Shown piece by piece: positions 1 through 64,000 of a stretch of 64,000 bases of DNA (position 1 is the stretch's first letter; every line of letters begins with the position of its first letter). The notes beneath the pieces were generated by a model, which worked only from the letters and a program-made list of their open reading frames with translations, was not told the DNA's origin and searched no databases. The stretch is from the IMG/VR virus record IMGVR_UViG_3300027834_000005, positions 283,233-347,232 of that record; one strand, written 5' to 3'. The translations under genes were made by a program, and so were the position numbers.

Positions 1-900
1 ATTGTAGATGTTAATGGTGGTAGTGCTGTTGTTAATGCGGTAGTTGAAGCTATATGGGATAACGTAACGAGAACTGTTACTGGCCTTACAATCGTTAGTG
101 TTGGTTCTGGATACGTATCAGCGCCATCAGTTACTATCAGAGATCCTTTATCTAAGGTAATGTATAAGTTTAGATATGACTTAGGTTTGCCAACTGCAAC
201 ACCTACAGACATTACTAATGCTAACGCAGCTTTTAATGCCGTAGACGATCTTACATTTCCTCTGTCTAAGCTTATCGACTCAGTGGCTAATTCACAGTCG
301 CAGTTATTAGGTGCAGGCGGACAAGGCAAAGCAGTAATTATAGATTCTAGTGGACAAGCTGTCCTAGTAATGGACACGCCCAATCAGGCATCAGCTACCA
401 CTACAATCATCAATGAGATTAATAGTAGCTCAGCGTCATTGGCTCAATCAAGCCAGAACGTAGAAGTACTAACAGAATACTCTACATTACCAACAGCGCC
501 ACCATCAGTTATCATACCGACTGAAGATTTAGAAAGTGGACAGTTAGTGGCAACTGGTGCTAACACATGGACTAATGTAGAGATTGACGACAAGGATAAT
601 CCAGGTAATACGATTGTATTAGCTTATGATCCATTAGACTCTAATTCAATATTCCTGAAGTTTAGCGCTAAGCATTCTTCTGGTGATACGTTCTTAAGAA
701 ACGGATTCATGAACATCGTTGTGTACGATGGCGTGACTGACTTAACGACGTCAAGTACTGAAGTTAAAGCTCCTGCGTTGTCCGGCAATAACATTTATTT
801 CAGAACCTTTATGGTTACTGGACAGGCAGTCCTTCAGTATTGGCATACATTCCCTAACGACGTGGAATTAAAGTTTGCATCTACTGAATGGTTAGCTTAA
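1..900 (+). CDS. C-terminal part of a virion structural protein (5'-truncated by window edge)
   Basis: Frame of ORF 160..900 is open back to base 1 (IVDVNGGSAVV...GSGYVSAPSVTIRDP). The GSGY..aP.VtI motif is typical of T4-like tail/baseplate proteins. Confidence 0.6.
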   Translation: MVDVNGGSAVVNAVVEAIWDNVTRTVTGLTIVSVGSGYVSAPSVTIRDPLSKVMYKFRYDLGLPTATPTDITNANAAFNAVDDLTFPLSKLIDSVANSQSQLLGAGGQGKAVIIDSSGQAVLVMDTPNQASATTTIINEINSSSASLAQSSQNVEVLTEYSTLPTAPPSVIIPTEDLESGQLVATGANTWTNVEIDDKDNPGNTIVLAYDPLDSNSIFLKFSAKHSSGDTFLRNGFMNIVVYDGVTDLTTSSTEVKAPALSGNNIYFRTFMVTGQAVLQYWHTFPNDVELKFASTEWLA

Positions 901-1364
901 TGGAATGGAATAATTGTACCTACATCGAAATGTTAAGGGAATGGAAGCAACATAGAGTAGATATTGTTGCTCTCCCTTTCGAAGATGCGATGAAAGCAGT
1001 CGCTAAATTTTGGGGAACGGTCCCCATACACACATCAAAAAATGTAAGATTATACGAACCGGAGACTTGGATGTCACCATGGGAAATCCTACATGAGAAT
1101 TCGCTATGCGAAAACAAGGTAGCCATAATGATCTACCATACGTTAGTAGCAGCTTATGAAGATGACGACGTCGATGTGACCATGAGAGTGGCATACGATA
1201 AGGGTGACGAGTTTCTCGTTGTCGCAGTAAACAGAACGTATATATCAGGGGACGCATGTACCTTGAACTATATTACTGGAAGTCCAGTCATGGAAGACGA
1301 CCAACCATCGATAAACTTCATACATACATTCGATGAGGACACTCCTCATCTTAGAGAAAAATAA
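900..1364 (+). CDS. Hypothetical protein, weak transglutaminase-like (BTLCP-like) motif
   Basis: ATG at 900 overlaps the upstream TAA. SPWEILHENSLCENKVAIMIYHTL resembles the P-E...C-E-x-x-A motif. No clear catalytic His. Confidence 0.5.
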   Translation: MEWNNCTYIEMLREWKQHRVDIVALPFEDAMKAVAKFWGTVPIHTSKNVRLYEPETWMSPWEILHENSLCENKVAIMIYHTLVAAYEDDDVDVTMRVAYDKGDEFLVVAVNRTYISGDACTLNYITGSPVMEDDQPSINFIHTFDEDTPHLREK

Positions 1365-1387
1365 AATACAGTTAATCAGGAGATGTT

Positions 1388-2380
1388 ATGACTAAATTGA
1401 CAAGATGTCAACAAAAACAGTCAGCGTATATCGTCACCTATCCAGATGCAGTTAACTTTGCTGAGATGCAATCTTCTATCGCGTGGCCTCCATTGGAGAT
1501 CCCAGTAGAAGGTGACATACAGGAATTCTTAACCGGAGCAACGGAAAGTGATCGACACGCTGTTACTACAGTCCTAAAGCTATTCACCAAATATGAATTA
1601 GTGGCAGGCAACGAATACTGGGGCAATAGAATTGCAAAACGTTACCCTAGAGTATGCATACAACGTATGGCGAATTCATTTGCTAATGCAGAATTAAATA
1701 TGCACGCGCCGTTCTATAACGAATTGAACAAGGTACTTAACTTAGACACTGAAGAGTTCTATAACAGTTACCTAGAAGACGAAACATTAACCGCACGTAT
1801 GAAGCATATCGATTCAGTTGTTTCATCTAAGAATGACCTATTGTCAGTTGGTGCATTCTCTATTGTAGAAGGTGCGATTTTATATTCTGCCTTTGCTTTT
1901 TTAAAGCACTACAGAGTTGGCGGTAAAAATATGTTTAAGAATCTTATCTCAGGAATTAACTTTTCTGTTAGAGATGAGAACCTTCACTCAGAAGGCGGAG
2001 CATGGTTATTTAGAACACACAAAAAAGAACTTGAAGAAGCTGGACAACTTAGTTCAGAAGAACAAGAATCTTTACGTGATGAAGTTTATGAATTTGCCAC
2101 TACGGTATATGAGCACGAATGTAAGATCATTGAGATGTTATTTGAGAAAGGTAATATTCCAGGTATCACATCCACACAGCTGAAGCATTTTGTAGAAAGT
2201 AGAATTAATATGTGCTTGAAAAACTTAGGTTACCCTGCGTTATTCAAAGTGTCCTATAACCCTATTGCAGAATGGTTCTACGATAATATCAACGCGGTTA
2301 AACTGCATGATTTTTTCGACACTACAGGTTCAGAATACAACAGAAGTTGGAACCAAGACAAATTTGACGCATGGGATTAA
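1388..2380 (+). CDS. nrdB: Ribonucleotide reductase class I beta subunit
   Basis: Ferritin-fold ligands (YE, ELNMH, EG, DENLH), radical-position Tyr in HAPFY, C-terminal DFF...EY; SD CAGGAG. Confidence 0.93.
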   Translation: MTKLTRCQQKQSAYIVTYPDAVNFAEMQSSIAWPPLEIPVEGDIQEFLTGATESDRHAVTTVLKLFTKYELVAGNEYWGNRIAKRYPRVCIQRMANSFANAELNMHAPFYNELNKVLNLDTEEFYNSYLEDETLTARMKHIDSVVSSKNDLLSVGAFSIVEGAILYSAFAFLKHYRVGGKNMFKNLISGINFSVRDENLHSEGGAWLFRTHKKELEEAGQLSSEEQESLRDEVYEFATTVYEHECKIIEMLFEKGNIPGITSTQLKHFVESRINMCLKNLGYPALFKVSYNPIAEWFYDNINAVKLHDFFDTTGSEYNRSWNQDKFDAWD

Positions 2381-2383
2381 AGC

Positions 2384-4135
2384 ATGGCCAAGGAAGATAA
2401 CATATACGAAATTCTTTCAGAAGAGAGAAAGAAATTACAGGACGAAGGTAAATTACCAGAATGGTTTACCACAGGCGGATGGCAGCTTTTCAAAGAGAAA
2501 GTAATGTATGACTGCGATGGATATATTCCTCAAGTAGTTAGAGTTGCTGAAGACTTAGCTAAGCACGCACCTTCCTTCCCAGAGAAAGGACACAAACACG
2601 GAGATCTTCTTAGAGCTAACTACGGTGACAACTGGAAAGACGTTTTCATCGCATTGTTCAAGGATGGTGATTTAGCACCGTCTTCTCCATTAATCGCCAA
2701 TGGCGGAACTGATAGAGGCTGTACAGTTAGTTGTTCAGGCGGAGTAATCCCTGACTCTATCGGTGGGTTCTATAAAGCTCAACATGAGACTGCTCTGTTG
2801 ACTAAAGAAGGATTCGGTACAAGTGCATACTTAGGTGATATTAGACCTCGCGGTTTTACATTCGCTGGCGGTGGCACAGCATCAGGTACATACCCAGTAC
2901 TACGTGACTTTGTACAACTAAGTAAAGATGTTAGTCAAGGCGCAGTACGTCGTGGCGCATGGGCAGGATACATAGAAATCGATCATGATGATTTTGATGA
3001 ATGGGCAGACATGTTACATAAAAATCCAGAAGGTATTAATATCGGTTGGGTTGTAACTAAAGAAGTAATCCAGAAATGGGTTGATAAAGATCCAGAAATG
3101 ATTCGTCGTTTCAAGAAAGCTTTATGGATTAAGTGTCAATCTGGTAAAGGTTACTTTTGGAAAGTAGATCACGTAAATGATCAACAGCCGCAGATGTATA
3201 AAGACAAAGGTTTGGCCAATAAAGCTTCTAACCTATGTACTGAAATTACATTGCACGCCGATGATGAACATACTTATACGTGCGTACTTTCTTCCATGAA
3301 TGGTTATCACTATGACCGTTGGAAAGATACTGGTGCTGTCTTTGCATCAACAGTATTACTTGATTGTAATGCTCAAGCTTTCTTAGAGAGAGCAAAAGGT
3401 ATTGAAGGTTTGGAAAAATCTGTACGCTTCACCGAAAAGTCACGCGCTTTAGGTTTAGGACTACTAGGATTCCATTCTTACTTACAGAAGAATATGGTTG
3501 CTATGGATAGCTTTGAAGCTCATCAGATCAACAATACAATGTTCAAGCACATGCACGATGAATCTCTAGCAGCTTCACAGTGGATGGCGGGTGAATGGGG
3601 CGAACCAGAATGGTGTAAAGGTTACGGCGTACGTAATACACATCGCATGGCAATAGCACCTAACATGAGTTCTGCTGTAATGGCTGGTCAAGTATCTCAG
3701 GGTATAGAACCAATCATTGCTAACGTTTACACTCAGGCTACGACTGCTGGTGAAATGCAACGTATCAATCCAGAGTTCTTGAAGATTGCTAAAGAGCGCG
3801 GTAAGTACAATAAGACAACTATCCGTTCTATCATTGATAGATTGGGATCAGTACAGCACTTAGATTGGTTGACTGAAAACGAAAAGAATGTATTTAAAAC
3901 TGCATTCGAAATCGATCAACGTCTATTACTACGTTTAGCTTCAACTAGACAGCAATGGATTGACCAAGGGCAATCTCTTAACTTGTTCTTCTCTGCAGAT
4001 GAAGATGAATCTTACATTGCGGAAGTACACAGAGAGTTCTTCATGGATGACAGACTGAAAGGTTTGTACTACTTGAGAACAATGGCCGGTGTTGATGCCG
4101 CTAAAGATAGTGATTGTGCAGCATGTGAAGGATGA
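2384..4135 (+). CDS. nrdA: Ribonucleotide reductase class I alpha subunit (no ATP cone)
   Basis: VSCS, SNLCTEI, TCVLSS, AIAPN, GLYYLR motifs and C-terminal CAACEG. Confidence 0.95.
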   Translation: MAKEDNIYEILSEERKKLQDEGKLPEWFTTGGWQLFKEKVMYDCDGYIPQVVRVAEDLAKHAPSFPEKGHKHGDLLRANYGDNWKDVFIALFKDGDLAPSSPLIANGGTDRGCTVSCSGGVIPDSIGGFYKAQHETALLTKEGFGTSAYLGDIRPRGFTFAGGGTASGTYPVLRDFVQLSKDVSQGAVRRGAWAGYIEIDHDDFDEWADMLHKNPEGINIGWVVTKEVIQKWVDKDPEMIRRFKKALWIKCQSGKGYFWKVDHVNDQQPQMYKDKGLANKASNLCTEITLHADDEHTYTCVLSSMNGYHYDRWKDTGAVFASTVLLDCNAQAFLERAKGIEGLEKSVRFTEKSRALGLGLLGFHSYLQKNMVAMDSFEAHQINNTMFKHMHDESLAASQWMAGEWGEPEWCKGYGVRNTHRMAIAPNMSSAVMAGQVSQGIEPIIANVYTQATTAGEMQRINPEFLKIAKERGKYNKTTIRSIIDRLGSVQHLDWLTENEKNVFKTAFEIDQRLLLRLASTRQQWIDQGQSLNLFFSADEDESYIAEVHREFFMDDRLKGLYYLRTMAGVDAAKDSDCAACEG

Positions 4136-4239
4136 TTACTCGTAGGGGTAAGGTGATCTTTGTGGAGGTAGGGGATATGGCCACCGCCGAAGCAGAGATG
4201 TTACTGAAGAAGCTAAAGAGAAAGCGCAGGGCTAGATAA
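4132..4239 (+). CDS. 35-aa micro-ORF (MITRRGKVIFVEVGDMATAEAEMLLKKLKRKRRAR)
   Basis: ATGA overlap with the nrdA stop; open 36 codons; below the ORF-track cutoff. Confidence 0.45.
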   Translation: MITRRGKVIFVEVGDMATAEAEMLLKKLKRKRRAR

Positions 4240-4290
4240 TCTAGTCCAGCTACACAAATAATTATACACATACAAAAAGGATAAATACAA

Positions 4291-4626
4291 ATGATTAAAG
4301 AAAAAACTACACTTATAGAAGAAGGCGCGATCATCGGAGTTAAATTTGTTTCTGGTGAAGACGTTATGGCAAAGATCGGAAAAATATTAGGTGACCAAGT
4401 AGAATTAATTCTACCTCACTCTTTGGTAACATCGCACGAAGGAGCAGCGTTTATGGCTTGGCCTTCAATGGTGAGCGATGACTCGTTTTTCGTTCATAAG
4501 AATAAAATTATGATTGCCTATCCGTTAAGAGAAGATTTCTTAAACCAATACTCTCCACTTCATGGTGAAGTTGAGGAAGAAAAAGCTGGCATCTTTATGC
4601 CGCCAGAGAAGAAGATAATTTCATAA
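4291..4626 (+). CDS. Hypothetical protein, probable Sm-like fold
   Basis: GVKFVSGEDVMAKI start resembles the K-L-x-S-G-E motif of small myovirus Sm-like proteins. Confidence 0.45.
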   Translation: MIKEKTTLIEEGAIIGVKFVSGEDVMAKIGKILGDQVELILPHSLVTSHEGAAFMAWPSMVSDDSFFVHKNKIMIAYPLREDFLNQYSPLHGEVEEEKAGIFMPPEKKIIS

Positions 4627-4919
4627 TGACTATTCCGGTATCCAGATTAGGAGATCTATCTACTCCAGACCCATGTAAAGCTCCTCCAAGAGCTAGTATA
4701 CAAGGTTCGGGTAATGTATTTGTTAATGGGATTCCGGTACATAGAGTCGGCGATGCTTGGGCACCACATGCTTGCCCAGGTTCACCTCCGCATGCAGCCA
4801 CCACCGCTGTCGGATCGGCAACAGTTTTTGTAAACGGTATGCCTATTTCAAGACTAGGTGATCTCATTAGTTGTGGTTCTACCATAGCTGTGGGTTCTGG
4901 GAATGTATTCGCGGGATAA
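4626..4919 (+). CDS. PAAR-repeat baseplate spike tip protein (T4 gp5.4-like)
   Basis: PVSRLGD / PVHRVGD / PISRLGD repeats, GSGNVFVNG, Cys/His metal ligands. Confidence 0.92.
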   Translation: MTIPVSRLGDLSTPDPCKAPPRASIQGSGNVFVNGIPVHRVGDAWAPHACPGSPPHAATTAVGSATVFVNGMPISRLGDLISCGSTIAVGSGNVFAG

Positions 4920-4921
4920 TT

Positions 4922-5743
4922 ATGGCTTATTTGAATGAAAATGGCGAGTGGGTTTTAGGCGATGCCGTAGAATCCACTACTCAGCCTGAAGAAGAATTAC
5001 GTGATGAAAATGGGTGTCTACCCATTGATCCAACCCAACCTTATAAACCGCCTTGTTTTCTTCCCAGTGAAGAAGATTGCGTGTCCCCATATGTTATAAG
5101 ACAGAAGAGTAGAGAAACAGTATCTGGATTTGTTTATAGATCAGTAGACACTGGAAAGAGACCTTATGTAAGTATGACATGGCAGTATCATAATGGCACG
5201 TCTTATGTTGATACAACTAATTATAATAATATGAAGATTACGTCAGCCGGTGCCGCTAACAAGCCAAGAGCTAAGTTCACTACATACGATGATAGTAATG
5301 GTTCCCAAGAAACTTTATACGGAAGTCATTATGAATTGACAGTTACTATACCTCCTGTGCTACCCGCTACAGTTGGAACAACTGTAACAACATACGTAAA
5401 TGCGATGAATGCCTCTACTACAGCGTTAAGTGCCAGCTCATTTGTAAGGTTGCCCAATGTTGATGAGCTAGAAAACTACACTAGAAATATTGATGGTGTC
5501 GGTGGATTTGAACCGTCCAGTATCACTACGTATTTTAGCAAGCAAAGATTGGAATATAATATTCCGGTGGATGGAGTTTCAACAGTAACAGAAATTGAAG
5601 ACCCTACGTCATTAAGGACAGGTCCATTTGAGACTATCGCTTATGAAGGGTTGACAGAAGAGAACAATGACATCGGTAGGTTAGAAGATGGTGTTGGTAA
5701 AGTAAGATATAATTATGTGACGTCCTTATGGGAAGAACTATAA
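4922..5743 (+). CDS. Hypothetical protein, possibly virion-associated
   Basis: Long ORF directly after PAAR; ATG at 4922 chosen over 4871, which overlaps PAAR. Confidence 0.5.
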   Translation: MAYLNENGEWVLGDAVESTTQPEEELRDENGCLPIDPTQPYKPPCFLPSEEDCVSPYVIRQKSRETVSGFVYRSVDTGKRPYVSMTWQYHNGTSYVDTTNYNNMKITSAGAANKPRAKFTTYDDSNGSQETLYGSHYELTVTIPPVLPATVGTTVTTYVNAMNASTTALSASSFVRLPNVDELENYTRNIDGVGGFEPSSITTYFSKQRLEYNIPVDGVSTVTEIEDPTSLRTGPFETIAYEGLTEENNDIGRLEDGVGKVRYNYVTSLWEEL

Positions 5744-5749
5744 AACGAC

Positions 5750-5778
5750 TTGACAATTAGTTAGAGAGGTACTATAAT
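5750..5778 (+). promoter_or_regulatory. Perfect-consensus sigma70 promoter
   Basis: TTGACA-17 bp-TATAAT. Confidence 0.75.
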
Positions 5779-6001
5779 GTCGTACGGTAATACAGGAAGT
5801 AATAACAGCAACTACAATGAAAGAAAGCGTAGTGGCGGTGGTGGTAAAAGTGCATACGAGATCAGAACAGATGTTTTGAAATTGGCAATGGAACTACATA
5901 ACGTCAATAGTACTGGAAAGGGTGAAGAAATTGATCCTGACAAAGTTATTGAAACAGCTACTAAGTTTAACGACTTCATTTCTAAAAAGAATGACAAATA
6001 A
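5777..6001 (+). CDS. Small conserved-type phage hypothetical protein
   Basis: SD GAGG; KSAYEIRTDVLKLAMEL resembles a small myovirus protein family. Confidence 0.6.
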   Translation: MSYGNTGSNNSNYNERKRSGGGGKSAYEIRTDVLKLAMELHNVNSTGKGEEIDPDKVIETATKFNDFISKKNDK

Positions 6002-6051
6002 CGCACAGTAACATTGATTGCTGTGCTCAATATGGTTATACACGAGGTAAC

Positions 6052-6819
6052 GTGACCATGGACATGAGTAAAGTAATCCTAGATCATATGGAAGGGTTCT
6101 TAGTCATCAGTGATATTCATGGAGAATATGACAAGATGATGGGGGCGGTTGAATATGCAAAAAGTCACTACCTTCATATAGTCTTCTTAGGGGATTTGGT
6201 TGATGGTGGTGATAAGCCATATGAAACAGTTAAAGAAGTAAAGTCTCTTTTAGACAGCGGCATGGCAACTTTTATCATGGGAAACCACGATTATAAATGG
6301 CACAGGGCTATCTTGGGAAACAAAGTAATCTTTACCGACTATATGGTTTCTACAATTTTTGATATACCTCTTGGTTCAGAACAAGACTTCATGGACACGT
6401 ACAAATATGTATGTGAGCATAAAAACACATCAGTCCATGCGATATACATGGAATGGGCATTTGTTCATGCTGCCATCGTTCCTAACGTATACACAGATGT
6501 AGATCTCACTAAGAAAGAGACTCATACTCTATTGTACGGTAGCACCAACGGTAGGCGTGATGACAGGGGATTCCCTGTGAGGTTATACGATTGGATAGAT
6601 GATATCCCAAAGGGCCACAAAGCGATTGTGGGGCACGACAGAGCGCCTATGGGCAAGACTTTTGATGGTAGGCCAGAAATGTACGGTGGTGCATTAGGCG
6701 GGTTAGCCATTTTTACAGATACCGGATGTGGAAAGAGAGACGACGGGACATTAACAGTCACTAGTCTTAAGTTTGTATACGACATCGGGTTAACTTTTGA
6801 TAGATTTATTTCATTTTGA
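6052..6819 (+). CDS. Calcineurin-like metallophosphoesterase
   Basis: ISDIHG, FLGDLVDGG, MGNHD, VHA, VGHD, DTG motifs; start may be ATG 6058. Confidence 0.88.
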   Translation: MTMDMSKVILDHMEGFLVISDIHGEYDKMMGAVEYAKSHYLHIVFLGDLVDGGDKPYETVKEVKSLLDSGMATFIMGNHDYKWHRAILGNKVIFTDYMVSTIFDIPLGSEQDFMDTYKYVCEHKNTSVHAIYMEWAFVHAAIVPNVYTDVDLTKKETHTLLYGSTNGRRDDRGFPVRLYDWIDDIPKGHKAIVGHDRAPMGKTFDGRPEMYGGALGGLAIFTDTGCGKRDDGTLTVTSLKFVYDIGLTFDRFISF

Positions 6820-6826
6820 GGTGATT

Positions 6827-7048
6827 ATGAGCGAATTATGTGATATACTTGATTCTTTCGTCAGTAATGTTTCTACCTACCCTTGCGGTAAGAGAGAGAA
6901 CGAACTAATAAAACTACGGATGGGATTGAATGACAAATACTGTCCTTTGATCGTTGAAATGACTATTGGAAGGTATGTAAAAGATGGTAAGCTTACCCAC
7001 TGCCAAAGCACTATTGATGCACTTGATGATGTTGTTCTCGTTAAATGA
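6827..7048 (+). CDS. Hypothetical protein
   Basis: SD GAGGTG before ATG 6827. Confidence 0.5.
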   Translation: MSELCDILDSFVSNVSTYPCGKRENELIKLRMGLNDKYCPLIVEMTIGRYVKDGKLTHCQSTIDALDDVVLVK

Positions 7049-7517
7049 TGGACAAATAGATCAAGAACAAGCGTACTGCATGGCTATAAATATTTACCAC
7101 GAAGCTAGATCCGAATCTATTGCAGGTCAGATAGAAGTAGCTCACGCTACTATGGAACGTGTTAGGGATAAAAGATTCCCTAGTACTATATGCGGAGTGG
7201 TATTACAAACGAACCGTGATTCTTTGGGTAGACCAAAGTTATATCGCTGTTCGTTTTCTTGGTTTTGCGATGGCAAGCCAGATGATATTGAATTTGTTAA
7301 GAAAGGCAAGTTCATGATCATAGATTACAGAAACTTTATGACGGCGTCTATGGTGGCGTTGAGAGTAATAAACGGTGACTATAAAAGCGAGTGCGAAGGT
7401 GCTAACTTTTATTATAATCCTACTTTAGCTTCACCTCGGTGGGCTAAACACTACACATTAAAATGCAGGATAGGAAATCATGCATTTCACAGACGAGAGA
7501 AAGGAAGTCTTTTATGA
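6984..7517 (+). CDS. Cell wall hydrolase, SleB/Hydrolase_2 family, with N-terminal hydrophobic segment
   Basis: CMAINIYHEARSE, FPSTICGVV, SFSW, GANFYY, IGNHAF. Confidence 0.9.
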   Translation: MVSLPTAKALLMHLMMLFSLNDGQIDQEQAYCMAINIYHEARSESIAGQIEVAHATMERVRDKRFPSTICGVVLQTNRDSLGRPKLYRCSFSWFCDGKPDDIEFVKKGKFMIIDYRNFMTASMVALRVINGDYKSECEGANFYYNPTLASPRWAKHYTLKCRIGNHAFHRREKGSLL

Positions 7518-8362
7518 AGAATTATCTTGAATTATTGCAAGATATTAAGGACAATGGAGTTGTCAAAGGAAGTAGATCAGGTAAAACCACATCCGTATTT
7601 GGCAGATCCCTTAGATGGGATCTTTCAGAAGGATTCCCCGCATTAACTACTAGAAGAGTACCCCTACGTTTCGCTTTTGAGGAAACATGGTTCTTCCTTA
7701 GTGGTAGCACAGACACTACCATCTTAGCAGACAAAAACATTCCCATTTGGGAAGGAAACACCACGCGTGAGTTTTTAGATGATAAAGGCCTTACTGATTT
7801 GCCAGTTGGCAGCTTAGGAACAGGCTATTCTCATCAGTGGAGAAACTTTGGTGGCGCTATAGGCGGTGATGACGGCATAGACCAGATCACAGAGCTTGTA
7901 GAAGGCCTTAAGAACGATCCTAACTCAAGAAGGCACATTGTGTCGGGTTGGAATCCAAAGCAGTTAGACGGCACTCCACTGCCTCCATGTCACGTATATA
8001 ATCAATACTATATTGCAGAAGGCAAATTGCACTCCACATTCATGATGAGAAGCACAGACGTTCCGTTTGGTCTCCCATTTAATATGATGGGCTATGCACT
8101 TCTTAACATGGCGATTGCTAAGCTATTAGGATTGGAAGCTGGTGACTTGGTTTACTTCGGTAATGACGTTCATATCTATGAAGAGCAGATGCCTATGGTG
8201 GATGAGATGTTACAGCGCACACCTGACGCCATGCCTACTCTAATAATCAAAAAAGATCTGAAAACGATTGACGATTTGCTGTCTATGGAGTATAATGATA
8301 TTGAGCTGAAGGACTATGCGCCACAGCCAGATATAAAAAATAAGCCAAAGATGGCGGTGTAA
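7514..8362 (+). CDS. thyA: Thymidylate synthase
   Basis: RSGKTTSVFG, RRHIV, LPPCH, RSTDVPFGLPFN, DVHIYE; ATGA overlap with upstream stop. Confidence 0.97.
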   Translation: MKNYLELLQDIKDNGVVKGSRSGKTTSVFGRSLRWDLSEGFPALTTRRVPLRFAFEETWFFLSGSTDTTILADKNIPIWEGNTTREFLDDKGLTDLPVGSLGTGYSHQWRNFGGAIGGDDGIDQITELVEGLKNDPNSRRHIVSGWNPKQLDGTPLPPCHVYNQYYIAEGKLHSTFMMRSTDVPFGLPFNMMGYALLNMAIAKLLGLEAGDLVYFGNDVHIYEEQMPMVDEMLQRTPDAMPTLIIKKDLKTIDDLLSMEYNDIELKDYAPQPDIKNKPKMAV

Positions 8363-8363
8363 T

Positions 8364-8792
8364 ATGGAAATTTCTAGGACGTTAGAGGAGCAACTCAGTT
8401 ATTTAGAGATGGCTCTTTTCAATGGAGTATTCAGTGAAGATAAGCTTGCGGATCATTTGCAATGTGTGATGCAAGATAAACTGGCAGGGCATGACCCTAT
8501 GGCATATGATTCAGCTACGTGTAAACAGTTGAACCTAAATAAATATAGCGACCTGACAGATTACAGTACCGTTTATCCAGCTAGGCATAGTATTTTTACT
8601 GAGATGGCTAATGAGATAACTATTCTGGTTAAACGTAATGAAGTATTAGAAGCCGAAGTAAAAACGTTATGCGAAGACCGTACTAGACATGATAATAGAT
8701 TACGTAATCTTGAAGATAAAGTGAATGTTTTAGTACAAACGCACAACGCTAAAGCAGAACATGAATCTGCTATACAGACGAGGATTTATTAA
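8364..8792 (+). CDS. Hypothetical protein with C-terminal coiled coil
   Basis: Tightly packed ORF; heptad-like L/V pattern near the C-terminus. Confidence 0.55.
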   Translation: MEISRTLEEQLSYLEMALFNGVFSEDKLADHLQCVMQDKLAGHDPMAYDSATCKQLNLNKYSDLTDYSTVYPARHSIFTEMANEITILVKRNEVLEAEVKTLCEDRTRHDNRLRNLEDKVNVLVQTHNAKAEHESAIQTRIY

Positions 8793-10006
8793 TGAGTGAA
8801 TTATGTACTTTTTGTGGTAAAGGAAAAGGCGAGGTTGATTTACTTATATCAGGACCGTTAGACTCTGAAGGTGTACCATCAGCCTACATTTGTAGTGAAT
8901 GTACTGGTGTCGCTGAAGAGTTCGTATTAGAAATGAAAGCGGATGAGGCTGCACTTGATAAAGTTGAGTGTACCAAGTCCATTTTGTATCCTAATGATAT
9001 TAAGAATCAATTAGATGAGTACGTGGTTGGTCAAAATAGCGCTAAAGAAAAGTTATCAGTGGCGATATTCAATCATAAGAAAAGAATTGCCATGGTTAAT
9101 CGTGGTGAGGACACAGTGGAAAAGTCAAATATTCTAATGGTAGGACCATCAGGTAGTGGTAAGACGTTATTATTGAAGACTATTACTAAGATTGCTGACG
9201 TTCCGTGCATTGTCGCTAACAGCACCTCTCTCACTGAGGCAGGTTATGTAGGGCAAGACGTAGAAAGTATCTTTGAGGACCTTCTTATGGCCGCTGACGG
9301 CGATATAGATAAGGCACAGCAAGGTATTGTGTTCTTAGATGAGATTGATAAGAAAGCTAAGGCAAAAACAGGCGGTAGTGGTAGGGATATCTCAGGCGAA
9401 GGCGTACAGCAAGCTTTATTGAAGCTAGTTGAGGGCACAGAGCTTATGATCAACCCTAATCCGAAGAATAAGCAACCATTAACGTTGGTTCCATTCAACA
9501 CTAAGGACATTTTGTTCATAGCTGGTGGTGCATTCGTTGGGTTGGATGATATAGCTAAGAAAAGAGATGCTGGCACGACCATGGGTCTATCTGCAACTCT
9601 TACTAATAGTGATGAGGCCACAGTGCCTAAGATATCATCTGAAGATTTGAGTAAGTATGGTCTTATACGGGAATTCATTGGTAGATTCCCTATCATGGTA
9701 ACTCTGCAACCACTAAGCGTGGATATGCTGAAAAGAATTATCGTGGAACCTAAGAATAGCATATTCTCTCAATTTAAAGACTTGTTTGCGGTTGAAGAAA
9801 TAGAATTGGTATTCACAGAAGAATACCTAGAGTACTTGGCTTCAAAAGCCATAGAGCACAAGACTGGGGCCAGAGGCCTTAGAAGAAGTCTTGAAGAAGA
9901 TCTTAGTGGCGTACAGTTCGATCTTAAAAAACATAAAAATGATAATGTCATACGTGTAGTCGTTGGAGACAAAGGTATCATTACATTAGAAAAGGAAGAT
10001 ACATGA
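8792..10006 (+). CDS. clpX: ATP-dependent Clp protease ATPase subunit ClpX
   Basis: N-terminal CxxC...CxxC zinc domain, GPSGSGKT, EAGYVGQDVE, LDEIDK, RDISGEGVQQALLK, GARGLR. Confidence 0.96.
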   Translation: MSELCTFCGKGKGEVDLLISGPLDSEGVPSAYICSECTGVAEEFVLEMKADEAALDKVECTKSILYPNDIKNQLDEYVVGQNSAKEKLSVAIFNHKKRIAMVNRGEDTVEKSNILMVGPSGSGKTLLLKTITKIADVPCIVANSTSLTEAGYVGQDVESIFEDLLMAADGDIDKAQQGIVFLDEIDKKAKAKTGGSGRDISGEGVQQALLKLVEGTELMINPNPKNKQPLTLVPFNTKDILFIAGGAFVGLDDIAKKRDAGTTMGLSATLTNSDEATVPKISSEDLSKYGLIREFIGRFPIMVTLQPLSVDMLKRIIVEPKNSIFSQFKDLFAVEEIELVFTEEYLEYLASKAIEHKTGARGLRRSLEEDLSGVQFDLKKHKNDNVIRVVVGDKGIITLEKEDT

Positions 10007-10239
10007 AAGGTCCAGTAAGGATAGAAGGTCTTGCGGTAGAAGTTAAAGGTAACTTCGAACGCGCATTAAGGATGTTCAGTAAAAAAGTACAAAGCTCAGG
10101 ACTCATTCGTGAGTTGAGAGAAAGAGAGCACTACGAGAAGAAGACGTCTAAGCGAAAGAAAGATAAGGCAGCTGCAAGTCGTAGAGAGCAAAAGCGCGTC
10201 AGAGATAATAGCCCTGAAGCACAACACAGAAAAAGATAA
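10003..10239 (+). CDS. rpsU: Phage-encoded 30S ribosomal protein bS21
   Basis: FERALRMFSKKVQSSGLIRELREREHYEK..KRK..KAAA; basic C-terminus; ATGA overlap with clpX. Confidence 0.88.
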   Translation: MKGPVRIEGLAVEVKGNFERALRMFSKKVQSSGLIRELREREHYEKKTSKRKKDKAAASRREQKRVRDNSPEAQHRKR

Positions 10240-10302
10240 ATACTATTATCAGTTGTTTTTTTGATCTTATTTGTAAATAAAGCTTCCCTTAACGGGGAAA
10301 GT

Positions 10303-10331
10303 TTGTTACAATAGCGCAAAATTAATATACT
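10303..10331 (+). promoter_or_regulatory. sigma70-like promoter upstream of clpS
   Basis: TTGTTA-17 bp-TATACT, followed by SD AGGAG and ATG 10352. Confidence 0.55.
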
Positions 10332-10351
10332 GATGGTAGGAGATACCGACA

Positions 10352-10657
10352 ATGAGCACACAAACATGCGAAGACACTATGGTTTTGGAAGAAGTTCAGA
10401 TTAAGGAACCTTCCACGTATCAAGTAGTTTTCTTGAACGACGATAAAACCCACATTGAATTTGTGGTGGATGTATTAGCTTCAGTATTTCACAAAACATT
10501 AGTGGATGCGGAAATGGTTACCTTACAGATTCATCATACTGGGCGTGGCATTGCCGGTGTATACAGTGAGGAAATTGCCGAGACTAAGCAAGAAGAGACT
10601 ACGAAATTGGCTCGCGCCAATGGATTCCCTCTTCAAGTTGTGGTTGAGGAAGTGTAA
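10352..10657 (+). CDS. clpS: N-degron adaptor ClpS
   Basis: YQVVFLNDDKTHIEFVVDVL, IHHTGRGIAGVYSEEIAETK, GFPL. Confidence 0.95.
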   Translation: MSTQTCEDTMVLEEVQIKEPSTYQVVFLNDDKTHIEFVVDVLASVFHKTLVDAEMVTLQIHHTGRGIAGVYSEEIAETKQEETTKLARANGFPLQVVVEEV

Positions 10658-10929
10658 TGAATAACTTTTTCATGATTTCAACATTATGTTTGTGTTTTGG
10701 ATTGGCCTCCTTACTTATGGGTAGGGAAATAGGCCATAAAGAATCACGAATAGATGCTGATGCTGTGGTAAGTGTTTCTAAACTGACAATAGTGAAGATG
10801 CATTATGCATGTGGCGGAAGCCAATACGTTAATGAATTCAATTTTGACGTCAATACACTTACGGGTGATTTCGGAACAGTCACTGTAATATGCAGAGACG
10901 GTACGGAAATTTCTTTGATAGACGAATAG
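10657..10929 (+). CDS. Hypothetical protein with N-terminal TM/signal segment
   Basis: Hydrophobic residues 4-22; TAATG coupling. Confidence 0.55.
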   Translation: MNNFFMISTLCLCFGLASLLMGREIGHKESRIDADAVVSVSKLTIVKMHYACGGSQYVNEFNFDVNTLTGDFGTVTVICRDGTEISLIDE

Positions 10930-10995
10930 TACCGTAAAATATACCGTCATTATACGTGACGTACGATGGTGGTAATTATGTACAAGGAGTGTACC

Positions 10996-11274
10996 ATGAG
11001 AACCAGAGAACATTGGAAAGAATGCTTAAGTGATGAGCCGTATATTATGGCCCAGACAGTAGTTCTAGAGTTAAAAGACATTGCTAAAAACTCAGGATAT
11101 GATCCTAGAGGAGTTAAGGTCCATAGTAAAGAAGAAGCTATGAGGCGTAACATCGGACGCGTTGGTGCATTCATAACGTGGAATGAAGGTCCCATTGGTT
11201 GGACTGATTTCTGTGATTTGCCCTTCGAGTTTTGTGATGTGTATGAAGGTTCCATGCTAATATTTTATGATTGA
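10996..11274 (+). CDS. Hypothetical protein
   Basis: SD AAGGAG before ATG 10996. Confidence 0.55.
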   Translation: MRTREHWKECLSDEPYIMAQTVVLELKDIAKNSGYDPRGVKVHSKEEAMRRNIGRVGAFITWNEGPIGWTDFCDLPFEFCDVYEGSMLIFYD

Positions 11275-11572
11275 TTTAAAAGAGGTCGGCGTTAAATACG
11301 TCGCCACAGATAAGAAAGGAAAGAAAATAACCTTCCAGATCATTTATTACGACAGTTTAATTGAGATGGTAGGTTTGAACGATTGTAACGTATACGATCT
11401 TGATGATTACCGAAAGAACGTGTACGATGCAGTGAAGGGATTCGTAGATAGCCCGTATGATATTACGTGGTATTCAGTGCCAAGCTACGAAAGTAACCTA
11501 GTTGATGCCGTAAAGGAGGCAATAACTACAGGCAACCATACCATAGTCATAGAATACACAGATATAGATTGA
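11267..11572 (+). CDS. Hypothetical protein
   Basis: Overlapping, tightly packed ORF. Confidence 0.55.
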   Translation: MIDLKEVGVKYVATDKKGKKITFQIIYYDSLIEMVGLNDCNVYDLDDYRKNVYDAVKGFVDSPYDITWYSVPSYESNLVDAVKEAITTGNHTIVIEYTDID

Positions 11573-11573
11573 G

Positions 11574-11599
11574 AAAACATGTTGAAAACATGTTATAAT
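11574..11599 (+). promoter_or_regulatory. Extended -10 promoter overlapped by a tandem palindromic repeat
   Basis: AAAACATGTT-G-AAAACATGTT; TGtTATAAT at 11591-11599. Confidence 0.55.
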
Positions 11600-11630
11600 T
11601 GATTCAGATTATCCATTAACAGAGGTATAT

Positions 11631-11864
11631 ATGACGACTCCCCAACATAACACAGGTCCTATCCCACCAGCCACAGAATGTGAGTGGCCGGTGTCGATAG
11701 ACGAGCGTGGCATAGTTTTCTGCCATAGCAAGCAAATTAAATCTGGATCAAGTTACTGCGCTGAACACCATTCAGAAGCCTATTACTCTCCATCTAACCA
11801 AGATGATATCGACTTAGCAGAAGTTGACACAAACACTGTTGAGATCGATCCACTGAGAGAATAG
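11631..11864 (+). CDS. GcrA C-terminal-domain-like protein
   Basis: CEWP...FC...YCAEH...AY matches the GcrA C-terminal pattern CxWP...FCG...YCxxH...AY; SD GAGG. Confidence 0.65.
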   Translation: MTTPQHNTGPIPPATECEWPVSIDERGIVFCHSKQIKSGSSYCAEHHSEAYYSPSNQDDIDLAEVDTNTVEIDPLRE

Positions 11865-12146
11865 ATGACGTATCATGTAACTGGGTTGGTGTCGGAGCCG
11901 ACGTTATTTTTCTCCGATGATGGCGTTTCATTGTTTACAGATCCAAACGAGAAGTGGTTTATTAGTGAAGTATTAGATCGTTTGGTATCAAAGGACACAA
12001 AAAAAGTGTATTCGGTGGAACTATTTGGTAAGAACGCCAATATAAATCCTGGTCTACGGCGCATGGAACTATCTGTGCGACTTCAAGAGATTGATGATAG
12101 TGGAGCAGATAGTATTGACGATAAGGTTTTGGTGTATAGCAAATGA
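11865..12146 (+). CDS. Hypothetical protein
   Basis: Starts immediately after the upstream stop. Confidence 0.55.
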   Translation: MTYHVTGLVSEPTLFFSDDGVSLFTDPNEKWFISEVLDRLVSKDTKKVYSVELFGKNANINPGLRRMELSVRLQEIDDSGADSIDDKVLVYSK

Positions 12147-12433
12147 TTGATGTGGCCTACGTATTTATATCACAGTTTTTTATGATTTTATTAGTGGGCC
12201 TCAATCAATTAAATGTGGTTCACAACCATATTTATATGGCAATGACGACATCACTGCTCATCAGTGTGTGTAGCTTTTATAACGTCAACGCCATATCACA
12301 GACAGAGGCATACTCACCTACATGGTTTGCTTTTATAATTGCCGGTGGTATAGCTATTGGGGCATCTATGAAATTGCATCCTATAATGGTTAGAGCATTT
12401 AACAAGGCAGATAAAAATGACACAGATACTTGA
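12143..12433 (+). CDS. Small multi-pass membrane protein
   Basis: Three hydrophobic segments; ATGA-type coupling. Confidence 0.6.
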   Translation: MIDVAYVFISQFFMILLVGLNQLNVVHNHIYMAMTTSLLISVCSFYNVNAISQTEAYSPTWFAFIIAGGIAIGASMKLHPIMVRAFNKADKNDTDT

Positions 12434-12923
12434 GAATTTATCCCTTATCGCGGCGACTACGCAAGATGGCGGTATAGGGTCAGAAAATAGATTACCATGG
12501 AAATGTCCAGAAGACATGAAATTCTTTAAAGAATTCACCACTGGTAAATCAGTTATTATGGGACATAACACGTTTGAGTCCATTGGTAGCAGAGCGCTAC
12601 CTAACAGAGACAACTATGTTGTCACACGTCATGCTAATAGCACGCATGGTAGTTTGAGGTTTATGAACTTTGATAGCATCCTTGAATTAGTTAAACTCCA
12701 CAGCGATAAAGAATTTATCGTGATAGGTGGAGAAAAAACATACGCTGCTTTTATGAAACACATCAGTAAGGCATATATAACTACGATCAAAGATTCGTGC
12801 GTATATAAAGATATGGAAATAGATACGTTCTTGCCATCGTTATCGGAGTCATTCTTTTTGCAAGGTGTACTCCGTTCCCATGACACTTGCGTTATTAGAA
12901 AATGGAGAACACCGAGAACTTAA
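12417..12923 (+). CDS. folA: Dihydrofolate reductase
   Basis: GGIGSENRLPWKCPEDMKFFK, VIMGHNTFESI, LPNR, VIGG, DTF. Confidence 0.93.
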   Translation: MTQILENLSLIAATTQDGGIGSENRLPWKCPEDMKFFKEFTTGKSVIMGHNTFESIGSRALPNRDNYVVTRHANSTHGSLRFMNFDSILELVKLHSDKEFIVIGGEKTYAAFMKHISKAYITTIKDSCVYKDMEIDTFLPSLSESFFLQGVLRSHDTCVIRKWRTPRT

Positions 12924-12925
12924 CA

Positions 12926-13168
12926 ATGAATACTTACACTCACATATATAACATCGTTGGTAAGCCTACATGTACAGTAACTGTACATGAAGATTGCGCA
13001 GGCATGCATACATTTGCATCTAGCTCTCTAAAAAAATCGTCAAATAACCTAGCTAGTCCGAATATATTGGAGTTGTTAGTGTGGGTTAGCGAAAGAAAGA
13101 ATGCTGAGTTGGAACTAAAGGAGTCAACGCGTAATGAAGGTGAGATTGAAGGAAAGTTCAAAGTTTGA
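12926..13168 (+). CDS. Hypothetical protein
   Basis: SD GAGA; ATG 12926 follows the DHFR stop. Confidence 0.45.
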   Translation: MNTYTHIYNIVGKPTCTVTVHEDCAGMHTFASSSLKKSSNNLASPNILELLVWVSERKNAELELKESTRNEGEIEGKFKV

Positions 13169-13790
13169 TGATCTCCAAAGTATAAAAAGACGTTACTATG
13201 GTTACTTGGACGACACTAATATAAGGGCGCTGGCTTTTATGTTAACTGTCCCTATTGCCATTAGTCATTTCATTAGATATTGCTTGCATAAATTTAAGTT
13301 TAGTGATAAAATAGTCATAGAGTCAAACGACGTGAAGAATGCCGATATAACAATGGCTAAAATTATAGTGCCATTATTGGAAAGGTTAAATGTTGAGAAG
13401 CAAGGTGTGCCTCCAGTTGATGACATGGACGTACCGGATGCTATTATGGATATAGGCGTTAAGTTCCATGGTATAGACGTGTCTCGTAGCTTTAAGTGGG
13501 AATATGTCATGACTAGGATGATTATATCATTCAAGTACGTGTCTAATGAGTTAGCCGTAACATCCTGCGAGGAAGGTCTAGGAGACATTAGAATACCTGA
13601 TGTTCTTAAGATACACACTGAGTTGATTCATGAAGAGATGGACACATTAAAGTCTCTTGAAGAAACACACGGCAAGATTAAGATGGAAGACTACTATGAG
13701 TTCATGGAAGTGGACCCGAACAATATTGAAAGGGTAGTCCAAGAAGGTCTTGATTTATTCTCCAAATATTACTTGAGGTTATGGACATAA
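13134..13790 (+). CDS. Conserved-type phage hypothetical protein (start uncertain)
   Basis: DITMAKIIVPLL...KQGVP..D..DVP...W..VM..MI.SF pattern seen in T4-like phage proteins. Confidence 0.55.
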   Translation: MKVRLKESSKFDDLQSIKRRYYGYLDDTNIRALAFMLTVPIAISHFIRYCLHKFKFSDKIVIESNDVKNADITMAKIIVPLLERLNVEKQGVPPVDDMDVPDAIMDIGVKFHGIDVSRSFKWEYVMTRMIISFKYVSNELAVTSCEEGLGDIRIPDVLKIHTELIHEEMDTLKSLEETHGKIKMEDYYEFMEVDPNNIERVVQEGLDLFSKYYLRLWT

Positions 13791-14053
13791 TGTACATTAA
13801 CGATGAAGACAAAAAAGATACAGCAAACAGCACACTAGGTATATACTACATGGGCGTATTACTTATTTTATTGCTCGCAGTATGTGGGTATCAGCGCTAT
13901 ATGTTAGATGATATGGGATATGGCAATAAGGAATACTCTGAGGTTAGAGAACTATGCGTGGAAGCGCACAAGGAAGGTATCGGATGTAAAGTTGGCTTTG
14001 GCCCTTACGCCGAGTTTGAGCAAATGGAGTACACCAAGGAAGATGAGCGATAA
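13781..14053 (+). CDS. Hypothetical membrane protein
   Basis: Single TM segment (residues ~20-37). Confidence 0.5.
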   Translation: MDIMYINDEDKKDTANSTLGIYYMGVLLILLLAVCGYQRYMLDDMGYGNKEYSEVRELCVEAHKEGIGCKVGFGPYAEFEQMEYTKEDER

Positions 14054-14867
14054 TATACACTTTTTACAGATCATGGAGCCTAATGTAGAAGGGAAAGACT
14101 TCGTTGTTGGGGACATCCATGGTCATTTCAGAAAACTTGATAATAAGTTGGAAGAAATAGGTTTTAATTTCGAACAAGATAGGCTATTCGTAGTGGGTGA
14201 CTTGATCGATAGAGGTCCGTACTCTCATGAGTGCTTAGATTATCTTAAAAAAGACTGGTTCTATTCCATAAAAGGAAACCATGAAGAGTTTCTAGTTAGA
14301 GGAGTAGACTTTATGTTACGCGGCTGCCCTGCTGATGATATGACTGGTATCATATCATATAATACATGGATGGGTAACGGCGGAAGATGGTTCGAAGACT
14401 TAAAAACCGTGCACGGTGAAGACCTTGGAGTTAAAGAGCTTAAAGAATACATGGTCGCATTAGACGCATTACCGTATTTCATGGAAATTCCGGTACAAGT
14501 CGATGGCACTATGAAGAAAGTTGCAATGGTACATGCTGAAATCAACGATACCTATGACTGGAACGACGTAGTGTCGGTGTCGAATGGTTTAGAAGTCGAA
14601 TGTACTGATGCTAGTAGACTCATGCGAGACGCTGCTTGGAGCAGATCACGCATAGAGAGATGTGGAACCTCAGTTATGTATGGTAAGGATCACTCTTGTG
14701 AAACTATGCTTAATATAGACGCTGTGTTCTGCGGACACACACCCATCATTGAGTATACAGATACTGCGCCGTTTACTATAGGTAATATTCACTATATAGA
14801 CACGTGGGTATATGGGCAGATAGATAATAATTTTCAGATAATTGATCTGAAGGATTTTTTATCTTGA
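14043..14867 (+). CDS. Ser/Thr protein phosphatase (lambda NinI/PphA-like PPP family)
   Basis: VVGDIHG, VGDLIDRGP, KGNHE, WMGNGGRW, VHA, GHTP, IDT; ATG 14043 preferred to 13908. Confidence 0.9.
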   Translation: MSDNIHFLQIMEPNVEGKDFVVGDIHGHFRKLDNKLEEIGFNFEQDRLFVVGDLIDRGPYSHECLDYLKKDWFYSIKGNHEEFLVRGVDFMLRGCPADDMTGIISYNTWMGNGGRWFEDLKTVHGEDLGVKELKEYMVALDALPYFMEIPVQVDGTMKKVAMVHAEINDTYDWNDVVSVSNGLEVECTDASRLMRDAAWSRSRIERCGTSVMYGKDHSCETMLNIDAVFCGHTPIIEYTDTAPFTIGNIHYIDTWVYGQIDNNFQIIDLKDFLS

Positions 14868-14892
14868 CTTGACTCATGAATGATGGTAAAAT
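14864..14892 (+). promoter_or_regulatory. sigma70 promoter
   Basis: TTGACT-17 bp-TAAAAT. Confidence 0.65.
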
Positions 14893-14963
14893 ACACACAT
14901 GATAAGGCAATTGGTGAGCCAGTTAATCAACACCACATTAGACTGATAATAAAATACCTTTTT

Positions 14964-14985
14964 GGGCACTACGGTGCCCTTTTTT
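14964..14985 (+). terminator. Intrinsic terminator
   Basis: GGGCAC-TACG-GTGCCC followed by T6. Confidence 0.8.
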
Positions 14986-14993
14986 ATGGACAT

Positions 14994-15338
14994 ATGAAGA
15001 CAATAATAGCCGGTAGTAGAGACAACGTAGGACCAGAACATTTATTTGAGGCATTTGACATAATAGATTATGAAATTACTCAAGTGATATGCGGATGCGC
15101 CAGAGGTGCAGACACAATAGGTAAGGCATGGGCCGACCTAGAAGGCATACCATGCTTAGAAATGCCTGCGGACTGGGATCTACACGGAAAGAAAGCTGGA
15201 TCTATTCGTAATGAAGAGATGGCGTTAGAAGCAGAAGCTCTCATCGCGTTGTGGGACGGAGTAAGCACCGGCACGGCTAACATGATAAACATAGCAGAAC
15301 GTCTTGGGCTTCATGTCACTGTGATATACACACAATAA
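14994..15338 (+). CDS. SLOG-family (YspA/DUF2493-like) protein
   Basis: MKTIIAGSRD, GCARGADT, PADWDLHGKKAGSIRNEEM, WDGVSTGTANMI; start reassigned from 14880. Confidence 0.85.
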   Translation: MKTIIAGSRDNVGPEHLFEAFDIIDYEITQVICGCARGADTIGKAWADLEGIPCLEMPADWDLHGKKAGSIRNEEMALEAEALIALWDGVSTGTANMINIAERLGLHVTVIYTQ

Positions 15339-15341
15339 TAT

Positions 15342-15370
15342 TTGACAACAACTTTAAAATAGAATAGTAT
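15342..15370 (+). promoter_or_regulatory. sigma70 promoter
   Basis: TTGACA-17 bp-TAGTAT. Confidence 0.65.
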
Positions 15371-15393
15371 TATGCTTCTTAACGGAGAATACT

Positions 15394-16629
15394 ATGTTAG
15401 CTTTTTTATTAATACTTATCCCATTCGCAGCATTCTTGATTGCGAAATTATGTTTTAACCACAAATTTAACTTCCAAGAGGTCGTGATCGGTATCATCAT
15501 ATGTGCTGCTTCTGCGATAGCCGTTCTTGAAGTATCTAAAAATGGCAAAATGGCTGACAGAGAGATCTGGAACGGCAAAGTTACCTCCAAACAACCAGAG
15601 AAACGCAATTGTCCCGTACCAGACTACGATGGCTGGACAGATGAGTACTCATCCTTCTGTAGTGCCCATGATGATGAAGAGCGTATTGTTGGGTATGAGA
15701 CAGTATGTGACTCTTATAATGATAGCGGCAGCTGCACAAGCTCACATGAAGAGCCAATCTATGAAACGTACTACCGTTATTACTTTAGATACGAACAGCG
15801 TTGGTATGTAAACTCCAATCTGGTTAGCTGGGAAGAACCACGCGTAGGCGGACGTTATAAGCAAGGTCTAAAAGAGCCTAAGAGCTGGACTATTGTCAAG
15901 ATTAACGACCCTGTGAGTGTCACTAGGCCATATGACAACTACGTCAGAGCCGTACCAGAGAGCTTATTCAATAATAAGGAAGTAAAGAACGCACATAGCG
16001 CTAGTGTTCCGGCATACCCAACAGTTCACGGCAGATATAAAGTGAATCGTGTACTATCGGTGGGATATAAAGGTAATATCGACAAAAATAAGCTAAATTA
16101 TGAGCTTGGTAAGGCATTAGGGCGATTAAACCCTGCAAAACAGGTAAATGTCATCGTTATCCTAACTAGTATAGGTGATATGTCATTCCGACATGCCGTA
16201 GAGAACAAATGGCTTGGTGGTAAGAAAAACGACGCTATTATCTTCATTAGTTTAGACACTAACGGTGATATATTGTGGACAGACCTAATGACATTCGGAA
16301 AAAATAAGTTTAATGGTATATATACTGCTAATTTAACTGGCGCAATCAGTGATATGGAAAATATTACTAAAGATAATCAAGGTGAGCTGGTAGGCACTAT
16401 AGAGAACTTAACTGCCAAGCATTATGATCGACCTGCAATGAAAGAATACTTTTATTTAGTGAAGCATATACAACCTTCTACCGGAGCGCTTATATTTGCA
16501 TTCATATTAGACATTCTTATTTGCGTAGGGTTGTTATGGGCATTCAATAAGTACGACTTTGATCCGATAGGCAACTCATACAGACACATTAAGTGGAAAT
16601 TTAATAGACGTAGAAGATTTAGAAGATAA
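15394..16629 (+). CDS. Membrane protein with large extracytoplasmic, TPM-like domain
   Basis: Two N-terminal TMs, Cys-containing loop, KQVNVIVILT...WLGGKKNDAIIFI segment, C-terminal TM and basic tail. Confidence 0.6.
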   Translation: MLAFLLILIPFAAFLIAKLCFNHKFNFQEVVIGIIICAASAIAVLEVSKNGKMADREIWNGKVTSKQPEKRNCPVPDYDGWTDEYSSFCSAHDDEERIVGYETVCDSYNDSGSCTSSHEEPIYETYYRYYFRYEQRWYVNSNLVSWEEPRVGGRYKQGLKEPKSWTIVKINDPVSVTRPYDNYVRAVPESLFNNKEVKNAHSASVPAYPTVHGRYKVNRVLSVGYKGNIDKNKLNYELGKALGRLNPAKQVNVIVILTSIGDMSFRHAVENKWLGGKKNDAIIFISLDTNGDILWTDLMTFGKNKFNGIYTANLTGAISDMENITKDNQGELVGTIENLTAKHYDRPAMKEYFYLVKHIQPSTGALIFAFILDILICVGLLWAFNKYDFDPIGNSYRHIKWKFNRRRRFRR

Positions 16630-16642
16630 ACGGAGAAGGGAA

Positions 16643-16810
16643 ATGGAAATTATTTTAGCGATAATCGTATTAAACGGAGCATTCTCAAAAACTATTGAGT
16701 ATGATATGTCTAGTCTCGCCGAGTGTGAGAGTCACAAGGAAGAGTTAGTGGAGCGATTACGCAAAGATAACTTCGTACTTTCTGCAAAATGCAAAATAGA
16801 AGGAAAATAG
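16643..16810 (+). CDS. 55-aa hypothetical protein with hydrophobic N-terminus
   Basis: SD GGAG/AAGGG; open frame MEIILAIIVLNG...KIEGK; below the track cutoff. Confidence 0.5.
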   Translation: MEIILAIIVLNGAFSKTIEYDMSSLAECESHKEELVERLRKDNFVLSAKCKIEGK

Positions 16811-16811
16811 G

Positions 16812-17204
16812 ATGTCAAAAATATTAAGACTAAGTGAATGGATTAAAGGCCGTAAGAATAAAACCGAAACTACACCTGCAAAGTATGCGAAAGGTGAAGA
16901 GAAGCCGGAGCCGGTGCAGGAACCGGAGTATTATTCAGCTATACATATACAACTGAAGAATAATAGAACTCTAAACTTGGAGTTAAAAGTTGCGAAACCT
17001 GATGGTAAGTTTGGTGTTAGAGAGGCATGGTTGGATTTCATCAAATGGTATCACTGTAGAGAGTCATCTGAGGTATACACTTTTAAATATAGAGACGATA
17101 CGTGTTGGACGTATCGATGCATAAAGAAATCAAACATTGAAGAGTACACCATTACTTCTAAAGAAATCAAACATTCGAAGAGTGCATCATTATTTCCAAA
17201 GTAA
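16812..17204 (+). CDS. Hypothetical protein
   Basis: Packed ORF with SD AGGA. Confidence 0.55.
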   Translation: MSKILRLSEWIKGRKNKTETTPAKYAKGEEKPEPVQEPEYYSAIHIQLKNNRTLNLELKVAKPDGKFGVREAWLDFIKWYHCRESSEVYTFKYRDDTCWTYRCIKKSNIEEYTITSKEIKHSKSASLFPK

Positions 17205-17232
17205 AGAAAAGATGGGCTTTTAGATAAAAGTG

Positions 17233-17261
17233 TTGACGGTAAGTGTAAAAGATTATATAGT
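17233..17261 (+). promoter_or_regulatory. sigma70 promoter
   Basis: TTGACG-17 bp-TATAGT. Confidence 0.6.
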
Positions 17262-17296
17262 GAACTCATCAAATACATATCCCAACGGAGAAACAC

Positions 17297-17875
17297 ATGA
17301 AGCAATCAACAAAAACAACGCTAGCTATCGTAGTAACAGTATTGGTCTTAGTATTAGGTCCTATCATTGCATTTGGCGTAGCGTATATCGGGCATAAAGA
17401 TACTGCAGTGGCAACTGAAGAAGGTATTGTAGGTCAATACAAGGCGGACGAGAACACATTGGCCCAGATGTCATTGAAAGTAGTGGAAATGATGCAGGTA
17501 GCTAACTCACATACCGATGATATGGTGAAGTTAATTTCCGCAGCTATGAAAGGTAAGTATGGTGATGACGGAGCAACGGCTAAGATGTTATGGTCGAATG
17601 AATCTACGCAGACTATTGATCCTTCTCTGAAGAAAGAAGTAATGCGTGCCATTAAAGGCGGACGTACTAACTTCGAGCAGATGCAGAATAACAGAATTGA
17701 CATGTGTCGAGCGTATAAGACGACATTAAGACAGACAGTTAGTGGTTTCTTCTTATCACTGGCTAAGTTCCCCGAAATTGACTTGGCAACGTACTGTGAA
17801 ATTGTAAGTTCATCTCATGCTCGTGAAGCTTTCGAGACGAAGATTGACAAAGGTTTAGATCTTAAGAACCTATAG
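17297..17875 (+). CDS. LemA-like membrane-anchored helical protein
   Basis: N-terminal TM then amphipathic helices; GKYG..GA, GRTNFEQMQ..RID..RAY, GFFL..AKFP pattern. Confidence 0.55.
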   Translation: MKQSTKTTLAIVVTVLVLVLGPIIAFGVAYIGHKDTAVATEEGIVGQYKADENTLAQMSLKVVEMMQVANSHTDDMVKLISAAMKGKYGDDGATAKMLWSNESTQTIDPSLKKEVMRAIKGGRTNFEQMQNNRIDMCRAYKTTLRQTVSGFFLSLAKFPEIDLATYCEIVSSSHAREAFETKIDKGLDLKNL

Positions 17876-17891
17876 CACTTACTTTATGAAC

Positions 17892-17915
17892 AAAAACCGC
17901 CTAGTGCGGTTTTTT
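17892..17915 (+). terminator. Intrinsic (bidirectional-type) terminator
   Basis: AAAAACCGC-CTAGT-GCGGTTTTTT. Confidence 0.8.
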
Positions 17916-17931
17916 ACGTGGAGAACAAAGA

Positions 17932-18426
17932 ATGAGATCTATAATCGTACTGTCCACATGGTGGGGCGGTAAAAAAATAGAAATGAAATGTAAATCGGTA
18001 GATATGGTTGGTATTGATGCGGATTACGTAGCCGCAGGATTACAGATTGATGTTGAAAATGATGGAAAAATGAGACATGGGAAAACTTTCGTACTGAAGG
18101 TGAGAAATATCGAAGAGGTAGATGGTGAGAACATAGACGACTTCGAGAATACATTACGAGGCCTGAAAAAATACGCCATGGTCTTGCATTCATTCAGGTC
18201 ATATGAGAAAGAAGATTTCATTTGTAAGGAAGTGTATGCCAAAGACGATAGAGATGCTGAAAATCAGACGTCGTATTGGTTAATAAATGAGGAATACGAT
18301 AGCGGATGCTGGGTTGAAATAGAAACCAATGAAACTATAACCAAAAAACCGGAACGTATTCACCAGACATCTAAAAGTTATGTTCCTTGTTGGTGGTGCA
18401 AGCTTAAATCCTTTATATTTGGATAA
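17932..18426 (+). CDS. Hypothetical protein
   Basis: SD GGAG; 164 aa. Confidence 0.55.
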   Translation: MRSIIVLSTWWGGKKIEMKCKSVDMVGIDADYVAAGLQIDVENDGKMRHGKTFVLKVRNIEEVDGENIDDFENTLRGLKKYAMVLHSFRSYEKEDFICKEVYAKDDRDAENQTSYWLINEEYDSGCWVEIETNETITKKPERIHQTSKSYVPCWWCKLKSFIFG

Positions 18427-18429
18427 GTC

Positions 18430-18458
18430 TTTACAAAAAAGTCGTGGTGTGGTAAAAT
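18430..18458 (+). promoter_or_regulatory. sigma70 promoter
   Basis: TTTACA-17 bp-TAAAAT. Confidence 0.6.
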
Positions 18459-18492
18459 ACGCACCATAAAACATACCTAGAGCTTATTTATT

Positions 18493-18657
18493 ATGGAAGA
18501 AGACGTTATTGCAGAGTTAGAACGACATAAAAAGTTCATAGCTGGAATGTATGAAATATTATCTGCCGAAGGATACTTCGGTATAGCTACTCAGTGCGAA
18601 GAGCTTACTGAGAGCACAGAAAACTTAATTGAAAGACTAAAAAATGATAAACTTTGA
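18493..18657 (+). CDS. 54-aa acidic hypothetical protein
   Basis: Open frame MEEDVIAELERHKK...NDKL downstream of the promoter, overlapping the next start. Confidence 0.45.
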   Translation: MEEDVIAELERHKKFIAGMYEILSAEGYFGIATQCEELTESTENLIERLKNDKL

Positions 18658-19390
18658 TAATGTAACAATAGTTAATACCGAAACAACTGGACTTGACTTC
18701 AAACAAGACCAAGTCATAGCATTATGCGTAGGATATAAGTCATCCACTGGTAAGTGGGATAATATGACATCTTATTGTAAAGCTGATGTTCCTATTACGC
18801 CAGAAATTTCATACCTACATGACATTACTGAAAGTATGTTAGGCGATAAGAGACTTCATGAGTTAGATGGCGTTATACCTGACGTGAATGAATACGTTGT
18901 AATGTGTAATTCAACTTTTCATGCAGGCATGATTAACGGTAATGGCAGTAAAATGTTATCCGGTAAAAAATTGATATGCGTTAGTAGAATAAGTAAGAAG
19001 CTTGATGCGTTAGGTTTGGGCATGACTAATTATAAATTGCCATACTTGAATCATTTCTTCGGGGCGAACATAAAAAGAAATGATTATGAAACCGACACTG
19101 CTATGCATAACGCCATCATAGGTAAAGTGTTCGAGAAGCAAGTAGAAATGATGAAGGCTTTAGGGCAGATTCATGAATATAATCTTGAAGAGATCTATGA
19201 GTGGTTAGAAGCGCCTATTATATATGAAAATATGACGTTTGGTAAACATGTCGGTAAGCCTATGGTAGAAATACCTATTACTTACTGGACGTGGGCCTTA
19301 AGCAACATGGATTCATTGCAGGAAGATGGCGATAAGTACGATTCTGACTTAGCTGCCTCTGTGGCTGCCGCTTTAGATAAGATTCTATAG
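18644..19390 (+). CDS. Exonuclease X-like DEDDh-fold protein with degenerate active site
   Basis: NTETTG, LHDITESML, ICVSRI and C-terminal MTFGKHVGKPMVEIPITYWTW align with ExoX; catalytic Asp positions substituted. Confidence 0.75.
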   Translation: MINFDNVTIVNTETTGLDFKQDQVIALCVGYKSSTGKWDNMTSYCKADVPITPEISYLHDITESMLGDKRLHELDGVIPDVNEYVVMCNSTFHAGMINGNGSKMLSGKKLICVSRISKKLDALGLGMTNYKLPYLNHFFGANIKRNDYETDTAMHNAIIGKVFEKQVEMMKALGQIHEYNLEEIYEWLEAPIIYENMTFGKHVGKPMVEIPITYWTWALSNMDSLQEDGDKYDSDLAASVAAALDKIL

Positions 19391-19729
19391 CGGAGTAGGA
19401 ACATCTGGGGTATCTTGGACGAAATAGTCAGGGTCGAATCGTTGGTATTTGTCATGTGGCATACCAGCATTAGCTTTAGCCTCTTCTCTTCCTCGATATC
19501 CAGCAGATTGCATATCACCTACGACTGGAGTAGAGGTCCAATCCTCTTCTTCGTTATCAACATCATCCGTGACTACGGGCGTGCCCCCTTTATTATCTTT
19601 GGCTTTCTTTTTAGCCTTAGATTCCTCTTCTTCTTTATAAGAAGATGATTCAGGGTTCAACTCAGCATCCAATTCATTGGTGGCTGAAAAGTATTTGTCG
19701 TTTGTCTCGAAAAGTTCTATAAGTCTCAT
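19385..19729 (-). CDS. Acidic/basic low-complexity late protein (MRLIELFE...)
   Basis: ATG 19729 lies 5 nt after a GATAAATA motif; track start 19936 overlaps a plus-strand gene and is rejected. Confidence 0.65.
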   Translation of the reverse strand: MRLIELFETNDKYFSATNELDAELNPESSSYKEEEESKAKKKAKDNKGGTPVVTDDVDNEEEDWTSTPVVGDMQSAGYRGREEAKANAGMPHDKYQRFDPDYFVQDTPDVPTPL

Positions 19730-19734
19730 GCTAT

Positions 19735-19742
19735 TATTTATC
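19735..19742 (-). promoter_or_regulatory. T4-like late promoter motif
   Basis: GATAAATA on the minus strand. Confidence 0.55.
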
Positions 19743-19749
19743 AAAAACA

Positions 19750-19778
19750 TTGACCTTATGTGGTCTTTGTAGTATAAT
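19750..19778 (+). promoter_or_regulatory. sigma70 promoter (divergent from the late promoter)
   Basis: TTGACC-17 bp-TATAAT. Confidence 0.7.
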
Positions 19779-19801
19779 ACACGCATTAAAGGAGAGCCAC
19801 A

Positions 19802-20008
19802 ATGAAGAAAGATTATAAAATCAGTGACATCAGCCAAATAACCCGATATAATGGGTTCACTGAGATGCTCTTGCAAGAAGATTACAAGAAATTCAAAGAA
19901 GGTCAGTACTCTAGTGCCGTGTATGTTGCAGAACAAAAGCAGTTCTATGTGTATGGCGAGTTAACCTTCGAAAAAGTTAACGTAGATGAGAATCCATTCA
20001 ATGATTAA
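19802..20008 (+). CDS. Hypothetical protein
   Basis: SD AGGAG. Confidence 0.6.
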   Translation: MKKDYKISDISQITRYNGFTEMLLQEDYKKFKEGQYSSAVYVAEQKQFYVYGELTFEKVNVDENPFND

Positions 20009-20288
20009 CGTAAACGGCATTGTAACCAACACAGACGCTATCGCTATAGACCCTTTGGAAGTATTTGTGCTCCTAACTATTAAAGCTTTAGTAGTAATCG
20101 ACACTGAAAAGTTCGATGGTGCAGATAGTGTCGGTCTGGATATGAAAACAGACGAAGTTGTAGTTATTAAAGGTACAGGCGTTACACGTTATGGGCCTGA
20201 TGATTTTGAATGTGAGTCTTATGATCGCATTGCCAACTTGTTAATCGGTAAACTTGAATTTTTAGAAGTAGCAAAAAATATTAGATGA
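20001..20288 (+). CDS. Hypothetical protein
   Basis: Overlaps the upstream stop by 8 nt. Confidence 0.5.
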   Translation: MINVNGIVTNTDAIAIDPLEVFVLLTIKALVVIDTEKFDGADSVGLDMKTDEVVVIKGTGVTRYGPDDFECESYDRIANLLIGKLEFLEVAKNIR

Positions 20289-20293
20289 TTATG

Positions 20294-20322
20294 TTGACAC
20301 CAATATAAAAATCGAATAGAAT
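20294..20322 (+). promoter_or_regulatory. sigma70 promoter upstream of clpP
   Basis: TTGACA-17 bp-TAGAAT. Confidence 0.7.
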
Positions 20323-20359
20323 TACAACTCAATACTTTCACTGACAAAAGAGAAAAAAC

Positions 20360-21004
20360 ATGAATACTCCATTATCTAGCTTAGTACCTATGGTCGTTGA
20401 ACAAACCCCTAACGGCGAACGCTCTTACGATATCTTCTCACGTTTACTTAAAGAACGTATCATCTACGTAAGTGGTGAAGTCCATGACGGTATGGCTGAT
20501 ATTGTTACTGCGCAAATGATGTTCCTTGAAGCGGAAAATCCTGAAAGCGATATCAATATGTACATCAATTCTCCTGGTGGTTCTGTTACTGCTGGCTTAG
20601 CCATCTATAACACCGCTCAATTTATCGAATGTGACGTGAAAACTATCGTTACTGGTCAAGCAGCATCAATGGGTAGCTTCTTAGCTCAATCAGGTACTGC
20701 CGGTAAGCGTTTTGTAATGGGCGAATCACGTACTATGATCCATCGTGTTAGTGCCGGTACAGCCAACACACAAGGTTCTATCCACGTTATGCGTGAAGAG
20801 TTGGAAGATATCAAACGTTCGGTTGAAGAAGGTGAGCGTTTGAACGAACGTTTGACTCAACTGTATGTTCAGCATAACTCTGTGGGTAAAACTTACGAAG
20901 AATTGTTCGAAACCATGCGTTACGACACGTTCTTATCAGCAGAAGATGCTGTTAAAGGCGGATTCGCTGACCGTGTAATCAGATCACGTGCCGACTTAAC
21001 CTAA
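20360..21004 (+). CDS. clpP: ATP-dependent Clp protease proteolytic subunit ClpP
   Basis: [34 protein letters not shown], triad GQAASMG (Ser), MIH (His), YDTFLSA (Asp). Confidence 0.96.
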
Positions 21005-21014
21005 GTCTGTGCAT

Positions 21015-21041
21015 AGGGGTGGCACAGGAGTGCTGCCCTTT
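21015..21041 (+). terminator. Probable intrinsic terminator after clpP
   Basis: AGGGGTGGCAC-AGGA-GTGCTGCCCT stem (with G-U pairs) followed by TTTAT. Confidence 0.55.
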
Positions 21042-21064
21042 ATAATTTATATCAAGGAAGAAAA

Positions 21065-21475
21065 ATGAAAGACCAGAATATTTTAAAGAACTACACACAT
21101 TTTGTTGACACACTTACTAGTGATGAAAGCACTAAATTTGAATCCTATATCGCACGTTTGACTCAATTGAATGAGCAAGGCTGTGATATTGCTAGATTGG
21201 ACACAGCATCTCAAGGTATGTCGGCGGAAGCAGGCGAATTTGAAGAAGTTGTTAAGAAAATCAAGTATCAGGGTAAAGAATACAACGAAGATAATATTTT
21301 CCACATGCAACGCGAGTTGGGTGATATCATTTTCTATTGGATCAACGCGTGTATGGCGTTAGATATCGATCCGATCAAAGTTATAGAGATGAATGTCGAA
21401 AAGCTGGAAAGCAGATACCCAAGTGGATCATTCGACGTACATTTCAGTGAGAACAGGAAGGACGGTGACGTGTGA
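21065..21475 (+). CDS. MazG-like NTP pyrophosphohydrolase
   Basis: AEAGEFEEVVKK, RELGDIIFYW, NVEKLESRYP. Confidence 0.88.
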   Translation: MKDQNILKNYTHFVDTLTSDESTKFESYIARLTQLNEQGCDIARLDTASQGMSAEAGEFEEVVKKIKYQGKEYNEDNIFHMQRELGDIIFYWINACMALDIDPIKVIEMNVEKLESRYPSGSFDVHFSENRKDGDV

Positions 21476-21807
21476 GCGTAGTATTAATAACAACCACGGG
21501 CGAAGCTTTGCCCTTGGTATGTGTATCGAATATCTACGAGCGTGACCAAGAAACAGAAAGTTTTTTAGAGTTTAAATTGTCATGTAGTCTTTTTATGGAA
21601 GGCGATAATTACTTAACAGTTAAAACTATCCACGGTGAATACGCACAGATAGATGTTAGAGACATGCATAACAGTAGAGTTCTATCCCCTCTTGGGCTGA
21701 TAGGTTCTGAGTACATGTATGACGGAACTCTAAAGAATAATCTGTATTGTATGTGGGCAACACTCATAGAACAAGGTATTATACATACCAAACCAACCAA
21801 AGACTGA
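21472..21807 (+). CDS. Hypothetical protein
   Basis: GTGA overlap with the upstream stop. Confidence 0.5.
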   Translation: MSVVLITTTGEALPLVCVSNIYERDQETESFLEFKLSCSLFMEGDNYLTVKTIHGEYAQIDVRDMHNSRVLSPLGLIGSEYMYDGTLKNNLYCMWATLIEQGIIHTKPTKD

Positions 21808-21818
21808 CGGAGAATACC

Positions 21819-22058
21819 ATGAGTAATTCATTAGGCGGCGAACCAGTTACAAGACGTTTCGAAAAAAAATGGAACGAATTCATTGATGACTTTTGTTATC
21901 GTGAACTTGGTAATAAAGGTGCCAATATCATGACGCCAGAAGACTTCATGTTCTTGAAGTTATCTTCGACTGATGAAATTGTCGTGGAAAACGACGGAGT
22001 AAAACCACCTGACGGTTATGAAATCGGTAGTGATGGATATGCCAAGCGTACTTGGTAA
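21819..22058 (+). CDS. Hypothetical protein
   Basis: SD GGAG before ATG 21819. Confidence 0.55.
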   Translation: MSNSLGGEPVTRRFEKKWNEFIDDFCYRELGNKGANIMTPEDFMFLKLSSTDEIVVENDGVKPPDGYEIGSDGYAKRTW

Positions 22059-23010
22059 AAACTTAGTAACGGAAATAATGCAAATGGGTAACTATTCGTG
22101 GTGGGCCGAAAACAATGGCGGTCAGTATGGAAGTAAAAATAAAACTAGAGCTGAATTGATACGTGACTTGGCGCAAAGAACAAAGCAAAAAGAACGTATC
22201 AATATAGTAGAGGCTGCCATCAAAAAAGGCACGTTATTTGACGTGTGTAATGTGGACTCTATGAATGACCAAGACCTTATTGGTCTTATTGATGCCGGTA
22301 TCATAGATTACACTGTTCTGTCTAACCGTAAAGGTTACATGTCTAGGCATGTAAGGATAGGCCTGTTTGCAGCTAAGCCAAATAACGAAACATATAAGTT
22401 GATATCAGATCGTATTCCTAGTAAGGATGAATATGGTGTCCTTGTTAGAGGGAAAGCTGGATTCAAACTTAAGAAGTATGGACTTTCAGACACTCTTAAG
22501 CTTCATTGTTATGATTGGGGCGAATATGTGTCTAAAGGTAGAAAATCTACTGATGAAAGACTCGCTGAGTTTAAATCTGTATTCCATACCTTTAGGAATA
22601 AGTCAGATGTTAGGGCTATGTTATTCAATACGCCTTTATTAATGTCTGTCCTTGATACGTCTGACTACCAACGTAGTCCTTTAACTGCCAAGGAGCTATG
22701 CTCGTTCATTAACCGTGACTTGAAACGTGCAGATAGAAAAGATGTGATAACTCGTGATCTTTATGAATGGTTAGAGCAAGAGATATTCATGGAAACGTTG
22801 AGTGGGAAGTCTAAAGTGTCTAAGCCTATGCAGAAGAATCTCGATGAGCTTCTAGAAATATTGGAAGAGAAGGAAGATCCTAACTACGGTATGGAATCTG
22901 AAGGTGAATCCGCAGTGATTGAATATCAAGATCATGATAGTGATGATATTGATGCGATGGTTGAAATATTAGCTGCTCACCACGAAGATAAAGGCTACGT
23001 GAAAAAATAA
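22033..23010 (+). CDS. Hypothetical protein with acidic tail (start uncertain)
   Basis: Long open frame of about 325 aa. Confidence 0.6.
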   Translation: MDMPSVLGKNLVTEIMQMGNYSWWAENNGGQYGSKNKTRAELIRDLAQRTKQKERINIVEAAIKKGTLFDVCNVDSMNDQDLIGLIDAGIIDYTVLSNRKGYMSRHVRIGLFAAKPNNETYKLISDRIPSKDEYGVLVRGKAGFKLKKYGLSDTLKLHCYDWGEYVSKGRKSTDERLAEFKSVFHTFRNKSDVRAMLFNTPLLMSVLDTSDYQRSPLTAKELCSFINRDLKRADRKDVITRDLYEWLEQEIFMETLSGKSKVSKPMQKNLDELLEILEEKEDPNYGMESEGESAVIEYQDHDSDDIDAMVEILAAHHEDKGYVKK

Positions 23011-23012
23011 TA

Positions 23013-23041
23013 TTGACCGTGAATGTAATTGTTGGTATTAT
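23013..23041 (+). promoter_or_regulatory. sigma70 promoter
   Basis: TTGACC-17 bp-TATTAT. Confidence 0.65.
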
Positions 23042-23064
23042 TTAAAAAAGTGGAGAATGATGTT

Positions 23065-23400
23065 ATGGCTAAGAAGAAAAAATTAATGATGGATCAGTAC
23101 ATATCAGGCAAAGACTATCGTATGTTCATAGTTAAGTGTGATGATATTGCTGAAGTAAAGAAAGTTGTGCGTTGGTCTCGTAAGGGTTGCATAGGAACAT
23201 TCTGTACATCTCAAATTCTTTCTGAAAAACAGACATTTCACTCTCGTATGAGCGGAGCTAAATCTGAATTTTATGCATATGTTGGTTTTACCAATGACGA
23301 TGATTCTATGGCAATGCAGCTATCTTTTGATATGGCCAAAGAAGTTCCTATGTGGCCATCCACCACACGATTTAGTGTGTATGTGATGTCAGATGATTGA
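23065..23400 (+). CDS. Hypothetical protein
   Basis: SD GGAG; in-frame ATG 23065 lies downstream of the promoter. Confidence 0.55.
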   Translation: MAKKKKLMMDQYISGKDYRMFIVKCDDIAEVKKVVRWSRKGCIGTFCTSQILSEKQTFHSRMSGAKSEFYAYVGFTNDDDSMAMQLSFDMAKEVPMWPSTTRFSVYVMSDD

Positions 23401-23710
23401 TCAACCTTACTCTGAATTAGAATGGCCATTATGCGGTAAAAAAATCGACATAGGTGGTCCAGACGGTAACGTTTTCTTCCTTATAGGTAAGGTGTCTGGC
23501 GCTATACGAAGTGTTTACGGTAATGATGATGCCGAAGCTTACTCTGAAGGTGCTCACGGTAGAACTTTCAAGGCTATGGGATTTACCGATTGGACTTATG
23601 AAGACGTTCTCAAGTATACCATAGACTCCACTGGTATCGAACTCACCGCTGATAGAGATATTGGCATTAATGAAATACTATATACCATTACTAGGAATGA
23701 TTACCTATGA
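23393..23710 (+). CDS. Conserved-type phage hypothetical protein
   Basis: IDIGGPDGNVFFLIG resembles the ID..GPDGNAF motif of T4-like phage proteins. Confidence 0.6.
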   Translation: MIDQPYSELEWPLCGKKIDIGGPDGNVFFLIGKVSGAIRSVYGNDDAEAYSEGAHGRTFKAMGFTDWTYEDVLKYTIDSTGIELTADRDIGINEILYTITRNDYL

Positions 23711-24039
23711 ATACTGACGAACCTTATAGCCTTAGTGTCCAAAAGCGTCGTGTATTCGGCGTAACTATGAAACTGAACCTGTATATGTTGGTTCAGGGTC
23801 TTTTGGGTCTTATATCATTCACGATGTTCAAGCGTTGTTTGACGACTGGTCCTTCTCAGGAACTAGCAAGAGAACGTGCTATTCTCAGAACTATGAATAT
23901 TGATGATAAAGATAAATCTGAAGAGTCACGTCAACGTGCACGTGTGCTAAAAATGGATGATGAAGAGAAGAGTGATGAATTCCTTCGTATGATGTACGGT
24001 GACGACTACGAAAAGATTCTGGAGACACAGGAGGGGTAG
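23707..24039 (+). CDS. Hypothetical membrane protein
   Basis: One TM segment then a charged tail; ATGA coupling. Confidence 0.55.
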   Translation: MNTDEPYSLSVQKRRVFGVTMKLNLYMLVQGLLGLISFTMFKRCLTTGPSQELARERAILRTMNIDDKDKSEESRQRARVLKMDDEEKSDEFLRMMYGDDYEKILETQEG

Positions 24040-24040
24040 T

Positions 24041-24178
24041 GTGATCATAACTTTCATAAATATAGTAATAAGCGCAGAGAAGTCTGTGAAACGTGAGAAT
24101 TTGCTAAGATGGGCGGCTATTGATATGTCTCTCATCTGCATTGCTATGGGAGCATTCATGTTATTGACTTATACATAA
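24041..24178 (+). CDS. 45-aa hydrophobic micro-protein
   Basis: GTG start after GGAGGGG; open 46 codons filling the gap. Confidence 0.4.
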   Translation: MIITFINIVISAEKSVKRENLLRWAAIDMSLICIAMGAFMLLTYT

Positions 24179-24182
24179 GGAA

Positions 24183-24497
24183 ATGTATATGTATGATCTA
24201 ATAGATCCTAAAGATTTAAGTGATGAGGAACTCATGGCGAAGTTACTGAAGAGTAACCAGATGCTAATGAATTACCGAGGCACGCAATTCCAAGGAATGG
24301 TGGATAGTCTTGAATCATTGATTGGCGTACTAGGCGAAGAAGCTGAATATCGTCAACAAATGAAACAAGAAGAAGCCAATAAAGAACGCGAAAAGCAGAG
24401 TGCTGGTCGCTATGGCAGAAAGAAAAAATCCAAGAAGAAAAAACCAAATCCCAACGTTGTGGCTACTCTTGGTCATATCAAAGGCGTTGATGATTGA
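24183..24497 (+). CDS. Hypothetical helical protein with basic tail
   Basis: DLSDEELMAKL...; Lys-rich C-terminus. Confidence 0.6.
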   Translation: MYMYDLIDPKDLSDEELMAKLLKSNQMLMNYRGTQFQGMVDSLESLIGVLGEEAEYRQQMKQEEANKEREKQSAGRYGRKKKSKKKKPNPNVVATLGHIKGVDD

Positions 24498-25236
24498 GGA
24501 ATCTATGATAGACGAAAATATTCACGTGTATAACACGATTGAACACAATTTCAGCGGCATCAGGTCGTTCGACAGACACATGTACCCAGTTAATTGGGAA
24601 CTAGTCATAAAACTCGCCGGTAAGGCACAAGAAGGCATCTCCGAAGAAGACAAAGAAGCCCAAATGAGGGATATAACAGTATCCTATCAACGCGTAAAGT
24701 GGTGGTTGCAAAACTTCATGATGGATATCTTTGCATGTGGATCTACAGACGTACCTACACTCGAAGCATTTTTTACTGGTGACTTCGACAATGTATTTGT
24801 GTCTACTCCCCAAGAACCAACTGACAGCATACTTAGTGAAGCCTTATTCAAGAAAGTATCGGTATTGTCTGGTGATAACATAGAGGTGCTTCAAGTATCC
24901 CTTAAATCAACAGATTTTGAATCTACCTTTTACTTCAGTGATAAAGCTGGCTATCAGATTAACATGGACAATAGCGTGTTTGAAGGTAAGTCTCTATATA
25001 CAGAGCCTTGGTGGGCAAGATATGACTGTGATACGTGGGAACCAATGCACGTAGAAGGTATGTCTAATGATGACTTGCTTGAGAGCTTAGAGACTGCTTC
25101 GGATCTAAACCAAATCACCAAATTAATCCATGACACTACCTACGGTGCTGCCGAGGAAGGTGAGATAGAGGTCCCTGACAAACTAACATCTACTATTGCT
25201 ATGGCGGACTTGAAATGGAAACCAACGAAAACTTAG
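24490..25236 (+). CDS. Acidic hypothetical protein
   Basis: ATG 24490 overlaps the upstream stop region; long ORF. Confidence 0.6.
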   Translation: MIEESMIDENIHVYNTIEHNFSGIRSFDRHMYPVNWELVIKLAGKAQEGISEEDKEAQMRDITVSYQRVKWWLQNFMMDIFACGSTDVPTLEAFFTGDFDNVFVSTPQEPTDSILSEALFKKVSVLSGDNIEVLQVSLKSTDFESTFYFSDKAGYQINMDNSVFEGKSLYTEPWWARYDCDTWEPMHVEGMSNDDLLESLETASDLNQITKLIHDTTYGAAEEGEIEVPDKLTSTIAMADLKWKPTKT

Positions 25237-25742
25237 ATGAATATGGAAGGTACTTACTGAGTAGTAACGACGCGGTTGAGTTGATGCTACACGGTAAAGA
25301 TGTTTCAGGTTGTTTTTTCCTTGACGAACAGGACGTATTAATGTATAATACGAACTGTAGTCAGGTTTTAGGTGAAACTGGACTTAATATCTACGAGAAG
25401 AATGAAACATCCTTTGAGGACTTTCATGCTGAGCAAGTCAATAAGTGGAATATCCCTTGGGAGTACCAAATACTTGATATCAAACATCATATAATGAATT
25501 TATGTGATGGTCAAGAAGAAATTGACAGAGTTACTCATGAGATGGAGCTATTTGAGAAATTTAATTTACTTAATATGCTTAGGTTCATGAAATACTTCGT
25601 AGATACCATGAGAAAAGAAAGAACAGTGTGGGGCGTCGGACGTGGCTCTAGTGTATCCGTTTATACTTTGTATTTAATGGGCGTGCATAGGGTTGACAGT
25701 ATCAAGTACAACTTAGACTGTAAAGAATTTTTTAAGGAATAG
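25215..25742 (+). CDS. Stand-alone fragment homologous to DNA polymerase III alpha (DnaE)
   Basis: RVTHEMELF...MKYFVD...VWGVGRGSSVSVYTLYLMGVHRVDSIKYNL matches DnaE GxGRGS..GS...Y.L.IT.VDP..Y.L; ends before PDxD. Confidence 0.75.
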   Translation: METNENLDEYGRYLLSSNDAVELMLHGKDVSGCFFLDEQDVLMYNTNCSQVLGETGLNIYEKNETSFEDFHAEQVNKWNIPWEYQILDIKHHIMNLCDGQEEIDRVTHEMELFEKFNLLNMLRFMKYFVDTMRKERTVWGVGRGSSVSVYTLYLMGVHRVDSIKYNLDCKEFFKE

Positions 25743-25768
25743 CAACACACTAAAACAAAGGAGTTTTT

Positions 25769-26161
25769 ATGAGCAACATAAGAAAAACGGCCAACGGAAG
25801 GCCTATTGATATGGAAGCGTTAGCAGCCAAACACAAAGATAAAGTAGCTTTGGGTAATATGGGTGTTAATGCCGGTGGTGATAAACTTGGTAAGGGCGGT
25901 GAAGTTGTTAAGACTTCCAGTGAACGCGTCAAAGATTACTACACTTCAAACCCTAATACCACAAGAAAAACAGTGAGTGTTAAAGGTACTGATGAAGTAG
26001 ACGTAAATCTTGAAGAAGATGCTAAAACAACCGTGAAAGCCAAGGCTAAGAAGAATGAGAAGAAGTCCAACCAAGGGAAAAAAGCGGTTATCGAGAAGGA
26101 ACTGCCAGATGGCTCGATTGAAGTCCTCGACCCAGAAAACGACGAAGGGAACGACCTCTAG
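25769..26161 (+). CDS. Conserved-type jumbo phage hypothetical protein
   Basis: TANGRPIDMEAL...ALGNMGVNAGGDKLGKGG; SD AGGAG. Confidence 0.6.
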   Translation: MSNIRKTANGRPIDMEALAAKHKDKVALGNMGVNAGGDKLGKGGEVVKTSSERVKDYYTSNPNTTRKTVSVKGTDEVDVNLEEDAKTTVKAKAKKNEKKSNQGKKAVIEKELPDGSIEVLDPENDEGNDL

Positions 26162-26202
26162 TACAGAGGTTGACCCAACACACATACAGAGCGTAGACAA
26201 AG

Positions 26203-26496
26203 ATGAGTAGTAAAAGACCCCTATACGATAAGATTCTAGTAAAAGCAGAAGCGACACTTGAAAAAACGTCTGCTGGTATCTTTTTGCCTAAGAATAATGA
26301 AAAATCTAAACTCGGCGAAGTCGTTCAAGTAGGCGCAGGAATCAAATTGAAAGATGGTGGTATTAAACCCCTAACTGTTCAAATAGGTGACACTGTGATG
26401 TTTGAAAAAGACGCTGGGTATCTAATGAACGTTGATGGTGAGAAGCTTCTCTTGATGAAAGAAGAAGAAGTTCAATGCATCATCGATAAAGAATAG
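26203..26496 (+). CDS. groES: Co-chaperonin GroES (copy 1)
   Basis: RPLYDKILVK, KTSAGIFLP, GEVVQVGAG, VQIGDTV, EEEV. Confidence 0.93.
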   Translation: MSSKRPLYDKILVKAEATLEKTSAGIFLPKNNEKSKLGEVVQVGAGIKLKDGGIKPLTVQIGDTVMFEKDAGYLMNVDGEKLLLMKEEEVQCIIDKE

Positions 26497-26498
26497 TC

Positions 26499-26768
26499 AT
26501 GAGTGACGATAAAGAAATGGTAACTCGAAGCACGTGGGACGAGTTTAGAAATTCTAAAATGCTATGGTTCGCCAATAGACTTCTACATGTCTTTGGTTGG
26601 GCTATAGTTGTCGATGTTGATGCAGATGGTGCCGTAACAGGTGCCTACCCAGCAAGAGTTAGATTCCGTGGGTTTGGCAATGAGTCTGAAGAGAAAGGTT
26701 TCATTGGTATAACTGAATACATGGTAGAAAATGCCGAACAATTATTACAAGAGGCCAAGGATGAGTGA
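26499..26768 (+). CDS. Hypothetical protein
   Basis: Packed between the two GroES genes. Confidence 0.6.
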   Translation: MSDDKEMVTRSTWDEFRNSKMLWFANRLLHVFGWAIVVDVDADGAVTGAYPARVRFRGFGNESEEKGFIGITEYMVENAEQLLQEAKDE

Positions 26769-27111
26769 ATTTAAGCCATTAGGCTCTACTGTCCTAGTAG
26801 AATCTATGAAGAGCGGAGAAAGGAAAGTTGGTAGAATTATAATTGCCAACGACGACGGTAAAGAACACGGTGTTAGACCAAGATGGGCCAAAGTGAAATA
26901 TATTGGTCCAGAAGTCGAGTTGCTTAAAGAAGGCGATTGGGTTTTGGTAGATCACGGTAGATGGACAAGGGAGATCAAAGCCAGAGGTTTAGAAGGCGAT
27001 GAACTTAGAGCGATTGAGTACCCAGAGAGTGTGCTATTGGTGAGTGAAGATGAGCCAGAAGACGACATGGTTATGAATTCGACTGAACACGGAAAATTAC
27101 GTAGGTTTTAA
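26761..27111 (+). CDS. Divergent GroES-like co-chaperonin (copy 2)
   Basis: FKPLGSTVLVE, GRIII, AKVKYIGPE, LKEGDWVLV. Confidence 0.8.
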   Translation: MSEFKPLGSTVLVESMKSGERKVGRIIIANDDGKEHGVRPRWAKVKYIGPEVELLKEGDWVLVDHGRWTREIKARGLEGDELRAIEYPESVLLVSEDEPEDDMVMNSTEHGKLRRF

Positions 27112-27113
27112 AA

Positions 27114-28043
27114 GTGAAAGAAATTTGGAGCGAACATTACAGACCAGATGACATAGAAGGTTATGTCTTCAAGGATGAAGGTCTCAAGCTTAGAGTCAAA
27201 CAATGGATTGAAGACGGTGTTCTTCCTCACGTAACGTTTTGTGGACCGGCAGGGACAGGGAAAACTACTTTAGCTTTCCTTATCCTTAAAGAGTTAGAAG
27301 TTGACGAGTGTGATATTTTATATATCAATGCGTCGATTGATAATGGTGTCGATCACATCAGGAATCAAGTTGTTGGGTTTGCTGAAACTATGCCTTTTGG
27401 TGATTATAAGTATGTGCTTCTAGACGAAGCAGACTATGTGACCCATAATGGCCAAGCAGCACTTCGTGGGGTCATGCAAGACTTCGCGGATACAACTAGG
27501 TTCATATTAACGTGTAACTTCGTAGGGAAGCTTATGGAGCCGATTGTGAGTAGGTGCCCACCTATCACTATTGATGCGCTAGATGTCACTGAGTTTACAG
27601 CCAGAGCTGCTTCTGTACTTTTGACGGAAGGTATACATTTTGGTGAAGAAGACTTAGAAAACCTGAACGAATACGTTAAGCACACATACCCCGATTTACG
27701 TAAATGCATTAATAAGTTGCAATTAAGTTGTGTTGGTGGTAAAATACTGCCATTCTCGGACGATGAGAGCGGAAGTGAGAAAGAAATTTTCTTAGAAATG
27801 ATATCTTTGTTCAAGAAAGGCCAAATCAGTGATGCTAGAACATTAGTATGCAAAGGCATAAGCCCAGACCAGTACGTAAGTGCATATAGGTTCTTATATG
27901 AGAACGTGTCCATGATTGCGAGAGATGTTACGCATGAATGTGAATGTTTATATGCAATCAAAGAAGGCTTAGTTGACCACGCAGGTTCTGGTGATCCAGA
28001 AATATGTTTGAGTGGTACAATAGCGAAACTGTTTATATTATAG
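27114..28043 (+). CDS. Clamp loader small subunit (RFC / T4 gp44-like AAA+)
   Basis: WSEHYRP, GPAGTGKTT, INAS, LLDEAD, RFILTCN, SRC, PDLRKCIN; GTG start. Confidence 0.93.
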   Translation: MKEIWSEHYRPDDIEGYVFKDEGLKLRVKQWIEDGVLPHVTFCGPAGTGKTTLAFLILKELEVDECDILYINASIDNGVDHIRNQVVGFAETMPFGDYKYVLLDEADYVTHNGQAALRGVMQDFADTTRFILTCNFVGKLMEPIVSRCPPITIDALDVTEFTARAASVLLTEGIHFGEEDLENLNEYVKHTYPDLRKCINKLQLSCVGGKILPFSDDESGSEKEIFLEMISLFKKGQISDARTLVCKGISPDQYVSAYRFLYENVSMIARDVTHECECLYAIKEGLVDHAGSGDPEICLSGTIAKLFIL

Positions 28044-28051
28044 AGGAATTT

Positions 28052-28258
28052 ATGAAAGATAAAAATGGATATAAAGAATTATACGACGATACCGTGGCAT
28101 GTAGTAAGACTGCATGTCGTTTAACGGGCCTAACCATTCTTGGTTCTTGCTTGTTAGCGTCAGCGATACCATTAGCGTATTTATCAGCGTGTGAAGATAG
28201 CGTGAATATGATGATGGGTAAATTCAACCGAGGTACTGATGATGAATCAGCCTCCTGA
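28052..28258 (+). CDS. Small membrane protein
   Basis: SD GAGG; central hydrophobic segment. Confidence 0.5.
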   Translation: MKDKNGYKELYDDTVACSKTACRLTGLTILGSCLLASAIPLAYLSACEDSVNMMMGKFNRGTDDESAS

Positions 28259-28847
28259 AAGTAAGATAATCCTAACTGACGTTGATCATTGTCTAACCTC
28301 ATGGATACATTCATTTCATGGCTACATGGATGAACTTGGACATGCTAGAGTCGATGATCACCACCAACACTTTTTTGTGAATGATAAGTATAACATCGAC
28401 TTCGATCACGCAGAAGAGTTAGTTGCGGAATTTAACCTTACGGACAGTATCAAGACATTATCCCCTTTTAAGGACTCTCAGGAGTACGTGGGGCGCTTGA
28501 AGGACGAAGGCTTTGAGTTTCATGCGGTTACAAGCATAGGCACTCATAAGACCACTGTGGCTAATAGAATCCACAACCTTGAGATGTTATTTGGCGAAGA
28601 TACTTTCTCTTCGGTTAATTGCATACCAGTGTTTGGCGATAAGAGTCAAATATTGAAGCGTTGGAAAGATGAAAAGTATATGTGGATTGAAGATTGTCCT
28701 AAGAATGCTGAAGTCGGACTGAATTTGGGATTATTCCCTATCTTGATAATGCATCCTGAAAATGCTCATAGTAAATTGGAAGTACCAAGGGTCTCAAATG
28801 AGAACCCTTGGAAAGAGATATATGATATGGCTCAATACTACTATTAG
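28239..28847 (+). CDS. HAD-superfamily 5'(3')-deoxyribonucleotidase-like protein
   Basis: ILTDVDHCL (DxD), HAVTS, DKS, WIEDCPKN. Confidence 0.85.
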   Translation: MMNQPPESKIILTDVDHCLTSWIHSFHGYMDELGHARVDDHHQHFFVNDKYNIDFDHAEELVAEFNLTDSIKTLSPFKDSQEYVGRLKDEGFEFHAVTSIGTHKTTVANRIHNLEMLFGEDTFSSVNCIPVFGDKSQILKRWKDEKYMWIEDCPKNAEVGLNLGLFPILIMHPENAHSKLEVPRVSNENPWKEIYDMAQYYY

Positions 28848-29593
28848 TCTTCGCCGTAAACTCTTAGAACTTCTGAAACTATTTCAGATCTCTCAACGTG
28901 CGACTTATCAAACTTACATACTGCGACCATGTCGCTGCCTGTGTCAGTCAATCGTTGGGTAAAGTCTAATAGACCATTCTTCTTAGTGAAGTCAGACTGG
29001 TTAAGGTCACCTGTGACAATCAGTCTACTTCCTTCGCCAATACGTGTCAATACACATTTAGCTTGACTCTCAGTAGTATTCTGAAATTCATCTGCAAGAA
29101 TTAAACAATTGGATAAAGATCTACCCCTCATAAATGCGATAGGGATAATTTCAATTACTCTATCTGCCATCATAGCCTTAACTTGGTCCGGTGTAAAGTA
29201 ATCATTAAACACATCCAAGATAGGCATAAGCCAAGGTTCCATCTTAGAGTTGATATCTCCAGGTAAGAAACCGTGCTTCTCTCCGTCTGTACCAACTGCT
29301 GGTCTAGTTATTACTACTCTCTCAATATTGCCTGCTAATAGTTCTCTAACGGCTAATAGGGCACCCATGTAAGTTTTGCCTGTACCTGCTGGTCCAACTG
29401 CAAAAATTATCTTTTTAGACTCATCTTCTAGATTTAACACATAGTCTTCTTGGGCTGTATTCCTAGGGATGATCTGGACATCCTTCTTCCTAGCTTTCTT
29501 GGGTGTGAATTCACGTTCACGCTGTTTATCGATTTCGACAACATTTTCGTTACGCGAGTTACTTCTCTTGGAGCGAGGTTTATGTTTGCTCAT
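28844..29593 (-). CDS. phoH: PhoH-family ATPase
   Basis: AVGPAGTGKT, ITRPAV, GFLPG, MRGR, ADEFQN, TRIGEGS, TGD..QSD. Confidence 0.95.
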   Translation of the reverse strand: MSKHKPRSKRSNSRNENVVEIDKQREREFTPKKARKKDVQIIPRNTAQEDYVLNLEDESKKIIFAVGPAGTGKTYMGALLAVRELLAGNIERVVITRPAVGTDGEKHGFLPGDINSKMEPWLMPILDVFNDYFTPDQVKAMMADRVIEIIPIAFMRGRSLSNCLILADEFQNTTESQAKCVLTRIGEGSRLIVTGDLNQSDFTKKNGLLDFTQRLTDTGSDMVAVCKFDKSHVERSEIVSEVLRVYGED

Positions 29594-29698
29594 GGTATTT
29601 CCTTTTGTATTTTATTTGAAGCGAAAGCTTCTATGCCGCTCAAGGCGACAGTGGTGGGTGGGGACTGTGTACGTAGTGTTTTACATATCATATGTAAT

Positions 29699-29706
29699 TA
29701 TTTATA
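29699..29706 (-). promoter_or_regulatory. T4-type late promoter for phoH
   Basis: TATAAATA on the minus strand, about 105 nt upstream of the phoH ATG. Confidence 0.6.
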
Positions 29707-29770
29707 AGATTTTGACATAAATCCCTTAATACGTGTCAGATAAAGAATGACTTATTCCTCACAATTTTTT

Positions 29771-29778
29771 GATAAATA
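29771..29778 (+). promoter_or_regulatory. Late promoter motif
   Basis: GATAAATA 26 nt upstream of ATG 29805, at the start of the structural cluster. Confidence 0.6.
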
Positions 29779-29804
29779 GATAGAAATAAGCAGGTATATT
29801 TTAG

Positions 29805-30377
29805 ATGTCCAGACACTTAAACGACGTAAAAAACAAATTATCATATCTAAACTCCAATGTTAATGTGCTTGATTTGCTCATGGAATTCGAAAGAACCATG
29901 GATAATGCAAATGTATACGCATATAAAAACTGGATGGACGGTGAGATAGTTCAAGGACCCGATATCGAGAGATTCTGGGTGACTGTTGATTTTATGTTCC
30001 CATACAACATGATGCCAGACCCTATGGGCGGCATGAGATTGACCAAATTGGGTTGTAAAGTCACATATCGTAAAGATAACTTTAAAGTCCCAGTGAAAAT
30101 AACTGGTAGACACAGCTACAGCAACTTCGAACAAAAGAAAGCCAAGATTAAGACTCATAAAGTGTGGATCGTTAGTATCTGCATGCCTAAGAGATTCTTA
30201 GATGAGCGCCTTCTTGACATAATCAATTCTAATGGCGACGAAAATAGCCTTGATGTCGATACCACCGATATATCCGATGCATATGATGCAAACGTTGAAT
30301 CCGTAGAAGATATGGGTGAAGGCGGCATGGAAGGAATGGACGGTATGGAAGGTGAAGATATGGGAGAAGAAATGTGA
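29805..30377 (+). CDS. Conserved-type jumbo phage protein
   Basis: LMEFERTMD...YKNWMDGEIVQGP...MPDPMGGMRL..LGCKV.Y; acidic tail. Confidence 0.65.
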   Translation: MSRHLNDVKNKLSYLNSNVNVLDLLMEFERTMDNANVYAYKNWMDGEIVQGPDIERFWVTVDFMFPYNMMPDPMGGMRLTKLGCKVTYRKDNFKVPVKITGRHSYSNFEQKKAKIKTHKVWIVSICMPKRFLDERLLDIINSNGDENSLDVDTTDISDAYDANVESVEDMGEGGMEGMDGMEGEDMGEEM

Positions 30378-31147
30378 GTTTAAAACATGGTGATTTGAAA
30401 AGATGCATAATGCCAATGATTTCAGTCGATGAGTATGAATCTAAGACTGGCGGTAACGAAGAAGTGATTGTCGTTGCCTATTATGCCATCGAAGAGGACG
30501 CAGCTAAAGACTTGGATGACTTTATTGAGAAAAGCTCAATAGATATCTTAGATGTCGATGTAAGCCCTAATCCTACTGAAGACGGACACTATATGGTTTT
30601 CGTTGAACTTAAACGTGCACCTGATTTCTTCCAGAAACTATATGGTATCACTGAAGAGGTAGAAAACCTTGCCGGTAAGATGGATTGGATGGTTACGACT
30701 AGGTCGGCAGAGAATGAAATCCCTTTAGGTGATGAGCAGCTTGAGACTAGTGTGTATGTCGCAGATATGACTCCGGTCATGACTGACGATGACGAAGACA
30801 ATAGCCCAGATATGGCAGAAGAGCAAGATTCCGAAGGTGAAGACATGGAAGATATGGATTACGACGAAGTTGAAGAGGCTATGTCCCTATTCAACACTAA
30901 CAGTATGATAGCAGAAGCTGTTGATGGAAAGATAAAATTAAGTGGTATTTATATGGATGTCATGGATTGTGATACTGAGACGGTTATATCTGAAGCTTAC
31001 GATCACATCCCTATGGACTTTACAGAATCATATGAATGTAAAATACTGAAAAAGGCACTAGGCCTTGATTGGGAAATAATAAATTTAAGAGAGTGTGTTG
31101 CCCTGAAACATAACGTTAGTGGCAACGTGGTTATAGTGAGGGTATAA
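30374..31147 (+). CDS. Conserved-type acidic jumbo phage protein
   Basis: GTGA coupling; ISVDEYESKTG...DLDDFIEK...LDVDVS. Confidence 0.65.
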   Translation: MSLKHGDLKRCIMPMISVDEYESKTGGNEEVIVVAYYAIEEDAAKDLDDFIEKSSIDILDVDVSPNPTEDGHYMVFVELKRAPDFFQKLYGITEEVENLAGKMDWMVTTRSAENEIPLGDEQLETSVYVADMTPVMTDDDEDNSPDMAEEQDSEGEDMEDMDYDEVEEAMSLFNTNSMIAEAVDGKIKLSGIYMDVMDCDTETVISEAYDHIPMDFTESYECKILKKALGLDWEIINLRECVALKHNVSGNVVIVRV

Positions 31148-31148
31148 G

Positions 31149-32879
31149 ATGGGACTTAAATTAGGTAACGGTGTAATAATTAGTACATCGGGAGCACCAG
31201 ATCCGGTAACGGGCTTCTTGCTTCCAATAGGCGACCCCAACACTGGTGACGGTGATGGAAGCTTAGATGACGGTGCGATTCCGTTAGATGAGAATATGTC
31301 GGTATCTAATGCTATCGACAAAATCAATGAGTTTATGTTGAAGCTAGTTCCAGCGGCCCCTACATTATTCCCTAACGGAACACTAGTGGAAAGTGGGTAC
31401 ACAGTCGGTTTAACGCCGTTATTGTGTTCTGGAGCTATTCCAGATAATACAAGCGGTGGCACTCTGCCTTCTGTAGTGGCCGGAGGCGATGCTTCTCCTT
31501 ATAGAGGTACATCGGCCATAGTTGACTCAAATACGTTAGTAGAGAGCGGCTACGGAGACACAGGAAGCATATACGTGTCTTACAATAACATAAAGGGTGG
31601 AGAATTGTTCTTTACCACTAACACTGGTGATTCAATTAATAGCGGAAGCATAGAAGTTACTAATAATAACTGGTTCCCTATTTCTCAGCCTAATTTCCAT
31701 CAATCATTTGATGCGAAGGTAAACGACGCACCGGCACTTGACGGTTGGAATAGGTATTCTTTGACTTATGTAGACGCCGACGTATTACCTCACATATCTG
31801 ATGAATTTTACGTAATTAAGGACAACTTAACAAACACTGCTTCCTTCACTAGTGGTGCATTAAGTGAAAGTATAGCTGGAACGTTAGCACTTAGTTCAGG
31901 TATTAATCATTACCAAACTGGAGCTGTTTTGTTAATGGCCGGTGCAACTATAAATGACCTATCCGGTTACACGTATACTAGTAGTGATCCTTTAGAGATT
32001 TCTTCCATTGGCGGAACTCTTACGAACGGAGAACCTACTGTTGATTATACGTCTCTAGGAATTGCAACTCCGCTGAGTGTTGGTACTACCGGACAATTAG
32101 TGTCGTATGATATTACATTAGACGAAGTTAATTCTCACGCAGAAGATAATTTGAGATTTAGAGTTAGAAATACGAACGGATACGGAAACTACGTAGATGT
32201 TACGGCCATTAATGTTTTATACATGGACGGCGTTACTTCTAATGTGGATGAATCTGCAATCGTAGCACCAACTAGCAATGCGTACCGTGTTGATTTAGGT
32301 TTAGGTGCCACGTTAGTTGATGCTCCAGCAGTAAACTTACCTGCTACGCCTACAGTGTTTAATTCTACTCAATTATTAAACGATGTATCTTATACGTCTG
32401 AAGCTGCAGTAGTAGGTGGAACACTAAAGCACGATGTTAGAGATTACACGGCTGGTTTCATGCCAGCAGGACCAGATTATACAAATAAGAAGGCTGACTC
32501 GCAATATATAGATATTGTATTAAGCGAAGAGTCTTTGAGTAATATTACGATAAATATTCAAGGTACGTATTCTGGTCTATGGATAGGTTTAGAGGACTAT
32601 TCAGAAGATATAGCTATTTGTCCAAATTCCATTAACGGAACGTGGTGGGATGGTTTTGTAGCATACAACGGATCTGGTTTGCCTGCTAGAGCAGGAGCGT
32701 CAGCTGGTTGTGCTGAGGGTTTAGTACCTACTGGAACGAGTGGATCATACGTGATGACGTTCGGTACAGCAAACACCTCTAAGAATTCAAACGGTACTGA
32801 CTCGGTAACACCTAAAAATATATATGTTAGATTGAAACTGTCTGCTGGACAGTCAATCACAAGTCTTTCATTCGGCTAA
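31149..32879 (+). CDS. Virion structural protein (beta-rich)
   Basis: 576 aa, Gly/Ser/Thr-rich, in the late cluster. Confidence 0.65.
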   Translation: MGLKLGNGVIISTSGAPDPVTGFLLPIGDPNTGDGDGSLDDGAIPLDENMSVSNAIDKINEFMLKLVPAAPTLFPNGTLVESGYTVGLTPLLCSGAIPDNTSGGTLPSVVAGGDASPYRGTSAIVDSNTLVESGYGDTGSIYVSYNNIKGGELFFTTNTGDSINSGSIEVTNNNWFPISQPNFHQSFDAKVNDAPALDGWNRYSLTYVDADVLPHISDEFYVIKDNLTNTASFTSGALSESIAGTLALSSGINHYQTGAVLLMAGATINDLSGYTYTSSDPLEISSIGGTLTNGEPTVDYTSLGIATPLSVGTTGQLVSYDITLDEVNSHAEDNLRFRVRNTNGYGNYVDVTAINVLYMDGVTSNVDESAIVAPTSNAYRVDLGLGATLVDAPAVNLPATPTVFNSTQLLNDVSYTSEAAVVGGTLKHDVRDYTAGFMPAGPDYTNKKADSQYIDIVLSEESLSNITINIQGTYSGLWIGLEDYSEDIAICPNSINGTWWDGFVAYNGSGLPARAGASAGCAEGLVPTGTSGSYVMTFGTANTSKNSNGTDSVTPKNIYVRLKLSAGQSITSLSFG

Positions 32880-32888
32880 GGATAAGTA

Positions 32889-35800
32889 ATGGCAATAAAT
32901 GATTCTCAAAAAGTAGACATTCTTTGGAAAAAGATTAATTTCGGAAAGACCGAAACTGATATCGAAGGCAAAGAAGGTTATAACGAAGTAATTGCTAGTC
33001 CAGTCGCTACCTACTCTAAAGATGTGTGGAAGGAATCTGAATTGATTCCGGTTCCTCCTACTTTAGGTGCTGGTCTTGGCGGCACGTCTGAATATATTAC
33101 TTTACAGTGTACAGTTGATTCATCTGTTACTGGAAACAAAACATGGCTAACTGCTTCTTCTGTGGGCAACCCAACTACGCTAATAGGCGACTGGATAGAC
33201 ACGACTTTCAGTCCTGAATATCTTGTTGAAGTGTACGATGGTAATCCTAGTGGAACGGGTGATCAATTAAATCAGAGCACACCTGATGAAGAATGGAATT
33301 TCGATTACGTAGCTGGTGTTCTTTATTTCCCTAATAATGTCCCTGCTGGGTTATCTGAGATATGGGTTAAAGCTTACCGTTACGTAGGACCAAAAGGTGT
33401 TGACGTTACTTCGGTGTTAAACGGACAGAAAATGTTTTCTGGTGACGGAGATCCTAACTTATCTATTGACGCAGAAGTTAATGGCGCTGACCTAGGTGAT
33501 TACTACATAGACACTGATGTTATTAGTGAAGGTTACAGAAGTAGATATCAAAAAATGGACGTTGCAGCCGATACGTGGATTAAAGATCTAGGTCTACCTC
33601 ACGCCGGTCCAACAGGCCCTAATGACTCCTTTCCTATACATCAAGTTTCTGGAGAGTGGGACCCTAATTTAGGTTTTCCTCCTACTGGTTTAACGCAAGC
33701 TGGTATGATAAAAGAAGTTTCCCTAGAAGGTGAGTATGACGGTAAGACGTATACTAATTACATCCTTTATAAAGGTGATGATAATCCTGTGCCTCAAACT
33801 TGGTATGAACCTTGGCCTTTAGGTGGCGGAAGCGGCGGCGGCGGTGACCCATTACTTCCTTGGGTTGTTGTTAGTGCTAATGCTACTGCATTTGATGGCG
33901 CAAGATATTTAGCCAACACGACGTCTGGAAGTTTCGATATTGCATTACCATCAGGTCCATCTGTTAATGATAGAGTTACCATTGTTCCTCTATATCCTAC
34001 GTATGATGTTAATCCTTTAACCGTATTAGGTTCTGGTGAGAATATCATGGGTTCTGGAACTGATCTATTGGTAAATCAATTAGGCGCATCTATAGAATTA
34101 TTTTATGTTAATCCGACTGTTGGTTGGGCTGTAATAAATCAAGGCGATGTTGGTATTATTAATAACATCGATGATAGCGGCGTTAGTATTTATATAGAAC
34201 TAACGGATACAGGAATTGGACATACTCATAGTGCCACAGTTACATTTGAACAAATTTCAGATTTAATTGAAGGGACAATAGGCAGTGTAGTGGTTCCTTC
34301 TAGTACTAATGCTGGACATAGCCATAACGTAACTGTTGCTTACCAAAACGGCATCATTGTCGTAACTGATATTTCTGCTAACGGTGTGGACAATCACGGA
34401 AGTATAATTCTTAACGGTGTCATCGATGATGAGCCATGGGAAGTTATTACTGCTAACTATACAGCCGAAGCTAAAGAAAGATTATTGGCAGATAGTACGC
34501 TTGGTAGTTTCGACATCACATTACCTGCTACGCCGCAAATAAATGATAAAGTGTCTATTGCACCTCTCCACCCAACATATGACACTAACCCTGTCACAGT
34601 GTTAAGGAACGGAGAACTTATTAACGGAGCAACTGATGATATTCTTTTAAACCAACTTGGTCTTTCAGTGGAATTCTTTTTCGTCGGCGGTACTGTTGGG
34701 TGGGCGTTAATTAGTAAAGGTGAAACTACAATAATCAATAACATTATTATTGATGGCGGTGTTATAGTAGCTACACAACCAGGTATTAATACATTTACTA
34801 ATACGAATACTTTCACAGCAGATATTTTAGTTCCAGCGCCGACAGTAGATGGTCATGCCGCGACTAAAAAATATGTTGATGATGAGATTGCTGGTAATGT
34901 GCCTTCGGATGTTGCATTCACTAATGCGGCAAATACTTATACTGCTGGGGCACAAGATTTTACATCTGTTCCCATGACGGTTGCGGTTCCTTCTGTTAAC
35001 GCTAGTCCAGCAACTAAACTGTATGTCGATACTGAAATTTCTAATAATGTGCCTACTGGTGTAGCTATATTAGCAGATGCCAACACATTCACTAACACTA
35101 ACACATTTAGTGATACGACTAATCTAAATGGAGCTGTTAATTTCACAGGAACTAATAGCATAAATGCTACTGGATTATTCACTTTAGACTTTAATAGAAC
35201 ATCTGGTTCTAGATTGCAAATTGGCACTAGTACTACTCATGACGGTGAGTTAAATATTAAAACTGTTGATGGTATTACAGATGCATTTAGAGTGTATGAA
35301 ACAGGACCATCCGATGCGATATCTATAGGTCATGCTAACGTTGAAATACTCGACATATTAGCAGACACTATTACGATAGATGCAACTACCGCAGTAGACG
35401 TAGATTCCCCATTGAATATAAATGTAGTTAATGGTGGCCAATTTAATATTGTTGATGTGCCAGGATCTACACTAGTATTACAGTCTGGTGGTGACTTCGA
35501 AGTTACTGCTGGTGGTGGCGGAAGTCTATGGGTACAGGGTTTAAGATTCCCTAACGCAGATGGCACGGCTGGACAATCTCTTTCTACTAACGGTAACGGT
35601 TCTTTAGAATTCATAGACGCCTTAGACACTAGCGCAGATTATACTATGACTGGTGAGTGGGCATTTGAATTATCTAATGATAGGCACTTCATTATTACTG
35701 ATGATGCCACTTTGGTTGCTAATAATTATGTTAGTGGTGTGTTTGATCATGATGTCGCTGAGAACGCAACTGCGGTAGTTTATAAAACCGAACTTACTAA

Positions 35801-36314
35801 TGGCAGTACACAAAACAAGTCAACTATCAAGCTTACTTCCGGTGACGCTACGTATGATTCGGAAGCTATAATTTCTGCGGAGACGCCAGACAATACTAAA
35901 CTTGCACAAGTTAGAGCTTTCACTGATTTCAGTGATTCGGTAATCGAACTAACAGCAGAAAGAGTTGTTGTTAGTGCTGATCCTGTTGATAATCTTGGCG
36001 TTGCTACTAAGCAAATGGTAGATCCAGCAATAGAATATGTTACAGCTACAACTTACACAATATCCGCAGCTGACCATAGGAAAACTATTGAATTTGACAA
36101 CGCAAGTACAATCACATTGACCATTAATAACGGTCTTGGTAATGATTTCTCCTTCACTGCTATTCAAGGTGGAGCGGGTAAGATTGTATGGGCAGGATCA
36201 GCTACCGTAAACAACGTGGATAACCACGTAAGAACTAGAGGACAGCACGCAATGGCAACATTCGTTTCTAGGTTAAATGGGACATTCGTTGTTGGTGGTG
36301 CTACAGAAGTATGA
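32889..36314 (+). CDS. Large tail/appendage fibre protein with two T4 gp34-like repeats
   Basis: Two W......A....RxLAxTxxGSFDIxLP..P..NDxVxIxP..PTYDxNPxTV...G..I.G..xDxLxNQLG.SxE.F.V..xVGWA repeats; AATKxYVD motifs. Confidence 0.75.
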   Translation: MAINDSQKVDILWKKINFGKTETDIEGKEGYNEVIASPVATYSKDVWKESELIPVPPTLGAGLGGTSEYITLQCTVDSSVTGNKTWLTASSVGNPTTLIGDWIDTTFSPEYLVEVYDGNPSGTGDQLNQSTPDEEWNFDYVAGVLYFPNNVPAGLSEIWVKAYRYVGPKGVDVTSVLNGQKMFSGDGDPNLSIDAEVNGADLGDYYIDTDVISEGYRSRYQKMDVAADTWIKDLGLPHAGPTGPNDSFPIHQVSGEWDPNLGFPPTGLTQAGMIKEVSLEGEYDGKTYTNYILYKGDDNPVPQTWYEPWPLGGGSGGGGDPLLPWVVVSANATAFDGARYLANTTSGSFDIALPSGPSVNDRVTIVPLYPTYDVNPLTVLGSGENIMGSGTDLLVNQLGASIELFYVNPTVGWAVINQGDVGIINNIDDSGVSIYIELTDTGIGHTHSATVTFEQISDLIEGTIGSVVVPSSTNAGHSHNVTVAYQNGIIVVTDISANGVDNHGSIILNGVIDDEPWEVITANYTAEAKERLLADSTLGSFDITLPATPQINDKVSIAPLHPTYDTNPVTVLRNGELINGATDDILLNQLGLSVEFFFVGGTVGWALISKGETTIINNIIIDGGVIVATQPGINTFTNTNTFTADILVPAPTVDGHAATKKYVDDEIAGNVPSDVAFTNAANTYTAGAQDFTSVPMTVAVPSVNASPATKLYVDTEISNNVPTGVAILADANTFTNTNTFSDTTNLNGAVNFTGTNSINATGLFTLDFNRTSGSRLQIGTSTTHDGELNIKTVDGITDAFRVYETGPSDAISIGHANVEILDILADTITIDATTAVDVDSPLNINVVNGGQFNIVDVPGSTLVLQSGGDFEVTAGGGGSLWVQGLRFPNADGTAGQSLSTNGNGSLEFIDALDTSADYTMTGEWAFELSNDRHFIITDDATLVANNYVSGVFDHDVAENATAVVYKTELTNGSTQNKSTIKLTSGDATYDSEAIISAETPDNTKLAQVRAFTDFSDSVIELTAERVVVSADPVDNLGVATKQMVDPAIEYVTATTYTISAADHRKTIEFDNASTITLTINNGLGNDFSFTAIQGGAGKIVWAGSATVNNVDNHVRTRGQHAMATFVSRLNGTFVVGGATEV

Positions 36315-37768
36315 CGTATTATAGCGGTTTCATCAGTGGTATTCTTGAGTCTAATGAGAATCAAGCTATACCACCAGTTATAGATTTTATATTCACTGTA
36401 GACACTACTAACGTAGGCTCTGCATCCGACAATTATGATATGCCATTAACTAATGGCGTAACGTATAACTTCACTGTGCATTGGGGCGATGGAAACACTG
36501 ATGTTGTGAATTCATCTGCTACTACTGGTATATCTCATGTGTATGCTAGTGGCGGGGAGTATGATATTAAAATAGAAGGTGCAGCTCCAGAAATTATTTT
36601 TGGTGGATCATCTGACTCTGCCAAAGTCGTGGCGCTTAAAGATTGGGGAGACGGAACGTGGGATAACGTGGCTAATATGTTTAATGGCTGTGTTAATTTT
36701 ACCGGATATTCCGCTATTGATCCTCCTGTGTTTTCTGCTTCGGTTACGTCTTTTGAAAATATGTTTAATGGGTGTGTTGGTATGGCAGCAAACATATCTA
36801 ACTGGACAACGACTGGCGTGACTAACATGACGCATATGTTTGATGGTTGCGTATTATTTGATAGTGAATTGGGAAGTTGGGATGTGTCATCAGTGACAGA
36901 TTTTTCTTATATGTTTAATGGTAACTCAGTGTTCACATCTGACTTATCTACGTGGGTGACTACGGCTGCAATTGACATGAAATTCATGTTCAAAGATGCC
37001 TCGTTATTCAGTAGTGCCATTAATACATGGACTACGTCTGGTGTTGTGAGCATGGAACAGATGTTTAGGAATGCAACTAGTTTCTATTCAAACTTATCTT
37101 CTTGGAATACGGCATTTGTAACCAACATGGATTATATGTTTTCTAATGTTGCATTGACTAACAATAACTATGGTGTCAATGGTTGGAACGTGAGTTCTTT
37201 ACTTAGTGCAGTTGGATTCATGGAAGATCATAATATGTCAATAAGTACATATAACTCAGTATTGAATGGTTGGGGACCTGACTCTATAAACAGTAATGTA
37301 ACTGTTGACTTCGGTACATCTGTTTACGACGGTCTTGCTCTTACTAACAGATTTAAAATGACAGATACGTTTAATTGGACAGTTATAGATGGCGGTATAC
37401 AGACAATGACAATGATAGCCGGTGGTTCAAGTACAGATAACGGATACCGTAGTGGTTCATGGGGTAGTATAGCACCAACAACCATAGGTGGATATAGTGT
37501 GGCTGACGTGTCTTGGGAAGATGAGAAATTCGGACCTTTCCCCGTAGTTAGAACTGATGTTTTCTTGTTGAGGACTAACGGCGGAGCGCCATCTAATTAC
37601 TGGTCTAGGATAGAATTCCAACATTCGTCAGGTAGTCCTTCGTGGACAGTAACAATAGGACAGGTTGCATATACCCAAGTAGTAAATGCAAACGAAATTC
37701 TACAAATGGTAGAAAATCAGCAAGCGTTTGTTGTTGGTGAGACATACTACGTGAATATAATTAAGTAA
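36311..37768 (+). CDS. DUF285/BspA-like repeat adhesin with N-terminal PKD-like domain
   Basis: FTVHWGDG...HVYASGGEY; repeated W.tS.Vt.m.yMF units; ATGA coupling to the fibre gene. Confidence 0.8.
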   Translation: MTYYSGFISGILESNENQAIPPVIDFIFTVDTTNVGSASDNYDMPLTNGVTYNFTVHWGDGNTDVVNSSATTGISHVYASGGEYDIKIEGAAPEIIFGGSSDSAKVVALKDWGDGTWDNVANMFNGCVNFTGYSAIDPPVFSASVTSFENMFNGCVGMAANISNWTTTGVTNMTHMFDGCVLFDSELGSWDVSSVTDFSYMFNGNSVFTSDLSTWVTTAAIDMKFMFKDASLFSSAINTWTTSGVVSMEQMFRNATSFYSNLSSWNTAFVTNMDYMFSNVALTNNNYGVNGWNVSSLLSAVGFMEDHNMSISTYNSVLNGWGPDSINSNVTVDFGTSVYDGLALTNRFKMTDTFNWTVIDGGIQTMTMIAGGSSTDNGYRSGSWGSIAPTTIGGYSVADVSWEDEKFGPFPVVRTDVFLLRTNGGAPSNYWSRIEFQHSSGSPSWTVTIGQVAYTQVVNANEILQMVENQQAFVVGETYYVNIIK

Positions 37769-37776
37769 GGAATAAA

Positions 37777-38868
37777 ATGACAGATATAAATACGCCAAGT
37801 GGGTCTCTTGGATTCACTACTGTTAATAAAGCTGTTGATGGGTCGGTAACCGGAAGTACCTCTACTGGGCAGTATGTGCAAAATGTGGTCACTTCATTCT
37901 CCGCTGATAAGTCAGCTATAGGTGCTAATAGTAGAGACTTTCTAGGCATATATGAATGGAAAGTTTATGGGAATGCACAGAATGAGATTAATGAGCTTAC
38001 TGGAACGCAAGTTGGCGGTTCTTATGTTTTTGCGGATAAAGATCTTACTAGTATAGTGGCGTCTGTTAGCTCCAGCGGTATGGTGAATTACACGACAGAC
38101 GATGGATGGGAAACATTTAGTGCCGCATCATTTTCAACATACGTATACAATGCGTTTGCTGTTGGTGGTGGAGGGAATGTGATTGCTAGATGCACTGATA
38201 ATAGCTCATTTCAATGTATGATTGGGCCAACGCACACGGAAGGAAATATCATCGATGTGGAAGATGGAAACATCCAACATCTACGAAGCATAGTGATTAG
38301 TGAAGATGGAACTAAAATATCAGTTGGTCATAACAACAATAGCAGTTCGGATTACATATCTACGTATTTTTTATCAGGTAACACTATAGGTTCTAGACAA
38401 TCTAGGAAATACTTAGGGACTTCTGGTTTAATTACTAATGGAACCTTTACATTAACTGACGACGGGGAATATATCATAGGTGTTTATAACAACTCAGGAA
38501 CCCACATTGGTTATACGCCTACTAACGATGGTAGTTTTTTTGGTCAAATATCGTATGAGGGAGAAGATTATCATTCTCAATTTAAGGTTACCGATGTATC
38601 CCCTGTGGGCAAGTCTTACAGTATTCCTATGATATCGTATCGTGATGACCTTGGTTTTTTTAGATTCATACACCCAGCTGATACTGGTGTTGGTTATGAC
38701 ATGACCACTATGGTTCAGCATGCTAAGATTCCTGTAAGTTCTCTTCCAGATGACACAGTGTGGGCTATACCAAATAGCTTCAATACTATGTTGGTTGGGG
38801 TATCTCCTGCTGGAGGTTCCCGTTACGTTACAAAAATGTCTTACACGCCTTTAACTGGAGGATTTTAA
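37777..38868 (+). CDS. Beta-propeller-like protein, paralogue 1 of 3
   Basis: MTDINTPSGS start; YSIPMIS...HPADTG; beta-rich repeats. Confidence 0.65.
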   Translation: MTDINTPSGSLGFTTVNKAVDGSVTGSTSTGQYVQNVVTSFSADKSAIGANSRDFLGIYEWKVYGNAQNEINELTGTQVGGSYVFADKDLTSIVASVSSSGMVNYTTDDGWETFSAASFSTYVYNAFAVGGGGNVIARCTDNSSFQCMIGPTHTEGNIIDVEDGNIQHLRSIVISEDGTKISVGHNNNSSSDYISTYFLSGNTIGSRQSRKYLGTSGLITNGTFTLTDDGEYIIGVYNNSGTHIGYTPTNDGSFFGQISYEGEDYHSQFKVTDVSPVGKSYSIPMISYRDDLGFFRFIHPADTGVGYDMTTMVQHAKIPVSSLPDDTVWAIPNSFNTMLVGVSPAGGSRYVTKMSYTPLTGGF

Positions 38869-38869
38869 T

Positions 38870-39943
38870 ATGACTGACGTGAATGCGCCAAACGGATCTC
38901 TAGTATGGAGAGCAGTGAATAAAGATATTACTGGCAATGGAAGTACTAGTGTCGGTGCCATGATAAAAAATGTTGACGTGTCTTTTGAAAACAAGCAAGC
39001 GGCCATAGGGAGTTCAGCGCGTGATTATCTGGGACTGTACAAATGGCAAAACTACAAGAACGAACAGACAGAACTAGTTGAGCTTACTGCTACCGGCACA
39101 GTAGGCGAACATATTTTTACTAACAGAGATAACACTTCCGTTGTTGGTAAGCTTAATGCTGCATCTACTACTGCTTATTTTTATAATACGACAGATGGAT
39201 GGGCTACCCAAACTAAAATAGGGTTTGGTTCTGAAAATGCATATAGTTTGGGCGGTAATGGCACTAAAATAGGTGTCGGATCTGACGGAAGAAGTGTTAG
39301 ATGTATTTCATTTAATGGTGCAACTTTAGATTATGGAAATACAGTTAATGATTTAGATTTTGGAACGTACATAACTGGAACTGCAATATCTGACGATGGT
39401 ACTGCATTCATAGGAACCACGTCAGATAACAAGCTGCGCACTTACGATCTTAGTGGAAATACCATAGGTAGTTTACGTGCTACGAAAACTATAAGTTCGT
39501 ATGGCAACGACATAGGTGAGTATTTTCTCACTAGCGACGGTCAACAAGTATTCGGTATAAGAACAGTAGATACGTTAGGGTACGCCAACACTAATGATAC
39601 TTTATTTTATGCAAGTATACACCAAGATGGTGAATTATACAGTAATAATTTTAAAGCTTCTGATGTGTATCCGTCAGGGAAATCTTATGCAATACCTATG
39701 ATAGCCTTTGTGGACAATCTTGACTTTGTTAGGTTCATATACCCAAGTGATTCTGGGACGGCTCCAGATTTTTCTACTATGAATTATCATGCTAAAATTG
39801 CATTATCTTCACTTCCTACTGGAGCTGTGTGGGCTATGCCTATTAGCTTCACTGAAATGATAGTAGGAATAAACGGCGGCGGCGGAGTATTCCATTGCAC
39901 TAAAATGGAATACACACCTCTAACTGAAGGATTCCCAATATGA
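38870..39943 (+). CDS. Beta-propeller-like protein, paralogue 2 of 3
   Basis: MTDVNAPNGS start; YAIPMIA...YPSDSG. Confidence 0.65.
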   Translation: MTDVNAPNGSLVWRAVNKDITGNGSTSVGAMIKNVDVSFENKQAAIGSSARDYLGLYKWQNYKNEQTELVELTATGTVGEHIFTNRDNTSVVGKLNAASTTAYFYNTTDGWATQTKIGFGSENAYSLGGNGTKIGVGSDGRSVRCISFNGATLDYGNTVNDLDFGTYITGTAISDDGTAFIGTTSDNKLRTYDLSGNTIGSLRATKTISSYGNDIGEYFLTSDGQQVFGIRTVDTLGYANTNDTLFYASIHQDGELYSNNFKASDVYPSGKSYAIPMIAFVDNLDFVRFIYPSDSGTAPDFSTMNYHAKIALSSLPTGAVWAMPISFTEMIVGINGGGGVFHCTKMEYTPLTEGFPI

Positions 39944-41040
39944 CCGACATTAATACGCCAGATGGCAGCGGTAGAATAGACGGGGTTGATAAAAATCCTA
40001 AAGCTACGCCGAGCACTATCACCCATGCTTTTGGGAAAAATATGAACTCTTCTTCAGAGAAAAATCTAATCCTTATTACCGGCTTTACTGGATCAGGTAC
40101 TGCCACTGGTTACGTAGGGCTTTATCGTTTTAATACTTACGCTAATGATAGCGAAATATATGACATTACGAGTACCGGAGAAGAAGGTTTAAGTCGTCAA
40201 GGTAATACAACGATGTCAGTAGACGGTACTGTTTGTGCGATAGTAAACAGACCCTCGACTTCACATTATGTTAATATGTATAGGACTGAAGATGACTGGG
40301 AAACATTTACTGATATTGCGATTAACACGGGAATCACAAATCTTTCATATACTCCTATCATTGGGTGTTCTGGTAACGGAGAGTTTATGTGCGTTGCAGT
40401 CCAAAGAGAAATTAGAATATATCAATGGGATGGCATAAGTGATTGGGTTTATAGAGATAACATAATAACTGGTCACACAGCTACTACTTATAATTACGCT
40501 ATTAGTTTATCTAATGACGGATCTAAACTACTTTATTCTTGGCATTATGGTGATGGCGGCTCCAGCCATAGTACAGACGTACGATCTATTAGTGCTGTCG
40601 GTATAATCGGCGGTGCTGAAGAAAATAGCATGTTTAACAAAACGATAACAATGGCGTATGAAGGTGACTATGGATATAGATATTCCTCTGGGAAATTATA
40701 CGTGAGTGACTTTTCTATTTTTAATGGTGGTGAGGTACTAGCGTACGATACTCTACAGTTGTCAGGGTCACCTATGGAAAGTACCGAAATCGTAAAGGGG
40801 AATTACAGTATTCCGCTTATATCAATAAAAGTTGGAACTGAAATACACGTACTTAGTCCAGCCGACACAGGGACCGCTCCTGACTGGTCAAATGTGTCTC
40901 TAGTGGACGTTATACCAATGGATGATTTCCCTCCAACTATATCGTCGTATTCATGGGAGATTATTAGTGACGGACTTCTGATGTTACGGTATGAAGAATC
41001 ATCTAGCGTGTATAAATTAATTAAAATTTACTATAAATAG
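39940..41040 (+). CDS. Beta-propeller-like protein, paralogue 3 of 3
   Basis: MTDINTPDGS start; YSIPLIS...SPADTG. Confidence 0.65.
   Translation: MTDINTPDGSGRIDGVDKNPKATPSTITHAFGKNMNSSSEKNLILITGFTGSGTATGYVGLYRFNTYANDSEIYDITSTGEEGLSRQGNTTMSVDGTVCAIVNRPSTSHYVNMYRTEDDWETFTDIAINTGITNLSYTPIIGCSGNGEFMCVAVQREIRIYQWDGISDWVYRDNIITGHTATTYNYAISLSNDGSKLLYSWHYGDGGSSHSTDVRSISAVGIIGGAEENSMFNKTITMAYEGDYGYRYSSGKLYVSDFSIFNGGEVLAYDTLQLSGSPMESTEIVKGNYSIPLISIKVGTEIHVLSPADTGTAPDWSNVSLVDVIPMDDFPPTISSYSWEIISDGLLMLRYEESSSVYKLIKIYYK
41032..41039 (+). promoter_or_regulatory. T4-type late promoter
   Basis: TATAAATA 45 nt upstream of ATG 41085. Confidence 0.6.
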
Positions 41041-41084
41041 TGTTAATAATAAAATGTTTAAAAGTGCATTTAAAGGAATAAAAC

Positions 41085-43988
41085 ATGAGTAAGCCAGTAG
41101 CAGATCTAATCTTCGGTGAGGGATCAACAAATATCATTTTAAAGAAGCCATGGAGTCCATCGACTGGACTGTTTCCTACAAGTTTTTCAGAGGGATTCGT
41201 ATATATTGCAGAAGACGATGGCGTAGTAAATGCTGAAGAATTCACTGAAGGTGATTCCATAATATATAAGGATGGAGCTTGGATAAGATTTGGTTCTGCG
41301 TCAGGTGGTGGAGGTGTAGCGTTAGAGACATACACCCCAACGACTACAGACGTGTATAATCCACCATCACCTGTGACCGATGGCACTTACAATGGTAAAT
41401 CTGGAGCTAAAGTTGTTACCTATTATGGCACTGAACTAGCTTATTACCCAGCACCACCAATAAATGCTAATTTCTCAGTTACGGGCAATACTCTGTCTGT
41501 GAATAATGGTTCTAATACTGATGGCATAGCTGTATTATGTACAGACGACGCCGAGTATCCTCCGATTACAATCGACGTGCCTGTTGCCGCTTATTTCAGT
41601 ATCAATGTCCCAACTATAACTAACACCTATAACGTAGACGTTATGTTCGGCCCTAAGATGGACGGGTTTGATGGGACTGCGATTATGGGAGCATACTCAA
41701 TGGCTTCTGCTGTAATTAATGTTAGTAGTGCTGGCGGTACATTCGCTGGTAGTCCGTTTGGTGCAATAACGGATCAGGTAGGTGACATAACTACGTTTAC
41801 CGGAGTTAATAATTTTGGTGTGAAATATACACTGAGAGCAGACGAAACGATGGACGTGGAAGTGTATCAGGAAGATATGAGTACTCCGGTATTAACATTT
41901 ACTATAATCGAAACTTACTCTCATTATTACGGTGAACTAGATGAATTGGCAATACGCAAAGGTACGTACGGTATTAGCTTATTCCTTAACTCTGATAATA
42001 GTGAAACTTTTGTAGATCCTACCTTTGAGGTAGTTAATTTTATAGATGTTCCTGTGTCTGCAATAAGTGGTGCTCAAGCTCACTGGAATGGTGAAGGTAC
42101 TGTTTCTACTAATGACCCAATTCCATCTGAGAAATATTCTAAGATTCTAGAACTAGTATCTCCTCCAGCCTCTTCGGATTTCATAGATGGCGAGATAGTT
42201 ATTACCGACGAGGTTGGTGATGTTTCTACCTTATCTAGATCTATAACGGGCGTGTACACTCCACTCATAGTTAACGACGTTGCGACACCACCAGATGGTT
42301 CTTATAACGGAACTTTCTTCGAGATCGGCATGGTGGAAAATACTACCGGAATTCTTAACATTGGAAATTTTGAAGCTGTCGAGGGAGATGTGTTTGGTAT
42401 AAGTCCAGACGGAACAGTCACTCGTGGTTTTGCATCATCTGAAGTAGAAGAGCTATCATCTGTTGTTGATGGGAGAGGTTTCGGACAAGTAGTAAATGTT
42501 ACTAACTCTAATGACCTTATCACAACTAATACATCGATAGGTAACACTCATGAATTTACATACCGTAGACCAATATCTTCTATTAAAACCGACAATAAAG
42601 AAGCCTACACTACTCTGAATTACTATGGCAGAATGGAAGGTGACAACGCAACGTCAGATATAAATGACTGGGAGTTAGACAAATATTTTGATGTGTTCAA
42701 TGGTATAGATATTTTAAGCTCAGATGGATCTAATGATGCTAATGGTGTAAATAATAGTACTGGTAAGACTGTGTATAGGTGGGAAGGTAAGCCAATGCTT
42801 AATATTCCTGTTTTCAACAATACTTTCTTGAGTGAGAATACCAACGATAGTAGTGGAGTAGATCTAGTGTCTGGTTCAAGTACTGATGTTATAACCAATA
42901 AAGGGATTGTCATTGGTGATAACAACCACGTGAATTCTTATAACTTCATAAACCTACTTAATGGTGCTATCAAGGGCGAATCTGTTAATTTCCAACACAT
43001 AACAGATAATACTACTGCGTCAGATTATACAAGCTATAGTAATGTAACCACTACGACTGATGGGTCTGGGACAGGCTTGACATTAGATGTTGGTGCTTTA
43101 AATGGGCTTTATAAGATTAACTATTATCAGGACTATGGAAGTGATTATGTCGATGGGGATACTATTACAGTTTCGGCAGCGCAATTGGATGGCTCTAATG
43201 ATTTCGTTTTTAAGATATATAATACTGTGAATGGTAAACCAACGAGTAGTAATGCTGATGGTGGATATATTCCTATTCAAACAACAACTACTGCCGAGGA
43301 TGTATATCCGTACGTAGAGGCAAATTTATCAGGAGGCGGTTCTAGTGTGCAAGCTAGAATAAAAGCTTCTGGCGGTTCTTATACGATAGATCACTGGGTA
43401 AATAAAGGTACTGGTCTTTCAATTGGTAGCACGGCGACGTTCTCAGCTGGAAGTTTAGATGGTTCTAATGATTTTGTTATTGAAGTGGCGGATACTGTTG
43501 ATGCTACGGACACTAGAAGAATGACATGGGGTAAGGATAACTTCATTGGTGGTTATATAACAGTCCCAACTGGAGTTTCACTGATCATCGATTGTCAGGG
43601 ATACAATAATGAAACTACTACTAATACTTTTCAGGGTAATGGTAATGTTACCCTAAATAATGTTGGTAAAGGATCTAACATTCCGACTCCATCTTTAACG
43701 GGTATATTTACTGTAAATTATACAGAAGATGCGACTGGAGTTCCAAGTGATACTTGGGTTACTAAGTCTGGTAATTTTACTACTGATTCTGATGAAACTT
43801 ATATACTTGATAGTAGTCTCACTGTTACTGCTGGAACACACTCAGATGGCACTGTACTTAAGTTTTTAATTAAGCAAGACCCCGCGACGTTTATTATGTC
43901 ATTTAGTGGTTTTGGCGTAACTATAAACCCAGCGTATCGTGACTACATAACACTGACTAAGGTCAATGGACTTTGGTATAAGTCATAA
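41085..43988 (+). CDS. Large fibre/appendage protein A
   Basis: 967 aa, Thr/Ser/Gly-rich; N-terminal 70 aa paralogous to 44846..47971; GSGTGLTLDV...YGSDY..GDTITV repeats. Confidence 0.65.
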   Translation: MSKPVADLIFGEGSTNIILKKPWSPSTGLFPTSFSEGFVYIAEDDGVVNAEEFTEGDSIIYKDGAWIRFGSASGGGGVALETYTPTTTDVYNPPSPVTDGTYNGKSGAKVVTYYGTELAYYPAPPINANFSVTGNTLSVNNGSNTDGIAVLCTDDAEYPPITIDVPVAAYFSINVPTITNTYNVDVMFGPKMDGFDGTAIMGAYSMASAVINVSSAGGTFAGSPFGAITDQVGDITTFTGVNNFGVKYTLRADETMDVEVYQEDMSTPVLTFTIIETYSHYYGELDELAIRKGTYGISLFLNSDNSETFVDPTFEVVNFIDVPVSAISGAQAHWNGEGTVSTNDPIPSEKYSKILELVSPPASSDFIDGEIVITDEVGDVSTLSRSITGVYTPLIVNDVATPPDGSYNGTFFEIGMVENTTGILNIGNFEAVEGDVFGISPDGTVTRGFASSEVEELSSVVDGRGFGQVVNVTNSNDLITTNTSIGNTHEFTYRRPISSIKTDNKEAYTTLNYYGRMEGDNATSDINDWELDKYFDVFNGIDILSSDGSNDANGVNNSTGKTVYRWEGKPMLNIPVFNNTFLSENTNDSSGVDLVSGSSTDVITNKGIVIGDNNHVNSYNFINLLNGAIKGESVNFQHITDNTTASDYTSYSNVTTTTDGSGTGLTLDVGALNGLYKINYYQDYGSDYVDGDTITVSAAQLDGSNDFVFKIYNTVNGKPTSSNADGGYIPIQTTTTAEDVYPYVEANLSGGGSSVQARIKASGGSYTIDHWVNKGTGLSIGSTATFSAGSLDGSNDFVIEVADTVDATDTRRMTWGKDNFIGGYITVPTGVSLIIDCQGYNNETTTNTFQGNGNVTLNNVGKGSNIPTPSLTGIFTVNYTEDATGVPSDTWVTKSGNFTTDSDETYILDSSLTVTAGTHSDGTVLKFLIKQDPATFIMSFSGFGVTINPAYRDYITLTKVNGLWYKS

Positions 43989-44785
43989 TGAAGTTAGCTA
44001 TAATGAATAGGTTTGGTATGGGAGTTGTTATCTTGAATACACAAGATAACAGCTTGAAAAAAACCAAGCATTCTTTTCCTCAAGATGGTATTGGTGGCGG
44101 AATGATGAAAGACGGAATTCTGCATTGGTGCTCCAACAGGGGAATCAATACGGAGGACGGTATAAAACATAAAGCTAGGTTTGGCTCCCCTCATTCACTT
44201 ATAGAGCATGGCGGTGATTTCGTGGTATCAAATACGACTGAAAATAACGTCATGAATCATAAAGGTGAAGAAATATACTATCCTACGTTCTTAGAACGCG
44301 ACTGCACAAAAGACTATATACATCTTAATGATTGCATCAGTGTCGATGGCAGATTGATGTTATCTTCTCTTAGTAAGCGCACTTATTGGAGAGATAACTT
44401 CACTGACGGTGGACTGTGGTATGGCGATGACGTTAATAATGGCGCTACTGTGTATATCCCCCATACTCCATGTGAGTATGAAGGGAGAATTTACGTGTTA
44501 GAGACAGGAAGTGGTTCGCTGTTGTCGTTCAATAAAAATCTTGGCGATAAGAAGATTGAACTTATCAATTTCAAGGGCTTCCTACGAGGCTTAATAATGA
44601 AAGATGGGCATGCTTACATAGCGTCCTCCGCTTTCGATCCAAATAGAAGCTTTGCTAAAATACATAACTGCCATAGGCTGAAAAGTAGTTATGGTAGAAT
44701 ATATAAGGTAAACATGTCTAACGGACATAGAGAAATTATATACGAATCCGAAGGTGCGGACATATCCTCTATATGTGAAGCTTAA
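43988..44785 (+). CDS. DUF4915 / TIGR03032-like beta-propeller protein
   Basis: PTF...DYIHLN...DG...LS...WR...DGG...PHTP..YEG.IY.LETGSG.L...GFLRGL matches the family pattern. Confidence 0.75.
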   Translation: MKLAIMNRFGMGVVILNTQDNSLKKTKHSFPQDGIGGGMMKDGILHWCSNRGINTEDGIKHKARFGSPHSLIEHGGDFVVSNTTENNVMNHKGEEIYYPTFLERDCTKDYIHLNDCISVDGRLMLSSLSKRTYWRDNFTDGGLWYGDDVNNGATVYIPHTPCEYEGRIYVLETGSGSLLSFNKNLGDKKIELINFKGFLRGLIMKDGHAYIASSAFDPNRSFAKIHNCHRLKSSYGRIYKVNMSNGHREIIYESEGADISSICEA

Positions 44786-44798
44786 TCCCCTACATTAT

Positions 44799-44840
44799 AA
44801 TCTCCTTTCTTCGATAAATAGAGGTAAGAAACAGGAGATT
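44799..44840 (+). promoter_or_regulatory. RBS-sequestering hairpin with a late promoter in its loop
   Basis: AATCTCC+TTTCTT pairs with AAGAAA+GGAGATT (2-nt bulge); loop contains GATAAATA (44813-44820); SD AGGAG lies in the 3' arm. Confidence 0.7.
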
Positions 44841-44845
44841 ACTAA

Positions 44846-47800
44846 ATGACATCCATTAACGACATATATTACGGTCAAAATACGACCAATGTTATTTTCA
44901 AGAAAACATGGAGTCCTTCCACAGGTTTATACCCAACTGACATGACAGAAGGTATCATGTACATTGCTGAAGATGACGGCACTGTTGGCGTTGAGAACTA
45001 CGTAACAGATGACGCTATTTTTTATAAGGACACATCATGGATAAGGCTTGGTTCTGCTGATAGCGGATCTCCGGTTGCTGTGTCCGATACTCCCCCTCCT
45101 GCCCCAGAAGAAGGTGACTTGTGGTGGGATTCTTCTGTGGATAACAGTGGTCCGTTATACACGTGGAATGGCACGGAATGGGCAACGTCTAGCGGCGGCA
45201 CATCTATAGAAAACTGGACACCTGTGCCTATTAGTGTGCCTATCATAGGTACTATTGATGTTAGTGGAAACACCACTATCACGCCTAATGCTACAGGAGC
45301 AACATTCACTAATACTGCGAACGGAGGCTTTCCAGCCACATCGTTCTCAGTAGATGACGTATTCGAGATGAGTACTGTTGAGACTGGCATGTATTTCAAA
45401 TTATCTAATATGTATGATGCCAGTAGTGGTGGCGGCGGATATAACGGATTCACAGACAGTACGGCTGATTGGTATACTATGGGTGGAGCCTTATGTGGTT
45501 TATATCTTGACGCAACTGGTACTGGAGACTTCGATGGTAATTTACAGATTTCAGTTGGTAGTTACTTGGAAGGGACATCAGAAGGTGATGCGCTAAACGT
45601 GACAATTCCTTTTGCAAGCATACAAGATAAAGAATTATGTATATCCGTTTACCATGATAACGTAGACACCATCACTGTTAATTTATATAGCGAGGATACT
45701 GTTAACGTTCCAATTCATACATTTTCATACACGTTGGTGAGTCTGTCATTGCAGGACGCGGTAGATTCTATTACAAGGTCATTTAGTACTGTGTATCAAG
45801 ATACTAATACTTTTTCACCTACAGCAATAGGAACGCATTATACAGTTCCTACAGTGGTGCATTCCAATGTAACTTTGTTCTCAGATGTAAAAGTTGATCC
45901 TACATCATATCCTGTAGTTACTGAAAATACTCAATTTAGAGTTAATGCATTGGCAGCTCCGTTATACGCAGAAGATATAGACGTGACATTAAAAAATGGT
46001 TACTTAACATCATTTAGTGCGGCTGGGGCATTGGAAACTGCATCTCCTGAACTTACTGCGAACGAGATTAATGCTCAGTTGGCTACATTTGCGTCAACTA
46101 CCGGAAATAATACTTTTACTGGAGACAACACGTTCAGTGGCGAATTTGTAGATAGCAAGCACTTAGAAAGTAATGGAACAGATACGTTCGATCTAGACAA
46201 TCACACTAAATATTTATTTAAGATTAGGAGTAACTCAACAGCAGCAACAGTTAATTTGCCAGATATTAGTCCTTCTAATAACCAACTTCTTCCTTATGTA
46301 GAAATAACGGCAGTCGGTAAATTAGGACAAGTGACAATAGATGATCCTTTAGTGTCTGAGAACTTCTTCATTAACGGTGTTGATTCTGGTGCAAGTACAT
46401 ATGTGATTACGTCCGGCGCGAAAGTGTTACTGGTTAAAGGACCTACTTCGATTAGTAGTGATAGATGGCATGTTATTGACATGGCTGCCGTTGGTAGTGG
46501 CGGTATGTCAACTGTCATTTTAAATAGTGATGACGGTAGTGTGACTAATGCTGATGTGGGTACGAAGTACGTACAGATACAATCAACAGTAGGTGCGTTG
46601 CCATCTACCTTTATTTTACCTAACACTGCTGATAATGGTGAGCAAATAATACTTGAGGTAAGTGATAACTATGAAACTCGCATTCAATGTGCTAGCACAG
46701 ACATTAAGATTTTCGGTATAGATTCAGATACTACTATTCCAGCTGGGCTTGGAAGTACATTCAAAACAGAAAACCAAGCAATATATACGTTCACGTATAA
46801 TGTTGCGAAGTCTTGGTGGGAGTGTATTATATCTGGTGGTGTTCTTGATTTTATCGGTAAGTTCGGAACAAACGTTGATCTTGATTTGGCAGGCGGAAAC
46901 GTAGTAATTTCTAGTGGTCAGCCTACGGGTGAACTTAGTCTTAGTGTACAAACATCGGCGATGAACATGTCATCACCATCCGACTTAGCAATAGCTACTA
47001 AGAAATATGTTGATGATAATGCCGTTGGTGGTTTTGATAACACATCCCTTGCATCGTATAGTGCAGCCGGAGATATTGTTCTTAATGCTAATACAGCTAT
47101 TGGTGACCAGATAACATTAAATGCTACTAACTTTGGTGGCGAAGTAAATATAAATTCTTACTCCGCATTAGATGTGAATGTATCTAACGGTTTAATAAAT
47201 TTCACAAGTGAAGATATGTTACTGGGGTTAACCCCGTCATCAAGCAATGCTTCTAAAATATTCTTTAAAAACGATGGCATCGATTTAGGTAATTACGGTT
47301 ATGTATCGGCAGCGGGAGATAGTACGTCCGCCGGTATTAGACTTTCTAGTAACACAGAACAGAGCTTCATGGATATCAGAGGTGATAGAATTGTAATGGA
47401 TTCTGATAGTGACGTGGTTATTGTTAGCGGTGGCGGATCAGGTCAAGGTAAGTTGAGTTTCTTAGATTTACTAAACAGCCAAGCTGGATTTGTAGGTGCA
47501 TATTCGTCTTCTGCTGGCGGCATTCAGATTAGCTCTAATAACTCGGCACATTCATTAAACATAACTAATAGCGGCGGTGTATCTGTTAGTGCTGATCCCG
47601 TAAACCCACTTAACGTTGCAACTAAACAGTACGTAGACCATGGTAATATGAAAGCTGTAACTGTGACTTTTGCGTCAACAGACACAACTGTGAATGTTGG
47701 GACAGCTGTGCCTAGTAACGCTTTAGTCGTGTCTTGCAAGATAAACATAACTACCGCATTTGATGACGTAGCAGCAACATTGACAGTTGGTAATTCAACG

Positions 47801-47971
47801 ACTAATGATGGCATATCAGCGACTGTTAGTAGTGACCCATCCACATTAGGCTTATACGCAAATGATTCTTTATTTGACGTATTAGGAAATGGACAAATAC
47901 AAATATTCGTAAGTGCCGGTACTGCTACTGTTGGAGCAGGAAGAGTTCTAGTAGAATACTACATCCCATAA
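44846..47971 (+). CDS. Large fibre/appendage protein B
   Basis: 1041 aa; N-terminus paralogous to protein A; P..P.EGDLWWDS unit; ATKxYVD motifs. Confidence 0.65.
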   Translation: MTSINDIYYGQNTTNVIFKKTWSPSTGLYPTDMTEGIMYIAEDDGTVGVENYVTDDAIFYKDTSWIRLGSADSGSPVAVSDTPPPAPEEGDLWWDSSVDNSGPLYTWNGTEWATSSGGTSIENWTPVPISVPIIGTIDVSGNTTITPNATGATFTNTANGGFPATSFSVDDVFEMSTVETGMYFKLSNMYDASSGGGGYNGFTDSTADWYTMGGALCGLYLDATGTGDFDGNLQISVGSYLEGTSEGDALNVTIPFASIQDKELCISVYHDNVDTITVNLYSEDTVNVPIHTFSYTLVSLSLQDAVDSITRSFSTVYQDTNTFSPTAIGTHYTVPTVVHSNVTLFSDVKVDPTSYPVVTENTQFRVNALAAPLYAEDIDVTLKNGYLTSFSAAGALETASPELTANEINAQLATFASTTGNNTFTGDNTFSGEFVDSKHLESNGTDTFDLDNHTKYLFKIRSNSTAATVNLPDISPSNNQLLPYVEITAVGKLGQVTIDDPLVSENFFINGVDSGASTYVITSGAKVLLVKGPTSISSDRWHVIDMAAVGSGGMSTVILNSDDGSVTNADVGTKYVQIQSTVGALPSTFILPNTADNGEQIILEVSDNYETRIQCASTDIKIFGIDSDTTIPAGLGSTFKTENQAIYTFTYNVAKSWWECIISGGVLDFIGKFGTNVDLDLAGGNVVISSGQPTGELSLSVQTSAMNMSSPSDLAIATKKYVDDNAVGGFDNTSLASYSAAGDIVLNANTAIGDQITLNATNFGGEVNINSYSALDVNVSNGLINFTSEDMLLGLTPSSSNASKIFFKNDGIDLGNYGYVSAAGDSTSAGIRLSSNTEQSFMDIRGDRIVMDSDSDVVIVSGGGSGQGKLSFLDLLNSQAGFVGAYSSSAGGIQISSNNSAHSLNITNSGGVSVSADPVNPLNVATKQYVDHGNMKAVTVTFASTDTTVNVGTAVPSNALVVSCKINITTAFDDVAATLTVGNSTTNDGISATVSSDPSTLGLYANDSLFDVLGNGQIQIFVSAGTATVGAGRVLVEYYIP

Positions 47972-47982
47972 GGAAATGAAAC

Positions 47983-49491
47983 ATGACAAAGAGATATGAT
48001 TTAAGCGGAATTGGCAGTTCCATGGAATTAGGTAAAAATGGTCCACTGATAACAGATAATAATGGCTCAGTGGAGATTGATGGTAATAAATTATTGGGGG
48101 AATCCGAATCTTCCCCTGTGTTTAGTTCGGGCACATTAGGGGCGATTTCATTAACTGTTAATGTGGACCCAACCAAATTCGATGTGTCAATCGACAATGC
48201 GGTATTTGTAGACCACACGTATGGCAGTGCAACGCCACTTACCTATACTGGTGCACAATCTTTTACTGCGGTGACGTCTCCGCTTATTGGTTCAGAAAAT
48301 TCTACTTTTGTAGGTATAAATTCATCAGGCACATTAGTCTATAAAAATGTACAATATACTCCCGTAGAAAGAAGAACTATTGTATATATTGGTGTGCTGG
48401 TACACACTGATAATGTGAATATATCATCGGCAATAACAACACCAACGCAAGCGCAAGATAACGATCAGCTGCTTATAGACTTAGTGGATGTGATAGGTGC
48501 AGTAAATGTGTCTGGGAATAGTTTTGAACCAGTAGATACTTCGCTAGCATTAAAAAAGACCGCAGGATCATCTTTTGGGAGATCGGTAGGATATGAATCC
48601 ACACCGTCCAGCCCGAATATAGATGCATCTCCTGAAATATCCCCTCTGACATTCTTCTCTAACTATAGGGATGCCACCACTGGGGTGACTATTGGTGTGG
48701 AAAATGTTGTCGATCCTAATTTCTGGGATGATGGAACCGGCACGCTAAATGCTTTAGCTAATAACCGAGTTGTAGCACATAGAATTACTTATTTCGCTTC
48801 TGATGATAGTGTCGTTATTCAATATGGGCAAAATGAATATTTAGATATGTCAGCAGCTGAATCTGGATACATATCTGAAGTATTTGAAGAGAGGAATAAT
48901 CTAAGTGCGGGTATATTCAGAGGGTGGTTATTGCTTACTGAAGGCATTACCAATTTAACAGCCGCATTCGGTAGTGGGGCTGCAAAGTTTATAGAATCGA
49001 ATAAATTTGGCGGTAGCGCTTCTGCTGGTGACCATTTTGATCCGTCATTGTCGCAATCTATAACTGGCGCATGGGACTTTACGCAAGAAATTCTTTTGGC
49101 AGCAGATCCTACTTCAGTACTAGGTGTGGCCACTAAGCAATATGTAGATGCTAACGTGGGTACTGGTTTGGAGAATGTGACAGTGTCCCCAACTACATCA
49201 GGAGTCATATCCTATACTGGCTCCACATCAGGAACTCATATAATAAATTTAACTGGTGATGGAACTTTAACTATGGATGATGCGCCAATAACCATACAGC
49301 CTAATGTTACTACGCTTTCTTTCTTTGTGAAACCCGCCGCCCACGTATTAGGGTTTAGTGGTAACATTGACTGGGGTGATGCTGGCCTTCCAGATTTAAC
49401 AGCTAATAAGTTGACGTCATTCACCTTGATATCTTTCGGTAATTCTGCGTCATGGTTAGGAACTGCCGGTAACAGCGGGTATGTAGCGTAA
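47983..49491 (+). CDS. Virion structural/appendage protein
   Basis: 502 aa; ADPTSVLGVATKQYVD motif shared with the fibre genes. Confidence 0.6.
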   Translation: MTKRYDLSGIGSSMELGKNGPLITDNNGSVEIDGNKLLGESESSPVFSSGTLGAISLTVNVDPTKFDVSIDNAVFVDHTYGSATPLTYTGAQSFTAVTSPLIGSENSTFVGINSSGTLVYKNVQYTPVERRTIVYIGVLVHTDNVNISSAITTPTQAQDNDQLLIDLVDVIGAVNVSGNSFEPVDTSLALKKTAGSSFGRSVGYESTPSSPNIDASPEISPLTFFSNYRDATTGVTIGVENVVDPNFWDDGTGTLNALANNRVVAHRITYFASDDSVVIQYGQNEYLDMSAAESGYISEVFEERNNLSAGIFRGWLLLTEGITNLTAAFGSGAAKFIESNKFGGSASAGDHFDPSLSQSITGAWDFTQEILLAADPTSVLGVATKQYVDANVGTGLENVTVSPTTSGVISYTGSTSGTHIINLTGDGTLTMDDAPITIQPNVTTLSFFVKPAAHVLGFSGNIDWGDAGLPDLTANKLTSFTLISFGNSASWLGTAGNSGYVA

Positions 49492-52400
49492 TGATCATAC
49501 CAACTAACCTCAGAAAAATTGACAAAGTACCTAAATACCCAGTTGGGTGGTCACTGTCTCGTAATTCTACAGCACTGACCATGCAGTACACAGAAGTGCA
49601 AGCTGAAGAGCCTGTTTATGAGAGAATAATACAATCGCCAATGGCCTTTCAAGATATTCAACCTTACTCAAGTGGATTAACCGACGCTACTATACAACCG
49701 ACATATGCATCGGTTGTGGCTGATATAGAGGCGCTTGATGCAACATATACTAATGTAGTCGTTGATGATATTTCAACTATCACTGGTGCTACTGTGTTGC
49801 CTAGCGGACGTAAAATGTTAACTGTTCGGATAAATGATGATGGTGTAAAACCTATCATCTGTTTACACACTTGCACACATGGAGGAGAGAATCACTCCTT
49901 CACTGGGGTGTTAAGTTTTATTGATCATTACTTAACATCTAATGATGCACTTAGTGTGTGGTTGAGAGAAACTGTGTCACTAGTATGGTTAGCAATACCG
50001 AATCCAGACGGATTATTCAGTGATAATAGACGTAATGATAATAACATAAACCTTAACAGGAATTACCCTTATTTCTGGGATTACGCGGCTGACCCTGATA
50101 AAGGTGCTGCTCCCCTTGACCAAAACGAAACAGCTAATATGATAAACTTCCTAACAGTGGAGATGATGGGGCGAATAATTTCATTCCTTGATATCCATGG
50201 ATGGTTCTCTAGGTCAACTTATGGGTTCCTGACAGATCAGATATGGGAAGGTGATATAAGAGCTTTGAAACAACAACGTGCTGCATACCTATACATGAAA
50301 TCTATCATGGATAAAAGAGACTGGGCTTCTGAATTCACCATTGTCAACGCACTTCCTACACCAGTGGAAAGACGTTCATCACGTAAACCCTACATATCTT
50401 ATGCGATACGAAAACATTGCAAGTCAACCGCATGGACAGGCCAATTCGAATACTCTCACCAAGAGAATGTTGGTGTAGGCGGAACTGCTGTGCTTGATGC
50501 TATCACAGGCGTGTGTATGGCTGCTCGTGATGGGCTTGTTTCAGAGAGCATCGGCGTTGTTAGTACGGGATTATTTGCGCCTACAGATATCGTCAATAAT
50601 AATTCTCACTTTGACGACGCATGGAATGTTTCTGAGAATAGACCGCCTTGGTTTAAGTATGAATCTCTAAGTGTTCAGAATAATACATTGGTCAATCCTC
50701 ATTATACAGAAACTCAGGTAGTTATTAATAGGCCTCTTTCATCAAGCTGGCCTATTCTTTTCACCAATGCTGGTGAGACAGTTAATGCAGATCCCCTGTT
50801 GGAAACAGGTGGTCATGTTTATATTGTTGGTGGGGAAGTTTCTTCTGGAACTTACACGAATGATTTCTATCGTGAGCAGCTTGTCCAACCAGAACCACCG
50901 CAGATTGGCGATAACAACTATGGGATTTATTTACCTGAAATAGAGCAAGAACAATTACCGAATTTACCCTACTCAGCTAAAGGTGTTAAATTAGCAAATG
51001 ATGGAACGTATATCTATGCATTTGGTGGATTTGATGGGACCTACCACGCCGAAATCTATCGTATTGCTATTGCTGGCGTAGACACAAATAGTTGGACTCT
51101 AGTTCACACTATGACTTCATATGGTGGTGAAGGTTTAAATCGACACAGTATGGATTTCTGGAATGGTAATCTTGTGATCACTGGTGGCAGAACATCTATT
51201 GGTTATGAAGATAAAACAATTTTGGTTGATGTGTCCACGTGGTCTGAGACTATTATTGTAAGATCATCAAATGATATTGATCCATTCTTTTCTGCGCGTG
51301 GCTGGCATAGCACCGTGTTAGTGGGTGATCTTTTATATGTTATTGGTGGTTGGACAGGAACAACAACGCTATTAAGCGTATATGAAATAAACCTAGTGAC
51401 ACGTGGAAGGTTTTACCGTCCATTGCCTTCTGCGAGAAGACAAGCTTCTGCGGCATATTCTGCAGACACTGATAAGATTTATGTTATTGGTGGTTGTTCT
51501 GGTTCTACAACCACGCCAACATATCTTGATGCTTTAGAATTTGATAGAGCGACGGATACTTGGTCTGATTATGTACATTCACTTGATACATTCGTAGATG
51601 AGGACGGTGATACGGTTACGATTGATCCAATGTTAAGATTGAATCCAATCATGTATTACAACCCGTTGTCTTATCAGTTAATATTCGCTGGTGGTGAAAG
51701 TGCAGTGGACGTTTCTACCGCAACAGTGTATGAGATTTTACTATCATCAAGTCTTGTGTCTTTACGTGAAACTAATGATGCGAACTACGGTTTGATTAGG
51801 CCAAATTCTATATTTCCGTCAGTTGAAGGTGAAGTGTATGTATTAAACATTGCAGCCGAAAGGTTAGATGCTATTGACCCTCAAGTGAACGCCTATTTGA
51901 GACCTTGTATCTACTCTGGTAACTGGGCAACTCCTATACGTAAGAACAGGCTAGGATATAGTGTGCCTCCTAATAAAGGCGTCCATATATATTCTATTCC
52001 TGTACAAGCGCATGCAGGATTTGATCCTGAGATACGTGGGTTCTTACGTCATTACGGAAGTGGCACGCGTGTTGTGTTAGGCGCAATGCAAATTACAAAA
52101 GGGCAACTACACGGGACACTTATTCCCGAAACAGGTAAGGCGTCAGACGTAGTGACTGTGTCTTTTGATAATATGGTAGATACGAATAACGAAGCATATG
52201 GTGTTATGTCACCTATGTGGGGTAGTCAGCAGGCTACTAATGGAGACTTAACTGCCATAGACTTTACTGTGGATGGAGCTAATGATCTTGATCTTCTATC
52301 CCTCACATATTCTGCTACTGCGGATGGCGTTTATACAGATCCAAACTCATATATTGATTTTTCCCCTAATGGAAACTTCACGTTGCGCTGGACTGAGAAT

Positions 52401-52628
52401 GCAACCCCTCACACTCACGTATTTACTACGGTAGAGTTAAACCATGACAGGTATGCACCGGCATGGAGAAAAGATGTATTTCATTGGAGGCTAAGATATT
52501 CGGGGGCTGATTTAGTTTTCGATTTGTGGTTTTATAATGAGATGCAGACTGTAAATCTTGGAGCAATAACTAGTGATATAACAGGATTTACGATAGACGG
52601 CGCAAATGCCGTATGTAAAGTTCAATAA
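49491..52628 (+). CDS. M14 zinc carboxypeptidase - Kelch propeller fusion protein
   Basis: THGGE (HxxE), NPDG, RRN..NINLNRNYP, LDIHG, FEY; six Kelch blades (YIVGG, YAFGG, VITGG, YVIGG, YVIGG, IFAGG). Confidence 0.85.
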   Translation: MIIPTNLRKIDKVPKYPVGWSLSRNSTALTMQYTEVQAEEPVYERIIQSPMAFQDIQPYSSGLTDATIQPTYASVVADIEALDATYTNVVVDDISTITGATVLPSGRKMLTVRINDDGVKPIICLHTCTHGGENHSFTGVLSFIDHYLTSNDALSVWLRETVSLVWLAIPNPDGLFSDNRRNDNNINLNRNYPYFWDYAADPDKGAAPLDQNETANMINFLTVEMMGRIISFLDIHGWFSRSTYGFLTDQIWEGDIRALKQQRAAYLYMKSIMDKRDWASEFTIVNALPTPVERRSSRKPYISYAIRKHCKSTAWTGQFEYSHQENVGVGGTAVLDAITGVCMAARDGLVSESIGVVSTGLFAPTDIVNNNSHFDDAWNVSENRPPWFKYESLSVQNNTLVNPHYTETQVVINRPLSSSWPILFTNAGETVNADPLLETGGHVYIVGGEVSSGTYTNDFYREQLVQPEPPQIGDNNYGIYLPEIEQEQLPNLPYSAKGVKLANDGTYIYAFGGFDGTYHAEIYRIAIAGVDTNSWTLVHTMTSYGGEGLNRHSMDFWNGNLVITGGRTSIGYEDKTILVDVSTWSETIIVRSSNDIDPFFSARGWHSTVLVGDLLYVIGGWTGTTTLLSVYEINLVTRGRFYRPLPSARRQASAAYSADTDKIYVIGGCSGSTTTPTYLDALEFDRATDTWSDYVHSLDTFVDEDGDTVTIDPMLRLNPIMYYNPLSYQLIFAGGESAVDVSTATVYEILLSSSLVSLRETNDANYGLIRPNSIFPSVEGEVYVLNIAAERLDAIDPQVNAYLRPCIYSGNWATPIRKNRLGYSVPPNKGVHIYSIPVQAHAGFDPEIRGFLRHYGSGTRVVLGAMQITKGQLHGTLIPETGKASDVVTVSFDNMVDTNNEAYGVMSPMWGSQQATNGDLTAIDFTVDGANDLDLLSLTYSATADGVYTDPNSYIDFSPNGNFTLRWTENATPHTHVFTTVELNHDRYAPAWRKDVFHWRLRYSGADLVFDLWFYNEMQTVNLGAITSDITGFTIDGANAVCKVQ

Positions 52629-52646
52629 AAATAAAAGGAGAAAAAT

Positions 52647-52901
52647 ATGGATAAGGCAAAATTGTTAGAAATGTTATTTGATATTGGTTCTAGGCTAGTA
52701 GACACTAACGCAGTTGTTGGTAAAACAAACTTAAGTACTGTATCAGGTGGTACATTACTTGCGGCTGGTTCTACTTTACTATATACTGGTGAGCCAATCT
52801 CACAAGTAGCTGGTGCCGTAGCGTGCGTAGTTGGACTATGTCTGATGAAGTACCGTGATAGCAAAGCTAAAGATGAAAAAAAGGAAGATGAGTCGAAATA
52901 A
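52647..52901 (+). CDS. Small hydrophobic membrane protein (holin-like topology possible)
   Basis: SD AAGGAG; two hydrophobic segments and a charged C-terminus. Confidence 0.5.
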   Translation: MDKAKLLEMLFDIGSRLVDTNAVVGKTNLSTVSGGTLLAAGSTLLYTGEPISQVAGAVACVVGLCLMKYRDSKAKDEKKEDESK

Positions 52902-52902
52902 A

Positions 52903-52931
52903 TTGACTTAACCTCAAATGTCCCCTATAAT
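52903..52931 (+). promoter_or_regulatory. sigma70 promoter
   Basis: TTGACT-17 bp-TATAAT. Confidence 0.7.
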
Positions 52932-52955
52932 CATTCTGAATTTAGGGGACACCTC

Positions 52956-53354
52956 ATGCCAAAGACAGAAACAGAAAAACAACAAACCTACTTAAAAAAT
53001 ATGGTCCTTAGTCTTATAGGTGCTATCATATCTGCCGTGTGCCTTGCATTCATCCTAGGACGTAACGACGGTCTCCGTAACGCAAAACTAGACGTAGACA
53101 CAGAGAAAGCAAAATATATCATTCTAGCCGGAGAATACCAATCTCTTAAAGATGAGAATGCATTGTACTATAATGCTATTCGTAGATGGGATGCATCTAC
53201 CGACGAAAACTTCGTTATGAGTGTTGACTACCTTAATACCCTTGATAAGAAGTTCGAATCCTCTTCTGTAATAAAAAAGAAAACAACTATTGAAAACATG
53301 TCTAAAGTGTGTGAAGATATTACCTCACTTAAAAAACAAGGCATGCTTAAATGA
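52956..53354 (+). CDS. Membrane-anchored hypothetical protein
   Basis: TM at residues ~17-34 then helical region. Confidence 0.55.
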   Translation: MPKTETEKQQTYLKNMVLSLIGAIISAVCLAFILGRNDGLRNAKLDVDTEKAKYIILAGEYQSLKDENALYYNAIRRWDASTDENFVMSVDYLNTLDKKFESSSVIKKKTTIENMSKVCEDITSLKKQGMLK

Positions 53355-54139
53355 ATCCATATACCGTACTAGGCGTAAGAAGCAATGCCAGCGAAAAAGA
53401 AATAAAGAAAGCTTATAAGAAGCTTAGATCCGAGAACCACCCTGATAAGATGATCGCTAAAGGTGCGTCTGATTCGGAAGTGAAAAAAGCTACGGACAAG
53501 TCTCAAAGCATTCAAGAAGCTTACGATAAAATTAAGAACGGTGAATACGTTGAAAGTTCTTTTGAATTTAAGCCAAAGACAAAATGGCATGAATCTAGCA
53601 GCAAGTATTCAGGCAGACATGGCTATCAGCAGTATTATAATGATCGTAATGAAAGTCCGAAAACTTATACATTAGAAACCACAGTAGAACAATTATACGA
53701 TGGTTTTACAATTGACGCTACTTCTTCAGGTCTATGTGAATTCAATGTACCTAAAGGTGCGAACCACGGAACACACATGTTCGTGATGAATAAAAGAATT
53801 AAAATAAATGTTGTGAATGACCCAAAATCTAGATATACTGTTCACCGTAATACAGTGTATACAGGTGCTAAAATATCAACGATTGATGCAACATTGGGAA
53901 CCGAGATTACATTCGAACACTTAAACGGAAAATCGTATAAAGTGAAGGTTCCTAAAGGTACTGTAGATAAGAAAGAAATTGTTATGCCTGAGCTAGGTCT
54001 GTACAATAGAGACACTGGTAAGCGTGATAATTTAATCTTTATCGTTTACGTAGAAACTATTTCAATATTTGATAAAGAAACAATTGACATGCTTACGAAG
54101 AAGGGTTACTATAAACACTCTTACAGCATTGGCAAGTAA
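53351..54139 (+). CDS. J-domain co-chaperone (J domain plus DnaJ/CbpA-type C-terminal domain, no zinc finger)
   Basis: NPYTVLGV...EIKKAYKKL...HPDK; C-terminal IDATLGTEI...L.G..YKVKVPKGT...GL...G...GL. Confidence 0.88.
   Translation: MNPYTVLGVRSNASEKEIKKAYKKLRSENHPDKMIAKGASDSEVKKATDKSQSIQEAYDKIKNGEYVESSFEFKPKTKWHESSSKYSGRHGYQQYYNDRNESPKTYTLETTVEQLYDGFTIDATSSGLCEFNVPKGANHGTHMFVMNKRIKINVVNDPKSRYTVHRNTVYTGAKISTIDATLGTEITFEHLNGKSYKVKVPKGTVDKKEIVMPELGLYNRDTGKRDNLIFIVYVETISIFDKETIDMLTKKGYYKHSYSIGK
54084..54112 (+). promoter_or_regulatory. sigma70 promoter inside the J-protein 3' end, upstream of clpA
   Basis: TTGACA-17 bp-TACTAT. Confidence 0.6.
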
Positions 54140-54165
54140 TTTAATTTAATAAACGAGGAAAACTC

Positions 54166-56388
54166 ATGTCTAAACGTGATATCGAAAACATTGTAACAAC
54201 AGCAGTTGAATTGGCACGCTCTAACAAGCACGAATATTTAACAGTAGAGCATTTACTTTGGGCGGTTCTGGACGACAAGGGCGTAGTGCAAGTTATTACT
54301 GATATTGGTGGCAAGCCTACCCGTATCAAGGGTGATTTGGACAAGCACTTAGCCAGTGACTTATCCAACTTATTGCCATCACATGAACATGGTGACGACC
54401 CGAAGAAAACATCTTCTGTTGACCGTATCATGCGTCGTTCTTTAGCGCAGCATATGTTCTCTAACAGCCAAGACATCACAGGCTTGAACGTGTTGGTTTC
54501 CATCATGAGCGAAGATCGTTCACAGGCAGTAGCCATTTTAACAGCGCACAAAGTTACTAAAGACGCGGTGTTGGCGAAATTGAAAGGTAAAAGCAAGAAA
54601 AAACCAGGTGAAGAAACAGATCTTGAAAAATACTGTAAAAACCTTAACGAGCAAGCCGAAGAAGGTAAAATCGATCCGGTTATTGGTCGTGAAACTGAAA
54701 TCAAAGATATGGTCGAAATGATCGCACGTCGCAAGAAAAGCAACGTAATCTTCACGGGTCAACCAGGTGTTGGTAAGACTGCGATTGTTGAAGGCTTTGC
54801 CAAAGAAATCTCTGAAGGTAACGTGCCTGAAGCATTGGAAGACAAAATAGTTTTGTCTCTTGATATCGGCGCGTTAATGGCTGGTACTAAGTATCGCGGC
54901 GAATTTGAAGAGCGTATGAAAAACGTTCTGGATGAAATCGAAGAGAAAGGTAACGTTGTTCTTTTCATCGATGAAATCCACATGATCATGGGTGCCGGTG
55001 CGGGTTCTGGTGGTTCAGTTGACGCAAGTAATTTATTGAAGCCTGCGTTGGCAAGCGGTCGTATGATTTGTGTTGGTGCTACTACTGATGATGAGTACGC
55101 AACTCACTTCGAAAAAGATCGTGCCTTAATGCGTCGTTTCCAACGTTTGGATGTGCAAGCGCCAAGCGTAGAAGATTCCAAGCGTATCTTGGAAGGTGTT
55201 AAGAAGTACTACGAAGAGTTCCATGGCGTAACTTACGATGCCGATACACTGAACATGTGTGTTGACTTGTCTGAGCGTTATGTTAAGACTCGCTTACTTC
55301 CTGATAAAGCCCTTGATATCATGGATTCGGCTGGTGCAAAAGCGAAGTTGGATAAATTGCCTACGGTAACAATCGATATGGTTCTTGAACGCACAGCCAA
55401 GATGGCGAAAATGCCTCTTGACATGTTAGACCTGAAAGAAAATGAATCATTGTTAAATCTTGATAGCCGTGTAAAAGACATCGTCTTCGGCCAAGATGAA
55501 GCGATTGATCTAATGGTTGAATCCATTGCTCTTTCTAAGTCCGGTCTTCGTGAAACGAATAAGCCTATTGGTTCATTCCTGTTCGTTGGTCCGACTGGTA
55601 CTGGTAAGACTCACGTTTGTAAGACTCTTGCTGAGCAAATGGGTGTATCTCTGGTTAAATTCGACATGTCAGAGTACATGGAGAAACACAGTGTGGCTCG
55701 TTTGATTGGTGCACCTCCAGGTTATGCTGGTCATGGTGAAGGTGAAGCAGGTTCAGGCCAGCTTATCTCACAAGTTGAGAAAAACCCTAACTGCGTGTTG
55801 TTGTTGGATGAGATCGAAAAAGCTGATCCAGCGGTGTTAACTGTATTGTTACAGGTGATGGAAGACGGCGTACTTACTGGCGGTACTGGTAAGAAAGTTG
55901 ACTTCTCTAACTGTATCATCATCTTCACCAGTAACTTGGGTGCGGCTGCGGCAGAGAAGCGTTCAATCGGTTTCGGTAACGATGCGAATGAAGGTAAGAT
56001 CAAAGAAGCAGTTAAGAAGCACTTAACTCCTGAGTTCCGTAACCGTATCGACCATATGGTTGAATTCAAGCCTCTTGGCGAAGAAGAAATGGGTTACATC
56101 GTTGTTAAGTCTATCGATGACTTGAACAAAATGGTTGAAGCAAAAGACATTACTGTCAGCGTATCATTAGCTGCTCGTGAATGGCTTGCTACAAACGGCT
56201 ATGACAGAACAATGGGTGCTCGTCCTTACAAGCGCTTATTTGAGAACTTAGTTAAAAAGCCATTAAGTAAGAAAATCATCGGTGGTGAGCTTATCGACGG
56301 CGGAAAAGTGTCCGTGGGCGTGAAAGACGATGAGCTGACTATCAGCGTCACCAAAGCCAAGGTTGTGACTCCTGCCGCCGAGGCATAA
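54166..56388 (+). CDS. clpA: ATP-dependent Clp protease ATPase subunit ClpA
   Basis: N-domain HEYLTVEHLL, NBD1 GQPGVGKT/KYRGEFE/FIDEIH, NBD2 GPTGTGKT/LLDEIEK, IGF loop, no middle domain. Confidence 0.95.
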   Translation: MSKRDIENIVTTAVELARSNKHEYLTVEHLLWAVLDDKGVVQVITDIGGKPTRIKGDLDKHLASDLSNLLPSHEHGDDPKKTSSVDRIMRRSLAQHMFSNSQDITGLNVLVSIMSEDRSQAVAILTAHKVTKDAVLAKLKGKSKKKPGEETDLEKYCKNLNEQAEEGKIDPVIGRETEIKDMVEMIARRKKSNVIFTGQPGVGKTAIVEGFAKEISEGNVPEALEDKIVLSLDIGALMAGTKYRGEFEERMKNVLDEIEEKGNVVLFIDEIHMIMGAGAGSGGSVDASNLLKPALASGRMICVGATTDDEYATHFEKDRALMRRFQRLDVQAPSVEDSKRILEGVKKYYEEFHGVTYDADTLNMCVDLSERYVKTRLLPDKALDIMDSAGAKAKLDKLPTVTIDMVLERTAKMAKMPLDMLDLKENESLLNLDSRVKDIVFGQDEAIDLMVESIALSKSGLRETNKPIGSFLFVGPTGTGKTHVCKTLAEQMGVSLVKFDMSEYMEKHSVARLIGAPPGYAGHGEGEAGSGQLISQVEKNPNCVLLLDEIEKADPAVLTVLLQVMEDGVLTGGTGKKVDFSNCIIIFTSNLGAAAAEKRSIGFGNDANEGKIKEAVKKHLTPEFRNRIDHMVEFKPLGEEEMGYIVVKSIDDLNKMVEAKDITVSVSLAAREWLATNGYDRTMGARPYKRLFENLVKKPLSKKIIGGELIDGGKVSVGVKDDELTISVTKAKVVTPAAEA

Positions 56389-56411
56389 GTTACTCAGCCA
56401 ATGTAAGTAAG

Positions 56412-56438
56412 AAAAAAAGCACCTTCGGGTGCTTTTTT
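56412..56438 (+). terminator. Intrinsic (bidirectional-type) terminator
   Basis: A7-GCACC-TTCG-GGTGC-T6. Confidence 0.88.
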
Positions 56439-56471
56439 CGTTTCTGCCATATACATAATTCTTAAAGAACG

Positions 56472-56479
56472 GATAAATA
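56472..56479 (+). promoter_or_regulatory. Late promoter motif
   Basis: GATAAATA just after the clpA terminator, 22 nt before ATG 56502. Confidence 0.6.
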
Positions 56480-56501
56480 GTCGAGAGAAAAGGAAATTCT
56501 A

Positions 56502-56906
56502 ATGACTGTTCAAAAATCCGTAGTAATGATGACAAACACTGGGCGACAATTCGATGTCGTTGGTGAGGCATACCGCGCAGATGGCTACTGGGGTTATTCA
56601 GACGGACTCCACACAATATCCGCGTCGTACCAAAACTTCAAGGGTAACTTGAGGATTCAAGGTACACTATCAACTAATCCAGAAGATAACGATTGGTTCG
56701 ACATAGACATTAATCCCACAGACAACCGTATCCCGTTTATAGAATTCGATGGGGAATCTGGCGTGAACGGATTTTCATTCGTTGGAAACTTCGTTTTTCT
56801 GAGAGCTATCTTAGATCGTTCATGTAGACACGATCTAGAACCTGACGTGAATGGTAAAGCATTCATAGAGCAGGGACAAATCGATAGAATTCTTTTAGTA
56901 ATGTAA
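56502..56906 (+). CDS. Conserved-type jumbo phage structural protein
   Basis: ADGYWG..DGLHT...F.G...IQGTL..NP...DWFDI...GNFVFLRA. Confidence 0.6.
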   Translation: MTVQKSVVMMTNTGRQFDVVGEAYRADGYWGYSDGLHTISASYQNFKGNLRIQGTLSTNPEDNDWFDIDINPTDNRIPFIEFDGESGVNGFSFVGNFVFLRAILDRSCRHDLEPDVNGKAFIEQGQIDRILLVM

Positions 56907-56921
56907 CGAAGGGGGAATATA

Positions 56922-59900
56922 ATGCCAATTTCAAGTAGTAGTACAATAACAAATGGTTTCGTGCCAGATTTCAGGCTAAACGACGTGACAGCTGGGGATG
57001 TTCTCATCTACAGTAACGCACAACGAGCTTTTATTAATAACGACGGTTCAGATTTGAACCTATCAGTGGGTAGCACAGACATTGAAGATTTCAGCATCCT
57101 TACTCAGCACATTAGTGCGTCTGAGTTTGGCGGAACAGAAGGCCAAGTGTTGGCTATTGGACCGAGCGGTGAGTTAGTGTGGAAGACATTAACAGGCGGA
57201 GCACCAACATTACTGAACATGGGCGACTTATTAGACGTTAATGATTTCGGTAAGGTCACTGGATCTTCATTAGTGTTTGATGGTGCCGAATGGATCATAG
57301 GCGAAAATAGTCTAGACGGATTAGACGGTGTAGAGATTACTGCCGCAGCAGACACTGAGATGTTGGTATATAGTGCCGGTGACTCAGCTTGGAAAAATCA
57401 ATTAGTAAACATCTCAAACCTTAATGATGTAAGTGCTACAGCTCCTACAACAGGTGACGTGCTTTCATGGGATGGTGCTGAGTGGATTCCTGCGCTTGCC
57501 AGTTCATTAACTTTGTCACTGGATGACTTAACAGACGTTAACGTTGACGGCACACAAGTAGCCAATCAAGTATTAATGTGGGATGGTGCTGAGTGGATTC
57601 AGGGTGATATAGATTACGCCAATGTAACCAACACTCCAGACTTAGGCCTGTACACATTGACTGCAGACTTAGCTGCTGTGGCATTGTCGGGTGACTATAA
57701 CCAATTACTTAACTTACCAGTTTTATTCTCTGGTGACTATGGTGATCTAACCAACGTGCCTGCTGAATTTACACCAGCTGCGCATAATCATACAGTTTCA
57801 GATATAACTGACATAGCGTCATTGAATATTCCTTCTGTATTAGACGACCTAACAAACGTTAATGCTGGGTCACCTAATGACGGAGACTTCATTACGTGGG
57901 ATAACAACTCAAGCGTATGGGTAACTACAGGAGTATCTGTTTCCTTAGCTACTCTGCCTGATGTTACGCTAACAACGCCTACAATCGATCAGTACTTAAA
58001 GTATGACGGTAGTGTATGGGTTAATGCTGGTATTTCAGCATCTGATATCGTTGATTTCGAGATGTCTGTGTATGCTCTTAACGAGAACATGACGTACGCG
58101 GAGTTAAGTGATACTGGCACACCTACAGACGGATACATGAGATGGAATACGAACACAGTATCGTACGACGCTGCTATTCCTGCTGCGGACGTGTCTGGTT
58201 TGTCACAAGTTGCCACTACTGGTAACTATGCTGATTTATCTAATGTGCCATCTACGTTCACTCCAGAATCTCATAACCACACTCTATCAGATATTTCAGA
58301 CGTTGTCACCTCATCTATTGTGGATGGCGAAGTATTAGTGTATAATGCCAATGCATTGACATGGGTAAATAAAACCTTGACTATCGGTGACGTTATTGCT
58401 AATGGTGTCGCTGGTGAAGTTGTTAAGTGGAATGATACCTCCTCTGAATGGGAAGGTTCACCTCTTGCTCTTGGAGAGATTTCTAATGTAACAGATAATG
58501 CTGTTATAGGTGACACTCTTAAGTTTAACGGTAGCGCATGGGTCAATGGAAAAGTTAATTACAATGAGTTAACAGGATCTATTCCTTTACCACCACCGCA
58601 TGACCATGTGTCTGCGGACATCACTGATTTGACAGCTACTATACAAGCAGAGAACGTGAACTTCACGTTTGCTAGTCTGAGTGATACTAGTACGCCATCT
58701 AATGGCATTCTTAAGTGGAACAATGGATCTATGGTGTATGCCGCTCAGATCCCTTATGGTGACGTTGCAGGATTAGCTACTGTAGCAAACACTGGCGATT
58801 ATAATGATCTTATAAACACTCCGGCTCCATCAACAGGTGGTGCTTCCGCTATTGTTGATTTAGTAGACACCTCAATGGTTCCAGTTTCTAATGGATGGTT
58901 GAGATGGAATACTGCCGGTACAGTAGTGAACTATCAAACAGATATTACTACCTCTGACGTATCAGGTCTTTCTACTGTAGCATCTACAGGCGAATATAGT
59001 GATTTATTAAATTCACCTACATTCTCTAACTTGGCATTCACTGGTAACTGGAGTGATATTATCAATCCTATGCCTGATTGGAGCACTATTGAGAATATAC
59101 CTTTTGATTTCGTGCCTAAAGCGCATGGTCATGCTATTGATGATGTGGTTGGATTACAAGCTGAACTTGACCTTAAGATAGAATCAGACGTTTCTGTATT
59201 ACCTAGCTTAACGGTTGACTATGACACGCAAGTGACAGGTAATAAGCCTACTATCCCTCTTAACGGAGACTTTAGTTTTGTGGGCCTAAATGATTCATCG
59301 GATGAAGTTTCTGGGACAAGAGCTAGTAAATATTTACGCTGGGATTCATTCGGTCAAGTAGTTGTGTATGAGCAATACATTAATACTGCTAACATCACAG
59401 GACTATCAGCCGTAGCTACCACTGGTGACTACAATGATCTTTTAAATACACCTGACCTCAACACGTTAACGTATGATTATAATGATCTTACAAGCTTGCC
59501 TGATTTGAGTGTGTATGCAGAGAAGACAGAACTTGCTACAGTTGCCACAACTGGTAACTACTATGATTTGAATCATCTTCCTACATTATTTGATGGGAAT
59601 TATACTAGTTTAGCTAATATCCCATCTACGTTCACTCCTAATCAGCATACTCATACGGCTGCTGACATCGTGGGTATCTCTGTTTCTTTGGAACTGAATG
59701 ACCTTACTAATGTTAATGCTAATCCTCTTGAGGAGGGCGATGTATTAGCTTGGGATACGAGCGGCTTTAAATGGGTAGCTAGACGTGGATCTAAAGTGAC
59801 TGGAATGTTAGATGTTGCTGATTTGGCAATCCCTAATGGCTATTTACGTTGGAATGTTAGTGGTAGTGAAGTTTTGTTTGAAGAGAATATTTCTTCAGCT

Positions 59901-60713
59901 AACATTACTGGTCTTTCTACTATGGCTTCGTCTGGTAACATATATGACGCGGTTGACTTCAATGAAAATACCATCGTTGTGGGCGGAGATAACTTCTTGA
60001 CTTGGTCAGGGACAGAATGGGAATGTGTGGAGGCTATAGGCGGAGACACAGGGCCTCAAGGTATTCAGGGTATCCAAGGTATTCAGGGTAATGATGGTCC
60101 TCAAGGTCCTCAAGGCATCCAAGGTATTCAGGGTAATGATGGTGCTACAGGAGCTACTGGTCCTCAAGGTATCCAAGGTCAAGCTGGGCCAGGTATTACA
60201 TATAAAGGTACTATTGCCTCAATCGCTGGATTACCAGCGGCTGGTAACGTAGGTGACATGTATGTTCTTATAGCTGATGATTTACCTGCTACTGCCGGTG
60301 ACAGATTCGTAGATAATGGTGTTACGTTTGATAATACTGGTGCCGGTCAAGCTGGTGCAACTGGTGCCGATGGTGCTGACGGTGTTGATGGTGCTACAGG
60401 CGCTACTGGTCCTCAAGGTATCCAAGGTATCCAAGGTATACAAGGTGATGCTGGTGCCCAAGGTAATACTGGTGCTACAGGCGCAACAGGACCTGCTGGT
60501 GCAACTGGTGCTAAAGGTAATACTGGTAACACTGGTCCTACAGGACCTCAAGGTTCTAAAGGTAATACTGGTGACACGGGTCCCACGGGTCCTACTGGAG
60601 CTAATGGTACTAACGGTACTAATGGTGCCCAGATTATCCATCACGGATCAGAGTCGGCTGCAATATCTGCTTCTGCAGGCGACACATTCAATCTACATGT
60701 ATGGACGGTGTAA
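56922..60713 (+). CDS. Long repeat-rich fibre protein with C-terminal collagen-like domain
   Basis: L.DLTDV...VL.WDG.EW repeats, VAT.G.Y.DL.N.P repeats, five HxH motifs, Gly-X-Y tracts from about 60046 to 60620. Confidence 0.85.
60046..60620 (+). repeat. Collagen-like Gly-X-Y repeat (two tracts split by a short globular insert)
   Basis: [10 protein letters not shown] / GATGATG repeats; DNA repeats of GGTATCCAA/GGTATTCAG. Confidence 0.9.
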
Positions 60714-60714
60714 C

Positions 60715-61158
60715 ATGGGAATAGCATTTAACGGACAGGACGCACTTGTTGCGTCCAACGGACAAAAGATAACAGGAGCTGCGTTTAACGGTGCGAAAGT
60801 GTACCCTCCTATTTTATCTTCCATAACACTTGTTGCCGAAGTTATACAATTTGGTGGTGAAACAGGTTTTAGACCAGTACCTTCTGGGTTCATTGGATCT
60901 GTGACACCATCTAATGTTGGAAGTAGACAGCTTACGTGGTTCACGACGTCTACGGTTAGTAACACTATGTCTATACAGATGAGTGGTTCTTATAATGGCG
61001 GGTGGAATTCAGTTGCTATTGCTGGGTCTGGATTTAACCAAACCTTTAATAGAACTAGCTTATCATTTGGAACCAGTGGTGGTGTTTCTTCATGGCACGG
61101 TTCATCGATAAGCTCGTTCTTTGTTGATGGCCAGACTTACTCTCTGACATTCACCTAA
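60715..61158 (+). CDS. Small fibre-associated tip/adhesin-like protein
   Basis: ATG 60715 follows the fibre stop; upstream part of track ORF 60316 is a collagen shadow. Confidence 0.6.
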   Translation: MGIAFNGQDALVASNGQKITGAAFNGAKVYPPILSSITLVAEVIQFGGETGFRPVPSGFIGSVTPSNVGSRQLTWFTTSTVSNTMSIQMSGSYNGGWNSVAIAGSGFNQTFNRTSLSFGTSGGVSSWHGSSISSFFVDGQTYSLTFT

Positions 61159-61491
61159 TTATTCAGACTCTTCGTCTTTATGACCCAAGGGGCTTAACGT
61201 CCCTTCAATATTATCATCTCTCAACATATCAAGATTAATAAAACGTTCGGCGAACTGAGGGTATTCTACTTTCAGGTAATCGACTACGTGTGGGCGAACA
61301 TCACATAGGTGATCGTCTCTATTCAATGATTTCAACAGAGTCTTCAAGTTAGGCGTATCAAAAATAGGCAATATGTATGCCTGTGCCTCTTCTGGGGTTA
61401 GTGGGTGTTTCATAATCTTCTTGAATTTCACTAAACCGTCATTATCCGGTAATTTTACCAGATCATCATTTGTAATATCGTTAATATCCAC
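61159..61491 (-). CDS. Late hypothetical protein
   Basis: GTG 61491 with SD GAGG, downstream of GATAAATA (61514-61521). Confidence 0.55.
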   Translation of the reverse strand: MDINDITNDDLVKLPDNDGLVKFKKIMKHPLTPEEAQAYILPIFDTPNLKTLLKSLNRDDHLCDVRPHVVDYLKVEYPQFAERFINLDMLRDDNIEGTLSPLGHKDEESE

Positions 61492-61513
61492 GGTACTGTC
61501 CTCTGTTATACTG

Positions 61514-61521
61514 TATTTATC
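61514..61521 (-). promoter_or_regulatory. Late promoter motif
   Basis: GATAAATA on the minus strand. Confidence 0.5.
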
Positions 61522-61562
61522 ACATATCATGCCACTAATTACGCTTATTGTAAACAAACCAT

Positions 61563-61591
61563 TTTACAAATGTAAACTCTTGTGGTATAAT
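61563..61591 (+). promoter_or_regulatory. sigma70 promoter with an inverted repeat over -35
   Basis: TTTACA-17 bp-TATAAT; TTTACA-AA-TGTAAA. Confidence 0.7.
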
Positions 61592-61618
61592 AGCCCCTCA
61601 AGTCAAGGAGGACATAAT

Positions 61619-61885
61619 ATGTCAGACGAAAATGTACAACACTACTCAGATAACGACGTTCAACGCTTAACCGATGTGATCAACGAGGGTGTTCAGTTGA
61701 AGCACGAAATTGACACGCTTCAAGGTGGCTTAAAAGACACCGTTAAGGCAATCGCCGAAGAAGTAAACGTGAAGCCAGCACAGCTTAACAAAGCTATCAA
61801 CATCATCTACAAAAACTCTCTTTCTGAAGAGCAGCATAAGTTTGATGAAGTATTAGAAATTATCCAAGCCGTAGGCAAGGGTTAA
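61619..61885 (+). CDS. T4 DsbA-like double-stranded DNA-binding protein
   Basis: 88-aa helical protein, L...INEGV.L..EI..L...LKD....I.EE....P..LNKAI..IYK; SD AGGAGG; true start 61619. Confidence 0.65.
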   Translation: MSDENVQHYSDNDVQRLTDVINEGVQLKHEIDTLQGGLKDTVKAIAEEVNVKPAQLNKAINIIYKNSLSEEQHKFDEVLEIIQAVGKG

Positions 61886-61912
61886 TTATAGCTATTATAT
61901 ACCATATGCTAA

Positions 61913-61934
61913 CTGCAGTCAAGGATGGCTGCAG
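61913..61934 (+). promoter_or_regulatory. Hairpin in the polB leader (candidate translational operator)
   Basis: CTGCAGTCA-AGGA-TGGCTGCAG (one G-U pair), 14 nt upstream of SD AAGGAG. Confidence 0.5.
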
Positions 61935-61960
61935 AAAATACGTGAGTAAAGGAGAGACTC

Positions 61961-64000
61961 TTGTACGTAGATATTTTATTTGAACCACGCAACGAAGTCA
62001 TACGTGTGGTTGAAAGAGACCCTCAAGGTAATCGAGTACATAAGGAATATGCACCTGACTACCACTTTTTCCTAAATGACAGCCACGGGACCTATAAATC
62101 AATTTATGGTGACCCTGTGAAAATGGTGAAGCCTAGAACTTTTTCTGATCTTAGAAAGATGAAGTCAAAGTACTACAGCGCTACCACTTGGGAATCAGAT
62201 ATTAAGCAAGACACTCGTTGTCTTGAAAGTAACTATAAGGGAATGGAATCTCCCAAATTACACACGGCATTTTTCGATATTGAGACCGACTTTGATTCGG
62301 TCAATGGATACTCTGCTCCTAGGGACGCAGACAACGCTATTATATCGATAGCAGTATATTTACAATGGTTAGACCAAATGGTATGTGTAGCTGTGCCTCC
62401 TTCTACTATGACGTGGGAAGAGGCATTAGAAATCTCTAGTGAAGTTCCAGATACTATCTTAGTGTCAACGGAAGAAGAAATGCTTGAGATGTTCTTGACA
62501 TTGATTGAAGACGCCGACGTCTTGTCTGGGTGGAACTCAGATTTCTACGATATTCCATACACCACCAACCGTATAATAAAGAAGTTGGGGAAGCTCCATG
62601 CTAGGCGCTTATGTTTATGGGATAGAATGCCTGAAAGCAGAATGGTAGAAAGATTCGGTAAAGAAGAGCAAACGTATGATTTGGTGGGCAGAGTCCATCT
62701 CGATTACCTTAAGCTTTATAAGAACTTCAACTATGAAGAGAAGAGCAGCTATAAGTTGAACTCTGTTGCGGAAGATGAACTCGATGAGCAGAAAGTAGAC
62801 TACGACGGTACGCTTGATCACTTGTACAACCATGATTTCAAGTTATTCTTGGAATACAACATACAAGATACCAAGTTACTGGATGACTTAGATAAAAAGC
62901 TCCAGTTCATAGACTTAGCTAGCGACATGGCACATGATAACTGCATCAAGATTCCAGCAATCTTAGGCGCGGTAGGAATGACCGAACAAGCAGTAGTTAT
63001 GGAAGCCCATGATATGGGTTACGTAGTGCCTGATAAGGACATCCCTCAAGATGACCACATCAAGTATAAAGCTGCTGGTGGTTGGGTGTCACATCCTAAG
63101 ATAGGGTTACATGATTGGGTAGGTTCAACGGATTTGAACTCACTATATCCATCTGTTATCCGTGCTTTGAATATGAGTAACGAGACCATCATAGGTCAAA
63201 TAAGAACACATGAGACGCTTGGTCAAATAAGCGATTTCATAGAATCATTTACTTCTGAGTCTAAGAAGAAATCAGCTTTTGCTGAATGGTGGAATGACAG
63301 ATTTAATACACTAGAAATGGAACACTTTTTTGAGGATAACAACGAACATAAGTTATATCTTGACATGGAGGATGGTAACACATTCGAATTGACTGGATCT
63401 GAGCTTAGACAGTTGGTGTTTGATAATCAGAATAATTGGTGTATATCTGCTAACGGAACCATCTTCAGAACAGACAAGCGTGGAGTCATCCCTGCCCTCT
63501 TAACGAGATGGTATGAGGAGCGTAAGGTTCTTAAGAAGAAAATGAACATGTACGGTCAGTTAGAGATTAATGAGAAGAATGAGTACCCGATACGCATTGC
63601 TGAAGGTCTCTTTACTGCCGAAGATGTGGATTATAGTTCTTATGTCATGAATGATGCTTATGACTTAGACAAGTGTTTCAATACAAGTACCCTTCAGGGC
63701 TTCATAAAGGCCGGTAACAGGGACGAAGTTGTTAGATACATGAACTTGCATAGGTTAGAAGTAAAAGACGGTGTAGTGGTCCACAGCGACCCTATAGAGC
63801 TTGAGTACGTCGGTAAATATTGGGATAAAAAGCAGCTTGTTAAAAAGATCTTGCTTAACTCCTTGTATGGTGGACTATTATCCAAGGCTCATAGGTTCTT
63901 CGATCAACGTCTAGGACAAAGTACTACGCTGACAGGTCGCTGTATCACTAAGCACATGACAGCTAAGACTAATGAGATTTTGACAGGCGAGTATGATCAT
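61961..64000 (+). CDS. polB: Family B DNA polymerase (T4 gp43-like), 3'-truncated by window edge
   Basis: TTG start after AAGGAG; frame open to the end of the window; ExoI FFDIETD, ExoII GWNSDFYDIPY, ExoIII YNIQD, motif A DLNSLYPS, motif B KKILLNSLYG; missed by the ORF track. Confidence 0.95.
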   Translation, partial: MYVDILFEPRNEVIRVVERDPQGNRVHKEYAPDYHFFLNDSHGTYKSIYGDPVKMVKPRTFSDLRKMKSKYYSATTWESDIKQDTRCLESNYKGMESPKLHTAFFDIETDFDSVNGYSAPRDADNAIISIAVYLQWLDQMVCVAVPPSTMTWEEALEISSEVPDTILVSTEEEMLEMFLTLIEDADVLSGWNSDFYDIPYTTNRIIKKLGKLHARRLCLWDRMPESRMVERFGKEEQTYDLVGRVHLDYLKLYKNFNYEEKSSYKLNSVAEDELDEQKVDYDGTLDHLYNHDFKLFLEYNIQDTKLLDDLDKKLQFIDLASDMAHDNCIKIPAILGAVGMTEQAVVMEAHDMGYVVPDKDIPQDDHIKYKAAGGWVSHPKIGLHDWVGSTDLNSLYPSVIRALNMSNETIIGQIRTHETLGQISDFIESFTSESKKKSAFAEWWNDRFNTLEMEHFFEDNNEHKLYLDMEDGNTFELTGSELRQLVFDNQNNWCISANGTIFRTDKRGVIPALLTRWYEERKVLKKKMNMYGQLEINEKNEYPIRIAEGLFTAEDVDYSSYVMNDAYDLDKCFNTSTLQGFIKAGNRDEVVRYMNLHRLEVKDGVVVHSDPIELEYVGKYWDKKQLVKKILLNSLYGGLLSKAHRFFDQRLGQSTTLTGRCITKHMTAKTNEILTGEYDH

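Follow-up and report, generated by a model that had tools for sequence, protein, structure and literature searches.

The open reading frame at positions 49,491 to 52,628 raises the question of why a marine phage would join a zinc carboxypeptidase to a Kelch propeller in the last gene of its tail module, and what such a protein would do for the virus. The window analyzed here is a stretch of 64,000 nucleotides that forms the end of a 347-kb marine virus record (IMGVR_UViG_3300027834_000005), which is distantly related to the phiCbK-like giant siphoviruses. A sequence-only reading of this DNA had noted a complete M14 motif set, a linker domain, six Kelch repeats and a C-terminal beta domain in a gene translationally coupled to a structural gene. 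It had proposed a virion-borne enzyme that cuts a peptide barrier (peptidoglycan stem, polyglutamate capsule or S-layer) with the Kelch domain as the binder, in an architecture not recognized from characterized phages. The positions of the features discussed below are collected in the following table.

Features of the M14-Kelch locus and its immediate surroundings (positions within the 64,000-nucleotide window)
Position	Strand	Feature	Residues or length
47983-49491	+	Upstream tail-fibre-like protein, proposed adaptor or shaft carrying the M14-Kelch protein	502 aa
49138-49488	+	Conserved C-terminal module of the upstream protein (alignment A5), proposed docking module	about 110 aa
49489-49493		TAATG, one-base overlap of the upstream stop with the next ATG	
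49491-52628	+	M14-Kelch-lectin tail protein (P0001)	1045 aa
49491-49670	+	N-terminal arm	aa 1-60
49671-50543	+	M14A-like zinc carboxypeptidase domain	aa 61-351
50544-50738	+	Linker domain	aa 352-416
50739-51770	+	Six-bladed Kelch beta-propeller	aa 417-760
51771-52106	+	CBM-like beta-sandwich	aa 761-872
52143-52625	+	Galectin/LamG/ConA-like jelly roll, probably the distal specificity domain	aa 885-1045
52647-52901	+	ORF with strong RBS, membership of the system uncertain	84 aa
52920-52950		8-bp hairpin closing the gene string

We first asked whether the architecture is real, and the observation made from the sequence is confirmed. The reading frame has no internal stops, and each of the motifs that had been named is present, at H130-G-G-E133, N171-P-D-G174, R180, N189-R190-N191, L233-D-I-H236 and F319-E320-Y321. 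Scans against family profiles matched Pfam Peptidase_M14 (E 3e-12, aa 105-238) and Kelch families (E 6e-19 to 2e-14, aa 439-694), all above the curated cut-offs, as well as PHROG 4722, annotated as zinc carboxypeptidase (E 6e-14). An AF2 model of the protein is confident (pLDDT 86.8, pTM 0.81), and when it was aligned to known structures (VIA) residues 61-351 gave a complete M14 fold (Z 25-27, rmsd 2.5 A over about 260 residues to carboxypeptidases B, A and T), whereas the propeller scored Z 34, with Foldseek TM values of 0.80-0.85 to six-bladed KLHL12 and the designed six-blade SAKe proteins and a PDB profile match at E 1e-41. In the model the first 14 residues of the N-terminal arm are disordered and the rest forms short strands; this is the least conserved part of the family, at 20% mean identity, and other clades carry fused tail domains at this end. 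The linker domain is mostly beta (pLDDT 60-90) and has no family match.

The C-terminal beta domain is also real and resolves into two beta-sandwiches. The first (domain model pLDDT 86) aligns at Z 8-9, a modest score, to the sugar-binding C-terminal domain of EclA and to CBM4-2. The second aligns at Z 10-11 to galectins, the PilC pilus-tip lectin module and the adenovirus fibre galectin domain, and Foldseek likewise returned galectins; in AFDB its best hit is a protein named "Tail fiber protein" (E 2.6e-8), followed by LamG proteins at TM 0.52-0.55. These two domains are the fastest-diverging folded parts of the protein, the last being the most divergent of all. Translational coupling to the upstream gene, which matches tail-fibre PHROGs 5668 and 16641 (E 1e-10, aa 48-349), is inferred from the one-base overlap of stop and start.

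When the peptidase domain is compared across 28 homologues at 24-60% identity, the pattern of conservation is far beyond chance. The zinc ligands H130, E133 and H236, the predicted catalytic E320, and the substrate anchors R180 and N189 are invariant, and the further anchors R190 and Y301 are each kept in 26 of 28 sequences; two family members have Asp in place of R190. The M14 domain is the most conserved domain of the protein. A profile of the N-terminal region is closest to the M14A carboxypeptidases A, B and T (E 7e-23 to 1e-14, the best being carboxypeptidase A), with which it shares the HxxE, Arg, Asn-Arg, His, Tyr and Glu motif set, against 4e-9 for MpaA. The anchor for the C-terminal carboxylate, equivalent to N144/R145/Y248 of carboxypeptidase A, is retained as N189/R190/Y301, and predicts an exopeptidase that removes C-terminal residues rather than an endo-acting depolymerase, although the assignment of Y301 and E320 to Tyr248 and Glu270 of carboxypeptidase A rests on secondary-structure register and conservation and not on a residue-level superposition. 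In contrast to the M14A enzymes there is no recognizable pro-segment, the sequence beyond the third zinc ligand is too divergent to align by HMM, and the presumed S1' region (aa 305-312) is variable, with Arg or Lys at position 307 in 16 of 28 sequences; the phage protein also differs in its fusion to a Kelch propeller and two lectin-like domains and in being encoded in phage tail modules.

We investigated the genomic context of the gene and its relatives. The family is small, with about 40 clusters among 1.84 billion representatives. In the window the gene is the last of a + strand string (29.8-52.6 kb) that holds virion structural proteins, a homologue of the phiCbK-group tail protein, and tail-spike- and fibre-like genes. 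The homologue P0002 (60% identity) is the last tail gene of a siphovirus-type prophage, where it follows a tape measure (670 aa) and then 254-, 601-, 75-, 156- and 133-aa genes and sits just before the holin. The homologue P0003 (51% identity) directly follows, and overlaps, a 218-aa protein with the T7 tail-fibre N-terminal adaptor domain PF03906 and precedes the T7-type small terminase, which places it in the gp17 slot of a T7-like podovirus. P0004 (35% identity) carries a fused Phage_tail_2 domain, a tail-tube-like domain, and the 1810-1865-aa forms carry Phage-tail_3 (E 1e-33) and Rcc01698_C (E 8e-26) after the M14-Kelch unit, which is inserted into a GTA/lambda-J-type tip protein; they follow a tape-measure-sized gene and 205-, 278-, 135- and 200-aa genes typical of GTA or lambda-like tips. 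Homologues thus sit in the tail-fibre or host-specificity slot of four different tail types, or are fused to tail domains. In two contexts the gene borders lysis genes, with a holin downstream in one locus (L003) and an endolysin two genes upstream in another (L016), so that position alone is ambiguous in those loci.

The upstream gene provides a second line of evidence. The A5 module at its C-terminus is 43-54% identical (E 1e-25 to 7e-40) to the C-termini of the genes directly upstream of P0002 (133 aa) and P0003 (218 aa), so that in the closest clade it travels with the M14-Kelch gene on three different N-terminal parts, and it was found nowhere else in our searches. A second type of upstream module (A6) matches the C-termini of tail-fibre PHROGs in the 975-aa clade, again with overlapping stop and start, and an overlap with an upstream fibre-type gene is conserved in at least five contexts. 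A complex prediction of the A5 module with residues 1-880 showed no interface, which is not evidence either way.

Taken together, we suggest, with a probability of roughly 0.55, that the gene encodes a tail-distal, enzyme-bearing host-recognition protein of a marine jumbo siphovirus. The analysis itself establishes the five-domain architecture (counting the two C-terminal sandwiches together), the strong conservation of the catalytic and substrate-anchoring residue set, the recurrence of the family in the tail-fibre or host-specificity position of unrelated tail types, and its movement in the closest clade as a two-gene cassette with the A5 module. What follows is inference. Virion attachment is well supported by this comparative evidence, though not by direct detection, and would be mediated by the A5 module. 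The lectin-like domains and/or the Kelch face would bind a host surface glycan, and the carboxypeptidase, which looks catalytically competent from its sequence, would then remove C-terminal amino acids with a free alpha-carboxylate from an as yet unidentified structure on the outer surface of a Gram-negative host, candidates being a peptide- or amino-acid-decorated capsule, O-antigen or exopolymer, or a surface protein or appendage. In this view it would act as a receptor-modifying or receptor-destroying enzyme and not as an endo-depolymerase. An outer-surface role is consistent with the T7-like context, since a lateral fibre of such a phage cannot reach the murein, with the three candidate carbohydrate-binding domains, and with the hosts, which are Pseudoalteromonas, Magnetococcales and Noviherbaspirillum. 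Set against this reading, the predicted fold is a compact multidomain globule and not the trimeric beta-helix or fibre typical of tailspikes.

The interpretation offered by the sequence-only reading is thus supported in part. A virion-borne location, an apparently intact peptidase and an uncharacterized architecture all hold up, whereas the lead to MpaA-like gamma-D-Glu-mDAP peptidases is not supported by the profile comparison and the cutting of a barrier is weakened by the exopeptidase anchor. A polyglutamate capsule is likewise weakened as the substrate, because all identifiable hosts are Gram-negative Pseudomonadota and no PghP-like match appeared among the listed sequence or structure hits. 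The Kelch domain as the binder remains a hypothesis, for which the two C-terminal lectin-like domains are at least as good candidates.

Of the alternatives, a virion-associated peptidoglycan hydrolase that trims or cleaves murein stem peptides in the periplasm during tail penetration, for example as an LD- or DD-carboxypeptidase or a gamma-D-Glu-mDAP peptidase, is the least unlikely. The M14 family contains murein peptidases and the family profile does detect MpaA, the phage T5 tape-measure protein carries a zinc-carboxypeptidase motif linked to wall perforation (bioRxiv 10.1101/2022.09.20.507954; PMC11445458), and in the GTA-like fusions the module is part of the central tip protein. However, the profile is 14 orders of magnitude closer to carboxypeptidases A, B and T than to MpaA, the T7-like relative occupies a slot outside the outer membrane, the lectin and propeller domains are typical of surface binding, the GTA-like loci keep their usual small tip-protein gene series alongside the fusion, and a published review states that carboxypeptidases are rarely produced by phages (PMC6116005). 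It is more doubtful still that the protein is a soluble late enzyme, released at lysis to degrade a peptide-containing matrix around cells and so free progeny or expose new hosts, as the phage PghP hydrolase does for poly-gamma-glutamate. The neighboring lysis genes in L003 and L016, the compact globular model and a possible membrane protein directly downstream in the window are compatible with this, but the covalent fusions to tail-tube-like and tip domains, the fusion of the partner module to the T7 tail-fibre virion-anchor domain and the conserved stop/start overlap all argue against it.

We regard two further readings as similarly improbable. The M14 domain may work on the phage's own proteins, either trimming the C-terminus of the upstream fibre or adaptor during assembly or holding the adaptor's C-terminal tail in its active-site cleft as the docking contact. 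The adaptor module and the M14-Kelch gene are always adjacent and overlapping, and the adaptor C-termini are conserved and end in aromatic, aliphatic and small residues (GYVA, GFAV, GFAG), which is reminiscent of the C-terminal tails by which small protein inhibitors plug M14A active sites; yet the fused forms, which lack this adaptor, keep every catalytic residue, and the A6-type adaptors end differently. Alternatively, the domain may be a catalytically silent scaffold in what is purely an adhesin, as enzyme folds are often recruited as binding modules in receptor-binding proteins and the activity proposed here is predicted from sequence and structure alone, but near-complete conservation of the zinc ligands, catalytic Glu and carboxylate anchors down to 24% identity, in the most conserved part of the protein, is the pattern expected for a working active site.

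We found no characterized example of this architecture. The only cultured carrier is Pseudoalteromonas phage J2-1, whose protein ATN93378 is listed as a "Kelch motif family protein" and is the only relative found in the collection of deposited phage genomes. It has the same full-length architecture, with 28% identity over 83% of the query and all catalytic residues kept, but its gene lies just upstream of the terminase with no A5-type adaptor; no paper describes the protein, and the two papers that mention the phage do not discuss it. The proposed logic is, by analogy, that of enzymatically active, adaptor-mounted tail fibres and spikes, such as the O-antigen deacetylase gp63.1 of phage G7C, mounted on an adaptor fibre, or the SP6/K1-5-type adaptor plus tailspike, in which a surface-modifying enzyme with lectin-like domains is docked on a separate adaptor that carries the virion-anchor domain, and here too the module is exchangeable between phages. 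G7C gp63.1 appears weakly (E 5e-4) among the Foldseek hits of the C-terminal unit. The predicted chemistry differs, being that of a zinc peptidase instead of a glycosidase, lyase or esterase, there is no beta-helix, and trimer formation and docking would be by analogy only.

Virion-associated peptidoglycan peptidases, such as the T5 pb2 zinc-carboxypeptidase motif and the M23 and NlpC/P60 tail lysins, would share the property of a virion-borne metallopeptidase, but sit in tape-measure or tip proteins that enter the periplasm, whereas this protein sits in fibre slots, carries lectin-like domains and is M14A-like. PghP is a phage zinc hydrolase with a carboxypeptidase-like fold, but a small soluble enzyme of Bacillus phages. 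Kelch proteins have been found in jumbo-phage virions by mass spectrometry (CBB_552; PMC5259590), which speaks for the host-recognition reading, and six-bladed Kelch propellers also occur in proteins of phiKZ-like phages; those proteins lack a peptidase domain, and the M14-Kelch family is not restricted to jumbo phages. Directly downstream of the gene in the window, the 84-aa ORF has no family match and no homology to the ORFs downstream of other family members, and encodes two hydrophobic segments and a charged C-tail.

The uninterrupted 1045-aa ORF contains every motif that the sequence-only reading had listed (H130-G-G-E133, N171-P-D-G174, R180, N189-R190-N191, L233-D-I-H236 and F319-E320-Y321), and the observation of an M14 zinc peptidase joined to a Kelch propeller therefore holds. 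Pfam reports Peptidase_M14 (PF00246; E 3e-12; 47.1 bits against a cut-off of 21.6 bits) and several Kelch families (E 6e-19 to 2e-14), all above the curated cut-offs, and PHROGs reports 'zinc carboxypeptidase', whereas NCBIfam gave only a sub-threshold mutarotase-type Kelch hit. The 502-aa gene directly upstream matches tail-fibre PHROGs, and its stop overlaps the ATG by one base (TAATG).

To examine the anatomy of the protein (P0001), we built an AlphaFold2 model on a 28-sequence family alignment, which is confident (pLDDT 86.8, pTM 0.81). When this model was aligned exhaustively (VIA) against 48,161 PDB chains, two domains were clearly placed: a complete M14 alpha/beta fold (Z 25-27, rmsd 2.5 A over about 260 residues to carboxypeptidases B, A and T) and a Kelch propeller (Z 34). 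The latter is a true Kelch propeller of six four-stranded blades, with a PDB profile match at E 1e-41 and Foldseek TM scores of 0.80-0.85 to six-bladed KLHL12 and the designed six-blade SAKe proteins. The last 285 residues, which have no sequence match in the PDB, were folded separately (pLDDT 86.3) and are predicted to form two beta-sandwiches, one CBM-like (Z 8-9) and the other a galectin/LamG/ConA-like jelly roll (Z 10-11 to galectins, a pilus-tip lectin module and an adenovirus fibre galectin domain). In AlphaFold DB the best match of this two-domain unit is a protein named 'Tail fiber protein' (E 2.6e-8), followed by LamG proteins at TM 0.52-0.55. As these scores are modest, we call the domains lectin-like and do not claim membership of any lectin family. 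An ESM Atlas shape search found only Kelch clusters, and no large cluster holds the whole architecture.

A profile of the N-terminal 420 residues is closest to M14A carboxypeptidases in the PDB, with insect CPA at E 7e-23, CPA2 and CPB at about 1e-19 to 1e-18 and CPT at 1e-14, compared with 4e-9 and 1.6e-6 for MpaA and about 1e-7 for bacterial and human cytosolic carboxypeptidases. The domain is thus not closer to the MpaA/M14C gamma-D-Glu-mDAP murein peptidases than to other M14 subfamilies, and on the profile and structural comparisons the MpaA-like and PghP-like readings are rejected as the closest relatives. Across 28 homologues at 24-60% identity, the zinc ligands H130 and E133 (aligned to the HxxE of CPA) and H236 (aligned to the 'DIHS' His of CPA, His196), R180, N189 and E320 are invariant. 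E320 lies at the end of strand 315-322, before the C-terminal helix 327-349, as does the catalytic Glu270 in CPA, although this residue-level equivalence is inferred and does not rest on superposed coordinates. The anchor for the C-terminal carboxylate of the substrate (CPA Arg127, Asn144, Arg145 and Tyr248) is likewise retained: R190 is kept in 26 of 28 sequences, as is Y301, which is replaced by Phe in the other two and whose equivalence is also inferred. The M14 domain is the best-conserved part of the protein, at 33% mean identity among distant members, compared with 23% for the C-terminal jelly roll and 20% for the N-terminal arm. All sequence and fold criteria examined for M14 are satisfied, and this is the pattern of a working active site, with the retained Asn-Arg-Tyr anchor predicting an exopeptidase that needs a free C-terminal carboxylate. 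The presumed S1' region (aa 305-312) varies between members, with Arg or Lys at 307 in 16 of 28; this mapping is an inference that does not rest on superposed coordinates, and a single-sequence PDB search with the N-terminal domain of a distant member found nothing from which the pocket could be aligned residue by residue.

The window forms the last 64 kb of a 347,232-bp IMG/VR virus record, estimated to be 94% complete and derived from a marine metagenome. The family-B DNA polymerase ORF that runs off the end of the window also runs off the end of the record, which therefore ends inside a gene and is either incomplete or cut at an arbitrary point of a circularly permuted genome. A tail protein of the same gene string is about 36% identical to 'putative tail protein' of the giant siphoviruses of Caulobacter and Brevundimonas, Dolichocephalovirinae. 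The M14-Kelch gene is single-copy in the genome and closes a string of structural and fibre-like genes, beyond which lie an 84-aa possible membrane protein, a hairpin and then a separate set with DnaJ- and ClpB-like genes. No RNA run holds the sequence, and the only DNA run that does is one marine metagenome, probably the source sample. A megablast of 14 kb around the gene against deposited phage genomes found no match.

Coordinates of the M14-Kelch protein, its domains and other features of the window and of related loci
Locus	Position	Strand	Feature
Window	49491-52628	+	M14-Kelch gene, 1045 aa (P0001)
P0001	aa 61-351		M14 domain
P0001	aa 417-760		Kelch propeller
P0001	aa 761-872		CBM-like beta-sandwich (predicted)
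P0001	aa 885-1045		Galectin/LamG/ConA-like jelly roll (predicted)
Window	29.8-52.6 kb	+	String of structural and fibre-like genes
Window	31149-32879		Tail protein of the same gene string
Window	36311-37768 and 43988-44785		DUF285 (Mycoplasma-type repeat) protein and DUF4915 protein
Window	41085-43988, 44846-47971		Large ORFs
Window	52647-52901		84-aa ORF, possible membrane protein
Window	52920-52950		Hairpin
Window	53351-54139 and 54166-56388		DnaJ-like gene and ClpB/Hsp104-type gene
Window	56922-60713		1263-aa protein with collagen triple-helix repeats
Window	61961-64000		Family-B DNA polymerase ORF
L006 and L007 (loci with the P0004 gene)	5223-5800 (L006) and 4746-5323 (L007)		HicA/HicB toxin-antitoxin pair
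L033 (Magnetococcales genome)	6759-12812		Apparently split GTA/lambda-J-type tip protein
L003 (prophage carrying P0002)	13217-14551		Lysis cassette

The main new evidence comes from the relatives of the protein and their genomic contexts. The family is small: about 40 clusters score E<1e-30 among 1.84 billion representative proteins, twelve full-length loci are in IMG/VR, and one cultured phage carries it, Pseudoalteromonas phage J2-1, in which the protein, ATN93378, is annotated 'Kelch motif family protein' and whose host, P. phenolica, is cultured. A scan of the genome collection with a 5-sequence alignment showed that two bacterial genomes carry it, Magnetococcales and Noviherbaspirillum. 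The relative P0002 (60% identity) is the last tail gene of a siphovirus-type prophage, following the capsid, connectors, tube, tape measure and 254-, 601-, 75-, 156- and 133-aa genes and lying just before the holin. The relative P0003 (51%), in a T7-like podovirus, overlaps the end of a 218-aa gene carrying the T7 tail-fibre N-terminal adaptor domain and precedes the small terminase, which is the gp17 slot. The relative P0004 (35%) has a fused Phage_tail_2 (tail-tube-like) domain, and forms of 1810-1865 aa (about 34%) carry Phage-tail_3 and Rcc01698_C after the M14-Kelch unit and close a GTA/lambda-like tip gene series. The gene thus occupies the fibre or host-specificity position of the tail module in the window and in four other tail types, and one unit attached in several different ways to different tail types is the signature of an exchangeable receptor-binding module.

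In the Magnetococcales genome the tip protein of GTA/lambda-J type appears split, in that a 206-aa ORF matches the first 200 residues of a 1309-aa tail-protein PHROG (E 8e-70) and the next ORF (1810 aa) carries the M14-Kelch unit; by analogy with the 1863-aa protein of locus L011, which has Phage-tail_3 and Rcc01698_C C-terminal domains, the unit looks like an insertion into that protein. Immediately downstream of the tail-tube-fused P0004 gene lies the HicA/HicB pair, and in the prophage that carries P0002 the lysis cassette right after the gene consists of a holin (PF16083), a 182-aa membrane-like protein and a 149-aa protein that, by eye, resembles M15-type L-alanyl-D-glutamate peptidase endolysins. 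The ORFs downstream of the gene in different loci are not related to one another.

The last ~110 residues of the gene directly upstream (module A5) are conserved among the window (502 aa), the prophage (133 aa) and the T7-like phage (218 aa), with identities of 43-54% and E 1e-25 to 7e-40, whereas the N-terminal parts differ completely, being a fibre shaft, a ~30-aa stub and the T7 virion anchor, respectively. A scan of IMG/VR, a word search of 5.8 billion proteins and a profile HMM run over all ORFs of 38 loci found this module only in the loci already identified. In the ~975-aa clade a second type of upstream module (A6) occupies the same place and matches the C-termini of tail-fibre PHROGs; aligning the A5 and A6 profiles with hhalign gave a collinear alignment over 90 columns, but at E 0.097 and a probability below 1%, and homology is not claimed. 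Stop/start overlaps between the adaptor gene and the M14-Kelch gene recur in at least five contexts. We infer that this module docks the protein on the tail, although a complex prediction of A5 with aa 1-880 scored 0.00, a value that we do not weigh in either direction.

We therefore suggest, with a probability of roughly 0.55, that the protein is a tail-distal, adaptor-mounted recognition protein whose lectin-like domains and/or Kelch face would bind a surface glycan, and whose carboxypeptidase would remove C-terminal residues from something exposed on the outer surface of a Gram-negative host. What the analysis establishes is the M14 and Kelch membership, the conservation of the active-site residues and the recurrent tail-module position, whereas presence in particles, docking on the adaptor, binding to the host, zinc-dependent carboxypeptidase activity and the outer-surface target are inferred. 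The interpretation given in the sequence-only reading is partly supported: its proposals of a virion-borne and enzymatically competent protein are upheld at this inferred level, but those of an MpaA-like, polyglutamate-directed or barrier-cutting enzyme are not supported. The model has no beta-helix and the protein is not a classical tailspike depolymerase, in which a trimeric right-handed beta-helix acts on polysaccharide, as its catalytic domain is an M14 alpha/beta fold; rather, it would work like an enzymatic receptor-binding protein mounted on an adaptor, but with a chemistry not described for that role.

Among the alternatives, a peptidoglycan-directed virion lysin is the least improbable, though it remains unlikely, as the lateral-fibre slot in the T7-like phage, the M14A rather than MpaA affinity and the three candidate sugar-binding domains all favour an outer-surface target over murein. 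A soluble enzyme released at lysis is more doubtful, and action on, or docking to, the C-terminus of the phage's own adaptor and an inert scaffold appear slightly less likely still.

A more speculative and, on present evidence, unlikely possibility is that this is the first member of a new enzymatic class of phage receptor-binding proteins, a tail-mounted exopeptidase or de-aminoacylase. Acidic polysaccharides of marine Gammaproteobacteria can be decorated with amino acids, the wider M14/AstE-AspA group includes N-acyl-amino-acid hydrolases, and one family member hits AstE_AspA_cat at E 8.5e-7. In this view the enzyme, guided by its Kelch and lectin domains, would strip amide-linked amino acids or short peptides that carry a free carboxylate from the capsule, O-antigen or exopolymer of marine Gram-negative bacteria, editing the receptor rather than depolymerising it, and would spread between sipho-, podo-, myo- and GTA-type tails as a plug-in cassette with its own docking module.

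No paper on an M14-Kelch tail protein was found in the literature searches. A review notes that carboxypeptidases are rarely produced by phages (PMC6116005), a zinc-carboxypeptidase motif is known in the T5 tape measure, and Kelch proteins have been found in jumbo-phage virions (PMC5259590). The known enzymatic tail fibres and spikes are glycosidases, lyases and esterases, and the virion peptidases described so far attack peptidoglycan from inside the tail tip. A carboxypeptidase in the fibre slot would add a new chemistry to how phages read and edit the bacterial surface, and would point to peptide or amino-acid decorations of marine bacterial envelopes as phage receptors, a question that the cultured carrier J2-1 makes directly testable. 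The family also gives an unusually clear example of modular exchange, as one enzyme-lectin unit appears to be attached in at least four ways (two types of separate adaptor, fusion to a tail-tube-like domain and insertion into a GTA/lambda-J-type tip protein), making it a useful case for understanding, and for engineering, how receptor-binding modules are plugged onto different tails.

The surroundings of the gene in the window hold further features. The 84-aa ORF has a strong RBS, two hydrophobic segments and a charged C-terminal tail and looks holin-like, but has no family match and no relative downstream of other family members; the hairpin that follows it is a perfect one of 8 bp. The DnaJ-like gene (J domain plus DnaJ_C) and the full-length double-AAA+ gene of ClpB/Hsp104 type (PHROG 4871, E 6e-251) lie directly after the tail module and look like a phage-encoded chaperone pair, which separates the main tail module from the collagen-repeat protein with its many tail-fibre PHROG matches. 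Within the tail or fibre gene string, the DUF285 and DUF4915 proteins were matched at E 1e-39 and 3e-15, respectively, and several neighbouring large ORFs have no informative family match.
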